64,000 nucleotides of DNA from an uncultured Chthoniobacter sp. (GTDB lineage Bacteria > Verrucomicrobiota > Verrucomicrobiia > Chthoniobacterales > JACTMZ01): positions 9,718 through 73,717 of the forward strand of contig CAZSUJ010000005.1 of the NCBI GenBank assembly GCA_964609925.1, given 5' to 3'. Position 1 is the stretch's first letter, and each line of letters starts with the position of its first letter. A program made the position numbers and the translations under genes. The notes beneath the pieces were generated by a model. It was not told the origin of the DNA, searched no databases, and saw only the letters and a list, made by a program, of their open reading frames with translations. Positions 1 to 64,000 of this stretch are shown one piece after another.

Positions 1-2718
1 CGACGCGAGGCTGACGGAGGCGGCCCATGTGTTCGTCCCGCCAACGCTGCGCAGGGCGCCGTCCGAACCGCCCACGCCGGTGCCGGCGAGTGTCAGGGAT
101 TCGGCGGTGACGGTCAGGGCGGACGGGCTGTAGAGCTTGAGCGCGCCGCCTGCGGAGACAGTGGTGCCGGCGTTGGTCGCGCCAAGGGCGTGGGCGTGCC
201 GGACTTCGAGGGTGGCGTTCGAGTTGACCGTGGTGAGACCGGAGTAGGCGTTCGAGTTGACGAGGTTGACCTGCGAACCGGCGTCGCCGCCGATGAAGAC
301 GGCGTTCGTGCGCGCGGTCACGTTGCTGGTGGCGGACAGACCGTCGGTGATGACGCCGGGGGTGAAGACATTGCCCGCATGCGTGCGGGAGTTCGAACTG
401 CCGAGCGCGTAGCCGAGTTCGACGGTGCCGGTGTCTTCCAGCATGCCGTTCTTCCAATAGACATCGGGGTTGGAATCGCCGTAGGCGTAGAGCGCAAGGC
501 TGTCGATCAGACCGCCGCCGGCGCCCATGACGAAATTGCGATACCACGTGCCGCCGATCTGCGCGTCAAACGTGGTGTCGCTGGTGACCTTGAGGACGAG
601 CGTGCGGTCGGCCCCCGCGCCGAAGCTGGACACCATGCGTTCGGTGCCACCCTCGTAGATCTTCCAGTTCCCGCTGCTGTCGAGTTGGAGGCGCGCCTCG
701 GTGTCGCCGTCGGTCGAGGAGAAGAAGTCCGTGTAATTCGTGCCGTCGCGGAAGGCGATGCCGACGCGTCCGCCGGCGCTCGGGTTGGCGGAGGTGAAGG
801 CGGTGATGGTGAACGTGTCGCCGGCCTGCATGGGACGGGCGGCGCCCGTGTTGCCGTTACCGGTCGTGGTGAGCGTCTGGAAGGCGGCGGCACCGGGGGT
901 GTTGCCGAACGAGCCGTTGTTCGCGTAAAGGCCGACCTCGTTCGTCCCGTTGTTGAAGACCCCGGCGAAGGGCGGAGAGAAGTTTTTCTCGGTCAGAATC
1001 GCGTTGAAGCGGTTGGTCTGCATGCGGAAGGCCACCTGGTCGCCCGCGATGCCGGTGCCCTGCCACGCGACGCCGTAAGACTGGAGATTGCCGCCGGTGC
1101 CCCAGTTGCCGGTCAGGTCGAAGGTATTGCTGCCGTAACCGACCCGCAGGCCGTAATAGCCGGTGGAGGGAAGAGTGAACGAAAGATGCTCGACCACGTT
1201 GTAGAGGCTGACCGACTGGGCAACGACGGACTCGAAGACGTTGTTCACACCGAGTTGCCAGAGGGAAAGGTTGAGGTCGGCTTGGGCGAGGTCGAACGCG
1301 TTGATGCTCCCGCCGGGCAGTGTGTAACCGCGCTCGCGCAGCCAACTCAGCGTGGTCGTGAAGGTGGAGCCGCCGAGCAGGCGTCCGGAGAGCGCGTAGT
1401 CGTTGGTCAGTCCCAGCTGCGCGGCGCCAAAATCCCAGCCGGTGGCGGAGACCAGACCCTGAGCCCCGGTGTTGGTTCCGGCCACATCGCGCTGCCCGTT
1501 GACCTGCACGTCAAAGGCGCGGTCGAGGTTCATCCGCCCCGCCCCGACCGCCCAATCCAGCGACTGCGTTGTGGTGATCACGCCGTTCGTCGAGGCCTGG
1601 CCGTTCGACCAGCCGGATGTCTTGTCGGCAGCGGTCAGGAGCACGGACTTCAAGACCACGCTCTGCAAGGCCGCGGGGTTGTTGGAGAGGGCAGGCAAGG
1701 TCCGGGCTGCACTGGCCATGAGCGCGACGCCGCCGGCCACCATCGGGGACGAGAAGCTCGTGCCCTGCACGTCGGTATACTCCGAGGAATTGGTCGCCCA
1801 CGCGGCTGAACCGGTGAGCGTCGGATTGTTGCCGCCGCTTTGACCGCCGAAGTAGGCGCTGCGGATCGACGTGCCCGGTGCGCTGATGTCCACCGCGGCC
1901 CGCACGCCAGCCACGATGACAGGGTTGCCATTGGAATAGTTGAGGAAATCCTGGGGGCCGCGGCTGCTGAAGCTGGCCACGGTGTTGTAGGAGTTCGCGC
2001 TGCCGAGGGCGCCAACCGTGATGGTGTTGTAGCCCGAGCCGGGCGCGCCGACCGTGTTGGCGCCGGACCCGGAGTTGCCGGCGGAGACAACGTAAGTCTT
2101 GGTCGGATTCGAGCGTGCCAAGGCGTCGGTGAACTCGGTCAGGTTGTTGCTGCCACTTTGGTCGGTGTAGCCGAAGCTGGAATTGATCACATCGGCCTGC
2201 GCGAAGGCGTTGGTCATCGCCGCACGGTATGTATCCGTCGTGATGTTGAAATTGAGCGCGTAGGACGGGCTGACCCAAGAGGACGCGATTGCCCGGCTGA
2301 TCAACTCCGTCCCGTAGGCGATGCCCTGTTGCCTGATGTTTGCATTGGTCGTGGTCTGGCGTCCTCCGATGACCATGCCGACCCATGTCGCGTGGCGGTC
2401 GTAGAGCGCGCTGACGTTGCCGTTGCTCCACGTGTTGGCCGAGGCGAAGTAGTTTGTCACATGCTGCAGCGACTCGTGTCCGTTCCAGATGTGCCCGGCC
2501 TCGAGGTTCGCCGTCGTCGTGTTCTGTCCCGTGATGCCGTTCGAATAGTAACGGCCGGCCCCGACGAAGGCGCCCAAATCGAAGGTCCCCCCACCCGTGC
2601 CGCTTACCAGATGGGACTCTGCCGCAATGTCCGCTTCGTCCCCGGCAAGGACATCGGGCACGCCGAAGCCGGCGGCCACGAATGCGGCGGCGAGCAAGAA
2701 GCAGGACGGGAGGCGCAT
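1..2718 (-). CDS. S8 (subtilisin-like) serine peptidase precursor with C-terminal autotransporter-associated beta-strand (PATR-type) repeats; 3' end runs off the window
   Basis: Absent from the ORF track because the frame stays open to position 1. My own translation from the ATG at 2716-2718 gives signal peptide MRLPSCFLLAAAFVAAG, His box DRHATWVGMVIGG, Asn box VVSAGNSGSG and Ser box GTSFSSPMVAGGVALM (codons checked at 1681-1800). These are followed by GALKLYS...LTLAGTGVGGSDGALRSVGGTNTW-type repeats. Confidence 0.8.
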   Translation of the reverse strand, partial: MRLPSCFLLAAAFVAAGFGVPDVLAGDEADIAAESHLVSGTGGGTFDLGAFVGAGRYYSNGITGQNTTTANLEAGHIWNGHESLQHVTNYFASANTWSNGNVSALYDRHATWVGMVIGGRQTTTNANIRQQGIAYGTELISRAIASSWVSPSYALNFNITTDTYRAAMTNAFAQADVINSSFGYTDQSGSNNLTEFTDALARSNPTKTYVVSAGNSGSGANTVGAPGSGYNTITVGALGSANSYNTVASFSSRGPQDFLNYSNGNPVIVAGVRAAVDISAPGTSIRSAYFGGQSGGNNPTLTGSAAWATNSSEYTDVQGTSFSSPMVAGGVALMASAARTLPALSNNPAALQSVVLKSVLLTAADKTSGWSNGQASTNGVITTTQSLDWAVGAGRMNLDRAFDVQVNGQRDVAGTNTGAQGLVSATGWDFGAAQLGLTNDYALSGRLLGGSTFTTTLSWLRERGYTLPGGSINAFDLAQADLNLSLWQLGVNNVFESVVAQSVSLYNVVEHLSFTLPSTGYYGLRVGYGSNTFDLTGNWGTGGNLQSYGVAWQGTGIAGDQVAFRMQTNRFNAILTEKNFSPPFAGVFNNGTNEVGLYANNGSFGNTPGAAAFQTLTTTGNGNTGAARPMQAGDTFTITAFTSANPSAGGRVGIAFRDGTNYTDFFSSTDGDTEARLQLDSSGNWKIYEGGTERMVSSFGAGADRTLVLKVTSDTTFDAQIGGTWYRNFVMGAGGGLIDSLALYAYGDSNPDVYWKNGMLEDTGTVELGYALGSSNSRTHAGNVFTPGVITDGLSATSNVTARTNAVFIGGDAGSQVNLVNSNAYSGLTTVNSNATLEVRHAHALGATNAGTTVSAGGALKLYSPSALTVTAESLTLAGTGVGGSDGALRSVGGTNTWAASVSLAS

Positions 2719-2785
2719 GGCGAGCAGGCGGACTATTCGGACAATAGGCACAAAACCGGGGCTGGGCCAACCCGGTCGGCGGGCG

Positions 2786-3697
2786 TCAAGTCACCGCGGC
2801 ATAGGCCAAGGCGATCTCCGCAGCCACGCGAGCGTTGTTTTTCACCAAGGCGATGTTGGCCTGCAGGGAGCGCCCTTCGGTGACGCGGGCGATCTCGGCG
2901 AGAAGGAAGGGGGTGACATCCTTGCCCCGGACGCCCTCCGAGGCGGCGCGGGCCAAGGCGGCCGCCACAACCGGCTCGATCTCGGCCGCCGGGATTTCGT
3001 CGGAGGCGGGGATCGGGTTGGCGACGACCACCGCTCCACGGAGGCCGAGAGTCCACTTGACCTTCATGAGCGATGCAACCTCCGAGGCGCTGTCGGCCCG
3101 CAGCGAAAGGCGCAGGCCGCTCGACCGCGAGTAGAACGCCGGAAACTCGTCCGTTCCGAATCCGGCCACCGGCACACCATCGGTCTCCAAACGCTCGAGT
3201 GTGAGCGGCAGGTCGAGGATCGCCTTGGCGCCAGCCGTGACGAGCGCAACGTTGCTGAGGGTCATCTCGACCAGGTCGGCCGAGATGTCGAACGTCTCCC
3301 CCGCTCCGCGGTGGACGCCGCCCATGCCGCCGGTGGCGAAAACCGGGATGCCGGCCATTGCGGCGATGCGCATGGTCGAGGCGACGGTGGTTGCACCGTC
3401 AAGACCGCGCGCGACGACAAACGGCAGGTCGCGCACCGAAACCTTCATCACGCCGGGACCGTCACGCCCGAAGCGCTCGATCTCTTCCCGCGTCAACCCG
3501 GCGCGCGGCGTCCCGCCGATCACCGCCACCGTGGCGGGCACCGCCCCGTGCTCGCGCACGACGTCCTCGACGGCCAGCGCCGTCTCGACATTGGCCGGAT
3601 ACGACATGCCGTGGGCGATGATGGTTGATTCAAGCGCAACGACCGGCTGTCTCGTGGACAGGGCGCGCGCCACCTCGGCGGAAAATTTCACTTTCAT
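2786..3697 (-). CDS. psuG: pseudouridine-5'-phosphate glycosidase
   Basis: 303-aa ORF with full-length resemblance to the PsuG/YeiN family (VVALESTIIAHGMSYP, ATGGMGGVHRG, AGAKAILD). Its start overlaps the thiE stop as ATGA (3694-3697). Confidence 0.9.
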   Translation of the reverse strand: MKVKFSAEVARALSTRQPVVALESTIIAHGMSYPANVETALAVEDVVREHGAVPATVAVIGGTPRAGLTREEIERFGRDGPGVMKVSVRDLPFVVARGLDGATTVASTMRIAAMAGIPVFATGGMGGVHRGAGETFDISADLVEMTLSNVALVTAGAKAILDLPLTLERLETDGVPVAGFGTDEFPAFYSRSSGLRLSLRADSASEVASLMKVKWTLGLRGAVVVANPIPASDEIPAAEIEPVVAAALARAASEGVRGKDVTPFLLAEIARVTEGRSLQANIALVKNNARVAAEIALAYAAVT

Positions 3698-4320
3698 GAG
3701 TCGAGCAACTGGCGCGCCGCACGGACTGCGGCGGGAATGTCATCGGCCTGCAGCCATCCGGAAACGATGACGACGCGGCGGGCACCGGCGGCGCGGACTT
3801 CGCCAAGGTTCTGCAACTTGATCCCGCCGATGGCAAAGACCGGAATCGAAAGCATCGCCTCCACCTCGCCGAGGTCGTCCAGGCCGATGGGCGGACGGCC
3901 GGGTTTCGTCGGCGTGGCGAAGAGCGGGCCGAAGCCGATGTAGTCAGCCCCCTCCTCCGCGGCCGAAAGGGCCTGCGCGACGGAATGCGTGGATTTTCCG
4001 ACGATGACCGGCCGTCCGGCCAAGCGGCGGGCCTCTTCGATGCCGGCGTCGTCTTGACCGACATGGACGCCCTCGGCCGGGATCTCGCGCAGGAGCGCGG
4101 CGTGGTCGTTCAGAATCAGGGGAACGCCGGCATCACGGGTGATCGGGTGGATTTCGCGCGCGAGGCCGGCCACGATCTCGAGGGGCGCGGACTTGGCGCG
4201 GATCTGCAGGACGTCTACGCCGCCCGCGACGAGGCGTTCCGCGGCCACGGGGGCGGCTTCCGACGGGACGTAACCGAGGTCGACGATCCCGTAGAGGCGG
4301 GCTTCCGCCAGCGGCTTCAC
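3694..4320 (-). CDS. thiE: thiamine-phosphate synthase
   Basis: The ThiE-like part of ORF 3694..4956 starts at [14 protein letters not shown] (GTG 4318-4320), which overlaps the accC stop as GTGA. Motifs VLQIRAK, HVGQDD and IGGI are present. The longer N-terminal extension lies inside accC in another frame. Confidence 0.85.
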
Positions 4321-5678
4321 TTTTTCTTCTTGGCGCGCTCGGCCAGCATCTTCTCGACGAAGCCAGTGTCGTATTGCCCGTTGATGAAGTCCTTGTGGCG
4401 CATGATCTCCTGCTGGAAGGGGATCGTGGTCTTGATGCCGGTGATCATGTATTCGCCGAGGGCGCGGCTCATGCGGGCGATGGCCTGGTCGCGGCTCGAG
4501 GCGTGGACGATGAGTTTGGCGATCATCGAATCGTAATTCGACGGGACCGGGTAGCCCGCGTAGGCGTGGGAATCGATGCGGACACCGCGTCCGCCGGGCG
4601 CGTAGTAGAGGTCGATCGTGCCCGGGCTCGGGGAGAAATTGTTCTCCGGATCCTCGGCATTGATGCGGCACTCGATCGAGTGGTGGCGGGGCACCGCGTG
4701 CTGGACGTGGTGCGAAAGGGGCGCGCCCGAGGCGATCTGGATCTGCTGCTTCACGAGGTCGCACCCGTAAACCTCCTCGGTGATCGGGTGCTCGACCTGG
4801 ATGCGCGTGTTCATCTCCATGAAGTAGAAGTTGCCTTCGTTGTCCACGAGATACTCGATGGTGCCGGCATTCTCGTAGCCGACGGCCTCGACCAGCTTGA
4901 GCGAGGCATCGCCCATCTTCTCGCGCAGGGCCTTGGTCATGATGGGCGACGGGCACTCCTCGATGATCTTCTGGTTGCGACGCTGCACCGAGCAGTCACG
5001 CTCGCCGAGGTGGACGGCGTTGCCCTTGCTGTCGGCCACGATCTGGAACTCGATATGGTGGGGGTTCTGGACGAATTTCTCGATGTAAACCGCGGCGTTG
5101 CCGAAGGCTTTTTCGGCCTCGGTGCGCGCGCTGTGGTAACCCTTGACCAGCGTCACCTCGTTGTGGGCCACGCGCATGCCGCGTCCGCCTCCGCCGGCCA
5201 CGGCCTTGATGATGACGGGGAAGCCGATCTTGCGAGCCACGCGCAGGGCCTCGCCTTCGGACTCGATGATGCCGTCGCTGCCGGGCGTGATCGGGACGCC
5301 GGCCTTGATGGCCTGCTGGCGGGCCATGTTCTTGTCGCCCATGAGGCGGATGGCTTCGGCGGGCGGGCCGACGAACTTGATCTTGCAGCTCGCGCAGACC
5401 TCGGCGAAGTGGGCGTTCTCGGCGAGGAATCCGTAGCCGGGGTGGATGGCGTCGGCGTCGGCGATCTCGGCCGCGCTGATGATGCGGTCGATCTTGAGGT
5501 AGCTCTGCGGGCTGGGCGCGGGGCCGATGCAGATGGCCTCGTCGGCGAGCTGCACGTGGAGTGATTGGATGTCGGCCTCGGAATAAACGGCGATGCTGCG
5601 GATGCCGAGTTCCTTGCACGCGCGGATGATGCGCAGGGCGATTTCGCCGCGGTTGGCGATGAGAAGGCGCTTGATCAT
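4317..5678 (-). CDS. accC: acetyl-CoA carboxylase biotin carboxylase subunit
   Basis: 453-aa ORF with the canonical AccC sequence ([29 protein letters not shown]-grasp [20 protein letters not shown]). Confidence 0.95.
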
Positions 5679-5710
5679 GGCGTCATGGAGGGGGCGCGGA
5701 CGCCGCCCGA

Positions 5711-6151
5711 CTACTTGAGGCGGAAGAGGGCCTGGCCGAATTGCACCGGCTGCCCGTTCTCGGCCGCAACCTCGGTGATCGTGCCGGCGACCTCGGCCTT
5801 GATCTCGTTCATCACCTTCATGGCCTCGATGATGCAGACAACGGTGTCCGGCGTGACATCCTGGCCGGCGGTGACGAACGGCGGGGACTCGGGCGACGGT
5901 GAAAGGTAGAACGTGCCCACCATCGGCGAGACAATCTCCTTGCCCGGGGCGGCGGGCTTGGCCTCGGCCGACGGGGCTGCTACCGGAGCGGCCACTGCTG
6001 GCGCGGGGGCGGCGGGCGGCGCGTAGGCCGCAGGCATGTAGGCGGACTCCTTCGCGAGGGAGATGCGGAAACCGTCCTTCTCCATCTCGAAGGCCGTCAG
6101 GCCGTTTTTCTTCATCAAATCGATGAGCGCTTTGATTTCTTTGAGGTCCAC
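5711..6151 (-). CDS. accB: acetyl-CoA carboxylase biotin carboxyl carrier protein
   Basis: Biotinyl-lysine motif EAMKVMNEI and an Ala/Pro linker. I place the start at GTG 6149-6151 ([15 protein letters not shown]), preceded by AAGGAG. The track's longer start (6247) would overlap the agmatine deiminase gene. Confidence 0.9.
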
Positions 6152-6156
6152 AGGTG

Positions 6157-6162
6157 CTCCTT
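6157..6162 (-). promoter_or_regulatory. Shine-Dalgarno AAGGAG for accB
   Basis: The reverse complement of 6157-6162 (ctcctt) is AAGGAG, 5 nt upstream of the GTG at 6151. Confidence 0.7.
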
Positions 6163-6207
6163 TCTGGTTTCGGGGAAGGGGGAGGATGGGTGCCGCGGCA
6201 GGGACAG

Positions 6208-7254
6208 TCAAGAGCGCGGGACCGCCGGTTGCTGCTGGCTCAAGCAATGCACGGATCCGAGACCGATGATGATGTGGCGACAGTCCACCGGGACAACCCT
6301 GCGGCCAGGAAACAGCGACTCGAGCAGGGCACCGGCCGTGTCGTCTACGGGATCACGGAAGACGGGCAGGAGCACACCGCCGTTGACGAGAAGGAAGTTG
6401 GCGTAGCTCGCGGGCAGGCGATGCCCCTCGTGATCGAGGCGCAAGCGGGGCATGGGCAAGGTCGCGATCTCGAGCGGCCTGCCCTCCTCGTCCCGGAGGC
6501 CGCGGAGGGTTTCGAGATTCTCGCGCAGCACGGCATGGTTCGGGTCGGACTCGTTCTCGTCGAGCATCGTGACGACGCGCGACGGACTGATGAAGCGGGC
6601 GAGGTCGTCGATGTGCCCGTCGGTGTCGTCGCCCTCGATGCCGTCGCCGAGCCAGAGGATATTGCGCACGCCGAGCCACCGGCGGAGATTGTCCTCGATC
6701 TCGGTCTCGTTCAGGTGGGGGTTACGGTTGGGATTGAGCAGGCAACTCCGCGTCGTGAGCACCGAACCGGTGCCGTTGACGTCGATCGAGCCGCCCTCCA
6801 AGACCATCGGGTTGGTGAAACAACGCAACCCGAGATGACGGGCCACGGCGGAGGCGACGCCGCGGTCGAGGTGCTGACGGCCGGCCTCGAACTTGTTGCC
6901 CCAAGCATTGTAGCCGAAGTCGGCCACGGCCACCTCGCGGGTCGCGTCGTTGACTAGGAAGATCGGCCCGTGATCGCGCGCCCACGGTTCGTCGGTCGGG
7001 ATGCGCACGTATTCGACCTCTCCGCAGCGTCCCACATGACGGCGGGCCTCCGCCGCCTCCGCGTCGTCGTTCACATTGACCCGCACAGGCTGGAACTCCG
7101 CCGCGGCCCGCACCATCGCGCCCATCGCTGGGGGGATGTGCTCGTAGGCGTTGGGAAAGCTGAGGGTGTCCGGGTGGGGCCACGAAAACCACACCGCTTC
7201 CTGGGGTTCCCACTCCGCGGGCATGCGGAAACCGAGTTCAGCTGGACTCTCCAT
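6208..7254 (-). CDS. aguA: agmatine deiminase (Porphyromonas-type peptidyl-arginine deiminase family)
   Basis: 348-aa ORF with the family pattern RMPAEWEPQ...[23 protein letters not shown] and C-terminal GSVHCLSQQ (catalytic Cys). Confidence 0.85.
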
Positions 7255-7301
7255 GCAGCTATCTCCCCCGAGCGCGTGGAAAAAAGCAAGCCGCGGACCG
7301 C

Positions 7302-8075
7302 TCAGCGCGCGGTCATGGCCGCACGCGCGCGCAACGTCGCGGCGCGGCCGAGGGGCACGGGGACGGCGAGTCCTTCCAGCCAGAGCTTGGAGGCGTGCGA
7401 TCCGGCGCGTTCGAGGCGCTGGATGCGGCGGGTGTTGACGGCGAGCGAGCGGTCGAGGCGGAGGATGGGCGGGTTGGGCAGCGTCTCAAGGAAGCTTCCG
7501 AGCGGACGGCAGATGAACGGCGTCTCCCCGCCGGCCAGTGTGAAGCGGCAGAAATCACCGTCCGCCCGCAGGCAGACGATGTCCTCGATCCGCGTCACGA
7601 ACGTGCGCTCGGGCGCGCGCAGGCAAAGGCGGTCGTCCGCCTCGAGCGGCACCGGCTGGATCTCGCTTCCTCCGACGGCAGCACGCAGACGGGAAACGGC
7701 CTTGGCGAGGCGACCGGGCTCGACGGGCTTGAGCACGTAATCCACCGCGTCCACCTCGAACGCCCGCACCGCATGGCCCGAGTGCGCGGTGACAAAGACC
7801 ACGCGCGGGGCGGGGGCGAGGCGCCCCAACAAATCGAAGCCGCTCGCACCCGGCATCTGGATATCGAGGAAAACGCCCTGCGGTTGCTTCTCCTCGATAA
7901 CCCGCACCGCATCGCGCACGCTGCCCGCCTCGCACACCACCTCGACGCCGGGCATGGCGGCCAAGGCGCGACGCAGGCCGGCGCGAGCCAAAGGTTCGTC
8001 GTCGATCACGCCGATCCGCAGCGGCGGGACTTGATCGCCGCGCTCGCCAGCCTGGCTCGGACCGTTCGCATTCAT
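7302..8075 (-). CDS. LytR/AlgR-family response regulator (REC + LytTR DNA-binding domain)
   Basis: The receiver reads IGVIDDEPLAR...VFLDIQMPGASGFDL...VVFVTAH. The C-terminal half is LytTR-like (VCLRADGDFCRFTLAGGE...). Confidence 0.85.
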   Translation of the reverse strand: MNANGPSQAGERGDQVPPLRIGVIDDEPLARAGLRRALAAMPGVEVVCEAGSVRDAVRVIEEKQPQGVFLDIQMPGASGFDLLGRLAPAPRVVFVTAHSGHAVRAFEVDAVDYVLKPVEPGRLAKAVSRLRAAVGGSEIQPVPLEADDRLCLRAPERTFVTRIEDIVCLRADGDFCRFTLAGGETPFICRPLGSFLETLPNPPILRLDRSLAVNTRRIQRLERAGSHASKLWLEGLAVPVPLGRAATLRARAAMTAR

Positions 8076-8105
8076 GGTCTGCGTCGTTCTTGTTCCCTGT
8101 AGTTG

Positions 8106-9149
8106 TCAACTCACCGGCTCGCCGCGCACGAGGAGCGTGCCGACCACGCGCCCGCCTTCCTGCCGGATGCGGAAGCGGTGGCGTCCGGGATAATGCAGCT
8201 GCAGACGCCGGCGCAGCACCTCGAGCCCGACCCCGCCATGGCTGTCGCCCAATCGGCCGGAGTTGGTCACCACGATGCGGAGGTCGCGTGCCGTTTCCTG
8301 GACACGCAGCGAAACCTCGAGGGGCGGTTGCGCGGTGGCGAAGCCATGCTTGACCGCGTTTTCGACTAGCGGCTGCAACAGGAAACACGGAACGCGCCGC
8401 GAGGGCGATGGCGGCTCGCAGGCGACGCTGGTGATGAGGTTGTCTCCGAAGCGGGTCTTCTCGATCTCCAGATACGTCCGCATGGCCGCCACCTCATCCG
8501 CCACCGGCACGCTGTCCTGATGCCGGTGGTCGAGCGAGTAACGCAGGTAGCGCGAAAGCTGGTGCACGAGAGCCAGCGCTTTGGTCGCGTCGGGAGGAAT
8601 GAGGGTGGCGATGCCGTTGAGGGAGTTGAAAAGCAAATGCGGGTCGAGTTGCGCTCGGAGCAAGAGGAGTTCCAGTCGTGTGGCCTCGGCCCGCGCATGC
8701 TCGGCCTCGGCGCCGCGCCGTCGGGCATCCGTGTCAGCCAGCAACCAGAAGTAGAGGAAACTCGCGGCGAGAAAAGTGAGCCAGTAAAGCAGGAAGCGCA
8801 GGAGGATCTCCTCGAGCGGCGTCCAGCCCGGAATCCACCACCCCGTCAGGCGCACGAACGCCAACGCGAACGCGGACAGCCCGGCCGAGGCGAGGAAACT
8901 CAAGCCGACCAACCGCCCGGCCGTGCCCAGGCTGAACCCCTCCCCCGCCCCCAGCCGCTCGTAGGCCGCCTTGAGCAGGCAGATTCCGATGAAGGCCATG
9001 CTGTCCACCACCAAAGTGAAGCCGAGCGCGCGCGCCGGGTTCTCGTGCAGCACCCACCGCGAGAGGAACAAGATCACACTCACCCCGAGCCATAGCCCGA
9101 AAGCCCATTTCCAATAGGCGGGCGGGCGCTGGTCCGGACGGCTTGTCAT
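8106..9149 (-). CDS. LytS/YehU-type sensor histidine kinase
   Basis: Multi-pass N-terminus, then the His_kinase (PF06580-type) box RAQLDPHLLFNSLNGIATLI and an ATPase N-box LLQPLVENAVKHG. It lies directly upstream of the LytTR regulator. Confidence 0.85.
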   Translation of the reverse strand: MTSRPDQRPPAYWKWAFGLWLGVSVILFLSRWVLHENPARALGFTLVVDSMAFIGICLLKAAYERLGAGEGFSLGTAGRLVGLSFLASAGLSAFALAFVRLTGWWIPGWTPLEEILLRFLLYWLTFLAASFLYFWLLADTDARRRGAEAEHARAEATRLELLLLRAQLDPHLLFNSLNGIATLIPPDATKALALVHQLSRYLRYSLDHRHQDSVPVADEVAAMRTYLEIEKTRFGDNLITSVACEPPSPSRRVPCFLLQPLVENAVKHGFATAQPPLEVSLRVQETARDLRIVVTNSGRLGDSHGGVGLEVLRRRLQLHYPGRHRFRIRQEGGRVVGTLLVRGEPVS

Positions 9150-9203
9150 GGCCGCCGACCATGAACGCCGCGCACGACCCGGTCAATGCAGCCCTACACT
9201 TGA

Positions 9204-12638
<3,435 letters not shown>

Positions 12639-12696
12639 CAAATTGTGGATTGGTCCGACGCTGCGTCCGGCATCCAGCCGGGCGCAGCGGTCGGCC

Positions 12697-13107
12697 TCAC
12701 CAGGCGTCCAACTCGTCGCCCGGACGCAGGACCTCCAAGCCGGGGATGTGGTCGAAATGACGATCGTCGGTCAGCACGACCGCATCGGCCATCAGCGCGC
12801 ACGCGGCGATGAGGCAATCCTGCGCCGGCAAGGTGATGCCGCGGCGGTCGAGCGACCACGCGATCTGTGTGGCCGTCGCCCACGTCCGGTTCCCCGTCTG
12901 CAGCATCATGAGCACGTCGAAGAAAGCCCGCATGTGGTCGCGCACGCGCCCGGCGCGCAGGCCGCGCTCGACCTCGAGGCGGACCATCCCGCACGTCGCA
13001 AGGTCGGCCGCACCGGCCCACTCGCCGAGCACGACCACCGGGTCCACGCTGCGCCGCAGCAACCCGATGAAGACATTGCTGTCAACGAGGACGCTTGCGC
13101 TTCGCAT
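12697..13107 (-). CDS. vapC: PIN-domain toxin (VapC-like)
   Basis: VLVDSNVFIGLL (first acidic residue) and VLTDDRHFDHIPGL at the C-terminus. I use the ATG at 13105-13107 (MRSASVLVD), which overlaps the antitoxin 3' end. Confidence 0.75.
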   Translation of the reverse strand: MRSASVLVDSNVFIGLLRRSVDPVVVLGEWAGAADLATCGMVRLEVERGLRAGRVRDHMRAFFDVLMMLQTGNRTWATATQIAWSLDRRGITLPAQDCLIAACALMADAVVLTDDRHFDHIPGLEVLRPGDELDAW

Positions 13108-13357
13108 GGACGGCACGCGCTTTGTAACCACCCGCTGGCTCCGCGGCACGGAGCCCGAGGACGTCGTAACCGGGCTCGACAGCGGCTTTCAACTCGGCCG
13201 CGGAGAACGGACTGCCCGCCGCCACCATGGCCTTGAAGCCCGCCTTCCTCGCCATCTCTCTCAACGCCATGTCCACGGCCTCGGTCTTGCTCTCGCATCC
13301 ATGGGCCGCCATGACTTTGGCGAGGAGATCCTCGTCGATGTGCATGGTCATCTTCAT
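13082..13357 (-). CDS. vapB: type II antitoxin (VapB-family, MKMTMHIDEDLL... type)
   Basis: N-terminus MKMTMHIDEDLLAKVMAAHGCESKTEAVDMALREM resembles the VapB antitoxin family and sits directly upstream of the PIN gene. The track's start at 13393 is a TTG that looks more like a -35 TTGACG. Confidence 0.65.
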   Translation of the reverse strand: MKMTMHIDEDLLAKVMAAHGCESKTEAVDMALREMARKAGFKAMVAAGSPFSAAELKAAVEPGYDVLGLRAAEPAGGYKARAVHAKRKRPR

Positions 13358-13374
13358 GCCATACTCGGTATGGC
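13358..13374. promoter_or_regulatory. perfect 7-3-7 palindrome GCCATAC-TCG-GTATGGC abutting the vapB start; candidate antitoxin operator
   Basis: Read directly at 13358-13374, immediately 5' of the ATG at 13355-13357 on the minus strand. Confidence 0.45.
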
Positions 13375-13425
13375 AAGCCCTCTCCCGCGTCAAGATTTTT
13401 TTTCTGCGCCGTCGTCACCCCGCCC

Positions 13426-14466
13426 TCACGGCGCGTCCATCGCACAGCGGAACCCGACGTGGCTGCTGCCGGTGTCGGGGTCGGTGCCGCGCCGGGCCGG
13501 CGGGCGATAGCTCTCGCAGTAATCCGGGTGGCACAGGAACGAACCGCCCTTGGTGACGCGGCGCACCGCACCCGGAACGAGCGGCGGGGAAGGATCCCCG
13601 GCGACCATCGCCTCGCCCTTGGTGTCCGCCGGTCCGGACGGGTCGCAGCAGACGCCGCCCCCGGCCGCGCGTCCGGCGAATGCGTCGGCACGATAGATGT
13701 CGCTGCACCAATTCCAGACATTGCCGCCCATGTCGTGCAGCCCGTAGCCGTTGGCGGGAAACGCACCGACCGGCGATGTGCCGGCAAATCCGTCCAGCGC
13801 ATCGTTGCGGTAGGGAAAGTCGCCGGTCCAACGGTTCGCCATGAATTTGCCGTCCGGTCTCTCCTCGTCTCCCCACGCGTAGCGCGTCGGACCGCCCCCG
13901 CCCCGCGCGGCGAACTCCCATTCGGCCTCGGTCGGCAGACGCTTGCCCGCCCACTTCGCGTAGGCGACGGCATCATCCCACGCCACTTGCACGACCGGAT
14001 GATCGCCCCGCCCTGCGATCGAACTTCCCGGCCCCTCGGGATGCCGCCACGAAGCGCCGTGCGTCCAGCGCCACCAGGCCGAGAGGTCGCGCAGATCAAC
14101 GGGACCGTCGGTCGGCGCGAAGACAAGCGACCCCGGCTGCAGCACCTCTTCCGGCGGCTTCGGCGTTCCCGGCGGGACTTGATTCTTCATCACCTCCCAG
14201 TCCACCGGCCGCTCGGCCACCGTCAGGTAGCCGGTCGCGTCGACGAAACGGGCGAACTCGTCGTTGGTCACCGGATGGGTGTCGAGAAGGAACGGGCTCA
14301 CGCTGACCCGGTGGGCCGGCCGCTCGTTCGGGAAGGCATAGTCCGCATCCGACCCCATGGTGAACTCGCCCCCGGGGATGAGCACCATTCCGGGCGGAAC
14401 GGTCGCAGCAGGCTTGCAGGCGGCGAGGGCGAGGAGGCAGGCGAGAGCCGCGAGGCGGAGGTGCAT
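13426..14466 (-). CDS. formylglycine-generating enzyme (FGE/SUMF1) family protein
   Basis: MHLRLAALACLLALAAC lipobox-like leader. FGE pattern: MVLIPGGEFTMGS, RPAHRVSVSPFLLDTHPVTNDEF, LPTEAEWEFAARGG, GNVWNWCSD, RVTKGGSFLC. Start ATG at 14464-14466. Confidence 0.85.
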   Translation of the reverse strand: MHLRLAALACLLALAACKPAATVPPGMVLIPGGEFTMGSDADYAFPNERPAHRVSVSPFLLDTHPVTNDEFARFVDATGYLTVAERPVDWEVMKNQVPPGTPKPPEEVLQPGSLVFAPTDGPVDLRDLSAWWRWTHGASWRHPEGPGSSIAGRGDHPVVQVAWDDAVAYAKWAGKRLPTEAEWEFAARGGGGPTRYAWGDEERPDGKFMANRWTGDFPYRNDALDGFAGTSPVGAFPANGYGLHDMGGNVWNWCSDIYRADAFAGRAAGGGVCCDPSGPADTKGEAMVAGDPSPPLVPGAVRRVTKGGSFLCHPDYCESYRPPARRGTDPDTGSSHVGFRCAMDAP

Positions 14467-14566
14467 GACCCGCACTGTATGGCCTCTGCGTCCGCGGGTC
14501 CATGCGCGACAGGCGGCGCTTGACCGGGTTGAGTCCGGAAACGACGATCCGCGACCGAAACCCACC

Positions 14567-15448
14567 ATGAACTTCACTCCCATCCTTGCACAAACCACCG
14601 CGGCGCACGAGGCCGTGACCGACACTCTGACCCGCGGGCAGCAATTCGCCCAATCCGCCGGGCAATGGCTCAACGAGCACGGCCCGGGTTGGCTGGTGGC
14701 CGCCTTGAGTGCGGTGGCGATTTACCTGGTCGGCTCATGGATCGCGTCGCTCCTCCGCTCGGTGCTCTCGCGCACGATGGCCAAGCGCGGGATGGACGAC
14801 ACTTTTTCCGCCTACCTCGGCAGCATTTTCCACGGGCTCATCATGGTGCTGGTCATCATCACCGCGCTGGGCCAGCTCGGCATCCCGACGGCGCAGTTCG
14901 CAGCGCTCATCGCGGCCGCGGGCCTGGCCATCGGCCTCGCCCTGCAGGGCAACCTCGCAAACTTCGCCTCTGGCTTCCTCATCGTGTTTTTCCGTCCGTT
15001 CAAGAAAGGCGACTACCTCTCGGCCGGCGGCGCGGAGGGCGTGGTCGAGGAGGTTGGCATCTTCACCACCACCCTGCGCACGCTCGACCACAAGAAGATC
15101 GTGGTGCCCAACGGCGCCATCACCGGCGGCAACATCACCAACTTCAGCGCCAACCCGCAGCGCCTCGTCGTCGTGCCCTGCACGGTGGGCGGTGGCAACC
15201 CGGTGGACAAAGTCCGCGCCAGCCTGCTCTCCGCGGTCAAAGGCAACCCGCACCTCTCGGCCGAGCCCGCGCCCGAAGTCGTAGTCAGCGAATTGCTGGA
15301 GAACAAATACACCGCGCAGCTCCGCGTCTGGTGCCCCGCCGGCGAATACTGGTCCGCCCTCTTCACCTTGAACGAGGCCGCCAAGGCTGCCCTCGAGCGC
15401 GACGGCGTCGCCGGGCCGCTGCCCGCGATGCGCATCCTCAAGGACTGA
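14567..15448 (+). CDS. MscS-family mechanosensitive channel
   Basis: Three TM helices, then the conserved ALGQLGIPTAQFAALIAAAGLAIGLALQGNLANFASGFLIVFFRPFKKGDY and VVPNGAITGGNITNFS. Start ATG at 14567. Confidence 0.85.
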   Translation: MNFTPILAQTTAAHEAVTDTLTRGQQFAQSAGQWLNEHGPGWLVAALSAVAIYLVGSWIASLLRSVLSRTMAKRGMDDTFSAYLGSIFHGLIMVLVIITALGQLGIPTAQFAALIAAAGLAIGLALQGNLANFASGFLIVFFRPFKKGDYLSAGGAEGVVEEVGIFTTTLRTLDHKKIVVPNGAITGGNITNFSANPQRLVVVPCTVGGGNPVDKVRASLLSAVKGNPHLSAEPAPEVVVSELLENKYTAQLRVWCPAGEYWSALFTLNEAAKAALERDGVAGPLPAMRILKD

Positions 15449-15453
15449 CCGGC

Positions 15454-16449
15454 TCAGGACCCGAAGCCCGGCCGCCCTTCGCGGATGGCCGCGGAGAAGT
15501 CCCCGCCGCCGAATGCCGCGCGGGCCGCTTCGTTGGCGTGTGCACGGCGCTTGAGTTCTTCGAACTCCAGCCCGTCGGTCTGCAACGATCCCTGCTCGTA
15601 GAGCATCTGGTCCGCCTTGCCATTGATGAGCAGGCGCCAGTCGAAGGGCATCCGCGGCCCGGAATTCATCGAGCGGATGGCCGTGGTGCAGTTGCTCGTC
15701 ACCGCGTTATACCAGCGCGGCCGGTCACGCAGGTCGTTCATCGTCGCGACGTATTCGAGGAGCCTCCGCCGCGCTGTGTCCGGCGCCGTGGTGGTCGAAT
15801 AAAGGTAAACGTCCTCGCCCTCCCGGCGGGCCGCCCTCACGCCCAGCAGGTCGCGCTCGCTGCCGGCCAGCACGATGAGCTCGTATTGACGGAAAAACCC
15901 GGCCAGCGCCGAGTAAGTCTCGTTCTCCTCGCGCCGCGTCTCGATCGAGAAGGCAATCGGTTCCGACCCGCGGAAGCGGAAGATCACGATCGGATGCGCG
16001 ATCCACGGCGAACCCCAGTAGTTGACCGCAATGTCGATTCCCGCGAGGTCATCCAGTCGCACCGTGCGCGTCGCCCAGCGCGGCACCGCAGTTCCGTCGG
16101 CCGGATAATCGAAATCCCGGACCTCATGGATAGTAACCTTGTCCCCGTCCACCTCGGCCCACGGCAGCCGCGAGTATTCGGCCGGCCACCCGCGGTCGTG
16201 CGACGGCTCGAGGCCGGACCACCAGGCGAAAACGAGCGCGGACGCTGCCAGCGGAATTGCTGCAGCCCAAGATCGCCCGCGCAGAAGCCATGCCGCCACG
16301 ACGACAAGAGCCACGAAAAGACCCGCCGCCCACGAAGGGGCGATGGGGAAGTCGAAGTTCAATGCCGCAGCCGACCACACAACCGCGAGACACGCCGCCA
16401 GCCAGGCCGCGGCGCTGGCGGCACCCACCACGAACGACCCGGGTCTCAC
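15454..16449 (-). CDS. DUF4105 (Lnb N-terminal domain) family membrane protein
   Basis: N-terminal TM helices and a periplasmic domain with the family NCT motif (WYNAVTSNCTTAI). The GTG start overlaps the upstream stop as GTGA (16446-16449). Confidence 0.7.
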   Translation of the reverse strand: MRPGSFVVGAASAAAWLAACLAVVWSAAALNFDFPIAPSWAAGLFVALVVVAAWLLRGRSWAAAIPLAASALVFAWWSGLEPSHDRGWPAEYSRLPWAEVDGDKVTIHEVRDFDYPADGTAVPRWATRTVRLDDLAGIDIAVNYWGSPWIAHPIVIFRFRGSEPIAFSIETRREENETYSALAGFFRQYELIVLAGSERDLLGVRAARREGEDVYLYSTTTAPDTARRRLLEYVATMNDLRDRPRWYNAVTSNCTTAIRSMNSGPRMPFDWRLLINGKADQMLYEQGSLQTDGLEFEELKRRAHANEAARAAFGGGDFSAAIREGRPGFGS

Positions 16450-17681
16450 TTGACCGGGCCCAGCGCGAGGGCGCGGACGGAGACTCCCGACTTCCCGAGG
16501 CCCTCGAGGGCCTTCGCCGATACCTCGCCGTCGGTGATGAAAAGAATTCTGTCCGTGCCCGCAGCCGCGCGGATTTCACCGGCGCGCGCCTCGACTGCAG
16601 GCGTCCACAGCACAAGGTCCGTGCCAGCGGCAACCACGAGTGCACCGCTCTCGTCGATCGCGCATGGCAGTCCCCCGACTTCACGGAACTCCTTGATGAC
16701 GGCGGTGCCCCCATGGTGCTGCTGATAAAGCCGGGCGACCTGCGCGAAGTAGAGGGCATCTTCCGCCGTGACCGCCGCGGCAGCCTGCGCAAGCAGCGGA
16801 GTCGGGTCGCAGCCGATCTGCGCGAGAGACGCCGTGATGCGCGTCTTCTGCCAAGGATCGAACGCCGGATTGCCCAGGAATGCGTCGATGTCGAAGTCGT
16901 CGGCCCCGAGTTTGGCCAGCGTCAGCCGGTTCTGCCGCATCAACTCTTGCGGCGTCGATTCAACGAGGGCGCGTTGGAATGTTTCGTTGATGTTGACGAC
17001 CGAAACTGCCGTGCCGACGCCGCCGTCGAGCAGTAACCCGGCCGCACTGACAACCAAAGCGCCACCCGCCATGGCCTGCGCCGCCGCATCCAATTGCCGC
17101 CGCAACTCCGGATCGGTCGTGAATGGACTCACCCCCAACTTGAGAGCCAACTCGGCTTTCTTGCGCTCGACCCCCAGAGCCGACGCGGCAGCGGTGCTCG
17201 CGGACACATTGCCCTCCGCCACGCCCTTCACGGCATTGCCGACGCGCCCGAAGAACTTCGATGCCCCCTGCGGGAGTCTTTGGACCGTGCCAACCGGGTC
17301 GCGCACCGCATCGCCCACGCTCTTCACCTTCTGCTCGCCGGCCTTAAGCGCGGCGCGACCAAACTCCTCGCTCCGGTTCATCGCCCGCAATCCCGCCACA
17401 GCGTTGATCTCGCGCACACGCAACGCCAGCGCCTGCGTGCCACCGATATCCTCCGTCCCCTCGGGACCGGTCAGCGTGTAGCGCACACGCAGTCCGTCGG
17501 CCTCCGCCGTGGCCGCAACCTTGTGGTCCGGGCCGGAAAGCAGGGCTTTCGGAACGACGTCCGCTGCCGGGACGGGCCCGGGCGTCTCGTAGGCCAACTC
17601 GGCAGCGCCCACAGTGAACGCGAGGAGCATTACGGAGAGGAAGAGGGCTGCTGTTGTGTTCGAGGGAAGTGGCTTTTTCAT
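16446..17681 (-). CDS. secreted hypothetical protein (411 aa)
   Basis: Signal peptide MKKPLPSNTTAALFLSVMLLAFTVGAAE. I recognise no family. Coupled on both sides: ATGA at 17678-17681 and GTGA at 16446-16449. Confidence 0.6.
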   Translation of the reverse strand: MKKPLPSNTTAALFLSVMLLAFTVGAAELAYETPGPVPAADVVPKALLSGPDHKVAATAEADGLRVRYTLTGPEGTEDIGGTQALALRVREINAVAGLRAMNRSEEFGRAALKAGEQKVKSVGDAVRDPVGTVQRLPQGASKFFGRVGNAVKGVAEGNVSASTAAASALGVERKKAELALKLGVSPFTTDPELRRQLDAAAQAMAGGALVVSAAGLLLDGGVGTAVSVVNINETFQRALVESTPQELMRQNRLTLAKLGADDFDIDAFLGNPAFDPWQKTRITASLAQIGCDPTPLLAQAAAAVTAEDALYFAQVARLYQQHHGGTAVIKEFREVGGLPCAIDESGALVVAAGTDLVLWTPAVEARAGEIRAAAGTDRILFITDGEVSAKALEGLGKSGVSVRALALGPVK

Positions 17682-18661
17682 GGCGTTTTATTCGGCGGGA
17701 AAACCTGCCGCCAGTCGTTCTTCATGTCCACGACAACCCAACCACGGCGCGGCGCCTCGGCAAGGGCCTCGACGAGCTTGCCGCTGCTCCGCGGCTTCGC
17801 ATCGTAGGCGTATTCGCGTTCCGCGTCGGTGTGGTGGACGATGAGGCCGAAGGAAGGACGGGGGTTCGCGACGGTCGTGTATTCAAGCATGGCTTGGTCG
17901 CCGTCGCTGTTGCCGAACGCAGCGACGGGGCGCCGTCCGATGAACTGGTGGATGCCCACGGGCTTGCCCTCGCGGTCGTCCACGAACAGGTCGTCCATCG
18001 TCTTGACCAACACCGGGCCATCCTCGCGCAACTCGAAGACAGCGCGCGTGTGGGAACCGACCACCTGCTCGGGCGGAATGCCGTAGACACGTTCGCTGAA
18101 CACGCGCATGAAGTCGGCGCCACCGCCGGACACGATGAATGTCTTGAACCCGCTGGCCCGCAGGTATGCGAGCAGTTCGAGCATCGGCTGGTAGGCGAGT
18201 TGGTCGTAGGGCCGGTCGAAACGCGGATGCCTCGCGGTTTCGAACCAAGCCCGGACCCGATCCGCGAACTCGACCGTCGTCATGCCCGAACCCGCCAACG
18301 TGAGCACACGCAGGAGCTTGGCGTAGTGGTCGGCGGTAAGCGCTGGCAGGTCGTCGCTCAGCGCGGCCCTGACCGCCGGGTCATCCTTCCACTCCGGATT
18401 CTCCGGCAGGCGTCGACGGATCTCGTCGAGGCTGAAATCGAGTTGGAATGGCACCGGGTTTTCGGGCCAAAGGGTCCCGTCATTATCGAACACGGCAATG
18501 CGCTCGGGGGCGGGAATGAAGTCCGCCGAACCTTCCGCCGTCACCCGCGCCACGTAATCGAGGATGGCCCGCTTGGGCGCGGTGTCATTCCAAGAGGGCA
18601 GCGGATCACCCGCGACAAGGGTGGCGGCGGAGAGGAGGAGGCAGGCGAGGATCCGGACCAT
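17678..18661 (-). CDS. periplasmic HAD-superfamily hydrolase (HAD-IB-like phosphatase)
   Basis: Signal peptide, HAD motif I FDNDGTLW, motif II IVSGG, motif IV GNSDGD. Confidence 0.75.
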   Translation of the reverse strand: MVRILACLLLSAATLVAGDPLPSWNDTAPKRAILDYVARVTAEGSADFIPAPERIAVFDNDGTLWPENPVPFQLDFSLDEIRRRLPENPEWKDDPAVRAALSDDLPALTADHYAKLLRVLTLAGSGMTTVEFADRVRAWFETARHPRFDRPYDQLAYQPMLELLAYLRASGFKTFIVSGGGADFMRVFSERVYGIPPEQVVGSHTRAVFELREDGPVLVKTMDDLFVDDREGKPVGIHQFIGRRPVAAFGNSDGDQAMLEYTTVANPRPSFGLIVHHTDAEREYAYDAKPRSSGKLVEALAEAPRRGWVVVDMKNDWRQVFPPNKTP

Positions 18662-18674
18662 GGCCGGGAAGCTA

Positions 18675-19463
18675 TCAGAATTTGGCCTCGAATCCGATGA
18701 CCGGACCGTGGGTCACGACATTGTATGCGAACCCTGCCTGATCGTAGTTGTAGCCCAAGGCGCGGTAGCCGGCGAGCAGGGCGCCCCAGCGGGTCAATTG
18801 CGCACCCAGCCCGGCGAACGCCTGCCACGTGAATTCCGAGCTCGCGCCGAAGCCGCCGACGTCGCCCCGCACCGGCAGGAACAGCCAACGCGTGAGCTGC
18901 GTGCGCGTGCGCAGGCCGATGACGGGATCAATCCACGTGCGGCTGAGGGAGCGCGAACGTCCGCGCAGCAAGCCGGGAGTCAGCTCGATCTCCTCGGAGA
19001 GGCTGATCAGCCGGAAACCGGCCTGCAGGTCCATGCTGAACGGACCGGCCTCGAACAACCGCCGCCCGAGATAGCTCGTCCAGATGACTTGACCGAGGGT
19101 GGACTTGACCTGGCCGAAGAGCGGCAGGGGCGTGTCGGCCGAGGCCTCGAGGCGGGCGAGGATCACGTCGTTCTCGATGCTCCAGTCGCCGTAACCCGCC
19201 TCGGCCACGAACATGAGTGCGCCCTGCAGCGTCGAGAGCGTGTCGCCCATGCTGACATCAACGTCCGCCCCGATGCGGCCGAGGCCGACGTTGCCTTGGG
19301 TCGAGGTCACCCACACGTAGGGCGCAACCCGGAACCACCACGGTGACGCGGCGGGCGCGGGGTCCGTGACTTCCGCCGGCGCCTGCTCGCCGGCATGGAG
19401 AGCCGGCGCGAGGACCAGCGCCGCGGCAGCAAGAGCGTGGAATGGAAAGCGCCCCAGCCTCAC
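18675..19463 (-). CDS. outer-membrane beta-barrel protein (262 aa)
   Basis: The GTG start at 19461-19463 overlaps the sulfatase stop as GTGA. Signal peptide (M)RLGRFPFHALAAAALVLAPALHA. Alternating beta pattern and a terminal ...GFEAKF (C-terminal Phe). Confidence 0.6.
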   Translation of the reverse strand: MRLGRFPFHALAAAALVLAPALHAGEQAPAEVTDPAPAASPWWFRVAPYVWVTSTQGNVGLGRIGADVDVSMGDTLSTLQGALMFVAEAGYGDWSIENDVILARLEASADTPLPLFGQVKSTLGQVIWTSYLGRRLFEAGPFSMDLQAGFRLISLSEEIELTPGLLRGRSRSLSRTWIDPVIGLRTRTQLTRWLFLPVRGDVGGFGASSEFTWQAFAGLGAQLTRWGALLAGYRALGYNYDQAGFAYNVVTHGPVIGFEAKF

Positions 19464-20989
19464 GGTGCGCCGGGCGGGACGTTGAGCGACTCGGTGATCT
19501 TCGAGAGGTTGAACGAGCCGGGGCTCTGGCTCGGCGGGAAGTCCTTCAACGTCTGGGCCAACTCGGCCGCCTTGGCCTGGAACGGCACGAAGATGAAGGC
19601 GTGGTCGATGAGCCAAGCGTTGTAGACATTCGCGCTTTCGTCGGCCCGCTCGAACGGGTCGCCCCGCAGGTCGAAGAGCTTGGGCACACGGAGTTCCACG
19701 TAGGGTTCCTGCCACACGCCGAAGCCTTTGCCGCGGTTCTCGAGGAAGACGGCCTTCCAGCGGTCGTAGCGCGCGGCCACGATCATACCGTCATCGTTGA
19801 CATACCAGAACGAGTCGCGCGGCGAGGTGTCGGATTTGCCGCCGAGGTAGTCGAGGAGGTTGTAACCGTCGATGTGGTTCTTGTAGGTGCGGTCCCCGAT
19901 CTTCAGGCCCTTGAGGAGCTGCTCTTTGACTTCGGGATTGCCCGCGGCGGCGGCGAACGTCGGCAGCCAGTCCTGGTGCGAAACGATGCCGTTGCGCACG
20001 GCCCCGGCGGGGAACTTGCCCGGCCAGCGCACGAAGCACGGGACGCGGTAGGCGCCCTCCCAGTTGGAGTTCTTCTCGCTGCGGAACGGCGTCACCCCGG
20101 CGTCCGGCCACGAGTTGAAATGCACGCCGTTGTCCGTGGAATACATGATGATGGTGTCCTCGGTGATCCCGAGTTCATCCACCAGGGCGAGGAGTTCCCC
20201 GACCTGACCGTCGTGCTCGACCATTCCATCCGCATATTCGCCCAGTCCGGTCACACCGCGGTTGGCCTCCTTGACGTGGGTCTTGAAGTGCATGCGCGTG
20301 GCGTTCCACCAGCAGAAGAACGGCTTGCCGTCCTTGACCTGCCGCTTGATGAAGTCCTCGGCCGCCTCGAGCGTCTCGGCGTCGATCGTCTCCATGCGCT
20401 TGATCGTGAGCGGGCCGGTGTCCTCGATCTTGCCGCCGGCGGTGGCGCGGATGACGCCGCGCGGACCGAACTTCTTCCGGAACTCCGCGCTCTTCGGGTA
20501 GTCGGGATGCTCGGGCTCCTCCTCGGCGTTGAGGTGGTAGAGGTTGCCCATGAACTCGTCGAAGCCGTGATTGGTCGGCAGGTGCTCATCCCGGTCCCCG
20601 AAGTGGTTCTTGCCGAACTGGCCCGTCGCATAGCCCTGCTTCTTGAGCACGGCGGCGATGGTGACGTCGGATTCCTGCCAACCTTCCTTCGCGCCGGGCA
20701 AGCCGACCTTGGTCATGCCGGTGCGGATCGGGTTCATGCCGCTGATGAACGCGGCGCGGCCCGCGGTGCAGCTCTGCTGGCCGTAGTAGTCGGTGAAAGC
20801 CACACCCTCCTTGGCAATGCGGTCGATGTTCGGCGTCTGGTAACCGACCAAACCGCGGGTGATGTAGCTGATGTTGCCGACACCGATGTCGTCGCCCCAG
20901 ATAACGAGGATGTTGGGTTGCTTGTCCGCGGCCACGGACGCAACCAGGGTCGCAGCCAGCACAGTGAATGGGAGAAGGATCTTTTTCAT
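19460..20989 (-). CDS. arylsulfatase (Cys-type, formylglycine-dependent)
   Basis: MKKILLPFTVLAATLVASVAA signal peptide. PNILVIWGDDIG and sulfatase signature SCTAGRAAFISG (C-x-A-x-R). Start ATG at 20987-20989. Confidence 0.9.
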   Translation of the reverse strand: MKKILLPFTVLAATLVASVAADKQPNILVIWGDDIGVGNISYITRGLVGYQTPNIDRIAKEGVAFTDYYGQQSCTAGRAAFISGMNPIRTGMTKVGLPGAKEGWQESDVTIAAVLKKQGYATGQFGKNHFGDRDEHLPTNHGFDEFMGNLYHLNAEEEPEHPDYPKSAEFRKKFGPRGVIRATAGGKIEDTGPLTIKRMETIDAETLEAAEDFIKRQVKDGKPFFCWWNATRMHFKTHVKEANRGVTGLGEYADGMVEHDGQVGELLALVDELGITEDTIIMYSTDNGVHFNSWPDAGVTPFRSEKNSNWEGAYRVPCFVRWPGKFPAGAVRNGIVSHQDWLPTFAAAAGNPEVKEQLLKGLKIGDRTYKNHIDGYNLLDYLGGKSDTSPRDSFWYVNDDGMIVAARYDRWKAVFLENRGKGFGVWQEPYVELRVPKLFDLRGDPFERADESANVYNAWLIDHAFIFVPFQAKAAELAQTLKDFPPSQSPGSFNLSKITESLNVPPGAP

Positions 20990-21074
20990 GGGTTTGGAAT
21001 GAGGTGATTGCGCCCGGCATGCGGACGGCGGGTGGCGCTTGAAAGGCCTACACCAATCCTGCAGCCAAGAAGAA

Positions 21075-21088
21075 TGCGAAATTTCGCA
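21075..21088. promoter_or_regulatory. perfect 14-bp palindrome TGCGAAATTTCGCA in the sulfatase / membrane-protein divergent intergenic region
   Basis: Read directly; 86-99 nt upstream of the sulfatase ATG (20989). Confidence 0.35.
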
Positions 21089-21117
21089 GGACTCCGGCTC
21101 CGACCAAAATGCTCGCA

Positions 21118-21137
21118 GCTCCCGGCTCGCCGGGAGC
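21118..21137. other. 8-bp perfect GC-rich stem with 4-nt loop (GCTCCCGG-CTCG-CCGGGAGC)
   Basis: Read directly. No adjacent U/T tract, so it is not a classical intrinsic terminator. Confidence 0.35.
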
Positions 21138-21229
21138 CCGGCGGAAGCACATCGGCGCCAGCAGCGATCGCCTTCCCGCAGGCGGCCACTCCCGCTTGAA
21201 AATGACGGTCGGGCTGTTACGAAGCATGC

Positions 21230-21607
21230 GTGGTCCACGCACTTAACTTCTCTGCGGGTTGGTGGCTGATCCTGGCGGCTTTTGTGACCGGCGCCTTGCT
21301 GGGCTTGGGATTTCACCGCGAAGACTTCCTCGGTGGTTATGGCTCGTTCCGCCGCAGACTGGCCCGCCTTGGACACATCGCCCTCGCGGCCCTCGGCGGG
21401 CTGAACGTGCTCTACGGGGTCTCACCTGTGCCGAACGGTGCGCTCGCAGGCCATCTGCTCCTCGCTGGCGGGATAGCCATGCCGGCGGTTTGCTTCCTCG
21501 CGGCGTGGAAGCCTTTTTTCCGGCACTTCTTCTTCATCCCGGTGCTTCTGCTTCTCGGCGGCATCGGGATGGTCGTCTACCTTAATGCCCAAGCAGCGAC
21601 GCCATGA
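21230..21607 (+). CDS. small polytopic membrane protein (about 4 TM), hypothetical
   Basis: Hydrophobic segments WWLILAAFVTGALLGLGF, HIALAALGGLNVLYGV, LLLAGGIAMPAVCFLAAW and FFFIPVLLLLGGIGMVVYL. Its stop overlaps the radical SAM start (ATGA at 21604-21607). The start codon is uncertain (GTG at 21230). Confidence 0.5.
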   Translation: MVHALNFSAGWWLILAAFVTGALLGLGFHREDFLGGYGSFRRRLARLGHIALAALGGLNVLYGVSPVPNGALAGHLLLAGGIAMPAVCFLAAWKPFFRHFFFIPVLLLLGGIGMVVYLNAQAATP

Positions 21608-22917
21608 AGATCGGCTTCCTCGCGATGAGCGGCATCCGTGTGCACGACCCTGGGTTGATGGAACTCGGACTGACTCTGCCGGGGTTCGTCGAGCGCGGTC
21701 GCGCGATCGCCTCCCTGCCAAGCTTGGGTTTGCTCTACCTCGCGGCCTGCACGCCGGACGGACACGAGCTTCGCTATTTCGAGGCCGACACGTCCGTGCC
21801 TCCGGAGCTTTTTTCATGCGACTTGGTGGCGATCAGCACTTTCACCGCCCAGGTTCGTGAGGCCTACGCAATAGCGGACCGCTTGCGCGAGCACGGCGTG
21901 AAGGTCGCCATGGGCGGCTTGCATGTTTCGGTGCTTCCTGACGAGGCGCTCCAGCACGCGGACTACGTGGTGTGCGGCGAGGGCGAGAACGTGTGGGCGG
22001 ATGTGGTGAGGGCGGCAGGATGCCGGGAACAGCCGCGCGTCTTCCCGTCTTCCGATTACGCGCCCGTGGACACGGCGAGTCTTCCGGTCCCGCGCTACGA
22101 CCTGCTGGCTGGCCGCTCCTACAACCGCTACACCGTCCAAGCGACTCGCGGCTGCCCGTGGCGGTGTGACTTCTGCGCCTCCAGCGTCATGCTGCAGAGG
22201 CCCTACCGCAAACGGCCGACCAGCCACGTTGTTCGCGACATCCGCGCCATCACCGCCGTCCAACCCGGGGCATTCGTCGAGTTTGCGGACGACAACACGT
22301 TTGTGGACAAGACGTGGGGTAAGGAGTTGTGCCGGGCGCTTCTGCCCCTGGGAGTCAAGTGGTTCACGGAGACCGATGTGACGGTGGCGGATGACCCGGA
22401 GTTGCTCGACCTGATGTGCGAGGCCGGATGCAGGCAGGTGCTCGTCGGCCTGGAAAGCCCGACTCCTGGAGCCCTCGCGGGGATCGAGCAGAAAGCGGAC
22501 ATAAAGTCCCGCTGGGCGGCGCGCTACCGCACAGCAATACGCCAGATCCAATCCCGCGGGATCACCGTGAACGCGTGCTTCATCCTCGGTCTGGACGGCC
22601 ATACCGCCGCAGTCTTCGACGACGTGCGGAGGTTCGCGGAGGAGGCGGCACCCTTCGACGTGCAGATCACGGTGCTGACGCCGTTTCCCGGAACTCCGCT
22701 GTATGAACGCCTGCTTGCCGAGGGGCGCATCCTCGAACCGGAGGCATGGCATCTTTGCACGCTTTTCGACGTGAACTTTCGGCCCGCAGGGATGACGCCT
22801 GACGAACTCCGGGATGGAATCTACGAGCTCAGTCGGCACCTTTACAGCGCCGAGGCCACCAAGCACAGGCGACGGGAGTTCTTCCGCCACCAAACACCGA
22901 TGATGCACACCTCATGA
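21604..22917 (+). CDS. B12-binding-domain radical SAM protein (class B)
   Basis: N-terminal cobalamin-binding-like Rossmann part (DLVAISTFTAQVREAYAIADRLREHGVKVAMGGLHVS, VVCGEGE). Radical SAM cluster motif TRGCPWRCDFCAS (CxxxCxxC). Confidence 0.85.
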   Translation: MKIGFLAMSGIRVHDPGLMELGLTLPGFVERGRAIASLPSLGLLYLAACTPDGHELRYFEADTSVPPELFSCDLVAISTFTAQVREAYAIADRLREHGVKVAMGGLHVSVLPDEALQHADYVVCGEGENVWADVVRAAGCREQPRVFPSSDYAPVDTASLPVPRYDLLAGRSYNRYTVQATRGCPWRCDFCASSVMLQRPYRKRPTSHVVRDIRAITAVQPGAFVEFADDNTFVDKTWGKELCRALLPLGVKWFTETDVTVADDPELLDLMCEAGCRQVLVGLESPTPGALAGIEQKADIKSRWAARYRTAIRQIQSRGITVNACFILGLDGHTAAVFDDVRRFAEEAAPFDVQITVLTPFPGTPLYERLLAEGRILEPEAWHLCTLFDVNFRPAGMTPDELRDGIYELSRHLYSAEATKHRRREFFRHQTPMMHTS

Positions 22918-23318
22918 AATCTCTCCTCCCCATCCGCATCCTCTACGCGGTCGCCGCCGTTTACGACGGCCTCCTCGGGCTGGCCTTCATCTTTGCCGCG
23001 CCCGCTGTCTTTGCCTTCGCCGGGGTAACTCCGCCCAACCACTGGGGCTATGTGCACTTCGCGGCGGGCACACTGGTCATTTTCGCCCTGATGTTCTTCC
23101 GGATAGCGCAGGATCCGGTCGGCCGATGCGGGCTGGTGATCTACGGCGTGTTGCTCAAGGCGTGCTACGTCGCAACGGTCGCTTGGCACGAATTCCACGG
23201 CGGTGTTCCTCCCGTGTGGAAGGTATTTGCCGCGTGCGACGCGGTGTTCCTCGTCCTGTTCCTCCTGAGCTTCGTGCGGCTCAAGGCCGACTCGGGTCTC
23301 AATCCACCGAGGACTTGA
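22914..23318 (+). CDS. small polytopic membrane protein (about 4 TM), hypothetical
   Basis: Its ATG overlaps the radical SAM stop (ATGA at 22914-22917). Hydrophobic helices ILYAVAAVYDGLLGLAFIFAAPAVFAF, FAAGTLVIFALMFF, LVIYGVLLKACYVATVAW and FAACDAVFLVLFLLSFV. Confidence 0.55.
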   Translation: MKSLLPIRILYAVAAVYDGLLGLAFIFAAPAVFAFAGVTPPNHWGYVHFAAGTLVIFALMFFRIAQDPVGRCGLVIYGVLLKACYVATVAWHEFHGGVPPVWKVFAACDAVFLVLFLLSFVRLKADSGLNPPRT

Positions 23319-25266
23319 TCCTGCGCCTGCCCGCTCCCGCCGCCAGCAGTCCCGCCAATCCCACCGCCACCGCCACGCTGGAGGGCTCGGGGATGGCCGT
23401 GATGGTGAAGATCGCGTTGGTCGAATCCCACGCGTAGGTGAAGCCGTTGTCGAAGGTGAACAAGCCCGGATTGGTGATACTGGCCGTGAGGTTCGAGCCG
23501 AAGATGAGGGTGTTGCCGAAGGCAAAATTGCTCACGGTGAGCAAGGAAGTCGGCGCGTAGGTGCCAAACCGCAGCGTGCCGCCTGCCCCGGCACCGAAGT
23601 CGAGGAAGGACGCGGCGGTGAGGTTCAGATTCCCGAAGGTCTCCGAAACCCCGGCCCCGCGTTCTATCGTGCCGCCCGAGAGTGTGATGTTCGCGGTGTC
23701 GGAGATCCGGTTGCTCTGGCCCACGAGTAGCTTGTTGCCGGTGTTGCCAGCGGCGCCCACGGTGATCTGTGTGGCGTTGAGCGTGCCCTGGACCACGAGC
23801 GTGTTGCCGTCCGACCCGGCGTTCCGCCCGATGTAAACCGCCTTCGATGCGTTGGTCACGGTGGCCGTGTTGCCCGCGGCGAGAGTCACGGAATTTGAAT
23901 CAGTCGTCTGCCCGATGATCCAGTCGTCGGCTGACTGGAAACTGAGGCCGGAAATCGTGCGGCTGGAGCTGCCTGCGTTCATGGTGGTGACGCTGCTCAC
24001 GCTGCCGCTGTAGGCTTTGCCCGAACTGGCCTCCGACCCATCGATCGGGGTGGCCCCGATGAGGAAGTTGTCACCGTCGAGGCTGACGGTGACGCCGAAC
24101 AAATCCCCTGCTACGCCATCCGAGGCGATGAGTTTCACGCTCTGGGTGTTGGTGCCGGTGAGGGTGTCGAGATTGCGAAAGATGTAGGCCGAACCCTGAT
24201 CGGCGTTGCTTCCGATGTCGTCCGCCCGCGCGCCAACCAAACCCGTGTTGCCGGAGATGCTGACGGAGTTGCCGAAGATGTCATCAGCCGCCCCGTCCGA
24301 GGCGACCAGCTTGGCGTTCTGGTTGACCGTGCCGGTGGCGGTGTCGAGGCTGCGGAAGACGTAGGCCGCGCCTTGGCTGGCATTGGTGCCGATGGTGTCC
24401 CCGCGTGCCCCGACCAGACCGATGCTGCCGGAGAGGCTGACGCCACCGCCGAAAAAGTCCGAGGCCGCTCCGTCGGAGGCGGTAAGCTTCACGTTCTGGT
24501 TAACCGTGCCGGTGGCGGTGTTGAGACCGCGGAAGACGTAGGCGGCTCCTTGGTCCGCATTGCTACCGACGTTGTGCCGGTGGGCCCCGATCAGGCCGAT
24601 GTTGCCGGAGAGGCTGATGCTCAAGCCGCCGAAAAAGTCTGAGGCCGCTCCGTCGGAGGCAACGAGTTTGGCATTCTGAGTGATGCTGCCAGTCGCCGTG
24701 TCCAAGCCGCGGAAAATGTAGGCCGAGCCTTGGTTGATGTTGCTGCCGATGACGTCGCGGGGCGCCCCGACGAGGCCGGCCGTGCCCGAAATGCTCACAC
24801 TCTCGCCGAACTGGTCGCCCGCGGCGCCGTCCGACGCGGTCAGCTTGGCATTCTGGGTGATGCTGCCGGTCGCCGTGTCCAGAGCACGGAAGATGTAGGC
24901 GGAGCCTTGGTCGGCGTTGCCGCCGATGTCATTGAGGTAGGCGCCGATGAGGCTCGTCGTGCCGGAGATGGAAACCCTCAGGCCGAACCCATCGTTCGCT
25001 GCGCCGTCGGAAGCGGTCAGCTTGGCATTCTGATTGACCGTGCCGGTGGCGGTGGATAGTCCGCGGAACAGATAGGCCGACCCCTGATTGGTGTTGCTAC
25101 CGATATCATCGAAGGGAGCTCCCACCACACCGGTGCCGCCTGAGATGCTGACGCCGATACCAAAGGCGTCACCGCTTGCGGCATCTGAGGCCGTCAGCGA
25201 AGCCCCGCGAAGTGTGGTTCCGCCGGCCAACAAGGCCGCCAACAAACAGAGATAGTCTTTTTTCAT
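23299..25266 (-). CDS. PEP-CTERM-anchored protein: seven FG-GAP-like propeller repeats + PATR-like beta strands
   Basis: Seven repeats of about 52 aa: [TV]ASDGAAxDxFG...VSxSG...GA...IG.N..QG.AYxFR.L.TATG. The C-terminus FTITAIPEPSSVAVAVGLAGLLAAGAGRRR has PEP, a TM helix and a basic tail. Start ATG at 25264-25266 (MKKDYLCLLAALLAGG). Confidence 0.8.
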   Translation of the reverse strand: MKKDYLCLLAALLAGGTTLRGASLTASDAASGDAFGIGVSISGGTGVVGAPFDDIGSNTNQGSAYLFRGLSTATGTVNQNAKLTASDGAANDGFGLRVSISGTTSLIGAYLNDIGGNADQGSAYIFRALDTATGSITQNAKLTASDGAAGDQFGESVSISGTAGLVGAPRDVIGSNINQGSAYIFRGLDTATGSITQNAKLVASDGAASDFFGGLSISLSGNIGLIGAHRHNVGSNADQGAAYVFRGLNTATGTVNQNVKLTASDGAASDFFGGGVSLSGSIGLVGARGDTIGTNASQGAAYVFRSLDTATGTVNQNAKLVASDGAADDIFGNSVSISGNTGLVGARADDIGSNADQGSAYIFRNLDTLTGTNTQSVKLIASDGVAGDLFGVTVSLDGDNFLIGATPIDGSEASSGKAYSGSVSSVTTMNAGSSSRTISGLSFQSADDWIIGQTTDSNSVTLAAGNTATVTNASKAVYIGRNAGSDGNTLVVQGTLNATQITVGAAGNTGNKLLVGQSNRISDTANITLSGGTIERGAGVSETFGNLNLTAASFLDFGAGAGGTLRFGTYAPTSLLTVSNFAFGNTLIFGSNLTASITNPGLFTFDNGFTYAWDSTNAIFTITAIPEPSSVAVAVGLAGLLAAGAGRRRIKSSVD

Positions 25267-25493
25267 CGGTGTGGAGTTATTGCTCTCCGGCACCGGGGGA
25301 CGCGCCTTGTGCGACGATTTGCCAACTATCGCGTAATGCGTCCAGAAAAAAGCTCCCGATGGCAAAGGGGTTGCGCATCCGTTTCGCGGCCGGCGCCATA
25401 GCCTGACGTGCGTGGCAATGCGTCGTTGGCCCGGTGTCCGCTGTCCCCCTTTTGGATGTGGCCATCCTCAGTCCGCGGCCTTAATCTTCGGGC

Positions 25494-25808
25494 ATGCCCA
25501 CAACGAAACGAAAGTCCACGGCGAAAAAATCCTCTTCTTCCGCACCGAAGAAAAAGCCGAAGGCGGGCAAGAAAGCCGCGGCGGCCAAGCCCGCGGCGGA
25601 CAGCCTCACCGAGCAGGCCTTGAAGTTTGTCGATGAAGCGGCCGCGCTCCTTCGCTCCGGGATTCGCGAAGGCGCCAAGACGACAGCCCACTCCCGCGCG
25701 GTGGCCAAGAAGAAAGCCCATCGGCTCTTGGACCAGGCATCGACGAATCTCTCGCAGGCCATCGAAGGCGGTGCCTCGGCGCTGCAGAAAATCCTGAAGA
25801 AGCTGTAA
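25494..25808 (+). CDS. small lysine/alanine-rich protein (104 aa), hypothetical
   Basis: ORF with an H1-like basic tail MPTTKRKSTAKKSSSSAPKKKPKAGKKAAAAKP followed by a helical Ala-rich part. No family recognised. Confidence 0.45.
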   Translation: MPTTKRKSTAKKSSSSAPKKKPKAGKKAAAAKPAADSLTEQALKFVDEAAALLRSGIREGAKTTAHSRAVAKKKAHRLLDQASTNLSQAIEGGASALQKILKKL

Positions 25809-25842
25809 CCGGGGACAGATCCCGCGCCACCGTCACGCCGGC

Positions 25843-27543
25843 TCAAAGCCCGCCGTGACGCCGCGTGGAGATGGCGTGGCGGATGCCCATCCACACGCCC
25901 CAGCCCAGACCGAGCACCCCGAACAGCGGGACGCCCCAGATCTTCGGCGGAATGTCCGCGAGCACGAGGATGGACGAGCAGATCAGGACAGCCGAGGTGA
26001 GGATGGCGTTGGAAAGGCGGTTGCTGATCGTGTCGAGCGTGGTGCGCAGGGGCTCGAATCCCTTCGGATCGATCTTGTGCTCCAGCGGAAGGCTGAGTTG
26101 GCCGCGCCGGAGGCGGTTCCAGAGGATGCGGAAGTCGCCGGGCAACTCCTCCAGAAAATCCACCGACGCCCCCGAGAGTTTCTGCAGGATCTGCAGGAGG
26201 CGCTGCGGACGGTATCGGTCGGCGATGAGCTTGATCGCATACGGCTTGCCGATCTGGACGAAGTTGAGGTCCGGGTTCAGCTCGCGTCCGATGGACTCGA
26301 CCTGGGAGAGCGCCTTGACCCCGAGATAAAAGCTGCCCTTCATCCGCAACCGCTGGCTGCGCAACAGCTCGAGCAGGCTGTTGAAGACGAGCGAGAGGTT
26401 GATCTGGGCCAGCGGTTTGTTGAGGTGCTTGTTCGTCAGTTCCTCGACATCGCGCAGCATCTTCGCGGTATCGACCGCCGTCCCGGCCTCCGACATCTCG
26501 ATGAGCGCACCCATGACCTGCCGGTTGTCCTGCTCGGCCAACCCGGCGATGAGATGGGCGACGCTCGAGCGGAACCCGAGGGCGAACTCCCCCATCATGC
26601 CGAAATCATAGACGCCCATGACCCCGCCCTTGAGCACGGTGAGGTTGCCGGGATGCGGGTCGGCGTGGAAGAAGCCGTGCTCGAGCACCTGTTCGAAGAT
26701 CAAGCTCGAGATGCTCTCGGACAGCGCGACAGGATCAATGTCGTGCTTCCGCAGAAGCGCGGGCTGGTTCACCGGATAGCCCGTGATGAACTCCATCGTT
26801 AGGACCTTCTTGCTGCTGAACTCGCGCAGGATCACCGGGACCTTGACCGCGGCGGAGCCCTCGAACTGCGCGCCGAAGCGCTCGGTGTTGTCGGCTTCGT
26901 TGGCGAAATCGAGTTCCTTGATGAGCGTATCCGAGAACTCCTTCACCACCGCCACAGGGTTCATCGAGGCCAAGTCCGGCACGTGCTTTTCCACGAGGCT
27001 GGCGAGGTGCAGGAGAATGGAAAGATCCCGCTCGATGAGCGGCTGGATGTCGGGGCGCTGGACCTTAACCGCCACGACCGCACCCTCCTTGGTGGTGGCG
27101 CGGTGAACCTGCGCGATCGAGGCACCCGCCAGCGGCTTCTCATCGAAAGTCTTGAAGGCCGCGGCCACGCTCATTCCGATTTCCTCGGCGAAGATCTTCT
27201 TCGCCTCCTTGCCAGGGAAGGTCGGGACGCTGTCCTGCAGCTTGCAGAGCTCCATCGAATACTCGTCGTTAACCAGATCGCGGCGGGAGCTCATGATCTG
27301 CCCGAACTTGATGAAGGTCGGGCCGAGTTCCTCCAATGCCAGCCGCAGGCGCTCCTCGGGCGGCTTGGAAAGGATCCCGGAATCGTGCGTGGCCAACTCG
27401 CCTCCCTCGATGCCCATGACCCGCTGCAGGAAGACCAACCGCAACACGTCGGCGAAGCCGTATTTGAAGAGCACCTTCATGATTTCGCTGTAGCGCGGCA
27501 GCTGCGCCGAGAACTCAAGGGCGGAATGAAGATGGCCGATCAT
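25843..27543 (-). CDS. ubiB: ABC1/UbiB-family atypical kinase
   Basis: Family motifs PLAGASIAQVHRA, VAVKVQRPDI and FFHADPHPGNL, plus C-terminal TM helices. Confidence 0.9.
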   Translation of the reverse strand: MIGHLHSALEFSAQLPRYSEIMKVLFKYGFADVLRLVFLQRVMGIEGGELATHDSGILSKPPEERLRLALEELGPTFIKFGQIMSSRRDLVNDEYSMELCKLQDSVPTFPGKEAKKIFAEEIGMSVAAAFKTFDEKPLAGASIAQVHRATTKEGAVVAVKVQRPDIQPLIERDLSILLHLASLVEKHVPDLASMNPVAVVKEFSDTLIKELDFANEADNTERFGAQFEGSAAVKVPVILREFSSKKVLTMEFITGYPVNQPALLRKHDIDPVALSESISSLIFEQVLEHGFFHADPHPGNLTVLKGGVMGVYDFGMMGEFALGFRSSVAHLIAGLAEQDNRQVMGALIEMSEAGTAVDTAKMLRDVEELTNKHLNKPLAQINLSLVFNSLLELLRSQRLRMKGSFYLGVKALSQVESIGRELNPDLNFVQIGKPYAIKLIADRYRPQRLLQILQKLSGASVDFLEELPGDFRILWNRLRRGQLSLPLEHKIDPKGFEPLRTTLDTISNRLSNAILTSAVLICSSILVLADIPPKIWGVPLFGVLGLGWGVWMGIRHAISTRRHGGL

Positions 27544-27800
27544 GCGATTGCCAACAGATAGCAGAACACAACCGAAGCAAGCCGAATCGAAGTCGCGCCG
27601 ACGCGCCGGGTAGGGTTTCTCCCCATGGCCAGCCGGGGCGGGTTGCGGAGAATGCGGTCATGGCCTGACCTCGAAAGCGGTGTAGATAAACAGTCCACCT
27701 ATCGCAGCAGCGGAGCATCGAGTCGGAAGAAGCTGCGACAAGCTGTGCGCCGGACCTTCAACTTTCATTTTCAACAATCCGGTTTCTTCTTTTTCGGTTA

Positions 27801-28892
27801 TCATGGTTTTTCGATCTTTATGGATTGGGCGGGCGTTGCACTTGATGCGTCCTCCGCAGAGACCTCGCGACCGGCGAGACTTTGAAGTTCGAGGACCTCG
27901 CGCCAGAGACTGATGAGGGCCTCGTTTCGCGTCTCCAGAGTTTCAAGCCAGCCCTGTTGGGATTCGAGGAAAAGGGCGATGGAAATTACGCCCTGACGGA
28001 ACTGGCGTTCGGCGAGGGCGGCGGTCTCGGCCATTGCGCGGAGGCGGTCTTCGGGCAGAGCTTCAACGACGGGGCGTAGGGCCGCAATCGCATCGAGCCG
28101 AAGGGCGATGGCCTCCTCGAGGGCGGCTCGGTCGTCGCGAGCGAGAGCGGCTCGGGTTTTCGCGGAGAGCGGGTCGCGCCCGCCGAGGCGCACAATGACT
28201 GGCGGGGGAAAATCGCTTTCGGAGGCGTAAATGGGTTCGAGCGGTGCCGTGGCGAGTGCAAGACCGGAAAGGCTGGCAACGTGGCGTTCGGCGATCATGT
28301 TGAGCACGGAAAGGACTGGCGATTTTTCTGCAATTGCTGCGGGCGCAAGCAACGCTTGAGTCTGCGGCGGGGTGGCGGGCAAGGCCGAGGCATCGATGGC
28401 ACCGAGTTTTTCGAGGCGGCGCACGATGGCGGGGAGAACAGCACGCGCAGTGGCGGCGGCGGCGTGGAAGCGCAGGGCGGCTCCGGCGAGGGTTTCCCTT
28501 TCGATTTGGTCGGGGGCTCCGCTGACGGGGCGCTCGGCAAGAAGTCGGAGAAGATTGTCGAGATTGGTCGCGAGCGTTGTTGCCGCTGCGGCCTGTTCGG
28601 TCGCTATGCCGAGTTCGAGACGTAGCAGAGTGATTTCGGCTTCGTTGGCTTCTCTCAGCAGAGGCACAAGCGCGGCGACAAGGGTTTTATCCTGATCGGC
28701 GATGGCGGCAGCGAGTTGCTCGGTGAAGCGGAAGCGAGGGAATATACCGGCGTAGGTGCCCGCCTCCTTCGGCGCAGCGATCCATTTTTCCACATAGGCA
28801 GAGGGTGAGATAGCGGTCGGCGGTTGGGCGGACAACGGCACCGCGAGGAGAAAAATGATCGTTGGCGGAAGGAGGTTGCGCATAAGTGACAA
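27801..28892 (-). CDS. short, divergent TolC/OMF-like outer-membrane factor (363 aa)
   Basis: Signal peptide MSLMRNLLPPTIIFLLAVPLSAQ. Long Ala-rich helical segments. C-terminal OMF-like ERQFRQGVISIALFLESQQGWLETLETRNEALISLWREVLELQSL. It is the last gene of the RND cluster. Confidence 0.55.
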   Translation of the reverse strand: MSLMRNLLPPTIIFLLAVPLSAQPPTAISPSAYVEKWIAAPKEAGTYAGIFPRFRFTEQLAAAIADQDKTLVAALVPLLREANEAEITLLRLELGIATEQAAAATTLATNLDNLLRLLAERPVSGAPDQIERETLAGAALRFHAAAATARAVLPAIVRRLEKLGAIDASALPATPPQTQALLAPAAIAEKSPVLSVLNMIAERHVASLSGLALATAPLEPIYASESDFPPPVIVRLGGRDPLSAKTRAALARDDRAALEEAIALRLDAIAALRPVVEALPEDRLRAMAETAALAERQFRQGVISIALFLESQQGWLETLETRNEALISLWREVLELQSLAGREVSAEDASSATPAQSIKIEKP

Positions 28893-28976
28893 ATTAGGTT
28901 GGTGAAGTCGAAGCAGGATCCGGAAACGGCTGCGGTGAACGCAAACGTTCGCCCGCAGCCGTCTGGACTCAGTGGG

Positions 28977-29435
28977 TTAATGTTCTTCGCAGGTGCAGGC
29001 GTATTCGCTCAGATTGCAGCCGCCGCAAACGTGCATCTCGTATTTTGCGCGCGTGTTGCTTGGCTTAGCATCGGGAGCACTACGCGTCTGCACAACAAGG
29101 ACGTAACCCTCCGGCTTGGGAAGGGCCTCGGTGGAGACGAACGCGTCGCCTTTGCTTTCGAGCTTGATCTCTTTGCGGCCTGAATCGAGTTGGGCGAAGA
29201 CCGCTGCTGTTCGGCTGCCAGGGGCGGTTGGTTTTTTCTCTGCGTCGAGGAAGGTGATAGTCACGATGCCTTCGGGACTGATCAGGAGTTCGGCTTGGTC
29301 GGGCGCGGTGCCGACGAGTCTGCCGCCGTTCGGACCGGGTTCGAGCTTTTCGGCTTGGGCCGGGGCGGTGGCGAGGAGGATTCCAGTGACAGCGGCGAGG
29401 AGTGCGCTGGTGATACGTTTAGGCGAGGACTTCAT
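28977..29435 (-). CDS. periplasmic protein with Cys/His-rich C-terminus; candidate metal-binding accessory of the RND pump
   Basis: Signal peptide ...LLATAPAQA|EK. The GPNGGRLVG...AELLISPEGIVTITFLD segment resembles N-terminal extension modules of CzcB-type adaptors. The tail is HVCGGCNLSEYACTCEEH. Its start overlaps the czcA 3' end by 17 nt. Confidence 0.6.
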   Translation of the reverse strand: MKSSPKRITSALLAAVTGILLATAPAQAEKLEPGPNGGRLVGTAPDQAELLISPEGIVTITFLDAEKKPTAPGSRTAAVFAQLDSGRKEIKLESKGDAFVSTEALPKPEGYVLVVQTRSAPDAKPSNTRAKYEMHVCGGCNLSEYACTCEEH

Positions 29436-32400
29436 GGGTATTGGTTCTTTCGGTTTGGTTAATGGTTGTCTTTCTATGCTTCTCCGCCAGTGCTTCCATC
29501 CAATCGTAGAGAATGGGGAGGAGGATGAGCGTGAGAAATGTGGACGTGAGCACGCCGCCGATGACGACGGTGGCCAGGGGCCGCTGCACCTCGGCTCCGG
29601 CTCCGGTGGCCACGGCCATCGGGAGGAAGCCGATGGCGGTCGTCAGTGCGGTCATCAGCTTGGGCCGCAGGCGGGTGAGTGTGCCGTCGATGACGGCTTG
29701 ACGCAGGCCGGTGCCCTCACGACGGAGTTGGTTGATGAAGCTAATGAGCATGATGCCGTTGAGCACGGCGATGCCGGAGAGGGCGATGAAGCCAATCCCG
29801 GCGGAAATCGTGAACGGCATGCCGCGCAACCAGAGGGCAAAAATGCCTCCGGTGACGGCAAGGGGCACGCACACGAAGATGAGTGCCGCCTGTCGCAACG
29901 AGCCGAAGCTCAGGAAGAGTAAGGCGAAGATGAGAGCGAGCGCCGCTGGCACGACGACCATCAAGCGTTCGCGGGCCTTGATCAGATTTTCGAACTGTCC
30001 TCCGAACTCGAAATAGTAGCCCGGTGGCAGCGGGAGTTGCTCCCGCAGCTTGGCGGTGGCCTCGCCGACGTATCCCTCGGTGTCTCGCCCACGGAGATTG
30101 ATGAGGATGGCGACGCGGCGCTGGTTGGATTCGCGGAAGATGGTTCCGATTTCATCGATGACTTTGACCTCGGCGACCTCGCCCAGCGTAATCAACCCGC
30201 CGCCCTCGACGCGGAGGGGAAGTTGGGAAAATCCGGCAACGCGGCGGCGCAAGTCCTCGGTGAGACGAACAACGATTTCGTATCGTCGATTGCCGTCGAT
30301 GATCTGGCCGGACGGCTCACCTCCGAGAGCGTAGGAGACGACGCGATTGATCTCATCGCCATGAATGCCATAGCGTTCGAGAGCTTTGCGTTTCGGCACG
30401 ACCTCAATCATGGGCTGACGTCCCATGGCCTCGAACTCGATGTCGCCGCCGCCGGGAATGGCGTTGAGGATGTCGCGGGCTTTCATGGCCAGCTCTTCCA
30501 GCTTCTGGAAATCATCGCCGAAGATTTTCAACGCGAGATCGGCCCTCGCTCCGGCCATGATTTCATTAAAGCGCATCTGAATTGGCTGAGTGAAGAGGAA
30601 CGCCTGTCCGGGAGCATTTTCGTTGAGGGCAGTCTGCATCAGGGCGATGAGGCGTTCCTTCGAGATTGGGCGTCCGTTTTCCTTGCGCCATTCTGAAGAC
30701 GGTTTGAGCATGACGTAAGTGTCGGCGACGTTCGGTCCCATCGGATCGGTAGCGATCTCTGCGGTGCCGATGCGGGCGAAAAGATGGGTAATCTCCGGGA
30801 ACTGCTCCCGCAAAATCCGCTCGGATTTTTTTTGCAATTCGACGGACGATTCGAGCCCAACGCTGGTGCTGCGAATCATCTGGATGGAAATGCTTCCCTC
30901 GTCGAGTTGAGGAATGAACTCGGCACCCAAGCGGGTGAAGACCCAAATCGAGGAGACGAAGAAAAGAATGGCGGCGACGACAACCGCCCAGCGGAAGCGC
31001 AGGGCAAATGCCAACAATGGCGTATAGACGGCCTTGCATCCATGCACGAGGAAGTTGTCCTTTTCCGCAATGTTGCCGCCGAGGAAGAACGAACAGAGGA
31101 CCGGCATGAGGGTCAGGGCAAGAATGAGTGCGCCGAGAAGGCAGAGCATGACGGCGATGGCCATGGGGGTGAACATTTTGCCTTCAATTCCTGTGAGGCT
31201 CAGGATTGGAATGTAGACCACGGTGATGATTAGCACGCCGAAGAACATCGGGTTGGCCACCTCTTTCGCGGAGCGAAGAACTTCGACCGAGCGCTCTCTT
31301 GCATTTAGGCGGCGACCTAACTCTTTTTGCTTCTCGGCAAGGTGGCGGACAATGTTTTCCACCATAACGATGGCACCGTCGATGATGAGTCCGAAGTCGA
31401 TGGCTCCCAGGCTCATGAGGTTGGCCGTCAACCCGGAGGAGGCCATGCCGGTAATAGCAAAAAGGAAGGCCAGCGGGATCGCCAGCGACACGATGAGGGC
31501 GGCCCGCCAATTTCCAAGCATCGCAAAGAGGACGACGGCGACGAGGATGGCTCCGTGGAAAAGGTTTTCCTCCACGGTCTTGATCGTTTTGTTAACGAGG
31601 ACGGCGCGGTCGTAGCCGTCGCGAATCTCGATGCCGGGCGGAAGTTTCGTTTGGATTTCCTCCAGGCGGTCGCGCACGGCCACGGCCACGAGTCGGCTGT
31701 TTTCGCCGGCCAGCATGATTGCCGCACCGAGCACGGCTTCTTCACCATCCTCGGTGGACGCGCCCGTGCGGAATGCGTGGCCGACGGACACTGCGGCCAC
31801 GTCGCCGACGAGGATGGGACGAACACCCCCGGCAAATCGGACGGGCAGTCGCGCGATTTCCTCGGTCGTTGCAACCCGCGTTTTGGAGCGAATGACGATT
31901 TGTTCGTTGCCAATCTCGACGAGCCCGCCGCCGACGTTTTCTGAGTTTGCGCGGACGACATCGGCGAGTTCCTCGAAACTGATGCCCGCGCTCATTAGCT
32001 TGGTGGGATCGGGGGCGACGACGATTTGCTTTTCAAACCCACCCGAGGTGTTAACCTCGGCCAGTCCTCGGGTGTTTCGCAACAGGGGTTTGATGGTGTA
32101 TTCCTGAATCAGCGAGAGTTCGAGCAACTGCTCGAAGGGATCGGCGGGCTTGTTGGGTGCGTTGTCGGCGTAGCCGACCACGTAGTAGTAAATCTCGCCG
32201 AGACCGGTGCTGATGGGCGCAAGCTGGGGGGCCATGCCATCGGGAAGTTCCTCACGGGCGTTGGTCAGGCGTTCCATCACAAGCTGCCTTGTGCGGAATA
32301 TGTCGGTACCATCCTCGAAAGTCATCGTGACCTGCGAAAGGCCGAACTTGGACAGTGAGCGGAGTTCGACCATGCGGGGCAGACCCGCCATGGCGCTCTC

Positions 32401-32607
32401 GATGGGAAAGGTGACTAGTCGCTCGATTTCCTCGGGAGCGAGGGCGGGCACGGCGGTATTCACCTGCACCTGAACATTGGTAATGTCGGGCACCGCGTCG
32501 ATGGAAAGGCGGAGGGCGGACCATATCCCGGCAACCACCAAGGCCAAGGTGGCGAGAAGCACCAGCACGCGCTGGCGCATAGAGAATTCGATGAGGCGTT
32601 CGAGCAT
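29419..32607 (-). CDS. czcA: heavy-metal efflux RND transporter, CzcA/CusA family
   Basis: MLERLIEFSMRQRVLVLLATLALVVAGIWS...IDAVPDITNVQVQVNT and 12-TM RND architecture. ATG at 32605-32607, 8 nt after the adaptor stop. Confidence 0.95.
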   Translation of the reverse strand: MLERLIEFSMRQRVLVLLATLALVVAGIWSALRLSIDAVPDITNVQVQVNTAVPALAPEEIERLVTFPIESAMAGLPRMVELRSLSKFGLSQVTMTFEDGTDIFRTRQLVMERLTNAREELPDGMAPQLAPISTGLGEIYYYVVGYADNAPNKPADPFEQLLELSLIQEYTIKPLLRNTRGLAEVNTSGGFEKQIVVAPDPTKLMSAGISFEELADVVRANSENVGGGLVEIGNEQIVIRSKTRVATTEEIARLPVRFAGGVRPILVGDVAAVSVGHAFRTGASTEDGEEAVLGAAIMLAGENSRLVAVAVRDRLEEIQTKLPPGIEIRDGYDRAVLVNKTIKTVEENLFHGAILVAVVLFAMLGNWRAALIVSLAIPLAFLFAITGMASSGLTANLMSLGAIDFGLIIDGAIVMVENIVRHLAEKQKELGRRLNARERSVEVLRSAKEVANPMFFGVLIITVVYIPILSLTGIEGKMFTPMAIAVMLCLLGALILALTLMPVLCSFFLGGNIAEKDNFLVHGCKAVYTPLLAFALRFRWAVVVAAILFFVSSIWVFTRLGAEFIPQLDEGSISIQMIRSTSVGLESSVELQKKSERILREQFPEITHLFARIGTAEIATDPMGPNVADTYVMLKPSSEWRKENGRPISKERLIALMQTALNENAPGQAFLFTQPIQMRFNEIMAGARADLALKIFGDDFQKLEELAMKARDILNAIPGGGDIEFEAMGRQPMIEVVPKRKALERYGIHGDEINRVVSYALGGEPSGQIIDGNRRYEIVVRLTEDLRRRVAGFSQLPLRVEGGGLITLGEVAEVKVIDEIGTIFRESNQRRVAILINLRGRDTEGYVGEATAKLREQLPLPPGYYFEFGGQFENLIKARERLMVVVPAALALIFALLFLSFGSLRQAALIFVCVPLAVTGGIFALWLRGMPFTISAGIGFIALSGIAVLNGIMLISFINQLRREGTGLRQAVIDGTLTRLRPKLMTALTTAIGFLPMAVATGAGAEVQRPLATVVIGGVLTSTFLTLILLPILYDWMEALAEKHRKTTINQTERTNTHEVLA

Positions 32608-32614
32608 AAGAATA

Positions 32615-33379
32615 TCAGTGGCCGTCGGAGCAGCCTTTACCACCGTTGACCGCTTGGAGTTCGATCATCCAAAGGTTTGACGCTCCGGCGGAGACGATTT
32701 CATCCCCTTCGAAGAGACCGTCCACGACCTCGATCCGGTCGCCTTGGCGGGAGCCAAGAACCACCGGGGTGCGGAGAAACGCCCCTCCGTTTGCGGCATA
32801 CACAAAACTTCCGCGCACGGACTCGACGACTGCGCTGGCCGGGATGATGGTGGCCTCACGCCGCCGTGCATCATCCTGACCCAATCGGGCTTGAAGAAAA
32901 TCCCCGACGCGGAGTTTAGCGTCCTGATCGCTCACGGTGAGGAGGACCTCGGAAGGTGCTCCGGCTTGGACGGCGGGTTTGACGGCGGCGACCGTGGCGG
33001 GAAACTCGCCCTGACCGCTTGAGAGATCGATGTGTTGACCGACCTTGAGAGCGGCCGCTTCGGCGGAGGGAACCCACAATGAAGCAGAGGCCGTCTTCTG
33101 ATCGGATGCCTCTGTGGCGGAGCGGTAGATTTGTGCGGCGATGCCGCTGCGCTCCGGGAGGATGCTGGCGGACTCGACCGGTGCCAAGCTGATGGCCGTA
33201 GCCTGCCGGGCAACCTCACTGAGGGTCAGGCCGCGACCTTCCTTAAAACTCCATGGCTCACTAGTGTGTCCCGCCTCAGGCCGCGATGCTGTGGCTTTGG
33301 AGGCTGTGCTGATGAGAATCACAGCGGTTGTTGCGGCGAGAAGGGTAAGACTGGCTGTAATGACGATGATTTTTTTCAT
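32615..33379 (-). CDS. short RND periplasmic adaptor (MFP) apparently lacking the alpha-hairpin
   Basis: MKKIIVITASLTLLAATTAVILI leader. Beta-barrel and membrane-proximal-like segments (EATIIPASAVVESVRGSFVYAANGGAFLRTPVVLGSRQGDRIEVVDGLFEGDEIVSAGA). It is only 254 aa and ends GGKGCSDGH. ATG at 33377-33379. Confidence 0.7.
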   Translation of the reverse strand: MKKIIVITASLTLLAATTAVILISTASKATASRPEAGHTSEPWSFKEGRGLTLSEVARQATAISLAPVESASILPERSGIAAQIYRSATEASDQKTASASLWVPSAEAAALKVGQHIDLSSGQGEFPATVAAVKPAVQAGAPSEVLLTVSDQDAKLRVGDFLQARLGQDDARRREATIIPASAVVESVRGSFVYAANGGAFLRTPVVLGSRQGDRIEVVDGLFEGDEIVSAGASNLWMIELQAVNGGKGCSDGH

Positions 33380-33464
33380 GGTTTTTTGCTGAATGAGATG
33401 TTGGATGGATTGGAGCGGAAGACAGGACCGGAGGCAGGTTGTGGCAGAAAGTTGAGGGCAAAAT

Positions 33465-34751
33465 TCATGGTTTGGCCTCTCTGGGCGAATCAAGTTTCCC
33501 CCCTGTTAAAAGATTCAAGTCCAGCAGAGTCCGCCAAGCGTCGAGCACGGCTTTCTGTGAGATCTGTAACGAGTTCAGATAGGCGGACTGAGTATCGAGG
33601 TAAAGCTGGGCACCGATGGAGCCGTTGCGGAATTGCGTGTCGGCCAGCGTCGAGGCTTCCTGAATGTTTTGCAAAAGCCCGGAGGGGATCATCCCCAACT
33701 GTCTTCTCGTCAACTCGTAGGCTTTCAGACGACTGAGGATTTGCGCCTCAGTCTCACGCTCGGCCTTGACTCGCAAGGCTTCTGCCATCGCGGATCGGGC
33801 TTTGGCGCCTTGAATGTTTCCGATGTTCCAATCCCAAATCGGCACACTGGCGGAGATTGCGCCACCGATATTCTGCTCGGTGTCGCCAGCCACATCGCGG
33901 CTGAAAAATGGCCCGATAGAGAAGTCGGGGGCGATGTCGAGCCGGGTGGAGGTAAGTTCGCGAGCGGAACGTTCCAATTCTTTCTGCCGAATTTTCAACA
34001 GAGGATTGTTGCTCTGCGCGGCAAAAATCATGGCCGTGTCGTCCAGTCTTTTGGTCGGGGGAGTAAGCGATGCCGAGATACGAAGCGGCAGGTTTTGCGG
34101 TCTCCCAAGTAGTGAATTGAGCTGGGCGCGGGTTTCCTCCCGACGCAGGGAAGCGTCTTTGATCGCCTCCCCAAGCTCAATCAGGCTAGCTTGGACAAGC
34201 CGGATTTCAATTTGCAGCCGTGCTCCGAAATTCGCCTGCGAGTTCAACTGCGAGGCGAGTTCATTGCTCTGTTTGTAAACGGCCTCGGCTGCCTGCGCCT
34301 CGGCCACTGCAGCAAGGTGCTCATAAGCGAGCACCCGGATTTGCCCGGCCAGAGAAAGGCGAAACTGCTCAAGGCCCAGTTCGGCAATTTCGATGTTCTT
34401 ATTCGCGATGGCCTTGCGAAGCGTTCCCTTGCCTGGAAACTCGAACGTCTGCATTACGGACACGCTGAGGGTCGTTCCGTTGCCTTGGAGGATATTTTCC
34501 GAGTCTCGGACTTCGCGTCCGCCGAATTCAAAGGAGACCTCCGGGTTTTTGAAGAATCCGGCTTGGGTGCGTTGCCCCCTCGCCGCCGCCACTTCGGCCT
34601 CAAAGGATTTCAGTTCGGCGTTGTTTGCCAATGCCATGGACACAAGGGCGTCGATGGAATTGGGAGACACCGAGGTTGGTGTTTCTTGCGCGAAAAGGGC
34701 ACTGCCTACTATGAGGCCAAGGCAGCACGCGATTAATTGTTTTCGATACAT
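33465..34751 (-). CDS. czcC: TolC-family outer-membrane efflux protein (CzcC-like)
   Basis: 428 aa with a signal peptide. ALANNAELKSFEAEVAAARGQRTQAGFFKNPEVSFEFG, and two helix/strand repeats typical of OMFs. Confidence 0.85.
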   Translation of the reverse strand: MYRKQLIACCLGLIVGSALFAQETPTSVSPNSIDALVSMALANNAELKSFEAEVAAARGQRTQAGFFKNPEVSFEFGGREVRDSENILQGNGTTLSVSVMQTFEFPGKGTLRKAIANKNIEIAELGLEQFRLSLAGQIRVLAYEHLAAVAEAQAAEAVYKQSNELASQLNSQANFGARLQIEIRLVQASLIELGEAIKDASLRREETRAQLNSLLGRPQNLPLRISASLTPPTKRLDDTAMIFAAQSNNPLLKIRQKELERSARELTSTRLDIAPDFSIGPFFSRDVAGDTEQNIGGAISASVPIWDWNIGNIQGAKARSAMAEALRVKAERETEAQILSRLKAYELTRRQLGMIPSGLLQNIQEASTLADTQFRNGSIGAQLYLDTQSAYLNSLQISQKAVLDAWRTLLDLNLLTGGKLDSPREAKP

Positions 34752-34800
34752 AGTGATTTTGGAATCGCCTCATATTGCAGGCGGATGATGATCGAGCGGT

Positions 34801-35256
34801 TCAAGAATTCCCCTCGCTATGGGAACTACTGTGGTAGGTGACCCGAATTTTTACCGCCTGCCGTGCTTGGCTCAAAGGGAAGCTGACGACATATGAATCG
34901 GTGAAACGCTTGCCACCTCCAGGAGCAGAATCCGTCGGATTGATGTCATCCTGGTCTTCTGCAATCACGTTTCCAGAAGGCCCTATCAACTGAATGTCCA
35001 CATGGGCACTGTTGCTCAGCTTATGTTTTCTCGCAGAACCAGCGACATAAAGCCGGTCAGAAGTCTCATGCGCTCGAAAACTCAGGACTTGGCACTCTCC
35101 AGAATGTTGGACTTCAATCGGAAACGGAGAGTCAGCCAGCTTGAACCAAGTGTCCAGTGAGGTGCAAGCGGCGAGCGACATCATTCCGATGACGATGGTG
35201 GCGGCAGGAAAGCCAGAGAATTCATTTGAGAAAAAAGCAGTGAAAGAGAGTTTCAT
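34801..35256 (-). CDS. hypothetical lipoprotein/secreted protein (151 aa)
   Basis: ATG at 35254-35256 with AGGA 9 nt upstream. Hydrophobic leader ending ...MMSLAAC (lipobox-like). Lower-GC DNA (about 50% at 34801-34860). No family recognised. Confidence 0.45.
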   Translation of the reverse strand: MKLSFTAFFSNEFSGFPAATIVIGMMSLAACTSLDTWFKLADSPFPIEVQHSGECQVLSFRAHETSDRLYVAGSARKHKLSNSAHVDIQLIGPSGNVIAEDQDDINPTDSAPGGGKRFTDSYVVSFPLSQARQAVKIRVTYHSSSHSEGNS

Positions 35257-35390
35257 TTTGAGTGTCCTGATTGAGTCGCCCAACGAATGTCATCAGCGCG
35301 ACGAAGTCATTTTGTTCGGGATTGACCCGGTGGATGCGGGCGAACGGCCCGACTAGACGCGAATCGAGGGCGCACCGCGCCTACGATTCG

Positions 35391-35738
35391 TCAGGACAAC
35401 TGAGGAGGATAGTCGATCTCCGATACAGGAGAGTCGGGAACGAAGAACTTTAGAGAAAAATACGCCTCGGGGTATTTGTCTGACAGCACCACAAAAGTCT
35501 GCGCCTCGGAAATTGAAATGAGTTTATGGCAGCCAAGATGCTTACAACCGCCTGATTCGTCCGCGTCAGGAGATTGGTCGGATTGGCCTGACGATGCGTC
35601 GTCACAACTTTGACGGGCCTCGTGGATGCACGAGAGCAGGTTGGCATTCTCCGCAAAGCATACAACCGACTGTCCGACGGTAGCAGCAAGGAGTAGAGCC
35701 AGAAGAAATTTGCTCAAAATCGAGATGGAACGATGCAC
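35391..35738 (-). CDS. small secreted Cys/His-containing protein (115 aa), possibly CzcI-like
   Basis: Signal peptide MHRSISILSKFLLALLLAATVG. Cys/His clusters CFAEN...SCIHEARQSC and GGCKHLGCHK. It is the first gene upstream of czcC. The family call is tentative. Confidence 0.4.
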   Translation of the reverse strand: MHRSISILSKFLLALLLAATVGQSVVCFAENANLLSCIHEARQSCDDASSGQSDQSPDADESGGCKHLGCHKLISISEAQTFVVLSDKYPEAYFSLKFFVPDSPVSEIDYPPQLS

Positions 35739-35923
35739 CCTACAAACACGATACCCCCACGATGTTCGCTGTCAATTAAAAGTAGATTCCAAGAAGATCC
35801 CCGCCTGCCAAGCTGGCTTAGGTGTCATTTACTCTTGAGGCAACAGGCCGCGCGCCGGGACCAGTTGATCCAACCCCTGCGACTGGACACAACGGAATGT
35901 GAGTCTGCGGGTAGGTTTGTTGT

Positions 35924-36298
35924 TTAGTGGTTGATGGGAACAAGGCCAGCGCGAACTGGAGCGCAGGCCGTAGGCCGGAGCGGAAGTTCGCGCTGCGCGG
36001 CCACCGACGGGGGGCGGTTGCCCAGGCTGCCGTGCGGCCGCTTGAAGTTGTATTCGTAGGCGTAGTTGCTGACGGCCGCGTTGACCTCCCGGAGGTTCAG
36101 GAAGAGCTCGCGATCCAGCAACTCCGCCCGCACCTGCGCGTGGAAGCTCTCCACATGGGCGTTCTCCCACGGCGAGCCCGGCTCGATGTAGCGCGGCCCG
36201 ATCTGTGCCGCTTCCAGCCACTTCTGCACCGACTTGGCCACGAACTCCGGCCCGTTGTCGCTGCGCAGGTATTGCGGCTTGCGGCCGCTGCACACCAT
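35924..36298 (-). pseudogene. 3' fragment of an IS3-family transposase (rve integrase core, second Asp and Glu only)
   Basis: RKPQYLRSDNGPEFVAKSVQKWLEAAQIGPRYIEPGSPWENAHVESFHAQVRAELLDRE...YNFKRPHGSLG. Upstream of about 36298 the same frame is only the antisense of the neighbouring IS fragment. Confidence 0.7.
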
Positions 36299-36964
36299 GA
36301 CCTCTTCCCAAGGTGTCGATGAGCCGCGTCCGCCGCAGGAGGAACCGGGCAAAAAAGAGCAGGTCAACTTTACCGATCCGGAGAGTCGGTTCATGAAAAC
36401 GACCAACGACTTCCAGCAAGGCAACAACGCGCAGGCGGTGGTGGAGGTCGAGAGTCGCCTGGTGGTCGGGCGGCAGGTCACCGATGCACCCAACGACAAA
36501 GAGCAACTCGCCCCGACTTTTGCGGCCATCGAGCCGGTGGCCGGGGCCGTGCGGCAAGTTCTGGTGGACAGCGGATTTGTGAGCGAGCAGGCCGTGGGGG
36601 AGATGGAGAAAGGGGGCACGGTGCAAGTGCTGGCCGCCGTCAAACGCGAGAAGCACCGGAGGCGGGTCGAGCAGTTGGAAAAGAAAGCCGATCCGCCGGA
36701 TCCCGGCCGGCAAGCGCCCTTCACCGAACGCATGGCCCGCCGGGTGGCGACCAAAGCGGGGCGCGAGCGCTACACACTACGACAACAAACCGTCGAACCC
36801 GTCTCCGGCATCATCAAGGAGGCACTGGGCCTCAGGAGGCACTGGGCTTCCGCCGGTTCTCCCTGCGCGGGTTGGCCAAAGCCAAGACCGAATGGACGCT
36901 GGTGACCCGGGCCTACAACCTCAAGCGACTCTTCCACATGAAAGTGCGGCTGCAAACCGCCTGA
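36299..36964 (+). pseudogene. 5'-truncated, frameshifted IS1182/IS5-superfamily DDE transposase fragment
   Basis: VNFTDPESRFMKTTNDFQQGNNAQAVVEVESRLVVGRQVTDAPNDKEQL...VLVDSGFVSEQ...YTLRQQTVEPVSGIIKEALG. After a 17-nt duplication the conserved tail FRRFSLRGLAKAKTEWTLVTRAYNLKRLFHM continues in another frame, ending with a stop at 36962-36964. Confidence 0.65.
36818..36851 (+). repeat. 17-nt imperfect tandem duplication (GGAGGCACTGGGCCTCA / GGAGGCACTGGGCTTCC) that frameshifts the IS1182-like gene
   Basis: Read directly; 15/17 identical. 17 is not a multiple of 3. Confidence 0.8.
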
Positions 36965-37196
36965 TCGGCCCGGGAGCCAAGCCATTTTCCTCAACCAGCA
37001 CGCTGACCGAGCCCCCAAGATCCATCCCCGACGCCATCTGCAGAAATCGCCCGGCCGGAAATTTGGAAAAATCCTACGGCTCCTGAACCCAGCGTTTCCT
37101 CAAGTCCGACAGGCTGCTACCATATGCCCTCTACCTGTGGCGGTGACCTGAGGGTCGCCGATATGCGACCATCCGACCTGCCCACCATCCCGACCA

Positions 37197-40151
37197 ATGC
37201 CACACCTGAGTTGGAACGAAGTTCGCGAGCGCGCCATCCGCTTCTCCCGCGAGCATTCGGGCGACCGGTCGGAGAGCGCTGACAAGCAGACGTTCTGGAA
37301 CGACTTCTTCAACGTCTTCGGCCTTCGCCGTGCCTCCCTCGCCTCGTTCGAGGCCAACGTCCGCAATCTCCATGGCAACACCGGGGCGATTGACCTCCTC
37401 TGGAAAGGCCGCCTGCTCGTCGAGCACAAGAGCTTCGGCCAGGACCTCGGCCTCGCGGAGACCCAGGCCTTCACCTACATCGAGGACCTTACCCGCGAGC
37501 AGCGCTGGGACGAGATCCCGCGCTTCGTCCTCATCTCCGACTTCGCCCGCTTCGTCCTCTATGACCTCGAGCCCGAGGAACAGCGGGACCTTCCTCTCTT
37601 CGCGGGCCGCCAGGTCCAGCCGCACCACTTCACCCTCGCCGAGTTTCCGCGCCATGTCCGGCACTTTGCCTTCATGCTCGGGCAGACGCGTGTGCGCCTC
37701 GACCCCGAGGACCCGGCCAATGAAAAAGCCTACGCCCGCATGTGCGAGCTGCACGACGCGCTCAAGACCGGAGGCTTCACCGGCCACGAACTCGAACGCC
37801 TCCTCGTCCGCATCCTCTTCTGCATGTTTGCCGAGGACACCGCCATCTTCGCGCCAGACGCCTTCACGCAGTTCATCCGCACCCAGACGCGCGCCGACGG
37901 AACGGACTGCGGCGCCAAGCTCAACGAACTTTTCGACTGGCTGAACAACCCCGCGGCCGACGGCCCGCTGGCCGACACCGACCCATTCGCCGGTTTCCGC
38001 TACGTCAATGGCGGCCTCTTCGCCGAGCGCCTCGGCTTCCCGCGCTTCACCCGCGCCATGCGCGACGCACTGCTCTACTGCTGCGATTTCCAATGGGCGC
38101 GCATCTCCCCCGCCGTCTTCGGCTCTCTCTTCCAAGGAGTCATGGAAGACCGCGCCCGCCGCCAACAGGGCGCGCACTACACCAGCGAGCGCGACATCAT
38201 GAAAGTGCTCCGCTCCCTCTTCCTGGACGACCTCCGCGCCGAGTGGGACCGCGTGAAAGCCGACCGCTCGACCCGGCGCGCCACCGGCCTCGAAGGCTTC
38301 CACCAAAAGCTCCGCTCCCTCCAATTCCTCGACCCCGCCTGCGGTTGCGGCAACTTCCTCGTCCTTGCCTACCGCGAACTCCGCGCGCTCGAAATCGACG
38401 TCGTCCGCGAGCTCGCCGCCGGCACCGGAGGTCAGCAACTTCTCCCCATCGTCAACGTGGATCAGTTCCACGGCATCGAATACTCCGAATGGCCCGTCCG
38501 CATCGCCGAGGTCGCCCTCTGGCTCATGGACCACCAGATGAACAACACCGCGAGCGAGGTTTTCGGGCAGCCCGTTGACCGCCTCCCGCTCACCTCCTCG
38601 CCGCACATCGTCCACGGCAATGCCCTGCGCTTGGATTGGAACACCATCGTCCCCCGCGAGCGGTGCAGCTTCGTCATGGGGAATCCGCCTTTTGTGGGCA
38701 AGCACTACCAGAACGACGAGCAGCGCGCCGACATGCGGGCGGTGTTCGGCGAATCCACCACCACGGGCGACCTCGACTACGTGACCTGCTGGTATGTGCA
38801 AGCCGCGCGCTACAGCGCCGGAACCCGCATTCCTGGTGCCTTTGTCTCAACCAACTCCATCACGCAAGGCGAGCAGGTTCCGGCTCTCTGGAGCGTTCTC
38901 TTCCGCCGGCATCATCTCAAAATCCACTTCGCCCACCGCACCTTCGCTTGGCAGAGCGAAGCACGAGGGCGAGCCCACGTCCACGTCGTCATCATCGGAT
39001 TCGGGGCTTTCGATGTGTCGCGCAAGCTCATCACCGATTACGAAGGCGATCCGGACAATCCACTCGTTGTTGCCGTAGACAATATCTCTCCCTACCTCAC
39101 CCCGGGCTCCGACTCTTTTGTCACGAAACACCGGCAACCACTCTGTGCGGTTCCGACGATGCGCTGCGGGAACAAGCCGACCGACGGCGGCCACTTCATT
39201 TTCACCGATTCTGAGCGCGAAGAATTCCTCCGCTCCGAGCCGGGTGCGGCCAAATTCTTCCGCCGCTTCACCGGCTCCGAGGAGTTTATCAACGGCAACA
39301 TGCGGTGGTGCCTGTGGCTGCGGGACGCCGCACCCCATGAATTGCGGAGTTTGCCTCGCGTCATGGAACGAGTCGAACTCGTCAGAAACATGCGCGCCAG
39401 CAGCACGGCGCGACCAACTAGAGAGGCAGCAGCGAAGCCAACCCAGTTCTTTTACGAGTCACAGCCTGACACTGACTACATCCTGATCCCCGAAGTTTCC
39501 TCTGAGCGTCGCAGCTATATTCCGATGGGCTTCATGCTCAGCGAGGTCATCTCCGCAAACACGAATTTCCTTATTCCTTCGTCTGATTATTACCTCTTTG
39601 GGGTGCTAACATCGTCGATGCACATGGCGTGGATGCGGACCGTTGGGGGACGACTAGAGTCGCGCTACCGCTATTCCGGCAGCATGGTTTACAACACCTT
39701 TCCCTGGCCTTTCACTCAAAGGAGCGCGGGCGTCCCGCCCGCATCGTCACAAAGCGGGCAGGATGCCCACGCTCCTGTCAGCGGCACCTCGGAAGCCTCC
39801 CTGCGGGCCAAAGTCGAAGCCTGCGCCCAAGCCGTCCTTGCCGCGCGCGAACCGCACCTTCCGCCCCGCGGACTCTCGAACCTGGCCGACCTCTACGATC
39901 CGCTGACCATGCCCGCCGAGTTGGCCAAGGCACATGCGGCCTTGGACCGCGCCGTGGAGAAATGTTACCGGCCCGAGCCGTTCCATTCCGACCGCGAGCG
40001 GGTCGAGTTTTTGTTCCGTCTCTACGAACAACTCACCGCCCCGCTCCTCCCCGCCAGCCCGGTCTACCCCGCCAAACGCCCCCGCGGCTCCGCCGCGAAC
40101 CCCTCGCGCCCTCGCCGCAGCCGCACGCCCGGCCTGCCCGAGGCGTCCTGA
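37197..40151 (+). CDS. MmeI-family type IIL restriction-modification enzyme (fused PD-ExK nuclease, gamma-class N6-adenine methyltransferase and target-recognition domain)
   Basis: 984 aa. N-terminal SWNEVRERAIRFS...FWNDFFNVFG...GAIDLLWKGRLLVEHKSFG (D-x9-E-x-K). SAM motif FLDPACGCGNFLV. Catalytic NPPF in FVMGNPPFVGK. Family-typical STNSITQGEQV, GNKPTDGGHFIF, QPDTDYILIPEVSSERRSYIP, GGRLESRYRYS and LADLYDPLTMP. Confidence 0.9.
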   Translation: MPHLSWNEVRERAIRFSREHSGDRSESADKQTFWNDFFNVFGLRRASLASFEANVRNLHGNTGAIDLLWKGRLLVEHKSFGQDLGLAETQAFTYIEDLTREQRWDEIPRFVLISDFARFVLYDLEPEEQRDLPLFAGRQVQPHHFTLAEFPRHVRHFAFMLGQTRVRLDPEDPANEKAYARMCELHDALKTGGFTGHELERLLVRILFCMFAEDTAIFAPDAFTQFIRTQTRADGTDCGAKLNELFDWLNNPAADGPLADTDPFAGFRYVNGGLFAERLGFPRFTRAMRDALLYCCDFQWARISPAVFGSLFQGVMEDRARRQQGAHYTSERDIMKVLRSLFLDDLRAEWDRVKADRSTRRATGLEGFHQKLRSLQFLDPACGCGNFLVLAYRELRALEIDVVRELAAGTGGQQLLPIVNVDQFHGIEYSEWPVRIAEVALWLMDHQMNNTASEVFGQPVDRLPLTSSPHIVHGNALRLDWNTIVPRERCSFVMGNPPFVGKHYQNDEQRADMRAVFGESTTTGDLDYVTCWYVQAARYSAGTRIPGAFVSTNSITQGEQVPALWSVLFRRHHLKIHFAHRTFAWQSEARGRAHVHVVIIGFGAFDVSRKLITDYEGDPDNPLVVAVDNISPYLTPGSDSFVTKHRQPLCAVPTMRCGNKPTDGGHFIFTDSEREEFLRSEPGAAKFFRRFTGSEEFINGNMRWCLWLRDAAPHELRSLPRVMERVELVRNMRASSTARPTREAAAKPTQFFYESQPDTDYILIPEVSSERRSYIPMGFMLSEVISANTNFLIPSSDYYLFGVLTSSMHMAWMRTVGGRLESRYRYSGSMVYNTFPWPFTQRSAGVPPASSQSGQDAHAPVSGTSEASLRAKVEACAQAVLAAREPHLPPRGLSNLADLYDPLTMPAELAKAHAALDRAVEKCYRPEPFHSDRERVEFLFRLYEQLTAPLLPASPVYPAKRPRGSAANPSRPRRSRTPGLPEAS
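39726..39770 (+). repeat. twin GC-rich hairpins (GCGGGCG-TCC-CGCCCGC and GCGGGCA-GGA-TGCCCAC) inside the MmeI-like coding sequence
   Basis: Read directly at 39726-39742 (perfect 7-bp stem) and 39754-39770 (6/7). They translate in frame as ...SAGVPPASSQSGQDAHAP... Confidence 0.6.
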
Positions 40152-40156
40152 AACGT

Positions 40157-40389
40157 CTTTGTGCCGGCGTGCACAGCCTTTGTGCACGCGAGCACACGCC
40201 TTGTGCCACCCCGCACAGAGCTTGTTCCTGCCTGCACCAGCGTTGTGCCAGCGCGCACAGACCTTGTTCCCACGGGAACAGCCTTTGTGCCAGCGCGCAC
40301 AAGCCTTGTTCCTGCAGGAACAGGCTTTGTTCCCGCGCGCACACCTTCTGTTCCTGCGTGCACAAAGCCTGTTCCCGCGTGCACGGGGG
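40157..40389. repeat. 11 tandem 21-bp units, each with a 16-bp dyad TGT[G/T]C-N6-G[C/A]ACA
   Basis: Left arms start at 40160, 40181, 40202, 40223, 40244, 40265, 40286, 40307, 40328, 40349 and 40370, an exact 21-bp register. Arms are conserved while the N6 spacers vary. All six frames are open across the array. Confidence 0.9.
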
Positions 40390-40618
40390 CCGGCAAGCCG
40401 GTGAGGACACCGGCTCTACAGAAGAGACCATGTCTTCGCTTCGCCCTCGTGCCGATGGCAAGTCGGCCGACGGAGCGGCGGCTTCAGCCGCCGCCGATTC
40501 CCGCGCGGCAAAGCCGCCAAACCTACTCCTCCGGCCGGTCTCCAAACCCGAGGGTTTTCGGTCATCGGCCGGATAAAGGTCGGGTCATGATGTGCTTTAT
40601 CGGGGAAACTCCTGCTCC

Positions 40619-41989
40619 ATGACTGACGCCCAACCGCACCCGGCCCGCATGACGCAGGTCTATGCGTCGCTGCTTTCCCTGGCCGCTCCGATGCTGCTGG
40701 GGCAGGCCGGGCAGGTGCTGTTGCAACTCACCGACACGATCATGGTGGGCCGCGTCGGGCCCGTCCCGCTGGCCGGGGCGGCGCTGGCGGGGAATCTCGT
40801 GATGTTCGCGCTGTATTTCGCCTATGGCTCGCTCGGGGCCGTGGCGCCGACCATCGGCCAGGCCTTCGGCGCCAAGGATTACGGCACCCTGCGCACCGTG
40901 GCCCGGGCATCCGTCCGACTCGCCTTGGCGGTGGGAACCTTCATTGCCGTGGCGCTCACGACGCTCGTGCCATTCCTCGGCCACATGGGACAGCCGCCCG
41001 AAGTCGTAGCCATCACGGGTGGTTATCTCGCGCTCCTCGCTTGGTCCATGCCAGCCGCAATGCTATGCCTCGTCCTCGGCCAGACTGCCGAGGCGGTCAA
41101 CCGTCCGTGGCCGGTCATGATCATCATGGCCGGGGCGGTGGCGTTGAATGCCGGACTGAACTTTGTCCTGATCTTCGGGCATCTGGGCTTTCCGGCGCTC
41201 GGGCTCGAGGGCGCAGGCTGGGCGACATTCATCTCGCGCTTGGTGCAAGCGGCGGTGCTCCTGGCTTGGATCCGGCGGGACCGCGTTTTTCTCGCCCTAA
41301 AGGAATGGCGCGAGACGGGGAGCGTGGCGGCGACCTTCCGCACCCTTCTCCGCGAGGGATTGCCGGTGGCGGGGCAGGATGTGCTGGAGGGAGGATCCTT
41401 CGCGGTGGGCAGCCTGATGCTCGGCTGGCTCGGCACGACCGCCCTGGCCGCGAACCAAGTCACGATCAGCATCGCCTCGCTGGCGTGGATGTTTCCCATC
41501 GCACTTTCGACGGCAGCGAGTGTCCGAGTGGCGCAGGCCGCGGGGGCCGGGGATCTGGCCGGGGCGCGCCGCGTGGGGCTGGCGGCAGTTGTCCTCGGGG
41601 TCGGCATCATGGGCGCCTGTGCCGCCGTTTACATAACCAGCGGTCATTTCCTCGCGGGGCTGTTCACCTCCGACCCAGCGGTGGTCGCTTTGGCCGGCCA
41701 GCTCGTAACCATCGCGGGCATCTACCAAATCTCCGATGCCATCCAGTCGGTGAGCCTCGGGTCATTGCGCGGGCTGCTCGACAACCGCGTGCCGCTGGTG
41801 GCCAATGCCGTCTGCTACTGGCTGCTCAGCCTCCCGACGGTCTACCTCCTCACCTTCGTGCTCGACTGGGGTGCCTTGGGCGTGTGGATCGGCTATCTCC
41901 CCTGGATGATGCTCACGGGGGTTTTCTTCCTTTGGAGGTTCCTGCGGCGGACGCGGGAACACCCGGTTTCCGCGCAGACGTGCGGGTGA
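40619..41989 (+). CDS. MATE-family efflux transporter
   Basis: MTDAQPHPARMTQVYASLLSLAAPMLLGQAGQVLLQLTDTIMVGRVG, 12 TM helices and internal duplication typical of NorM/DinF-type MATE proteins. ATG at 40619. Confidence 0.9.
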   Translation: MTDAQPHPARMTQVYASLLSLAAPMLLGQAGQVLLQLTDTIMVGRVGPVPLAGAALAGNLVMFALYFAYGSLGAVAPTIGQAFGAKDYGTLRTVARASVRLALAVGTFIAVALTTLVPFLGHMGQPPEVVAITGGYLALLAWSMPAAMLCLVLGQTAEAVNRPWPVMIIMAGAVALNAGLNFVLIFGHLGFPALGLEGAGWATFISRLVQAAVLLAWIRRDRVFLALKEWRETGSVAATFRTLLREGLPVAGQDVLEGGSFAVGSLMLGWLGTTALAANQVTISIASLAWMFPIALSTAASVRVAQAAGAGDLAGARRVGLAAVVLGVGIMGACAAVYITSGHFLAGLFTSDPAVVALAGQLVTIAGIYQISDAIQSVSLGSLRGLLDNRVPLVANAVCYWLLSLPTVYLLTFVLDWGALGVWIGYLPWMMLTGVFFLWRFLRRTREHPVSAQTCG

Positions 41990-41995
41990 GGCGGA

Positions 41996-44900
41996 TCAGG
42001 GGCGCCGACGGCGACGCAGGGCAAAGCCGGCCGCAACGGCGGCGGTCAGGGCGAGGAGGGCCGTGGTCGAGGGTTCGGGGACTGCGGTGACGAGGAGTTT
42101 GAAGGAGTCGTTCTCGACTTCCTGACTCACGACAACACCGGGCGCGAGTCCGCTGAGGTAGACATTCGCGAAGGTGAAGCTATTGGTGAATCCCGAGGCC
42201 GCGGGACCGATCATGGTGAAGACGTCGCCGACGTTCGCGTTGTAATTCGTGAAGGAAAAGTAGGCGTCCCCCGCGAATGATCCATGACCGACCCCGGCGA
42301 AAAAGATCACGTCCTGGTTCCCGACGCCGAAGATGTCCATGTAGAGCTCACCCGTCACGGTCTGCTCGTAGGCCCCGAGGAAGGTCGCGCTCGCGGCGTA
42401 ACGAAAGTCGGTGCCGATGGTCGTCGTGCCGGCATCCTGCATGATGGCGTTGTTGGTCCCCTGGGTGAGGAACGACGCGCCGGAGGTGTTGGTGAAGGCT
42501 CCCTGGTTGCTGTTGGTGCTTCCCGAGAGCCAGAGCGTCCCGGACACGACCCCGAAGTTCGTGACCCGCAGGTTGTTGCCGCCGGAGTAATAGACGGCCG
42601 ACTGCCCGGCGCCGGTGCCAACCACTGTGCCGCCAGCGTTGACCACGAGGGAATTCGACAGTCCACCATCCACCCAGACCCCACGGCCAGCGTTGCCGGA
42701 GCCGCCGTAGACCTTGCCGCTCACGCTGAGGTCCACCCGACCGAAGCCGTGCGTGCCCGCGGTGACATTCTGCGCGAAAACTCCCACCGAGTTGGTTCCT
42801 TCGGCAGTGATCTGCGAGGTGGCCTCGACGTTGATCTGGATGTTTCCGTTGCCTCCGCCCGAGCTGGTTCCCGAACTACCCGCCCCGCCGGTCGATCCCG
42901 CGAAGGCGCCGGTCAATCCGCCGCCGCCCCCGATGGACTGTGCGAGAATACCGACGGCGCCATTGCCGATGACATTGATGTCGGCCGCGTTGGTGATCGT
43001 GATGTTTCCGCCGTAACCAAGCGAAGCCCCGGGATTGAGCGCGGGCGCGTTCGTGGTCAGACCACCGGACGCCGAGGGATTCGCGATGCCGCCACCGCCG
43101 CCGATGGATTGCGCCACCAAGCCGTGCGAGCCCGCGCCCGTGGTGACGATCGAGGCATTGGAGGCGAAGGCGGCGTTGATGGCACCGCCGGCGAAGTATT
43201 GCGTGTCGCTGCTGTTCCCGCCCGACGCACCGAGCGTGACCGTTCCCGTGGTCTGACGCGTGGTGACCAAGCCACCACCGCCGCCGATGGACTGGAGGAC
43301 GACGCCGAATGCATTCGCGCCGGAAGTCTCAATGGTGTTGGTGCTCGCAACGTTGATCGCGCCGCCCACCCCGCCGCCTTTGCTGGTGCCGCCGAGTTGG
43401 ATGTTCGGCGCGGGGTTGGTCACGCCGGACATGGTCTCGCTGCTGCCGGAGCCGGCGAGTCCGCCGCCGGCGCCGATGGACTGCAGCAACACGCCGTGGG
43501 CCGACTCACCCACCGTGCCGAGGGTGGCCGAACCGGTGAAACCAATGTTCCCCGCGGAGCCCTTGGCGTCCGGCATGCTGCCGAGACGGATCGTTCCCGT
43601 TGCAGCCTTCGAGGCATCCGTGGCCATGCCGCCGCCTCCTCCGATGGATTGCGCGAGCACTCCGTAGGCCGCGTAGCCGCTGGTGTTCGTTCCGGTGGAA
43701 ATCGTGCCGCCCACTTGCAGCGTCACCGGACCGGCATTGCCCTGGCCGTTGGTCGCCCCGACCTGCACATCGAGGTCGGCGATGGCGGGCCCGCTCGTTC
43801 CGAAAATGGTCGAGGCCTTGCCGCCGCCGGCGCCGATGGATTGCGCGACCAGGCCGTGCGACCAATCGCCCAGCGTGGTGGTCGTCGAGGAAAGGTTCTG
43901 CGTGATCGTCACCGCGCCGCCGTTCATCGCGTCGCTGCCGCTGAGGTTGATGCCCAGCGAGACGTCCGCACGCAGCGGCAGCACACCCACACTGATCGCG
44001 GGCGCGAGGAGCGGCTTGCCGCCCGCGGAGGCCACGCCACCGCCGCCGGCCACCGACTGTGCGAGCACCCCGACGGCATCCGCCTCGGCGGTCGTGACCT
44101 GGCCACCTTGCAAGACGGCCACGGTTCCTCCCGCCGCCGCATCGGTGCCCGACGTGGTGCGGTTGACCCCGATGCCCAAACCGAGCGTGGTGTTGGCGTC
44201 CGCGGTGCCGTCGGCCCCGACGCCGCCGCCGCCGGCGATGGACTGGGCGAGAATGCCGTTGGCGCCGTAGCCCGCGGTGCCGACCACGGAAAGATTCGAG
44301 ACCGTGACGGCGCCGCCGGAACTGGAATCGCCTCCCCTCCCGCCCACCGCCACATCGATCGAGAAAAATCCGGTCGGGTCCATCAGGCTGAAGAATCCGG
44401 GGTTGGCTCCGCTGGTGGCCGAACCGCCGAGACCGCCACCACCACTCACCGACTGTGCGAGGACGCCGTGGGCGCGGCCGCCGTCGGTGGAGATGTTGCC
44501 TGTGTTTTCAACCAACGCCGCGCCGCCTCCCCCGCCCGATCCGCCGGTGCCTCCCACCGAAACATCACTGCTATAGCCCCTCGAGGAGAAGATCTCGGAC
44601 GGGATCGAACCCGTTTCGAGGCTCGCGTTGGCGTCGGCGGTGCCGCCCTTGCCGCCCCCGCCGCCGATGGATTGCGCAGTGATGCCATTCGCGTCACCTC
44701 CCAACGTGGTGATGGTCCCGGCGTTGGCGACCGTGACGGAATATCCGGAGGCGTTGGTGATGTCCGCCGAACCACCGCTGCCGCCAGTCCGTCCGATGGT
44801 CACGCTGGCCGAGTAGCTGTTGTTGCCGCCCGCGGCACTCCCGCCGCCGGCCGCCCCGCCGCCACCGCCAACGGCCTGGGCAAGGATGCCGTGCGAATCC

Positions 44901-47827
44901 GAGCCTGCAGTCGAGATCGAGCCCTGGTTGGTCACGACGGTCGGGCCGGCGTTGCCACCGCCGCCGCTCTGTCCACCGATGGCAAGGGTGAGGATGATGT
45001 TGGTGTTTCCCGAGTCTGACCCACTCGAGACGTTGGCCTTGGCATTGCCCACGCCGCCGCTCCCGCCGCCGCCGCCGATCGATTGGGCGAGGATGCCATG
45101 GGAGGATTGCGCGTGGGTGGTGATGGACGAGGTCGCGCCGGAGTTGGTCGCGTTGACAAACGAGACCTCGCCGCCGCGTCCGCCGCCACCGCCCTGACCG
45201 CCGAGTCCGAGGGTGAGCGAACCGGTGGTGGAGTCCTTGGCGAAGATCGCGTTGACCGCGGTCGAGTCGCCACCGTGTCCGCCGCCGCCGCCAATCGATT
45301 GCATCAAGGCGCCGTGCGAGCCGTCGCTGTAGGTCTGGATGCTGCCGTTGTTCTGCGCCGTGATGACGCCGCCGGCGGAGGCGGCTCCGCCGCTGCCACC
45401 GATGACGAAATTGGCCACTCCGGCGAAGGGCACTCCCTCGGATTCGCCGCTGACCGCCACCCCCTTGCCCACAGCGGAGCCGGCCTGACCGCCGCCGCCG
45501 CCGATGGATTGCGCGAGGATGCCGTGGGAGTCCGCACCATCCTGATTCATGAAACCATTGGTCGCGCCCGGCACGCCGGTCGTGATGACGCTGCCCGTGT
45601 CCAAAGTGACATTGACCGCTCCGCCGCCCCCGCCGCCGTTCCCGCCGCCGCCGAGGGCCAGGTTGATGTCGATCAAGGCCGAGGCCGAATACGAAAGCGC
45701 GTTGCCGCCGGTGCCGCCGCCACCGCCGAGCGATTGCAGGATCACGCCGGCCGAATTGTTGCCCGAGGTGGTGATGGCGCCGTCCTGGTCCAGAAACACG
45801 GAACCGCCCGCACCCCCCGTCGCGCCTTTCCCGCCGATGCCCAGATCGACAAGGAATCCGGCGGCATGGGAACCGCCGCCGTGGCCACCACCGCCGCCGA
45901 TGGACTGTGCGATGATGCCGGCTGAGTGGTCGGACTCCGTTGTGATCGAACCGCCGGCCGCGACCGAGACTACACCTCCCGCGCCACCCGATCCGCCCTG
46001 GCCGCCCACCGAGACGAAGAGGCCCACCGCATTGCCGCCGTTGCCGCCGCCGCCGCCGATGGACTGCGCGAGAATTCCGACCGAGTTCGTGTCCTTGGTC
46101 GTGACTTGGGAATCCGTGGAAGTGTTCACATCGACCTCACCTCCCGCTCCGCCCTGGCCGCCTTTGTCGCCGACGAACAATGCGGGATGCTTGCCGCCCG
46201 CATTTCCCCCGGCGCCGCCGATGGACTGCGCAATGATGGCTGGTGACGCGGTGCCAGTGCCGGCCCCGTCACCCGTCGTGACGCTGCCCACATGAATCAC
46301 CGAGACGGTGGCCCCGGGGCTGGCCGAACCGCCGGAAGATGACGAGTTGTTGCCCACGACGAGGCCGTTGGTCGAGTTCGTGTTGCCGCCGGCGGCAAGG
46401 ATGTTGTTGATCAACCCGCCGCCGCCCGAGCTCAACGCCACGATGCCGTAGGCGCTTGCCCCGACCGTGGTGATCGTGCCCGCATTGCTGATCGTGACTG
46501 CAGCGCCGACTCCGTCCGTCTCGCCGCCCGAGTTGCCGAGGTAGGATTCCTCGTCACCGTTGTTCGATGTGGCCACCGCGGCGCCACCGAGGCTGAGCCC
46601 CGCGAGCCCGACGGAGAGCGTGCCCTCCGTCGCGATATTGGCGGTGTTTGTCACCGTGACGGACGAGGCGCTGCCGAAGCCGGTGCCGTTGACCGTCTGC
46701 GAGCTGAATGGATTGAGGAGCAGGTCGGTGCCGGCGCTGACGGCGAGGATACCGGCCGAGAAGACCGAGTTCGAGTTGCCGGTGGCGATGAGCGCACCCT
46801 CGCTGACCACCTTCACGTTGCCCGCTTGGACCGTCGAGTCCTTCTTCGGGTCGTTGGCCACGTAAACCTGACTGGCCGCGAAGACCCCGACTCCGGTGTC
46901 ACCCGTCGCGCGGATGATCGTGCCGGTTTTGAGGCCGACTCCGACATCATTGCCGAAGGCGGTGTTGGTCGGGCCGCCGTCGATGAATTGCGCCCCCGTC
47001 GCCGTGGCCATGATGCCAACGCCGGAGACTGCCGAGTTGCTGATTGATCCGCTGGCGAGCAACACGCCCACCGGCGCGGCGATGTTCGTCCCGTAGGTGC
47101 CCCCCGGCCCCGTCGCCGTCGCCGCCGAAATGCCCGCGCTCACGATGTCCTTGTTCGGATTCGAGACGATGATCGGACCGTTGGCTGATTCCACCGAGAC
47201 CGGGCCGCCCGCGTAGGTGACGCTGCTGTTGGTCCCCTGGAAACCGAAAGACGCCGCCGAGATGCCGCTCATCGCCGCCATGCGGAAGGCCAACGGGTAA
47301 AGCGGCGTCGAGGCCAGGTAGTTTCCGTCGCCCTCGACCACGATGCTGCCGAGATTCAACACCACGACCTCCGAGCCTTGGCGGTAAGTCTGGCTGTTTG
47401 CCGAACTGCCGCCCGGCAACCCGAGGGCGACGATGGCCCCGTTGCCCACCTCGCCGGTCTGCGCGCCGGGCGCCTGACGGAAGATGAGGTTGCCCTCGTT
47501 GACCACGGTCACCGTTCCGCTCTGGTTCGAGTAACCGAGAACGAACCCCGAGCCCGGAAAACCGTTCGTGTAAGCGTAAAGGCCGAAGGGATTCGTCGCC
47601 ACGAGCCCGTAGCTCTCCGTTTGCCCGGGATAAAAACCGACCCCCACCGAGACCGGCAGCACGCTATTGTTCGTCGTCACCGCGGTGATCTGGTTGGAGC
47701 CGACGGTGACGCTGACATCACCGGTGGTCGTGATGTTGGTCGAGATGTCGGCCATGCCGGGCTGAACCAGCCATGCGACCACCGCACAGAGAGCAAACAG
47801 TCGCGAAATGGTAGGTGCGCGGTTCAT
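41996..47827 (-). CDS. giant (about 1943 aa) glycine-rich repeat protein with PEP-CTERM anchor
   Basis: Signal peptide MNRAPTISRLFALCAVVAWLVQPGMA (ATG 47825-47827). About 18 copies of a module centred on G[IV]LAQS[IV]GGGGG...GG.GG.V.V.N.G.I.T.G..S.G. C-terminus VPEPSTTALLALTAAVAAGFALRRRRRP. Confidence 0.85.
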   Translation of the reverse strand: MNRAPTISRLFALCAVVAWLVQPGMADISTNITTTGDVSVTVGSNQITAVTTNNSVLPVSVGVGFYPGQTESYGLVATNPFGLYAYTNGFPGSGFVLGYSNQSGTVTVVNEGNLIFRQAPGAQTGEVGNGAIVALGLPGGSSANSQTYRQGSEVVVLNLGSIVVEGDGNYLASTPLYPLAFRMAAMSGISAASFGFQGTNSSVTYAGGPVSVESANGPIIVSNPNKDIVSAGISAATATGPGGTYGTNIAAPVGVLLASGSISNSAVSGVGIMATATGAQFIDGGPTNTAFGNDVGVGLKTGTIIRATGDTGVGVFAASQVYVANDPKKDSTVQAGNVKVVSEGALIATGNSNSVFSAGILAVSAGTDLLLNPFSSQTVNGTGFGSASSVTVTNTANIATEGTLSVGLAGLSLGGAAVATSNNGDEESYLGNSGGETDGVGAAVTISNAGTITTVGASAYGIVALSSGGGGLINNILAAGGNTNSTNGLVVGNNSSSSGGSASPGATVSVIHVGSVTTGDGAGTGTASPAIIAQSIGGAGGNAGGKHPALFVGDKGGQGGAGGEVDVNTSTDSQVTTKDTNSVGILAQSIGGGGGNGGNAVGLFVSVGGQGGSGGAGGVVSVAAGGSITTESDHSAGIIAQSIGGGGGHGGGSHAAGFLVDLGIGGKGATGGAGGSVFLDQDGAITTSGNNSAGVILQSLGGGGGTGGNALSYSASALIDINLALGGGGNGGGGGGAVNVTLDTGSVITTGVPGATNGFMNQDGADSHGILAQSIGGGGGQAGSAVGKGVAVSGESEGVPFAGVANFVIGGSGGAASAGGVITAQNNGSIQTYSDGSHGALMQSIGGGGGHGGDSTAVNAIFAKDSTTGSLTLGLGGQGGGGGRGGEVSFVNATNSGATSSITTHAQSSHGILAQSIGGGGGSGGVGNAKANVSSGSDSGNTNIILTLAIGGQSGGGGNAGPTVVTNQGSISTAGSDSHGILAQAVGGGGGAAGGGSAAGGNNSYSASVTIGRTGGSGGSADITNASGYSVTVANAGTITTLGGDANGITAQSIGGGGGKGGTADANASLETGSIPSEIFSSRGYSSDVSVGGTGGSGGGGGAALVENTGNISTDGGRAHGVLAQSVSGGGGLGGSATSGANPGFFSLMDPTGFFSIDVAVGGRGGDSSSGGAVTVSNLSVVGTAGYGANGILAQSIAGGGGVGADGTADANTTLGLGIGVNRTTSGTDAAAGGTVAVLQGGQVTTAEADAVGVLAQSVAGGGGVASAGGKPLLAPAISVGVLPLRADVSLGINLSGSDAMNGGAVTITQNLSSTTTTLGDWSHGLVAQSIGAGGGKASTIFGTSGPAIADLDVQVGATNGQGNAGPVTLQVGGTISTGTNTSGYAAYGVLAQSIGGGGGMATDASKAATGTIRLGSMPDAKGSAGNIGFTGSATLGTVGESAHGVLLQSIGAGGGLAGSGSSETMSGVTNPAPNIQLGGTSKGGGVGGAINVASTNTIETSGANAFGVVLQSIGGGGGLVTTRQTTGTVTLGASGGNSSDTQYFAGGAINAAFASNASIVTTGAGSHGLVAQSIGGGGGIANPSASGGLTTNAPALNPGASLGYGGNITITNAADINVIGNGAVGILAQSIGGGGGLTGAFAGSTGGAGSSGTSSGGGNGNIQINVEATSQITAEGTNSVGVFAQNVTAGTHGFGRVDLSVSGKVYGGSGNAGRGVWVDGGLSNSLVVNAGGTVVGTGAGQSAVYYSGGNNLRVTNFGVVSGTLWLSGSTNSNQGAFTNTSGASFLTQGTNNAIMQDAGTTTIGTDFRYAASATFLGAYEQTVTGELYMDIFGVGNQDVIFFAGVGHGSFAGDAYFSFTNYNANVGDVFTMIGPAASGFTNSFTFANVYLSGLAPGVVVSQEVENDSFKLLVTAVPEPSTTALLALTAAVAAGFALRRRRRP

Positions 47828-47950
47828 CGGTGGCCGCCCCCCGGACCTGCCCATCGCCTGCGGTCGCCGAGGCTTGATACGCAGGGCCGGAGAGCCTTGG
47901 GACATTGGAACCGCCGAAGCAACGGGTCAAGCGCGGACCCCTCCCCGCGG

Positions 47951-48670
47951 TCAAAGGCTCCGCAATGCCTCGCGCAGACGCTCATCAAGTTCGGTTTCCG
48001 GCGCGTTTTCGCGCAGGTCGCTCGGCGTCATGATGACGTCCACCTTGTCCAACCCCGTGCGGTGCGCGAGCACGAACAGCTCCTCGGCCGCCGGATCCCC
48101 CATGGCGAGGCAGCCGATCGACGCCGCGCCGCCGTGAATCATGATGTCGCCGCCCAAGGTCGCTGGATCGCGTCCCTCTTCGCGGGCGCGTGCCAAATCC
48201 TCGGCGTTCGGATAGTTCACCCGCAGGGAAAGGTGGAAGCGGCTGTTCGGATTGAGCAACTCGATCCCGTAGAAACCCTCCGGCACTTGACCGTCCCCTT
48301 CCTGCCGCTTCGGTCCGCGTCCGCCGCTCGCCGCGAGGATCGGATAGCTCCGCACCAACCGGAGTCGCCCCCGGGCATCCGGCGCATGGAGATCGAGCCG
48401 CTTCTCGGCCTTGTAGGCGACCATGACCAACCGCGGCGGCGGATACTCCACCCCTGCCTTGTGGAAATCCGGCCGCAACCGCCCGTCCACCGCGTCACCC
48501 AATGCCGCGATCACCTGCTCGACCGTCCGCGGTTGCGGCGGCAGGGCGGGGGGCACCGTCCGCTGACGCCAAAACCACACCACCGCGCCCGCGATGAAGA
48601 CCAGCAAAGCAAGAAAGACCCCGAGAATCCGCACGTCCCGCACTCTGGCCACCGCCCCCCGCCTTGCCAA
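47951..48670 (-). CDS. L,D-transpeptidase (YkuD/YafK-like) family protein
   Basis: N-terminal TM anchor. Catalytic region GDIMIHGGAASIGCLAMGD (H-G-G...S-x-G-C). Confidence 0.8.
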   Translation of the reverse strand: MARRGAVARVRDVRILGVFLALLVFIAGAVVWFWRQRTVPPALPPQPRTVEQVIAALGDAVDGRLRPDFHKAGVEYPPPRLVMVAYKAEKRLDLHAPDARGRLRLVRSYPILAASGGRGPKRQEGDGQVPEGFYGIELLNPNSRFHLSLRVNYPNAEDLARAREEGRDPATLGGDIMIHGGAASIGCLAMGDPAAEELFVLAHRTGLDKVDVIMTPSDLRENAPETELDERLREALRSL

Positions 48671-48731
48671 GCCGCCGCCGCGTGCTTCACCCCGAACCGG
48701 GGAAAAGCCGCGCTTCGCAGGGACGCGAACC

Positions 48732-49145
48732 CTACCGCGTCAGGAGCCGGTTGAATCCGGCCCGTTCGAAATGCTCGTCATGGGTGAAGGCGTCCTTGAG
48801 GCGGAGTTCGCGCATGACGACGAAGCTGGTGACATCGGTGAATGAGTATTGTTGGTCGCGGTGCTTGAGGAAGTAGTCGCGAGCTTGGGCAAAACGATCC
48901 GGTCCGATCCCGGCCACCGTGAGGGCCGCAGACTGGTCCAGCATGCCGAAAAACGCATCAAGCGCCCGGGTGGCCCCGCGCACCATGAGCAACGTGGCGG
49001 TTTCATCAACCACGTAGTCGGTGGTCACAAGCGGCGTCTTCTTCCGGGCCAGTCGCGAGAGCAAGCCCCGGGCTGCCTCGTGCCAAGAATCCCGGCGATC
49101 GAACAGGCTATACCAGCCCATCGTGTCCACGAACACCGGCTTCAC
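48732..49145 (-). CDS. vapC: PIN-domain toxin (VapC-like)
   Basis: MKPVFVDTMGWYSLFD, TTDYVVDETATLL and SFTDVTSFVVMRELRLKDAFTHDEHF. The four acidic positions follow the PIN pattern. Confidence 0.8.
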   Translation of the reverse strand: MKPVFVDTMGWYSLFDRRDSWHEAARGLLSRLARKKTPLVTTDYVVDETATLLMVRGATRALDAFFGMLDQSAALTVAGIGPDRFAQARDYFLKHRDQQYSFTDVTSFVVMRELRLKDAFTHDEHFERAGFNRLLTR

Positions 49146-49381
49146 GCGTCGTAGATCAAAGCATCGGCCCGGCGCGCATCCAGCCCACCGCCCAGATCCT
49201 CGGCGCTCTCGGCTAGTCGGTAAACGGGATCGTCAGACGAGATGCTCTTGGCGGCAACCGTCGGGACCAGTTCGCCGACGAGCCGGTTGCGATAAGTGAG
49301 ACGGAAGCTCTCCCCGCGGAGCAGACGCCCGACCACGCCTTTCGTGTTTTGCCGGACTTCAAGCATCGAGATAGTGGTCAT
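49142..49381 (-). CDS. Phd/YefM-type antitoxin
   Basis: MTTISMLEVRQNTKGVVGRLLRGESFRLTYRNRLVGELVP matches the Phd/YefM N-terminal fold pattern. A 4-nt overlap joins it to the PIN gene. Confidence 0.65.
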   Translation of the reverse strand: MTTISMLEVRQNTKGVVGRLLRGESFRLTYRNRLVGELVPTVAAKSISSDDPVYRLAESAEDLGGGLDARRADALIYDA

Positions 49382-49389
49382 TGGAGACG

Positions 49390-49410
49390 AGTGCCACTCA
49401 AAGTGCCACT
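49390..49410. promoter_or_regulatory. two copies of AGTGCCACT in 12-nt register just upstream of the Phd-like antitoxin start; candidate operator
   Basis: Read directly at 49390-49398 and 49402-49410. Each copy is a near-palindrome (AGTG-C-CACT). They lie 9-29 nt 5' of the ATG at 49379-49381 (minus strand). Confidence 0.45.
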
Positions 49411-49597
49411 TGTCAAGACAAGGGGGGCTTCGGGGTGCCTCCGAGTGCTCCCCGCCGCCCTGCGCAGGCGAAATGTGCTTCGCAAACGGGAGCGGCTCGG
49501 GGAAAGATGCACGTATGTCCGTCCGGTGGGGTGCGTCGCAGTTCCGGTCAACACCTCGAAATTCACGGGTTGCCGGGCTGGCTCAATCGGATTCTCG

Positions 49598-50029
49598 ATG
49601 AAGGCCAAACTGCTCATCTCTGCTGTCGCTTGGGTTGCAGCCTTGACGCCCTGCTTTGCTGCAGATTTTGGTCTGAGAAAGCTTTCAGATACCGAGGTCA
49701 ACCAAGGTGTTCCATACATCTTGGCTGAATACGGTTTTCCGAAGCTTGGATACTATGAATTTCGAGATGGCATCACCGTGCTGCAACTCGTCGCATTCTT
49801 GGGCGGGATTTTGCCGGAGACCGGGGGCGATTCGGTGAAAGTATTGCGCAACCGAAAAGCTATCTCGGTAAGCATACGACAAGCGCTGGATGATGCTTCG
49901 AGAGATGTAGTCCTACGTCCTGCCGATCGAGTCATCGCTCCCACGCAAGGATGTTTTGGAGGCGGGCTAACAACGGAGGAGCTGGCTCTCCTCAACAAGA
50001 GACTTTTGGCGAAATTCGAAGAACGGTGA
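49598..50029 (+). CDS. small secreted SLBB (soluble-ligand-binding beta-grasp)-like protein
   Basis: ATG at 49598. Signal peptide MKAKLLISAVAWVAALTPCFA. GYYEFRDGITVLQLVAFLGGILPETGGDSVKVLRNRKAISVSIRQALDDASRDVVLRPADRVIAP fits the SLBB pattern of Wza-type exporters. Lower-GC DNA. Confidence 0.5.
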   Translation: MKAKLLISAVAWVAALTPCFAADFGLRKLSDTEVNQGVPYILAEYGFPKLGYYEFRDGITVLQLVAFLGGILPETGGDSVKVLRNRKAISVSIRQALDDASRDVVLRPADRVIAPTQGCFGGGLTTEELALLNKRLLAKFEER

Positions 50030-50057
50030 ACAGGCCTCTGAACTACACTCCTGAGCC

Positions 50058-50303
50058 ATGCTTGAGATAATCCTTAGAAGCATCGTTGCCTTGCTCAATG
50101 CCATCATGGGTCTGTTCGGTCTGGCGCATTGGCTGGATCGACGCATGTCCGAGTCTTCCACGGTGGGCAGGTCCAAGATGGACGACGAAGCCCACGACTG
50201 GCGTGAGAAGATCCTCTTTTCCTGGTGGATCGCTTACCTGCTGATAGTGACGTTTCTGGGAGGCTGCGGCTGGTTGCTTTGGAGCGAGTTCTTCCGCCAA
50301 TGA
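50058..50303 (+). CDS. small two-TM membrane protein (81 aa), hypothetical
   Basis: ORF with hydrophobic segments IILRSIVALLNAIMGLFGLAHWL and ILFSWWIAYLLIVTFLGGCGWLLW, 28 nt after the SLBB gene. Confidence 0.4.
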   Translation: MLEIILRSIVALLNAIMGLFGLAHWLDRRMSESSTVGRSKMDDEAHDWREKILFSWWIAYLLIVTFLGGCGWLLWSEFFRQ

Positions 50304-50409
50304 GCCGTGGCCGGAACCTCGAGGCTCGGTGCGGCGGTCGGAGACGACGACCCTCCAGAGTTCGCTCTGCTTGAGGGCGAGCGGCGCGGCGCTCACGCGC
50401 AACCGCCCA

Positions 50410-50436
50410 TTGACACAGCGCACGCAAAAGCGCACG
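50410..50436 (+). promoter_or_regulatory. consensus -35 TTGACA followed by two AGCGCACG direct repeats in 12-nt register; candidate promoter/operator of yefM-yoeB
   Basis: TTGACA at 50410-50415. AGCGCACG at 50417-50424 and 50429-50436. The ATG is at 50445, only 29 nt after the -35, so the transcript would be leaderless or nearly so. No good -10 was seen. Confidence 0.4.
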
Positions 50437-50444
50437 TTTCCAGC

Positions 50445-50687
50445 ATGCAAACGGTCACCGCCACGACAGCCCGGTCGATGATTTACAAGCTGATGGATGA
50501 TGCGGCGGAGTCACATGAACCGATCCAGATCACGGGCAAGCGCGCCAATGCCGTGCTGGTAGCCGAGGAAGATTGGCGGTCCATTCAGGAGAGCCTGTAT
50601 TTGGTGTCGATTCCCGGCATGAGGGAGTCGATACGTGAAGGGCTGGCCACTCCGGTGGCCGCGTGTGCCAAGAAACTCGTTTGGTGA
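50445..50687 (+). CDS. yefM: YefM/Phd-family antitoxin
   Basis: MQTVTATTARSMIYKLMDDAAESHEPIQITGKRANAVLVAEEDWRSIQESLYL, a typical YefM. Confidence 0.8.
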   Translation: MQTVTATTARSMIYKLMDDAAESHEPIQITGKRANAVLVAEEDWRSIQESLYLVSIPGMRESIREGLATPVAACAKKLVW

Positions 50688-50947
50688 AATACCTCCTGGT
50701 CTTCACCAAGCAAGCGCAGAAGGACGCCAAAAAGCTGGCCAGCGCCGGTCTCAAGCCGAAGGCGCAGCTTCTGTTGGACGTTCTGGCCGTCGATCCCTTC
50801 CAGAACCCTCCTCCTTACGAAAAGTTGGTGGGGGATCTCGCTGGTGCGTATTCGCGGAGGATCAACATCCAGCACCGGCTGGTTTACCAGGTGCTCAAGA
50901 AGGAACGCGTGGTGAAGGTTCTGCGCCTTTGGACCCACTACGAGTAG
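50684..50947 (+). CDS. yoeB: Txe/YoeB-family toxin
   Basis: The GTG start overlaps the yefM stop (GTGA at 50684-50687). C-terminus YSRRINIQHRLVYQVLKKERVVKVLRLWTHYE is the YoeB signature. Confidence 0.8.
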   Translation: MKYLLVFTKQAQKDAKKLASAGLKPKAQLLLDVLAVDPFQNPPPYEKLVGDLAGAYSRRINIQHRLVYQVLKKERVVKVLRLWTHYE

Positions 50948-51062
50948 GAGAGGCAGGCCGAGATTTCAGGGCCAGCGACTTCATTGGCAACTGGCTGTCC
51001 AGCCAGCTAGAGAGACCGGCGGCAGGGAGCAATCTGACTCCGATCATCGCGCCTGCAGGCGC

Positions 51063-52784
51063 TCAGGCGAGGTCTTCGCGCAGGGTGAAGACCTCGACCG
51101 CCTCGGTCTTGCCGCGGACGGTCACGCGGCCGAGCGGACGGAGCCAGTCGGCGTGGCCGCAATCTTCGGCCGTGGGGCCGGCGATGACGCAGTCCACCTT
51201 GAACGTCTTGGTCTCGTCCTGCAGGCGCGCGGCGAGATTCACCGTGTCGCCGATGACGGTGTAGTTGTGGCGGGCGGCGGAGCCCATGTTGCCGGCGACC
51301 ACGCGGCCGGTGGCGAGGCCCATGCCGGTGTCGAGCCTCGGGAGGCCGGCGGCGGTGCGGGCCGCGTTGTAGGCCCCGAGGACGCGTCGCACATCGCGGG
51401 CGCAAGCCACGGCGCGGCGGGCGTGGTCGGGGGTCTCGACCGGGGCGCCGAAGACGGCCATGACCGCGTCGCCGATGTATTTGTCCACGATGCCGCCGTG
51501 GGCCTCGATGACGCGGGTCAATTGGGTGAAATAGTCGTTGAGCGTCGCCAGGAGGGCGGCGGGATCGGCGGCCTCGCTCAGCCCGGTGAATCCGCGCACA
51601 TCGGTGAACATGATGGTCACGGGCTTCTCCTCGCCGCCCAGAGCGTCCGGCCGGCGGAGGAGCTCGGCCGCGACCTCCGGGGAAACATTGCGGCCGAGGA
51701 GATCGCGGACCTTGTCACGTTCCACGAGGCCGCGGGCCATGTCGTTGAAGGACACGGCGAGCTGGCCGAGTTCGTCGCGCGAGCGGACGGGGACGGGTTC
51801 ATCGTAAACTCCCTCCCCGATGCGCCGGGCGCCGGCGGACAAATCCTGCACCGGTCGGCTGATGCCGCGGGCCAGCCAGACAGCGACGATGCCGGAGAGC
51901 AGGAGCGCGAGAAGGGTGAGCCATGTGAGATTGGCCTCGAGGCGGCGGAAGGGGGCGAGTTCGCGCGAGAGCGGGCGCTGGAGCAACGCCTGTGCGCGGC
52001 CGTCGCCGGGCAGCGCCCGCAGGGTGCCGATCCATGTCTCGCCGTCCACCTGGCAATCGAAGAGGGAACCGTTGGCGGGGCCAGTGGCTGCGGGGAGCGC
52101 TGCGCCCATGGCTGCGCGCACGGACGGAGGAAGACTGGACGCGACGACGACGGGGCCCGTTCCGCCTTGGCGAAGGAAACTCACCTCGACGCCCGTGAGG
52201 TCACGGAAGTCGGTGGCGAAACGGTCGTCCGCCGGAAATCCGGCGACGATCCAGCCGAGCGGTTCGGGCAGGAGGAGCGGCACGGCGACCAGCAGCGCGA
52301 GGGAGCCGTCCGCCGCGCCCTCGAAACGGATCGCGCGCAGATCGTCCGACTGCTCGGCCTCGGCCACGAGCGCGGGGAAGTCGTAGGGCGGGAGTCCTTC
52401 GAGGGATGGACGGGAGGTGTCAGCCTGGAGTTCGGCGTCGAGGGAGACGAGTTGGAGGAACGCGGCGTCGCGCATGCGCAGGCGGTAGTTCTCGAGTCCG
52501 GAAACCAGCGTGCGGCGCTGGAGCGGGTCGGCGAAGTCTTCCGTCTCGCCGTAGAGGCGGCGGAAGGCCCAGTCGTCCGACATGAGCCGCGCCCCGAGCG
52601 CGAGCTTGTCGAGCCGGAGGCGGAAGACGCGCTCGAACACCTGCGCGGCGGCCCGGAGGTCCTCATCAATGGCGCGGCGGGCGTTCTCGAGGTTGGCGCG
52701 GCGGACGAGGAGGAGGTTCAACCCCAGCACGGCGGCGAGGAGCAGCACGAAGGAGACGAGGAGGCGGTCGCGGAAACGGGTCAT
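51063..52784 (-). CDS. membrane adenylate/guanylate cyclase (periplasmic sensor domain - HAMP - class III cyclase)
   Basis: TM1, a periplasmic region of about 280 aa, TM2, HAMP (ISRPVQDLSAGARRIGEG...ELGQLAVSFNDMA), then cyclase VTIMFTDVRGFT, KYIGDAVMAVFG and YTVIGDTVNLAARL. Confidence 0.9.
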   Translation of the reverse strand: MTRFRDRLLVSFVLLLAAVLGLNLLLVRRANLENARRAIDEDLRAAAQVFERVFRLRLDKLALGARLMSDDWAFRRLYGETEDFADPLQRRTLVSGLENYRLRMRDAAFLQLVSLDAELQADTSRPSLEGLPPYDFPALVAEAEQSDDLRAIRFEGAADGSLALLVAVPLLLPEPLGWIVAGFPADDRFATDFRDLTGVEVSFLRQGGTGPVVVASSLPPSVRAAMGAALPAATGPANGSLFDCQVDGETWIGTLRALPGDGRAQALLQRPLSRELAPFRRLEANLTWLTLLALLLSGIVAVWLARGISRPVQDLSAGARRIGEGVYDEPVPVRSRDELGQLAVSFNDMARGLVERDKVRDLLGRNVSPEVAAELLRRPDALGGEEKPVTIMFTDVRGFTGLSEAADPAALLATLNDYFTQLTRVIEAHGGIVDKYIGDAVMAVFGAPVETPDHARRAVACARDVRRVLGAYNAARTAAGLPRLDTGMGLATGRVVAGNMGSAARHNYTVIGDTVNLAARLQDETKTFKVDCVIAGPTAEDCGHADWLRPLGRVTVRGKTEAVEVFTLREDLA

Positions 52785-52789
52785 GCCAC

Positions 52790-53455
52790 TCAGCGGTAGG
52801 GACCAGCGTCACCGCCGGCGGAGGGCGCCTGGCGACGACGAAAATCCGGACGCAGCCGCAACGCGACGGGCGGGACGGTCTGTCCGGCCACCGCCTCGAG
52901 GCGGACCGGGGCGCCGCGCAGGCGCGGATGCCAGACTTCGATCGTCCCCTTGCCCGCGGGAAGGCCGCGCAAGGCGACCCGACCGTCATCACGGCTGACC
53001 GCGGTGAAAGGCGTGGCCGTGACGAAGACGTAGGCGACCATCCAGTCGTGGATGTTGCAGCCGAGCGTCACGATTCCCGGGCGATCGAAGAAGACGTCAG
53101 CCGGGGCCTCGCCGCTGTAGAGCGGGATGTCGAACTTCTTGGCCTCGGAGAACGAATACACGTGGTGCGCGACCTCGTCGCGGTTGGGGAACTTCACGTG
53201 GCTGCCGACCGGAACGATGGTGAGTTCGGGCTCGAAGCGCCGGTCCACCTGCACGATCTCCACGACCTTGGGAGCGACGCGCGGGGCACCGGCTTCCGGA
53301 GTGAAGGTGACAACCGCCCCGGCCACCGGGCGTCCCTTCTCGTCGGTCACGGTCACGTCCGCCTCGGCCGCGCCGGCCCGTGCCACGACGAGCAGAAGCA
53401 GGGCGAAGCCGAGGCTAAAATGCGGCTTTGGCAGCCAGTTGGACGAGGAAGGCAT
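52790..53455 (-). CDS. periplasmic cupredoxin-like protein (family often annotated 'methylamine utilization protein')
   Basis: ATG at 53453-55. Signal peptide ...FALLLLVVARAGAAEA. Type-1 copper-like ligand set: His in EVAHHVYSF and C-x2-H-x2-M in LGCNIHDWM (amicyanin-type spacing). Its stop is 5 nt before the cyclase start. Confidence 0.6.
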   Translation of the reverse strand: MPSSSNWLPKPHFSLGFALLLLVVARAGAAEADVTVTDEKGRPVAGAVVTFTPEAGAPRVAPKVVEIVQVDRRFEPELTIVPVGSHVKFPNRDEVAHHVYSFSEAKKFDIPLYSGEAPADVFFDRPGIVTLGCNIHDWMVAYVFVTATPFTAVSRDDGRVALRGLPAGKGTIEVWHPRLRGAPVRLEAVAGQTVPPVALRLRPDFRRRQAPSAGGDAGPYR

Positions 53456-54302
53456 GGTAGGTGATCGCGCTGCGCGAGGTGTGCTGGAATTCGCCGGTGA
53501 GTTCGAGAGAAATGTCGGGCGTGAGCGCGAAGGCCGCCCCGGCCGCGAATGCCTGCGTGAGCGCATCGAGGCGGTAGGCGGTGAGCGGACGGCCGAAAAT
53601 CGTGTTGCCCGGCTCAACGACCGACGAGACGGAAACAATGTCCGGCCGCGGCGGCGTGGCGAACGAGACGACATCACCGTAACGCACGCGGTAGCCGCCG
53701 GAGAACGACCAACGGCCCTCCGGTGCCCACCGCAGGGTGAGTCCGCCTTCGTTGCCCTGTCCGCTGAAGAGCGCGGATTCCGCGAAGCGCGCATCGAAGC
53801 GGTAGAGCGCCTCCAGGGACCACGCTTCGGCGAGGGGCTGCGTCCACCGCGCCGACGGCACCAGGAACCATTTGCTCATCTGCGGATCCTGGAAGAAATC
53901 GCGCTCGAACGAAACCGCGAGCGCGAGCTTGGGGGCCGACGAACCGAGGCCGAACTTGCGCGTGACGTTCAGGTCGGCCCCGGTCCGGGCCATGGTGAAG
54001 GCGGAATACTCGAACGGGATCTCCGTCCCGGCGAACAACCGCGCGGCGATCCGCCAGTCGCGTTCGACGACGGCGCTCCACGTCGCACCGCCGCCCGCGT
54101 TCCAGAAAAAGTCGTCCTCGATGTCGCCCGCCCGCTGGGCGTTGGACAGGTTGCTATTGTAGAGGAAGCCGGTGGAGGCGTCGAAGGCCGGTCCCTCAAC
54201 GCGCGGGGCCGCGCTCGCAGGCGAAAACGCCACGATGGCCAGGAGGGAAAGCAGGCGGCAACGCACGGGCCGGAGGCTGTGGAATCTGCGGGGCGGTGTC
54301 AA
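53415..54302 (-). CDS. outer-membrane beta-barrel protein (295 aa)
   Basis: Signal peptide ...LLSLLAIVAFSPASAAP. Alternating beta pattern and a terminal ...LAAKAAF (C-terminal Phe). It overlaps the next gene by 41 nt. Confidence 0.6.
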   Translation of the reverse strand: MTPPRRFHSLRPVRCRLLSLLAIVAFSPASAAPRVEGPAFDASTGFLYNSNLSNAQRAGDIEDDFFWNAGGGATWSAVVERDWRIAARLFAGTEIPFEYSAFTMARTGADLNVTRKFGLGSSAPKLALAVSFERDFFQDPQMSKWFLVPSARWTQPLAEAWSLEALYRFDARFAESALFSGQGNEGGLTLRWAPEGRWSFSGGYRVRYGDVVSFATPPRPDIVSVSSVVEPGNTIFGRPLTAYRLDALTQAFAAGAAFALTPDISLELTGEFQHTSRSAITYHAFLVQLAAKAAF

Positions 54303-54317
54303 CGCGCCGCACCGCGG

Positions 54318-55658
54318 TCATTCATCGCATCCGCCGGGGTAACTCGACGGAACGGCGAATCGGCGGTCGAACTCGGCGAGGTGCCCGGCCACGCCGGTCT
54401 CCTGCAGGCGGCTCGCGGCCCAGAGCGCGATGAGGGAGAGCGGCAGCAGCGCGCCGAAGTAGGCCGAGTAGCGGTTGAGGATGAAGAGCGGCCATGCCAC
54501 CTCCAAGGTGCCGATGGTGTCCAGCACCGCGCCCCACGCGACCGGCGCGCCGCCGAGGCCAAGGCTGGTCACGACCGTGAAGAGGGCGAAAAAATGGTTG
54601 CTGCCCATCTGCGGGACGCTGGCCATGACCTTGCGCGTGTTGGCCAGCCCGAACATCGCGCCACCGAAGCCGCCGAGGAGGTTGAGCCCTCCGACCAGCG
54701 CCGGCCACGCCGGGATCAAACCGCCGGCCATGGCCCACCAACCGGTGATGACCACGGCCACGAGCCCGAGCGAACGCTGGAGCCACAGCTTGCTGCCGGT
54801 CGCGTCGATCAACGGACCGGCCAGTGCCAACCCGGCCAAGGCGCCGAAGAAGGCGAGCGCGCTCAGCAGCAGGATCGTGCCCTCGTGAAAGCCCTCGTGC
54901 GCCACGAGGAACTCCACGGTGAAAACACCCAGGCCGCCCGCCACGAGCATGTAGATCAAGTTGAAACCGAGCAGCCGTGCGAAGGGCGGGAACCGAAGCA
55001 TCGCGCGCCACGGCACCCGCACGGCCGAACGCCGCATCGCCTCGGGCGAACTCGTGTCCGGCACGCGCCGGATGAACCAGAGACTGGCCAGCGCGCCGAC
55101 CGCGCCGACTCCGAAGACGGCCGCGTATTCCCAAGGGTCCACCTTGCCCGCCATGACCCACGCCGAGACAACGAGGGCGACGAGGCAGCCGGAGTTCATG
55201 AACGCCTGGTCGCGCGAGATGAAGCGCCCCCGCATGTCGGGCGGAACGAGCGCGGTCAGCCACGGCAGCCAGGCTCCGGAGGCGAAGCCGCGGAGGATGT
55301 TGAAACCGAGGAGCGCCCCGACGAGCAACCAGAGCCGGGCCGCATCGGACAGCCCCGGCACAAGCGGCAGCAGGGCGATGGAGATGGTGAAGACGGTGCG
55401 CGTCCCCCACCCCGCAAGGATGAACCGCCGGTAGCCGAAGCGGTGCAGGAAACGCGCGGCCGGGAGCTGGAGAATGGCCAGCAGAGGCGTGAGCGCGGCT
55501 ATGACGCCGAGAACGACGGACGAGGCGCCGAGCGACTTCGCGTAGAGGATTACGGGCGCGCCGAGGATGATCGTGAACGAGACCGCGTTGAAGAACGCGA
55601 AACCGTTGACGTGGTAGGCGCCCGGCGGCAGCGCGGATCCGGATGACGGCGAGGACAC
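54318..55658 (-). CDS. MFS transporter
   Basis: 12 predicted TM helices and the loop motif GWGTRTVF / RFGYRRF. The track's start (55724) would overlap lysS by 53 nt, so I prefer the GTG at 55656-55658. The start remains uncertain. Confidence 0.75.
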   Translation of the reverse strand: MSSPSSGSALPPGAYHVNGFAFFNAVSFTIILGAPVILYAKSLGASSVVLGVIAALTPLLAILQLPAARFLHRFGYRRFILAGWGTRTVFTISIALLPLVPGLSDAARLWLLVGALLGFNILRGFASGAWLPWLTALVPPDMRGRFISRDQAFMNSGCLVALVVSAWVMAGKVDPWEYAAVFGVGAVGALASLWFIRRVPDTSSPEAMRRSAVRVPWRAMLRFPPFARLLGFNLIYMLVAGGLGVFTVEFLVAHEGFHEGTILLLSALAFFGALAGLALAGPLIDATGSKLWLQRSLGLVAVVITGWWAMAGGLIPAWPALVGGLNLLGGFGGAMFGLANTRKVMASVPQMGSNHFFALFTVVTSLGLGGAPVAWGAVLDTIGTLEVAWPLFILNRYSAYFGALLPLSLIALWAASRLQETGVAGHLAEFDRRFAVPSSYPGGCDE

Positions 55659-55671
55659 GGGGACGCCGCCC

Positions 55672-57117
55672 TCAGCGCGGCTTGAGGTGCGGGAAGAGGA
55701 TGACCTCGCGGATCGACTCCGCACCGGTCAGCAGCATGATCAGCCGGTCGATGCCCATGCCCATGCCGCCAGCCGGGGGCATGCCGTGCTCGAGGGCGAG
55801 GAGAAATTCCTCGTCGATCTTGTGCTGCTCGCCGCCCGACTGCTCGAGCAGGCGCTGACGTTGCACGACCGGGTCGTTGAGCTCCGAGTAGCCCGGCGCA
55901 ATCTCCTGCCCGTTGATGATCAGCTCGAAAACATCGAGCGCGGAAGGATCCTCGGGGTTCGTCTTGGCCAGCGGAATGAGTTCCGACGGGCAGTGCGTGA
56001 CGAAGACCGGATCGATGTTGCGCTCCTCGACGAGTTTCTCGAAGACGTGCTGGGTCACCTCGTAGTCCTCCTGGCAGTGCGAGATGTCGAGGCCGAGTTC
56101 GATGGCGCGGGCGCGGCGCCCGGCGGTATCGCGAGCGAACCAGCCCGGCTCGACTCCCTCGACCAGGTCGCGGTAGCGGGCGCGGCGCCAAGGCCGGGCG
56201 AGGTTGATCACGCGCGTGACGTTGCCCTCGGCATCCTTGTGCTCGATGCGCAGGCCGCCGCAGACCTTCTCGGCCACGCGGCACACGAGTTCCTCCACCA
56301 ACTCGGCCATCATCACGAAGTCGGCGCAGGCCCAGTAGGCCTCGAGCATGGTGAACTCCGGGTTGTGCCGGCGCGAGATGCCCTCGTTGCGGAAGTTGCG
56401 GTTGAGTTCGAAGATCTTGGTGAAGCCGCCCACGAGCAGGCGCTTGAGGTAGAGCTCGGGCGCGATGCGAAGGTAGAGATCGAGGCCGAGGGCGTTGTGG
56501 TGGGTGCGGAACGGGTTGGCCGCCGCCCCGCCGGGCACGACCTGCATCATGGGAGTCTCGACCTCGATGAACCCGCGCTCCTCGAAGAAGCGCCGGATCT
56601 CGCGGATGATGGCGAAGCGCTGGCGGAAAACCTCGCGGGAGCGCTCGTTGGTCACGAGGTCGAGGTAACGCTGGCGGTGCCGCGCCTCGACATCCTGCAA
56701 CCCATGCCACTTCTCAGGCAGGGGGTGGAGCGACTTGGCGAGGATGACGAACCGGGAGGCCTTGACCGAGGGCTCCCCCGTCTTGGTGGTGAAGCACTCG
56801 CCCTCGACGCCGATGAAATCGCCGATGTCGAGGAGGTCGTAATCGGCCACGCCCTGTTCGCCCATGGCCTTGTCCTGCAGATAGACCTGCATGCGCCCGC
56901 TGTGGTCGCTCACGTCGAGGAAGTGGCTCTTGCCCATGTCGCGTCGTGCGGTGACGCGGCCGGCGATCGCCACCGGTCGGCCCTCCTCGAAGGCGGCACG
57001 CACGTCGCCCACGTCGCCGCTCACCGGGAATGCGCCTCCATAGGGACGTCGTCCCGCGGCCTCGAGGGCGGCGCGCTTTTCGAGGCGGATGGATGTCAGG
57101 CTGTTGGTCTCACTCAT
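55672..57117 (-). CDS. lysS: lysine--tRNA ligase (class II)
   Basis: OB-fold N-terminus. Class II motifs FIEVETPMMQ, YLRIAPELYLKRLLVGG, FRNEGIS and GMGMGIDRLIMLLTG. ATG at 57115-57117 (an alternative GTG is at 57129). Confidence 0.95.
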   Translation of the reverse strand: MSETNSLTSIRLEKRAALEAAGRRPYGGAFPVSGDVGDVRAAFEEGRPVAIAGRVTARRDMGKSHFLDVSDHSGRMQVYLQDKAMGEQGVADYDLLDIGDFIGVEGECFTTKTGEPSVKASRFVILAKSLHPLPEKWHGLQDVEARHRQRYLDLVTNERSREVFRQRFAIIREIRRFFEERGFIEVETPMMQVVPGGAAANPFRTHHNALGLDLYLRIAPELYLKRLLVGGFTKIFELNRNFRNEGISRRHNPEFTMLEAYWACADFVMMAELVEELVCRVAEKVCGGLRIEHKDAEGNVTRVINLARPWRRARYRDLVEGVEPGWFARDTAGRRARAIELGLDISHCQEDYEVTQHVFEKLVEERNIDPVFVTHCPSELIPLAKTNPEDPSALDVFELIINGQEIAPGYSELNDPVVQRQRLLEQSGGEQHKIDEEFLLALEHGMPPAGGMGMGIDRLIMLLTGAESIREVILFPHLKPR

Positions 57118-57163
57118 CGGAACGACCAAAATGCGGCGGCTCGCGGCCGCGCACCAGACGAAT

Positions 57164-57928
57164 CTACCAAGCCGCCACCCCGGTCCGTCCGTCGCGGTCG
57201 AGGAACTGGCCGCTTTCCTTCTCGGTGATGCGGCCGATGGTCGCGGCGAGACTGCGCGCGGATTCCTCGACGGAGAGCGGCGCCTTCGGCCCGCCCATGT
57301 CCGTGCGGACCCAGCCCGGCGTGACGGCCACGACGGAGATTCCGCGCGGCCGCAACTCCGCGGCCATGGCGCGGGTAAGCATGTTCAGGGCGGCCTTGGA
57401 GGCGCTGTAGCAATACATGGCGGAGTCCTCCTTGCCGGAGACCGAGCCCATGAGCGAGCTGACGTTGACCACGCGTGGATGGCGCGCACGCCCGAGCAGC
57501 GGGAGGAGAAGGCGGGTCACGCGGGCGACGCCGACCACATTGACGGCGAACGCTTCCTCGAAGCAGTCGAGGGCCAGGTCCTCCAACGCCTCGTTGCCCG
57601 CCTCGGGCAGCACCCCAGCGTTGTTCACCAGCACGTCGATGGCGCGGATCCGTCCCTCCGCCTCGGCGGCCGCCGCGCGCACACTGGCGTCGTCGCGGAC
57701 ATCGAGGGTCAGGATTTCGATCGTTCCCGGAGTCGCCTCGCGGGCCGCGGCCTGGAGGGCATGGGCGGACGCAGGGTTCCGGGCCCCGGCGAGCACGAGC
57801 CATCCGCCCGACGCCAGCTCCCGCGCCAAGGCGAGACCCAAGCCGCGGCTGGCGCCGGTGATGAAGACGGTTGGGAAGTCCACGACGCGGGAAACTAGCA
57901 CCGTCGCGGCCACGACACCACGCGACAA
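57164..57928 (-). CDS. SDR-family oxidoreductase
   Basis: TGASRGLG cofactor motif, NNAG, and catalytic YCYSASKAAL (YxxxK). The start may instead be the GTG at 57881-57883. Confidence 0.85.
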   Translation of the reverse strand: MSRGVVAATVLVSRVVDFPTVFITGASRGLGLALARELASGGWLVLAGARNPASAHALQAAAREATPGTIEILTLDVRDDASVRAAAAEAEGRIRAIDVLVNNAGVLPEAGNEALEDLALDCFEEAFAVNVVGVARVTRLLLPLLGRARHPRVVNVSSLMGSVSGKEDSAMYCYSASKAALNMLTRAMAAELRPRGISVVAVTPGWVRTDMGGPKAPLSVEESARSLAATIGRITEKESGQFLDRDGRTGVAAW

Positions 57929-57988
57929 TCATTCCGGTTTTGGGGGCTCCTTGACACCCGGAAGCTCCGCTCTAGCGTATGCTCTTTC

Positions 57989-59500
57989 ATGACGCCCGCA
58001 GGCGAAACCCTTTCCCGAACGCCGCGGCATGCCTGGAAGAGAAACAAGATCTTTCAATTCCTCGCATCGCTGCGGCTTGCCGTGAGCCTTCTCAGTGTGC
58101 TCATCGTGATGAGCATCATCGGCACATTGGCCGAGTCGAAGTTCGATGCCGACACCGCGCGCACGTGGATCTACGAAGCACCGTGGTTCAACCTCTGGCT
58201 CGCCTTCCTCGCGGCCAACCTAATCTGCAGCGCCCTCATGCGCTGGCCGTGGAAGAAGCACCACACCGGCTTCCTTCTCACCCATCTCGGCATCATCATC
58301 GTCCTCATCGGCTCGGTCGTCGGGCAGATCTGGGGCGTCGAAGGCACGATGACCCTCTTCAAGGGCGGCGAACCGGACAACGTCCTCGTCCTGCAGAAGC
58401 GCCAGCTCACCATCCGCGACCCGGATGCCCAGCGGGCCGTGATGATCCGTCTCGCACGCCGTGCGCTCACCGTGCCCGAGGGTGGCACAGTCCCCCTCTG
58501 GACATCGCCCTCCGGATGGACGATCGACGCCATCGCCAGCTCTTCGCGTCTGGCCGCGGATTTCCGCCCCGCCCCCGCCCCCACCGGCGCGCCCGCCGTC
58601 CGCCTCCGTCTGCGCACCGCCGCCATGAACCAGACGGTCGAGCAATGGCTGCTGGCCGGGCACCGCGACCACGGGCGGATCGACCTCGGGCTCATCACGG
58701 TGGACCTCGCCGCGGCCGGCTCGCAGGCGCCATCCTCGGGCGCCGCGAATCACGCGATCGTGCGCGCCGCAGCCGACGGCCAACTTGACGTGGAAATCTT
58801 CACCGGCGGACAGCGGGTCGGCGGCGGCCCGCTCGTGCCCGGGCAACCCGTGGCCACTGGCTGGAACGACTGGACCATCGAGGCGTTGCAAACCCTGCCC
58901 TCGGCCGTCACGGGATTCCACTTCAGCCCGCTGGCCAAGGACGCGCCCCCCCCCCCCGGACAGCCGCTCTACGAGGGCGTGCGCGTGCGCGCCTCGAACG
59001 GCGACCGCTCGGTCGAGGAATGGGTCGCCGCCGGCTGGCGCGTCAGCCTGCCCACCGGCTCGTTCCCGCTCGAAGTGGCCTATGGCTGGGAAACCTACCG
59101 CCTGCCGTTCGGCCTCGTGCTCGAGGACTTCATCGTCGAGCGCAACGAAGGCACCGACGAACCGGCGTCGTTCCGCAGCCATCTCGCCATGGTCCTGCCC
59201 GACGGCACGGTCTCCGCCACCGGCTCGTGCTCGATGAACCAGCCGGCCAATTATCCCGATGCCATCTGGCGCTCGCTGACCGGCCTCACCTACAAGATCT
59301 CGCAAGCCTCCTGGAACCCGAACGACCTCAACCAAAGTTCGGTCCAGATCCTTCGCGATCCGGGTTGGCTCGGCAAATGGGTCGGCTCGCTGATCCTCTG
59401 CTCGGGCCTGGTGACGATGTTCATCTTCCGTCGGCCCGACGCCAAATCGAAGCCTGCAACGAAGCCCGCTCCGGAACCCTCCCTCGCCCACGCCCCATGA
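57989..59500 (+). CDS. resB: cytochrome c biogenesis protein ResB/Ccs1 (system II)
   Basis: FLASLRLAVSLLSVLIVMSIIGTLAES and GFLLTHLGIIIVLIGSVVG, a large periplasmic domain and a C-terminal TM helix. The stop overlaps the ccsA start (ATGA at 59497-59500). Confidence 0.85.
   Translation: MTPAGETLSRTPRHAWKRNKIFQFLASLRLAVSLLSVLIVMSIIGTLAESKFDADTARTWIYEAPWFNLWLAFLAANLICSALMRWPWKKHHTGFLLTHLGIIIVLIGSVVGQIWGVEGTMTLFKGGEPDNVLVLQKRQLTIRDPDAQRAVMIRLARRALTVPEGGTVPLWTSPSGWTIDAIASSSRLAADFRPAPAPTGAPAVRLRLRTAAMNQTVEQWLLAGHRDHGRIDLGLITVDLAAAGSQAPSSGAANHAIVRAAADGQLDVEIFTGGQRVGGGPLVPGQPVATGWNDWTIEALQTLPSAVTGFHFSPLAKDAPPPPGQPLYEGVRVRASNGDRSVEEWVAAGWRVSLPTGSFPLEVAYGWETYRLPFGLVLEDFIVERNEGTDEPASFRSHLAMVLPDGTVSATGSCSMNQPANYPDAIWRSLTGLTYKISQASWNPNDLNQSSVQILRDPGWLGKWVGSLILCSGLVTMFIFRRPDAKSKPATKPAPEPSLAHAP
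58946..58957 (+). repeat. C12 homopolymer inside resB (encodes PPPP)
   Basis: Read directly: gcg ccc ccc ccc ccc gga, in frame with resB. Confidence 0.9.
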
Positions 59501-61158
59501 AGATCCTTCCCTTGCTCCTGCTCCTCGCCTTCCTCGCGCCCGCCTCGGCCGAGGTCACCGACGTTCATGCGTGGGAGGCGCTGGTGGTGCAGGACTCCGG
59601 ACGGCGCAAGCCCGTGGGCACGTTCGGACACGAGGTGCTGGTCAAGCTGGCCGGACGCGATCCCGTCACCGCCAAGGACGGCACGACAGCCGACGGCACC
59701 GAGTTCACGTTTTCGATGCTCTACGCGCTGCGCGATTGGAGCGACGAACCCATCCTCCTCATCTCGTATCGTCCGCTCGTCGAACAACTCGGTCTCGATC
59801 CCTCGCGCAAGCGCTTCTCCCGCCGCGAACTCGCCGGCGCGGCCAACTTGACCAACCTGGCCCGCGAAGCCGCGTCGCTGCGCCAAGCCGGGCAACCGGT
59901 GCCGCGGCTCAACATCGAGGCGCAGACCGTGCTCGGGCGGCTCCAATTGTTCGATGCGCTTTCCGGCACGACGGGCTTCCTGCTCGCCCCTCCCCCGCCG
60001 GGTTCCAAGCCGGGCGCGCCGTGGCTCTCGATCGACCAACTCGCCACCACCTACCCGCCGGAAAAGGCGGGCCCGATCCTGCAGGACCTCCGGGGCGTCA
60101 ACGTCGCCTACCGGGAAGGTGACAACGCGGACTTCGCCGCCGCGGCAGTCCGGTTGCAGCGCGACCTGCGCGCCCTCAACCCCGAGGTCTATCCCACCGA
60201 TGGCGAGATCGCCCGCGAGCTTTCCTACAACCGCCTCAAGCCATTCGACTCCGCCATGTGGCTCTTCGCCGTTGCCGCCGTCATGCTCGCGGCCGGAACA
60301 CGTCACGGGTGGCGCCGTTGGCTCCTGCACGGCGGCGTGGCCGTCACGGTGGCCGGCTTCGGCTTCATCATCTGGGGCATGGTCCTCCGCGTCCTCATCT
60401 CCGGACGCGCCCCAGTCACGAACATGTATGAATCCGTGGTCTGGGTCGCCATGGGCACGGTCTTTTTCGGCCTCATCTTCTACGCCGTTTACAGGAACCG
60501 GCTCATGCTCCTGAGCGCCCTGCCGGTCAGCTTCCTCTGCCTGCTCCTCGTGCGCAGCCTGCCGGTGGCCATGCCGGCGCGGCTCGACCCGCTCGTGCCG
60601 GTGCTGCGGGACAACTTCTGGCTGACTGTGCACGTGCTCACCATCACGCTCAGCTACGCCGCCTTCGCCCTCGCCCTCGGATTCGCTCACGTCATTCTCT
60701 GGCGTTACATCCGCCGCCCCGAGACGGCCGACACATTGCGTCAGCTCCACACGTGGCTATACCGCATGATGTTCGTCGGCCTCATCCTCCTCGCCGCGGG
60801 AACCATCCTCGGCGGCGTGTGGGCGAATTACAGCTGGGGCCGATTCTGGGGCTGGGATCCCAAAGAAACGTGGGCGCTCATCGCCCTCCTCATGTATGTC
60901 GTGGCCATCCACGGCAAAATGGCCGGATGGTGGGGCGACTTCGGCATCGCCGTTGCCGCGATCATCAACTTCAGCGGCATCATCATGGCCTGGTATGGCG
61001 TGAACTACGTCCTCGGAGCCGGTCTGCACAGCTACGGCTTCGGTGTGGGCGGCGAAGGCTACGTGCTCGCCTTCCTTGCAGCCGAGGCCGCCTACGTCAT
61101 GTGGGCTGTCATCCGCCACCGTAGCCACCGCCGCACCGGGGAACTCGTGGCGGCGTGA
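59497..61158 (+). CDS. ccsA: cytochrome c biogenesis protein CcsA/ResC (system II haem handling)
   Basis: Signal peptide MKILPLLLLLAFLAPASA, a periplasmic N-domain and multiple TM helices. Trp-rich WWD-type motif WANYSWGRFWGWDPKETWAL. Confidence 0.9.
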   Translation: MKILPLLLLLAFLAPASAEVTDVHAWEALVVQDSGRRKPVGTFGHEVLVKLAGRDPVTAKDGTTADGTEFTFSMLYALRDWSDEPILLISYRPLVEQLGLDPSRKRFSRRELAGAANLTNLAREAASLRQAGQPVPRLNIEAQTVLGRLQLFDALSGTTGFLLAPPPPGSKPGAPWLSIDQLATTYPPEKAGPILQDLRGVNVAYREGDNADFAAAAVRLQRDLRALNPEVYPTDGEIARELSYNRLKPFDSAMWLFAVAAVMLAAGTRHGWRRWLLHGGVAVTVAGFGFIIWGMVLRVLISGRAPVTNMYESVVWVAMGTVFFGLIFYAVYRNRLMLLSALPVSFLCLLLVRSLPVAMPARLDPLVPVLRDNFWLTVHVLTITLSYAAFALALGFAHVILWRYIRRPETADTLRQLHTWLYRMMFVGLILLAAGTILGGVWANYSWGRFWGWDPKETWALIALLMYVVAIHGKMAGWWGDFGIAVAAIINFSGIIMAWYGVNYVLGAGLHSYGFGVGGEGYVLAFLAAEAAYVMWAVIRHRSHRRTGELVAA

Positions 61159-61221
61159 GCGGGCTCTGAGCCGTTCGCCCTCGAGCGGCGTCACCCTGCA
61201 GGCTGAGGCGGTTCGTTGCTT

Positions 61222-62097
61222 TCAGCCGGCGGGTCCGCCGAAGCAGATCGGCGATGTCGTATAGTCCAAAGGCCCGGTCGAAAGCTTTTCCACGGAGATC
61301 TCCATTCCCGCGAACTGCACCCCGCAAGACATCGTGGCAACCGAGTTGTCGGCCGCATCATGGCCGGTTCCGGTCAGGATGAATCCCGCCTGCGGCGCCA
61401 GGCAGGTGGCGTCGTAATACCACCACCGCCCGCCGAGCCAGACCTCGAAGAACGCGTGAAAATCCTGGCTGGGCAACGCCAGCGCGTAGCCGCTGCCATA
61501 GCGTGCGGGAATCCCCAAGGCGCGACAGAACGCAATTCCCAGGTGGGCGAAGTCACGGCAGACGCCGCAGCGGGAGAGCAGGCAGTCGGTGGCGCTGCTG
61601 TGCTCGTCTGTGGACCCGCGCCGGTATTCGATGTTCCGGCCGATCCAATTGCATATGGCCATCACCCGGCTGTGGCCGACCGAGAGCTGGCCGAACTCCT
61701 GCGCGGCGTAGCGGACGAGCTTGTCGGACTCGCAGTAGCGGCTCGGGTAGAGGTAGCGGGCCACGGCGGCCGGAAGTTCGACCAACGTGGCTTCGTGCGG
61801 GCTCCAATCATCCGAGAACTCGGCAACCGTCCGCACAACCTCGGCGCGGTAGGTCACCTCGAGTTCGCCGCCGGGCACGCTGGCCGCATGGAAACGCGTC
61901 AACCCATCAGGCGCGACCTGCTCGAGGAACGGGAGGCCTGCGCTACTGGAGAGCGTTTCCGTGGCGACCGACTGTCCGCTGCAACGGCTCGCGGCGATGT
62001 TGAGCAGGATCCACCCGGGCACCTCGACCCGGTATCGCAGGACGACATGGAGGGCCAGGCGGTGGGCGGTGCCCGCGGTATCGTCCGCCGGGGACAT
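61222..62097 (-). CDS. transglutaminase-like cysteine protease family protein
   Basis: Core motif SRCGVCRDFAHLGIAFCRALGIPARYGSGY...FHAFFEVWLGGRWWYYDAT (Cys-His-Asp triad context). ATG at 62095-62097, just after the upstream stop. Confidence 0.8.
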   Translation of the reverse strand: MSPADDTAGTAHRLALHVVLRYRVEVPGWILLNIAASRCSGQSVATETLSSSAGLPFLEQVAPDGLTRFHAASVPGGELEVTYRAEVVRTVAEFSDDWSPHEATLVELPAAVARYLYPSRYCESDKLVRYAAQEFGQLSVGHSRVMAICNWIGRNIEYRRGSTDEHSSATDCLLSRCGVCRDFAHLGIAFCRALGIPARYGSGYALALPSQDFHAFFEVWLGGRWWYYDATCLAPQAGFILTGTGHDAADNSVATMSCGVQFAGMEISVEKLSTGPLDYTTSPICFGGPAG

Positions 62098-62101
62098 GTG
62101 C

Positions 62102-62323
62102 TCAGGCCCTGCGTCGGGCGGCAAAGAACAGCACGATTCCACCACCGAGGGCGACGAACCCGAGAATGGGGGCCAGCGGAATGGTGTGCGTCCGTTGAGT
62201 CGAGATCTGCAATGGCCCGAGGTCCAGCGCCTTCTCGGACGTGGTGTAGGTGATGCCTTGGTAAGTCAGGGCGACGACGCCCAGAATGACGAGGATCACG
62301 GAGGCGATAACGAGTGGTTTCAT
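62102..62323 (-). CDS. small two-TM membrane protein (73 aa)
   Basis: MKPLVIASVILVILGVVALTY ... IPLAPILGFVALGGGIVLFFAARRRA. Tightly packed with neighbours. Confidence 0.45.
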   Translation of the reverse strand: MKPLVIASVILVILGVVALTYQGITYTTSEKALDLGPLQISTQRTHTIPLAPILGFVALGGGIVLFFAARRRA

Positions 62324-62329
62324 GGTGGT

Positions 62330-62503
62330 TCAGATGACTTTGAAGACGAGGAGCAACCCGAGCAGGACCAAGGCGAACGCCCACCCGGGCGGGACGCCGG
62401 GCATGAGCCGGCTGACAGCCGGCTCAGCGGCCCACGCCACGAGCACGGAAAGCAGGATGGTCACCGGCAGAGCGGCGGTTGCGGGCAGGGTGAGGGTGTT
62501 CAT
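62330..62503 (-). CDS. possible small two-TM membrane protein (57 aa)
   Basis: Only the last 57 codons of ORF 62330..62932 look protein-like (MNTLTLPATAALPVTILLSVLVAWAA...WAFALVLLGLLLVFKVI). ATG at 62501-62503. Confidence 0.3.
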   Translation of the reverse strand: MNTLTLPATAALPVTILLSVLVAWAAEPAVSRLMPGVPPGWAFALVLLGLLLVFKVI

Positions 62504-62576
62504 CGGGATCTTTGGTGGCGAAGACACCCTGCCTGCGCTTCTCGTCGCCGGCCATGGGGTGTAACCCTCAGCCGGG

Positions 62577-63077
62577 ATGAGGCCCGACTCACAACTGGAG
62601 TGTTCACCCCATGGATGCGGCGTCCCGACGGCCCCAATCTCCGTGGAACAAGTGAAAACCAACGAACGCATGGCCGCCATTTTCCGCCGCACACCCGGCC
62701 TGACCAACGGAGGCCGCGACCGGGAGCAGGAAGCAGCCGACTTGGGCGGGGTCACCTCGGCAGCGGCGTTCAAGCTGTCTGCCTCCGACCTCATGCTGCA
62801 CGAGTCCCGCCAACTCCAGCAGCACCTTCTCGATCTCACCCGCCGGCTCTTGACCGTCGGTGAACTGGAGCACCGGCGCATCGGGGGCGGCTTGCAGGAC
62901 CAGATCCTGCAGACCCTGGTGGGCATCCACATCCGGTTGCTGGCCTTAGACCGTCAGGTCTCACTCAGCGGTGATGACTTGAATAAACACATCGCCACCG
63001 TGCGCCGCGCGCTGCAAGAGTCATGGAACACACTGCGGCGAACCACCCGCGCCGGGGCTGTCAAAAATGAAGGCTGA
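62577..63077 (+). CDS. stand-alone HisKA_3-like (DHp) protein lacking the phospho-acceptor His and any ATPase domain
   Basis: LTRRLLTVGELEHRRIGGGLQDQILQTLVGIHIRLLAL parallels LLLVQEEERKRISRELHDVVAQALSSINVHLTLL of the next gene, with His replaced by Gln. The true start may be the ATG at 62670 (MAAIFRR). An 11-nt overlap joins it to the kinase gene. Confidence 0.5.
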   Translation: MRPDSQLECSPHGCGVPTAPISVEQVKTNERMAAIFRRTPGLTNGGRDREQEAADLGGVTSAAAFKLSASDLMLHESRQLQQHLLDLTRRLLTVGELEHRRIGGGLQDQILQTLVGIHIRLLALDRQVSLSGDDLNKHIATVRRALQESWNTLRRTTRAGAVKNEG

Positions 63078-63951
63078 GCGCCATGACCCAACGCGAACCC
63101 GTCAGCGGGCGGGAGGCGGGCAAGCTGTGGTCAAGGCGAAGACATCGGTTTCCGAACTGACCCGCCGCATCAGCCGTTTGACCCGCGAGAACGCGAAGCT
63201 GCGCCGCGCGCTCGCCCACGGCGCGGAGTTCGGAGGATCCCGCGGCAAGAAAGAGCGCACGCCGCAGGAACTGCGCCAGTTGTCCCGACGCCTCCTGCTC
63301 GTGCAGGAAGAGGAGCGCAAGCGGATCAGCCGAGAGTTGCACGACGTCGTGGCCCAAGCGCTCTCCTCGATCAACGTCCACCTCACGCTCCTCAAGGGCC
63401 AGAGCGCAGCCAACACAAAGGACCTCCACCGGAAGATCGCTGCGACCCAGCAACTCGTGCGCAAGTCGGTCGAGATCGTCCATCGGTTCGCAAGGGACCT
63501 GCGCCCGGCCGTGCTGGACGATCTGGGACTGGTGCCTGCCCTGCGCTCCCATCTAAAGATCGTGGCGGCCGAGTCGCGGTTGAGGATTTCCTTCAAATCC
63601 ATCCCGGCCGTCGAGGCGCTGGGACTGGAGGAAAAGACCGTGCTCTACCGTGTTGTTCAGGAGGCCATGGCGAACATCGTCCAGCACGCCAGAGCCACCA
63701 AAGTCGCCGTCGTGATAACCCGCCGGGCCGGCGTCATTCGCATGACCGTCCACGACAACGGTTGCGGCTTCCGGATACGGAGTGTTCTGGCCAAGGACAC
63801 AGGCGCGCACCTTGGTCTGCTCGGCATGCGGGAGCGCGTGGAAATGATCGGCGGCGTCTTTGCCGTGGAGTCCACCCCGGGCCGCTCCACCACCGTGCGC
63901 GTGTCGGTTCCGTGCGCCACCGACGCCGGGCAAACGGAGGGCGCAAGATGA
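63067..63951 (+). CDS. soluble NarL-type sensor histidine kinase (coiled coil + HisKA_3 + HATPase_c)
   Basis: H-box EEERKRISRELHDVVAQ, N-box VVQEAMANIVQHA, G-boxes HDNGCGF and GLLGMRERVEMIGG. No TM segment. Confidence 0.85.
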   Translation: MKAERHDPTRTRQRAGGGQAVVKAKTSVSELTRRISRLTRENAKLRRALAHGAEFGGSRGKKERTPQELRQLSRRLLLVQEEERKRISRELHDVVAQALSSINVHLTLLKGQSAANTKDLHRKIAATQQLVRKSVEIVHRFARDLRPAVLDDLGLVPALRSHLKIVAAESRLRISFKSIPAVEALGLEEKTVLYRVVQEAMANIVQHARATKVAVVITRRAGVIRMTVHDNGCGFRIRSVLAKDTGAHLGLLGMRERVEMIGGVFAVESTPGRSTTVRVSVPCATDAGQTEGAR

Positions 63952-64000
63952 GCCAGATCCGGGTGCTCTTGGCCGAGGATCAAGTGATGGTCAGGGAGGC
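63948..64000 (+). CDS. response regulator (NarL/LuxR type likely), 5' end only
   Basis: The ATG overlaps the kinase stop (ATGA at 63948-63951). MSQIRVLLAEDQVMVRE is a typical receiver N-terminus. Truncated by the window end. Confidence 0.6.
   Translation, partial: MSQIRVLLAEDQVMVRE

Follow-up and report, generated by a model that had tools for sequence, protein, structure and literature searches.

Tandem, helically phased protein-binding repeats of 20-22 bp are typical of iterons and of type I and type II partition sites, such as those of R6K, RK2, F (sopC) and pSK41 (parC). The sopC site of F is made up of 12 repeats of 43 bp, each containing a 16-bp inverted repeat, and the parC site of pSK41 is built from 20-bp repeats; R1 also has a parC site. 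At these sites the repeats stand head to tail, phased and free of indels, in about ten copies, and each of them carries a dyad that is bound by a dimeric protein, with formation of a cooperative complex. The array of 21-bp units that we describe here has the same layout, with a dyad in each repeat and about ten copies, and a dimeric protein would presumably bind it in the same cooperative manner. It is unlike sopC and parC in that no gene for a partition ATPase or a centromere-binding protein lies near it, in that it has no plasmid match, in that its relatives are chromosomal, intergenic and spread over several phyla, and in having a unit of 21 bp with a half-site at every helical turn. The iterons of R6K (7 x 22 bp), RK2 (17-mers with 22-bp spacing) and pPS10 (4 x 22 bp) share with the array a period of about two helical turns, an exact tandem phase, and a conserved core accompanied by variable positions. 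Unlike the array, they are direct repeats without an internal dyad and are located beside a rep gene, an AT-rich region and DnaA boxes.

The REP elements and BIMEs of E. coli and the dRS3/NIME elements of Neisseria (20-bp ATTCCC-N8-GGGAAT) are, like the array, short, imperfect palindromes in intergenic regions. They also resemble it in the alternating orientation of their arms, in their location near variable genes or IS elements, and in a copy number that varies between strains. REP units are longer, form true hairpins with compensatory changes and have a partner, the RAYT transposase, whereas the stem of the array is not maintained. The array further departs from REP and NIME in its exact 21-bp phase and in its apparently low copy number (a single one in 64 kb, and none at all in the approximately 130 kb of related loci examined). 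A compensated stem and many dispersed copies, by which REP and BIME are recognised, were not found in the family of arrays to which it belongs. Minisatellites or VNTRs, for example the mycobacterial MIRU, have in common with the array an intergenic position, strain-variable copies, surrounding genes of the same orientation and open frames. However, MIRU units are of 46-100 bp, are lineage-specific and have no dyad half-sites, whereas the array family crosses phyla and shows position-specific constraint.

Sites of single regulators provide another comparison. CRP/FNR sites (TGTGA-N6-TCACA) and the NifA UAS (TGT-N10-ACA) have the same 5-6-5 dyad geometry as the array and the same outer TGT...ACA, but one to three of them are found before a promoter, while the arrays consist of 11-19 abutting sites. 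The array also differs from them in that no sigma-54 promoter lies downstream, no gene accompanies it consistently, and position 5 of the half-site is C where theirs is A. By our comparison, the array would most resemble sopC/parC or iterons in function, and REP/BIME, NIME and MIRU in genomic behaviour. It does not carry the defining features of any of these families, and the only description that applies to it is the generic one of a VNTR, namely an intergenic tandem repeat with strain-variable copy number, the latter as seen at the orthologous loci L153, L154, L202 and L213.

Anatomy and setting of the array

The array is located at positions 40160 to 40390 of the window, that is, of the whole 64-kb stretch of DNA that was analysed, and comprises 11 head-to-tail units of 21 bp. 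The left arms start at 40160 + 21k (k = 0 to 10) without a single indel, in agreement with a preliminary description of this DNA, and TRF returned a period of 21 with 9.9 copies, the periods 42 and 84 scoring higher. Each unit consists of TGT(G/T)C, a 6-bp spacer (C-N-G-C-G-N), G(C/A)ACA and a 5-bp linker of about RGCCT, and all of the 11 units fit TGT[GT]C-N6-G[CA]AC. The half-sites alternate in orientation, with their centres 11 and 10 bp apart. As eleven sites stand in exact phase, chance is ruled out.

No deviation was found among the 77 bases at the seven fixed arm positions, compared with 46 of the 132 at the other positions (Fisher p = 2.6e-11), which bears out the earlier claim that the arms are conserved. 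The companion claim that the spacer is free did not hold, because four of its positions are largely fixed, with C at unit position 6 in 10 of the 11 units, G at position 8 in 9, C at position 9 in all 11 and G at position 10 in 8; only positions 7 and 11 are hypervariable. The arms are TGTGC..GCACA in units 1, 2, 3, 5 and 7 and TGTTC..GAACA in units 6 and 8, exactly as listed before. The hybrid units, given as 9 to 11, also include unit 4 (TGTTC..GCACC), which had been missed. That the G-type and the T-type constitute two self-consistent variants is not supported: the counts for positions 4 and 13 were GC 5, TA 2, TC 4 and GA 0, for which the one-sided hypergeometric probability is 15/55 and not significant, and among 205 units of the family described below these two positions are complementary in only 34%, with positions 1 and 16 often mismatched. 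Units 5 to 8, the last two of which lie at 40286 to 40327, make up a higher-order repeat of 42 bp. The palindrome is perfect over 16 bp in unit 8 (TGTTCCTGCAGGAACA), and units 7 and 8 have weak terminator-like hairpin scores on the + strand.

Scanning both strands of the 64-kb window with the dyad pattern gave no match outside the array, whereas with equal base frequencies chance alone should produce about 2; the window thus gives no hint of a dispersed regulon. The sequence of the array was identical in four metagenome runs of one gut study, and a 151-nt contig from a run of a sediment study covers 40147 to 40297 and is identical to the array region. Since the same sequence was recovered from separate metagenome runs, the array is not an assembly artefact, and it is without variation in the five runs that carry it. 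All four of the gut runs also contain, at lower depth, another array locus, whose units are nearly identical but whose flank differs. The array is a real, non-coding element.

The array occupies the right end of a strain-specific segment of 12.9 kb (27661 to 40590), which contains an RND efflux operon, an AT-rich stretch, rve and DDE_Tnp_1 transposase fragments, a gene of the MmeI type and the array. The closest relative found (L246), whose MATE gene is 95% identical, is collinear with the window apart from three segments, and the counterpart of 27661-40590 in it is a 730-bp sequence holding a gene for a 185-aa lipoprotein. Target-site duplications were sought at the junctions of the island and none was found. 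Between the array and the right junction lie 200 bp of island DNA (40391 to 40590), in which positions 40467 to 40518 have counterparts of about 85% identity on several further contigs from the same metagenomes and therefore represent a separate dispersed element. The flanks of the array are GC-rich.

The two neighbouring genes are placed as previously described. On the left, a gene of the MmeI-family type IIL restriction-modification enzymes (37197 to 40151, + strand) ends with the stop codon TGA at 40149-40151, 8 bp before the array starts. This stop is genuine, as the protein has the conserved arginine-rich C-terminal tail (..RTPGLP..) seen in about 100 homologues. On the right, a MATE efflux gene (40619 to 41989, + strand) belongs to the core genome, and its homologues are labelled Terrimicrobiaceae, by which the window is assigned to a Verrucomicrobium. 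Homology with L246 resumes at 40591, just 28 bp before the MATE ATG. The upstream region of the MATE gene has thus been replaced by the island, so that its promoter in this strain must be located within the island, and expression relies either on signals there or on read-through; a search of 39600 to 40900 predicted no sigma-70-like promoter. The upstream regions of MATE orthologues with identities of 95, 76 and 74% are free of arrays, and so are the downstream regions of the three MmeI homologues that are most similar (77, 77 and 73% identical). The array is therefore cargo of the island that is tied to neither neighbour, and the earlier remark that no partner gene adjoins it stands.

Related arrays in metagenomes

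To look for relatives, metagenomes were scanned with a three-unit pattern of 21-bp period, the chance expectation of which is far below 1. Matches were obtained in at least 120 metagenome contigs and 4 viral contigs, many of them being unrelated near-identical 21-bp repeats. Among the matches listed, about 25 contigs, representing about 20 independent loci, also have the linker AGRCCT, a feature not called for by the pattern. We regard these as a family with the unit TGTKC-N6-GMACA-RRCCT and 4-19 copies per array, to which the window array is assigned on a fairly loose similarity of the linker. The family consensus is TGTTC-GCGCCC-GCACA-GRCCT, with identities of 0.6-0.9 from unit to unit, and the canonical unit is asymmetric (TGTTC..GCACA). 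All of the family arrays are intergenic, between long ORFs.

The contigs range from 40 to 66% in GC content and carry genes of Verrucomicrobiota, Bacteroidota and, by MAG label, Chloroflexota; proteins of the L218 group are labelled Limnocylindrales in an NCBI MAG. The locus L155, of 40% GC and assigned to Bacteroidota by a flanking gene, has AT-rich spacers yet keeps the linker GACCT, while L156 and L241 keep a GC-rich spacer and have an AT-rich linker (AAAAG). The arms are what all members of the family have in common, and the other positions follow the base composition of the host; arm conservation within the family is partly forced by the search pattern itself. Diverged arrays with unit identities of 0.6-0.7, such as those of the window and L218, retain their arms.

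Copy number is variable: the orthologous loci L153, L154, L202 and L213 have 7, 9, 10 and 11 units, respectively. In the family arrays, units at the edges are degenerate and adjacent units are often identical. In L156 and L241 the spacer is present in both orientations within one array, as exact reverse-complement flips. The orthologous and near-identical arrays of L143 and L218 have few differences, which are spread over arms, spacers and linkers alike.

The family arrays lie mostly in variable or defence-island DNA, and several have neighbours of the mobile or defence type. In L236 the array comes after a distant MmeI/Eco57I-like gene, and this gene is followed by an IS256-like transposase remnant; the array of L218 adjoins a gene for an N4-cytosine methyltransferase; and elsewhere a PIN gene, a group II intron reverse transcriptase and a 23S-IVS four-helix-bundle gene are found. 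Other arrays lie beside ordinary genes, for example those for polysaccharide synthases, a prepilin-type gene and a MarR gene, and across the family the orientation of the array relative to the neighbouring genes is mixed. The family is uncatalogued, being absent from Rfam, from the plasmid and phage collections and from the literature searched; the search of the latter for 21-bp repeats in Verrucomicrobia and for MmeI-linked repeats returned nothing relevant.

Explanations for the array

From the exact phase and the constraint on the arms, we infer that a protein probably binds to the array. The explanation that we favour, tentatively and at a little short of an even chance, is that the array is a non-coding element acting at the DNA level, a candidate site for cooperative protein binding which evolves in the manner of a minisatellite. 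Each unit holds two inverted TGT(G/T)C half-sites, the constrained core being a half-site of 4-5 bp, (G)T(G/T)C, in alternating orientation. With this arrangement there is a half-site for every turn of the helix, two-fold axes follow one another at intervals of 10.5 bp, and all of them look to a single face. This geometry fits the side-by-side binding of a dimeric DNA-binding protein, and the suggestion made at the outset, that the units are palindromes recognised by a protein, agrees with it. We propose that a sequence-specific dimeric protein encoded elsewhere may bind side by side along the array, where the actual site could be either the N6-centred or the N5-centred dyad, and that binding would lead to a cooperative nucleoprotein filament. 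Units would be gained or lost via replication slippage or unequal recombination. Candidate roles are insulation or silencing at the junction of the island, partition-type clustering, and titration.

Besides the exact phase and the arm constraint, the persistence of the arms across host GC contents and phyla argues for reading by a protein. Against it, Pfam detected no DNA-binding gene in the island and no candidate for the binder was found; there is no single dyad elsewhere in the 64 kb; the comparison of L143 with L218 shows no protection of the arms on short time scales; and the spacer flips of L156 hint at some role for intrastrand pairing.

The main rival of protein binding, which we consider rather unlikely, is that the array is a neutral or selfish minisatellite without cellular function. 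Its short palindromic unit would multiply through slippage wherever hairpins form transiently, and since copying would favour units with intact arms, the arms would be kept by molecular drive. The copy-number differences between strains, the degenerate units at the edges and the frequent identity of neighbouring units are all in line with this, as are the 42- and 84-bp higher-order periods of the window array and the lack of an array in the closest relative. Hairpin-mediated flips would predict precisely the spacers in both orientations in L156 and L241, and the even spread of the differences between L143 and L218 also suits it. However, the canonical unit makes a poor hairpin, since positions 4 and 13 are mismatched in 65% of units and positions 1 and 16 often so, which leaves 3-4 pairs. 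Moreover, the half-site and the linker persist over 40-66% GC and over phyla while spacers or linkers drift, and old, diverged arrays such as those of the window and L218 still have intact arms.

A more far-reaching form of the protein-binding explanation takes in the family as a whole. The arrays may be the cis sites of an undescribed, horizontally mobile DNA-protein system common to Verrucomicrobiota, Bacteroidota and other phyla, an idea that we consider decidedly unlikely as it stands. One possibility is that a filament-forming DNA-binding protein may mark, silence, insulate, cluster or promote exchange of defence or variable islands; it would load onto the array, which offers it a half-site at every helical turn.

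It had also been suggested that the array might be a centromere-like site of the sopC/parC type or an iteron block, left by, or used by, an integrated plasmid or mobile element. The tandem, helically phased repeats of the length typical of such sites, the position in an IS-scarred island and the frequent mobile or defence contexts of family arrays are what gave this idea its appeal. Our analysis has weakened it to the point of being improbable. Pfam revealed no ParA, ParB, ParR or Rep gene in the window or in the island, in accordance with the original statement as far as ParB and Rep are concerned. BLASTN of four family arrays against 72,556 plasmids and of the window array against 50,697 phages gave no match. 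The array adjoins neither an AT-rich unwinding region nor a cluster of DnaA boxes; its flanks are GC-rich and no Rep domain accompanies it, at variance with what an iteron origin would show. The units fit chromosomal parS at no more than 10 of 15 positions, and many family arrays lie between ordinary chromosomal genes.

A further proposal, that the array is an operator or decoy for a regulator of the CRP/FNR superfamily (or another dimeric HTH regulator) acting on the adjacent MATE pump, is now very improbable. It drew on the 5-6-5 geometry and the TGTG-N8-CACA core, and the units do fit 6-8 of the 10 CRP consensus positions; in addition, the native upstream region of the MATE gene has been replaced by the island, making expression of the pump here dependent on island DNA. 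On the other hand, the array is absent at the three MATE orthologues and lies inside the strain-specific segment, and its relatives adjoin unrelated genes. Position 5 is always C and not A, the canonical family unit is asymmetric, no sigma-70-like promoter was predicted around the array, and single sites are lacking in the rest of the window. A search of the window ORFs of at least 90 aa found no domain of the CRP/FNR family.

Sites of other regulators were compared as well. The suggestion of a LytTR array is not upheld, as the 9-mer consensus [TA][AC][CA]GTTN[AG][TG], the repeats of which are 12-13 bp apart, has no match on either strand between 40141 and 40400. A register of 21 bp, as known for LytTR, does fit the array. 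The preliminary description was mistaken in one respect, since it overlooked that the window encodes, 32 kb from the array, a response regulator of the LytTR family that it had itself brought up (7302-8075), together with its kinase (8106-9149); the intergenic region of this regulator is unlike the array arms, and no link to the array was found. An enhancer of the NifA type, or of bEBPs in general, was rejected because no sigma-54 promoter (TGGCAC-N5-TTGCW, up to 2 mismatches) is present on the + strand between 40390 and 40620. The LexA motif of Verrucomicrobia is reportedly TGTTC-N4-GAACA. No TGTKC-N4-GMACA site occurs in the window, and the spacing in the array is N6 or N5, unlike the N4 of LexA.

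It is likewise highly doubtful that the array acts as RNA, being transcribed with the MmeI or the MATE gene and serving as a block of hairpins that stabilise the 3' end or terminate weakly, or as a regulatory or antitoxin RNA made of repeats. The array does start 8 bp past the MmeI stop on the strand shared by both neighbours, units 7 and 8 form terminator-like hairpins followed by CUUUGU, and the folding z-scores were -6.2 and -4.6. These z-scores follow trivially from the dyads, though, and the predicted fold is one long fold-back instead of 11 hairpins. The arms show no covariation, family arrays point either way with respect to the genes beside them, and in an Rfam search of the array all scores were far below gathering. 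In four peat metatranscriptomes, the contig depth over the array of L154 was about 0, while the transcript of the very highly expressed prepilin-type gene beside it starts about 370 bp downstream and reaches a depth of hundreds to thousands; the organism of L218 was not present in these RNA runs.

A link with the MmeI-type gene, suggested by the neighbours of the L236 and L218 arrays, was also considered and rejected. The gene keeps the residues equivalent to K645, Y738, E751, N773, E806, R808 and R810, and from these specificity residues the enzyme is predicted to recognise a TCCRAC-like site. CCRAC occurs 0 times in the array, which speaks against taking the array for a set of target sites of the adjacent enzyme, and the three closest homologues have no array. 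A C-terminal extension of the MmeI protein, or read-through into one, was dismissed because its homologues share the ..RTPGLP.. tail and none of them has heptads. What we retain is that MmeI-type genes and arrays both favour defence islands, and nothing more.

A coding heptad repeat, be it a short ORF, for example 40161-40622 (VPxxTxL), or part of a pseudogene, has a negligible chance of being the answer: all three forward frames and two of the reverse ones run through the window array without a stop and ORF 40161-40622 ends in an ATGA overlapping the MATE start, but open frames are expected at 65% GC, all six frames carry stops in several family arrays, sometimes in every unit, the arrays are intergenic, Pfam gave no match for the ORFs that span the window array, and the MmeI stop is genuine.

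Implications

For the annotation of this locus, the analysis means that the MATE gene no longer has its original upstream sequence, the place of which is taken by island DNA with the array in it. Should the array be a mere minisatellite, it is still useful as a strain marker, and it warns that high-GC tandem repeats yield spurious ORFs. If a protein does read the arrays, their site, with 5-bp half-sites at every turn, is unusually clean and easily synthesised and could serve as a direct bait for the partner; the arrays and that partner would then make up a new pair of cis-element and regulator that extends across phyla and is concentrated in variable and defence islands.

Related arrays and dyads on other contigs

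Arrays of the same family, with the unit TGTKC-N6-GMACA-RRCCT, were found on other metagenome contigs in varied surroundings. On contig L236 (2177-2260 and 2700-2990), the array adjoins the 3' end of an IS256-like transposase (about 30 codons; ..AKWKMPPVFWKSALNQFAI) and is followed by at least three copies of a tandem repeat of about 110 bp (GACGGTAGGGCCGCGCTGCCGCGCGGCC...). Contigs L156 (940-1107) and L241 (353-520) carry low-GC arrays with the unit TGTTC-GCGCTC-GAACA plus AAAAG, in which one and the same array holds the 6-bp spacer in either orientation (GCGCTC and GAGCGC, exact reverse complements); this amounts to a core flipped relative to the linker. Downstream of the array on contig L154 lies a prepilin-type (N_methyl) gene (4066-4543). 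In several metatranscriptomes from peat and permafrost its transcript ranks with the most abundant ones, contig depths reaching about 10,000. Many paralogous variants of the gene are present.

Genome contigs were scanned with the dyad pattern at a period of 22 bp, rather than the 21 bp of the window array. Synechococcus sp. 8F6 carries an array of five 22-bp units with this type of dyad (L006 3208-3311), and several Sphingobacterium genomes (L011, L016, L024, L051 and L062) contain paired TGTKC-N6-GMACA dyads spaced by 21-22 bp, two such occurrences lying within about 300 bp. These may be genuine regulator sites.

Strain-specific segments and other repeats

The window differs from L246, the contig of the closest relative, in three segments: the 12.9-kb efflux/IS/MmeI island (27661-40590), a radical-SAM and FG-GAP protein segment replacing an AraC-type gene (21137-25447), and, following the MATE gene, an inserted 1969-aa PEP-CTERM protein (41996-47905). 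Within the island, an AT-rich stretch (34700-35830) separates the RND operon from the IS fragments. It contains ORFs of 160 and 115 aa with low GC3, neither of which has a match in Pfam, and looks like foreign DNA of a different origin.

A GC-rich stretch of about 50 bp (GACGGAGCGGCGGCTTCAGCCGCCGCC...; 40467-40518) is approximately 85% identical to several further contigs from the same metagenomes. Since the window contains no second copy of it, it is a separate dispersed intergenic element. The 177-bp tandem repeats at 24141-25037 (4-5 copies, 73-78% identity) lie inside the gene for a 688-aa FG-GAP-repeat protein (23299-25365, minus strand) and are coding.

MmeI-family and PIN/antitoxin genes

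Past the MmeI_C domain, the MmeI-family enzymes of this clade (the product of 37197-40151 and its homologues P0122-P0240) have in common a conserved, arginine-rich tail at the C-terminus, ..LLPATP..R.RR....PRPRR.RTPGLP.., which is absent from MmeI itself. A PIN-domain gene (48732-49145, minus strand) and a Phd/YefM antitoxin gene (50307-50687, plus strand) lie on opposite strands about 1.2 kb apart, and do not obviously form a cognate pair.

The LytTR two-component pair

The preliminary description overlooked the LytTR gene of the window: 7302-9149 on the minus strand encodes a Response_reg/LytTR regulator together with a histidine kinase of the LytS type. These genes are divergent from that of an 1124-aa LPMO10-CBM2-Calx-GH9 cellulase (9264-12638, plus strand). 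The kinase-cellulase intergenic region contains the inverted repeat TTGAAAAC/GTTTTCAA. The LytS/LytTR pair is probably a two-component switch controlling cellulose degradation.
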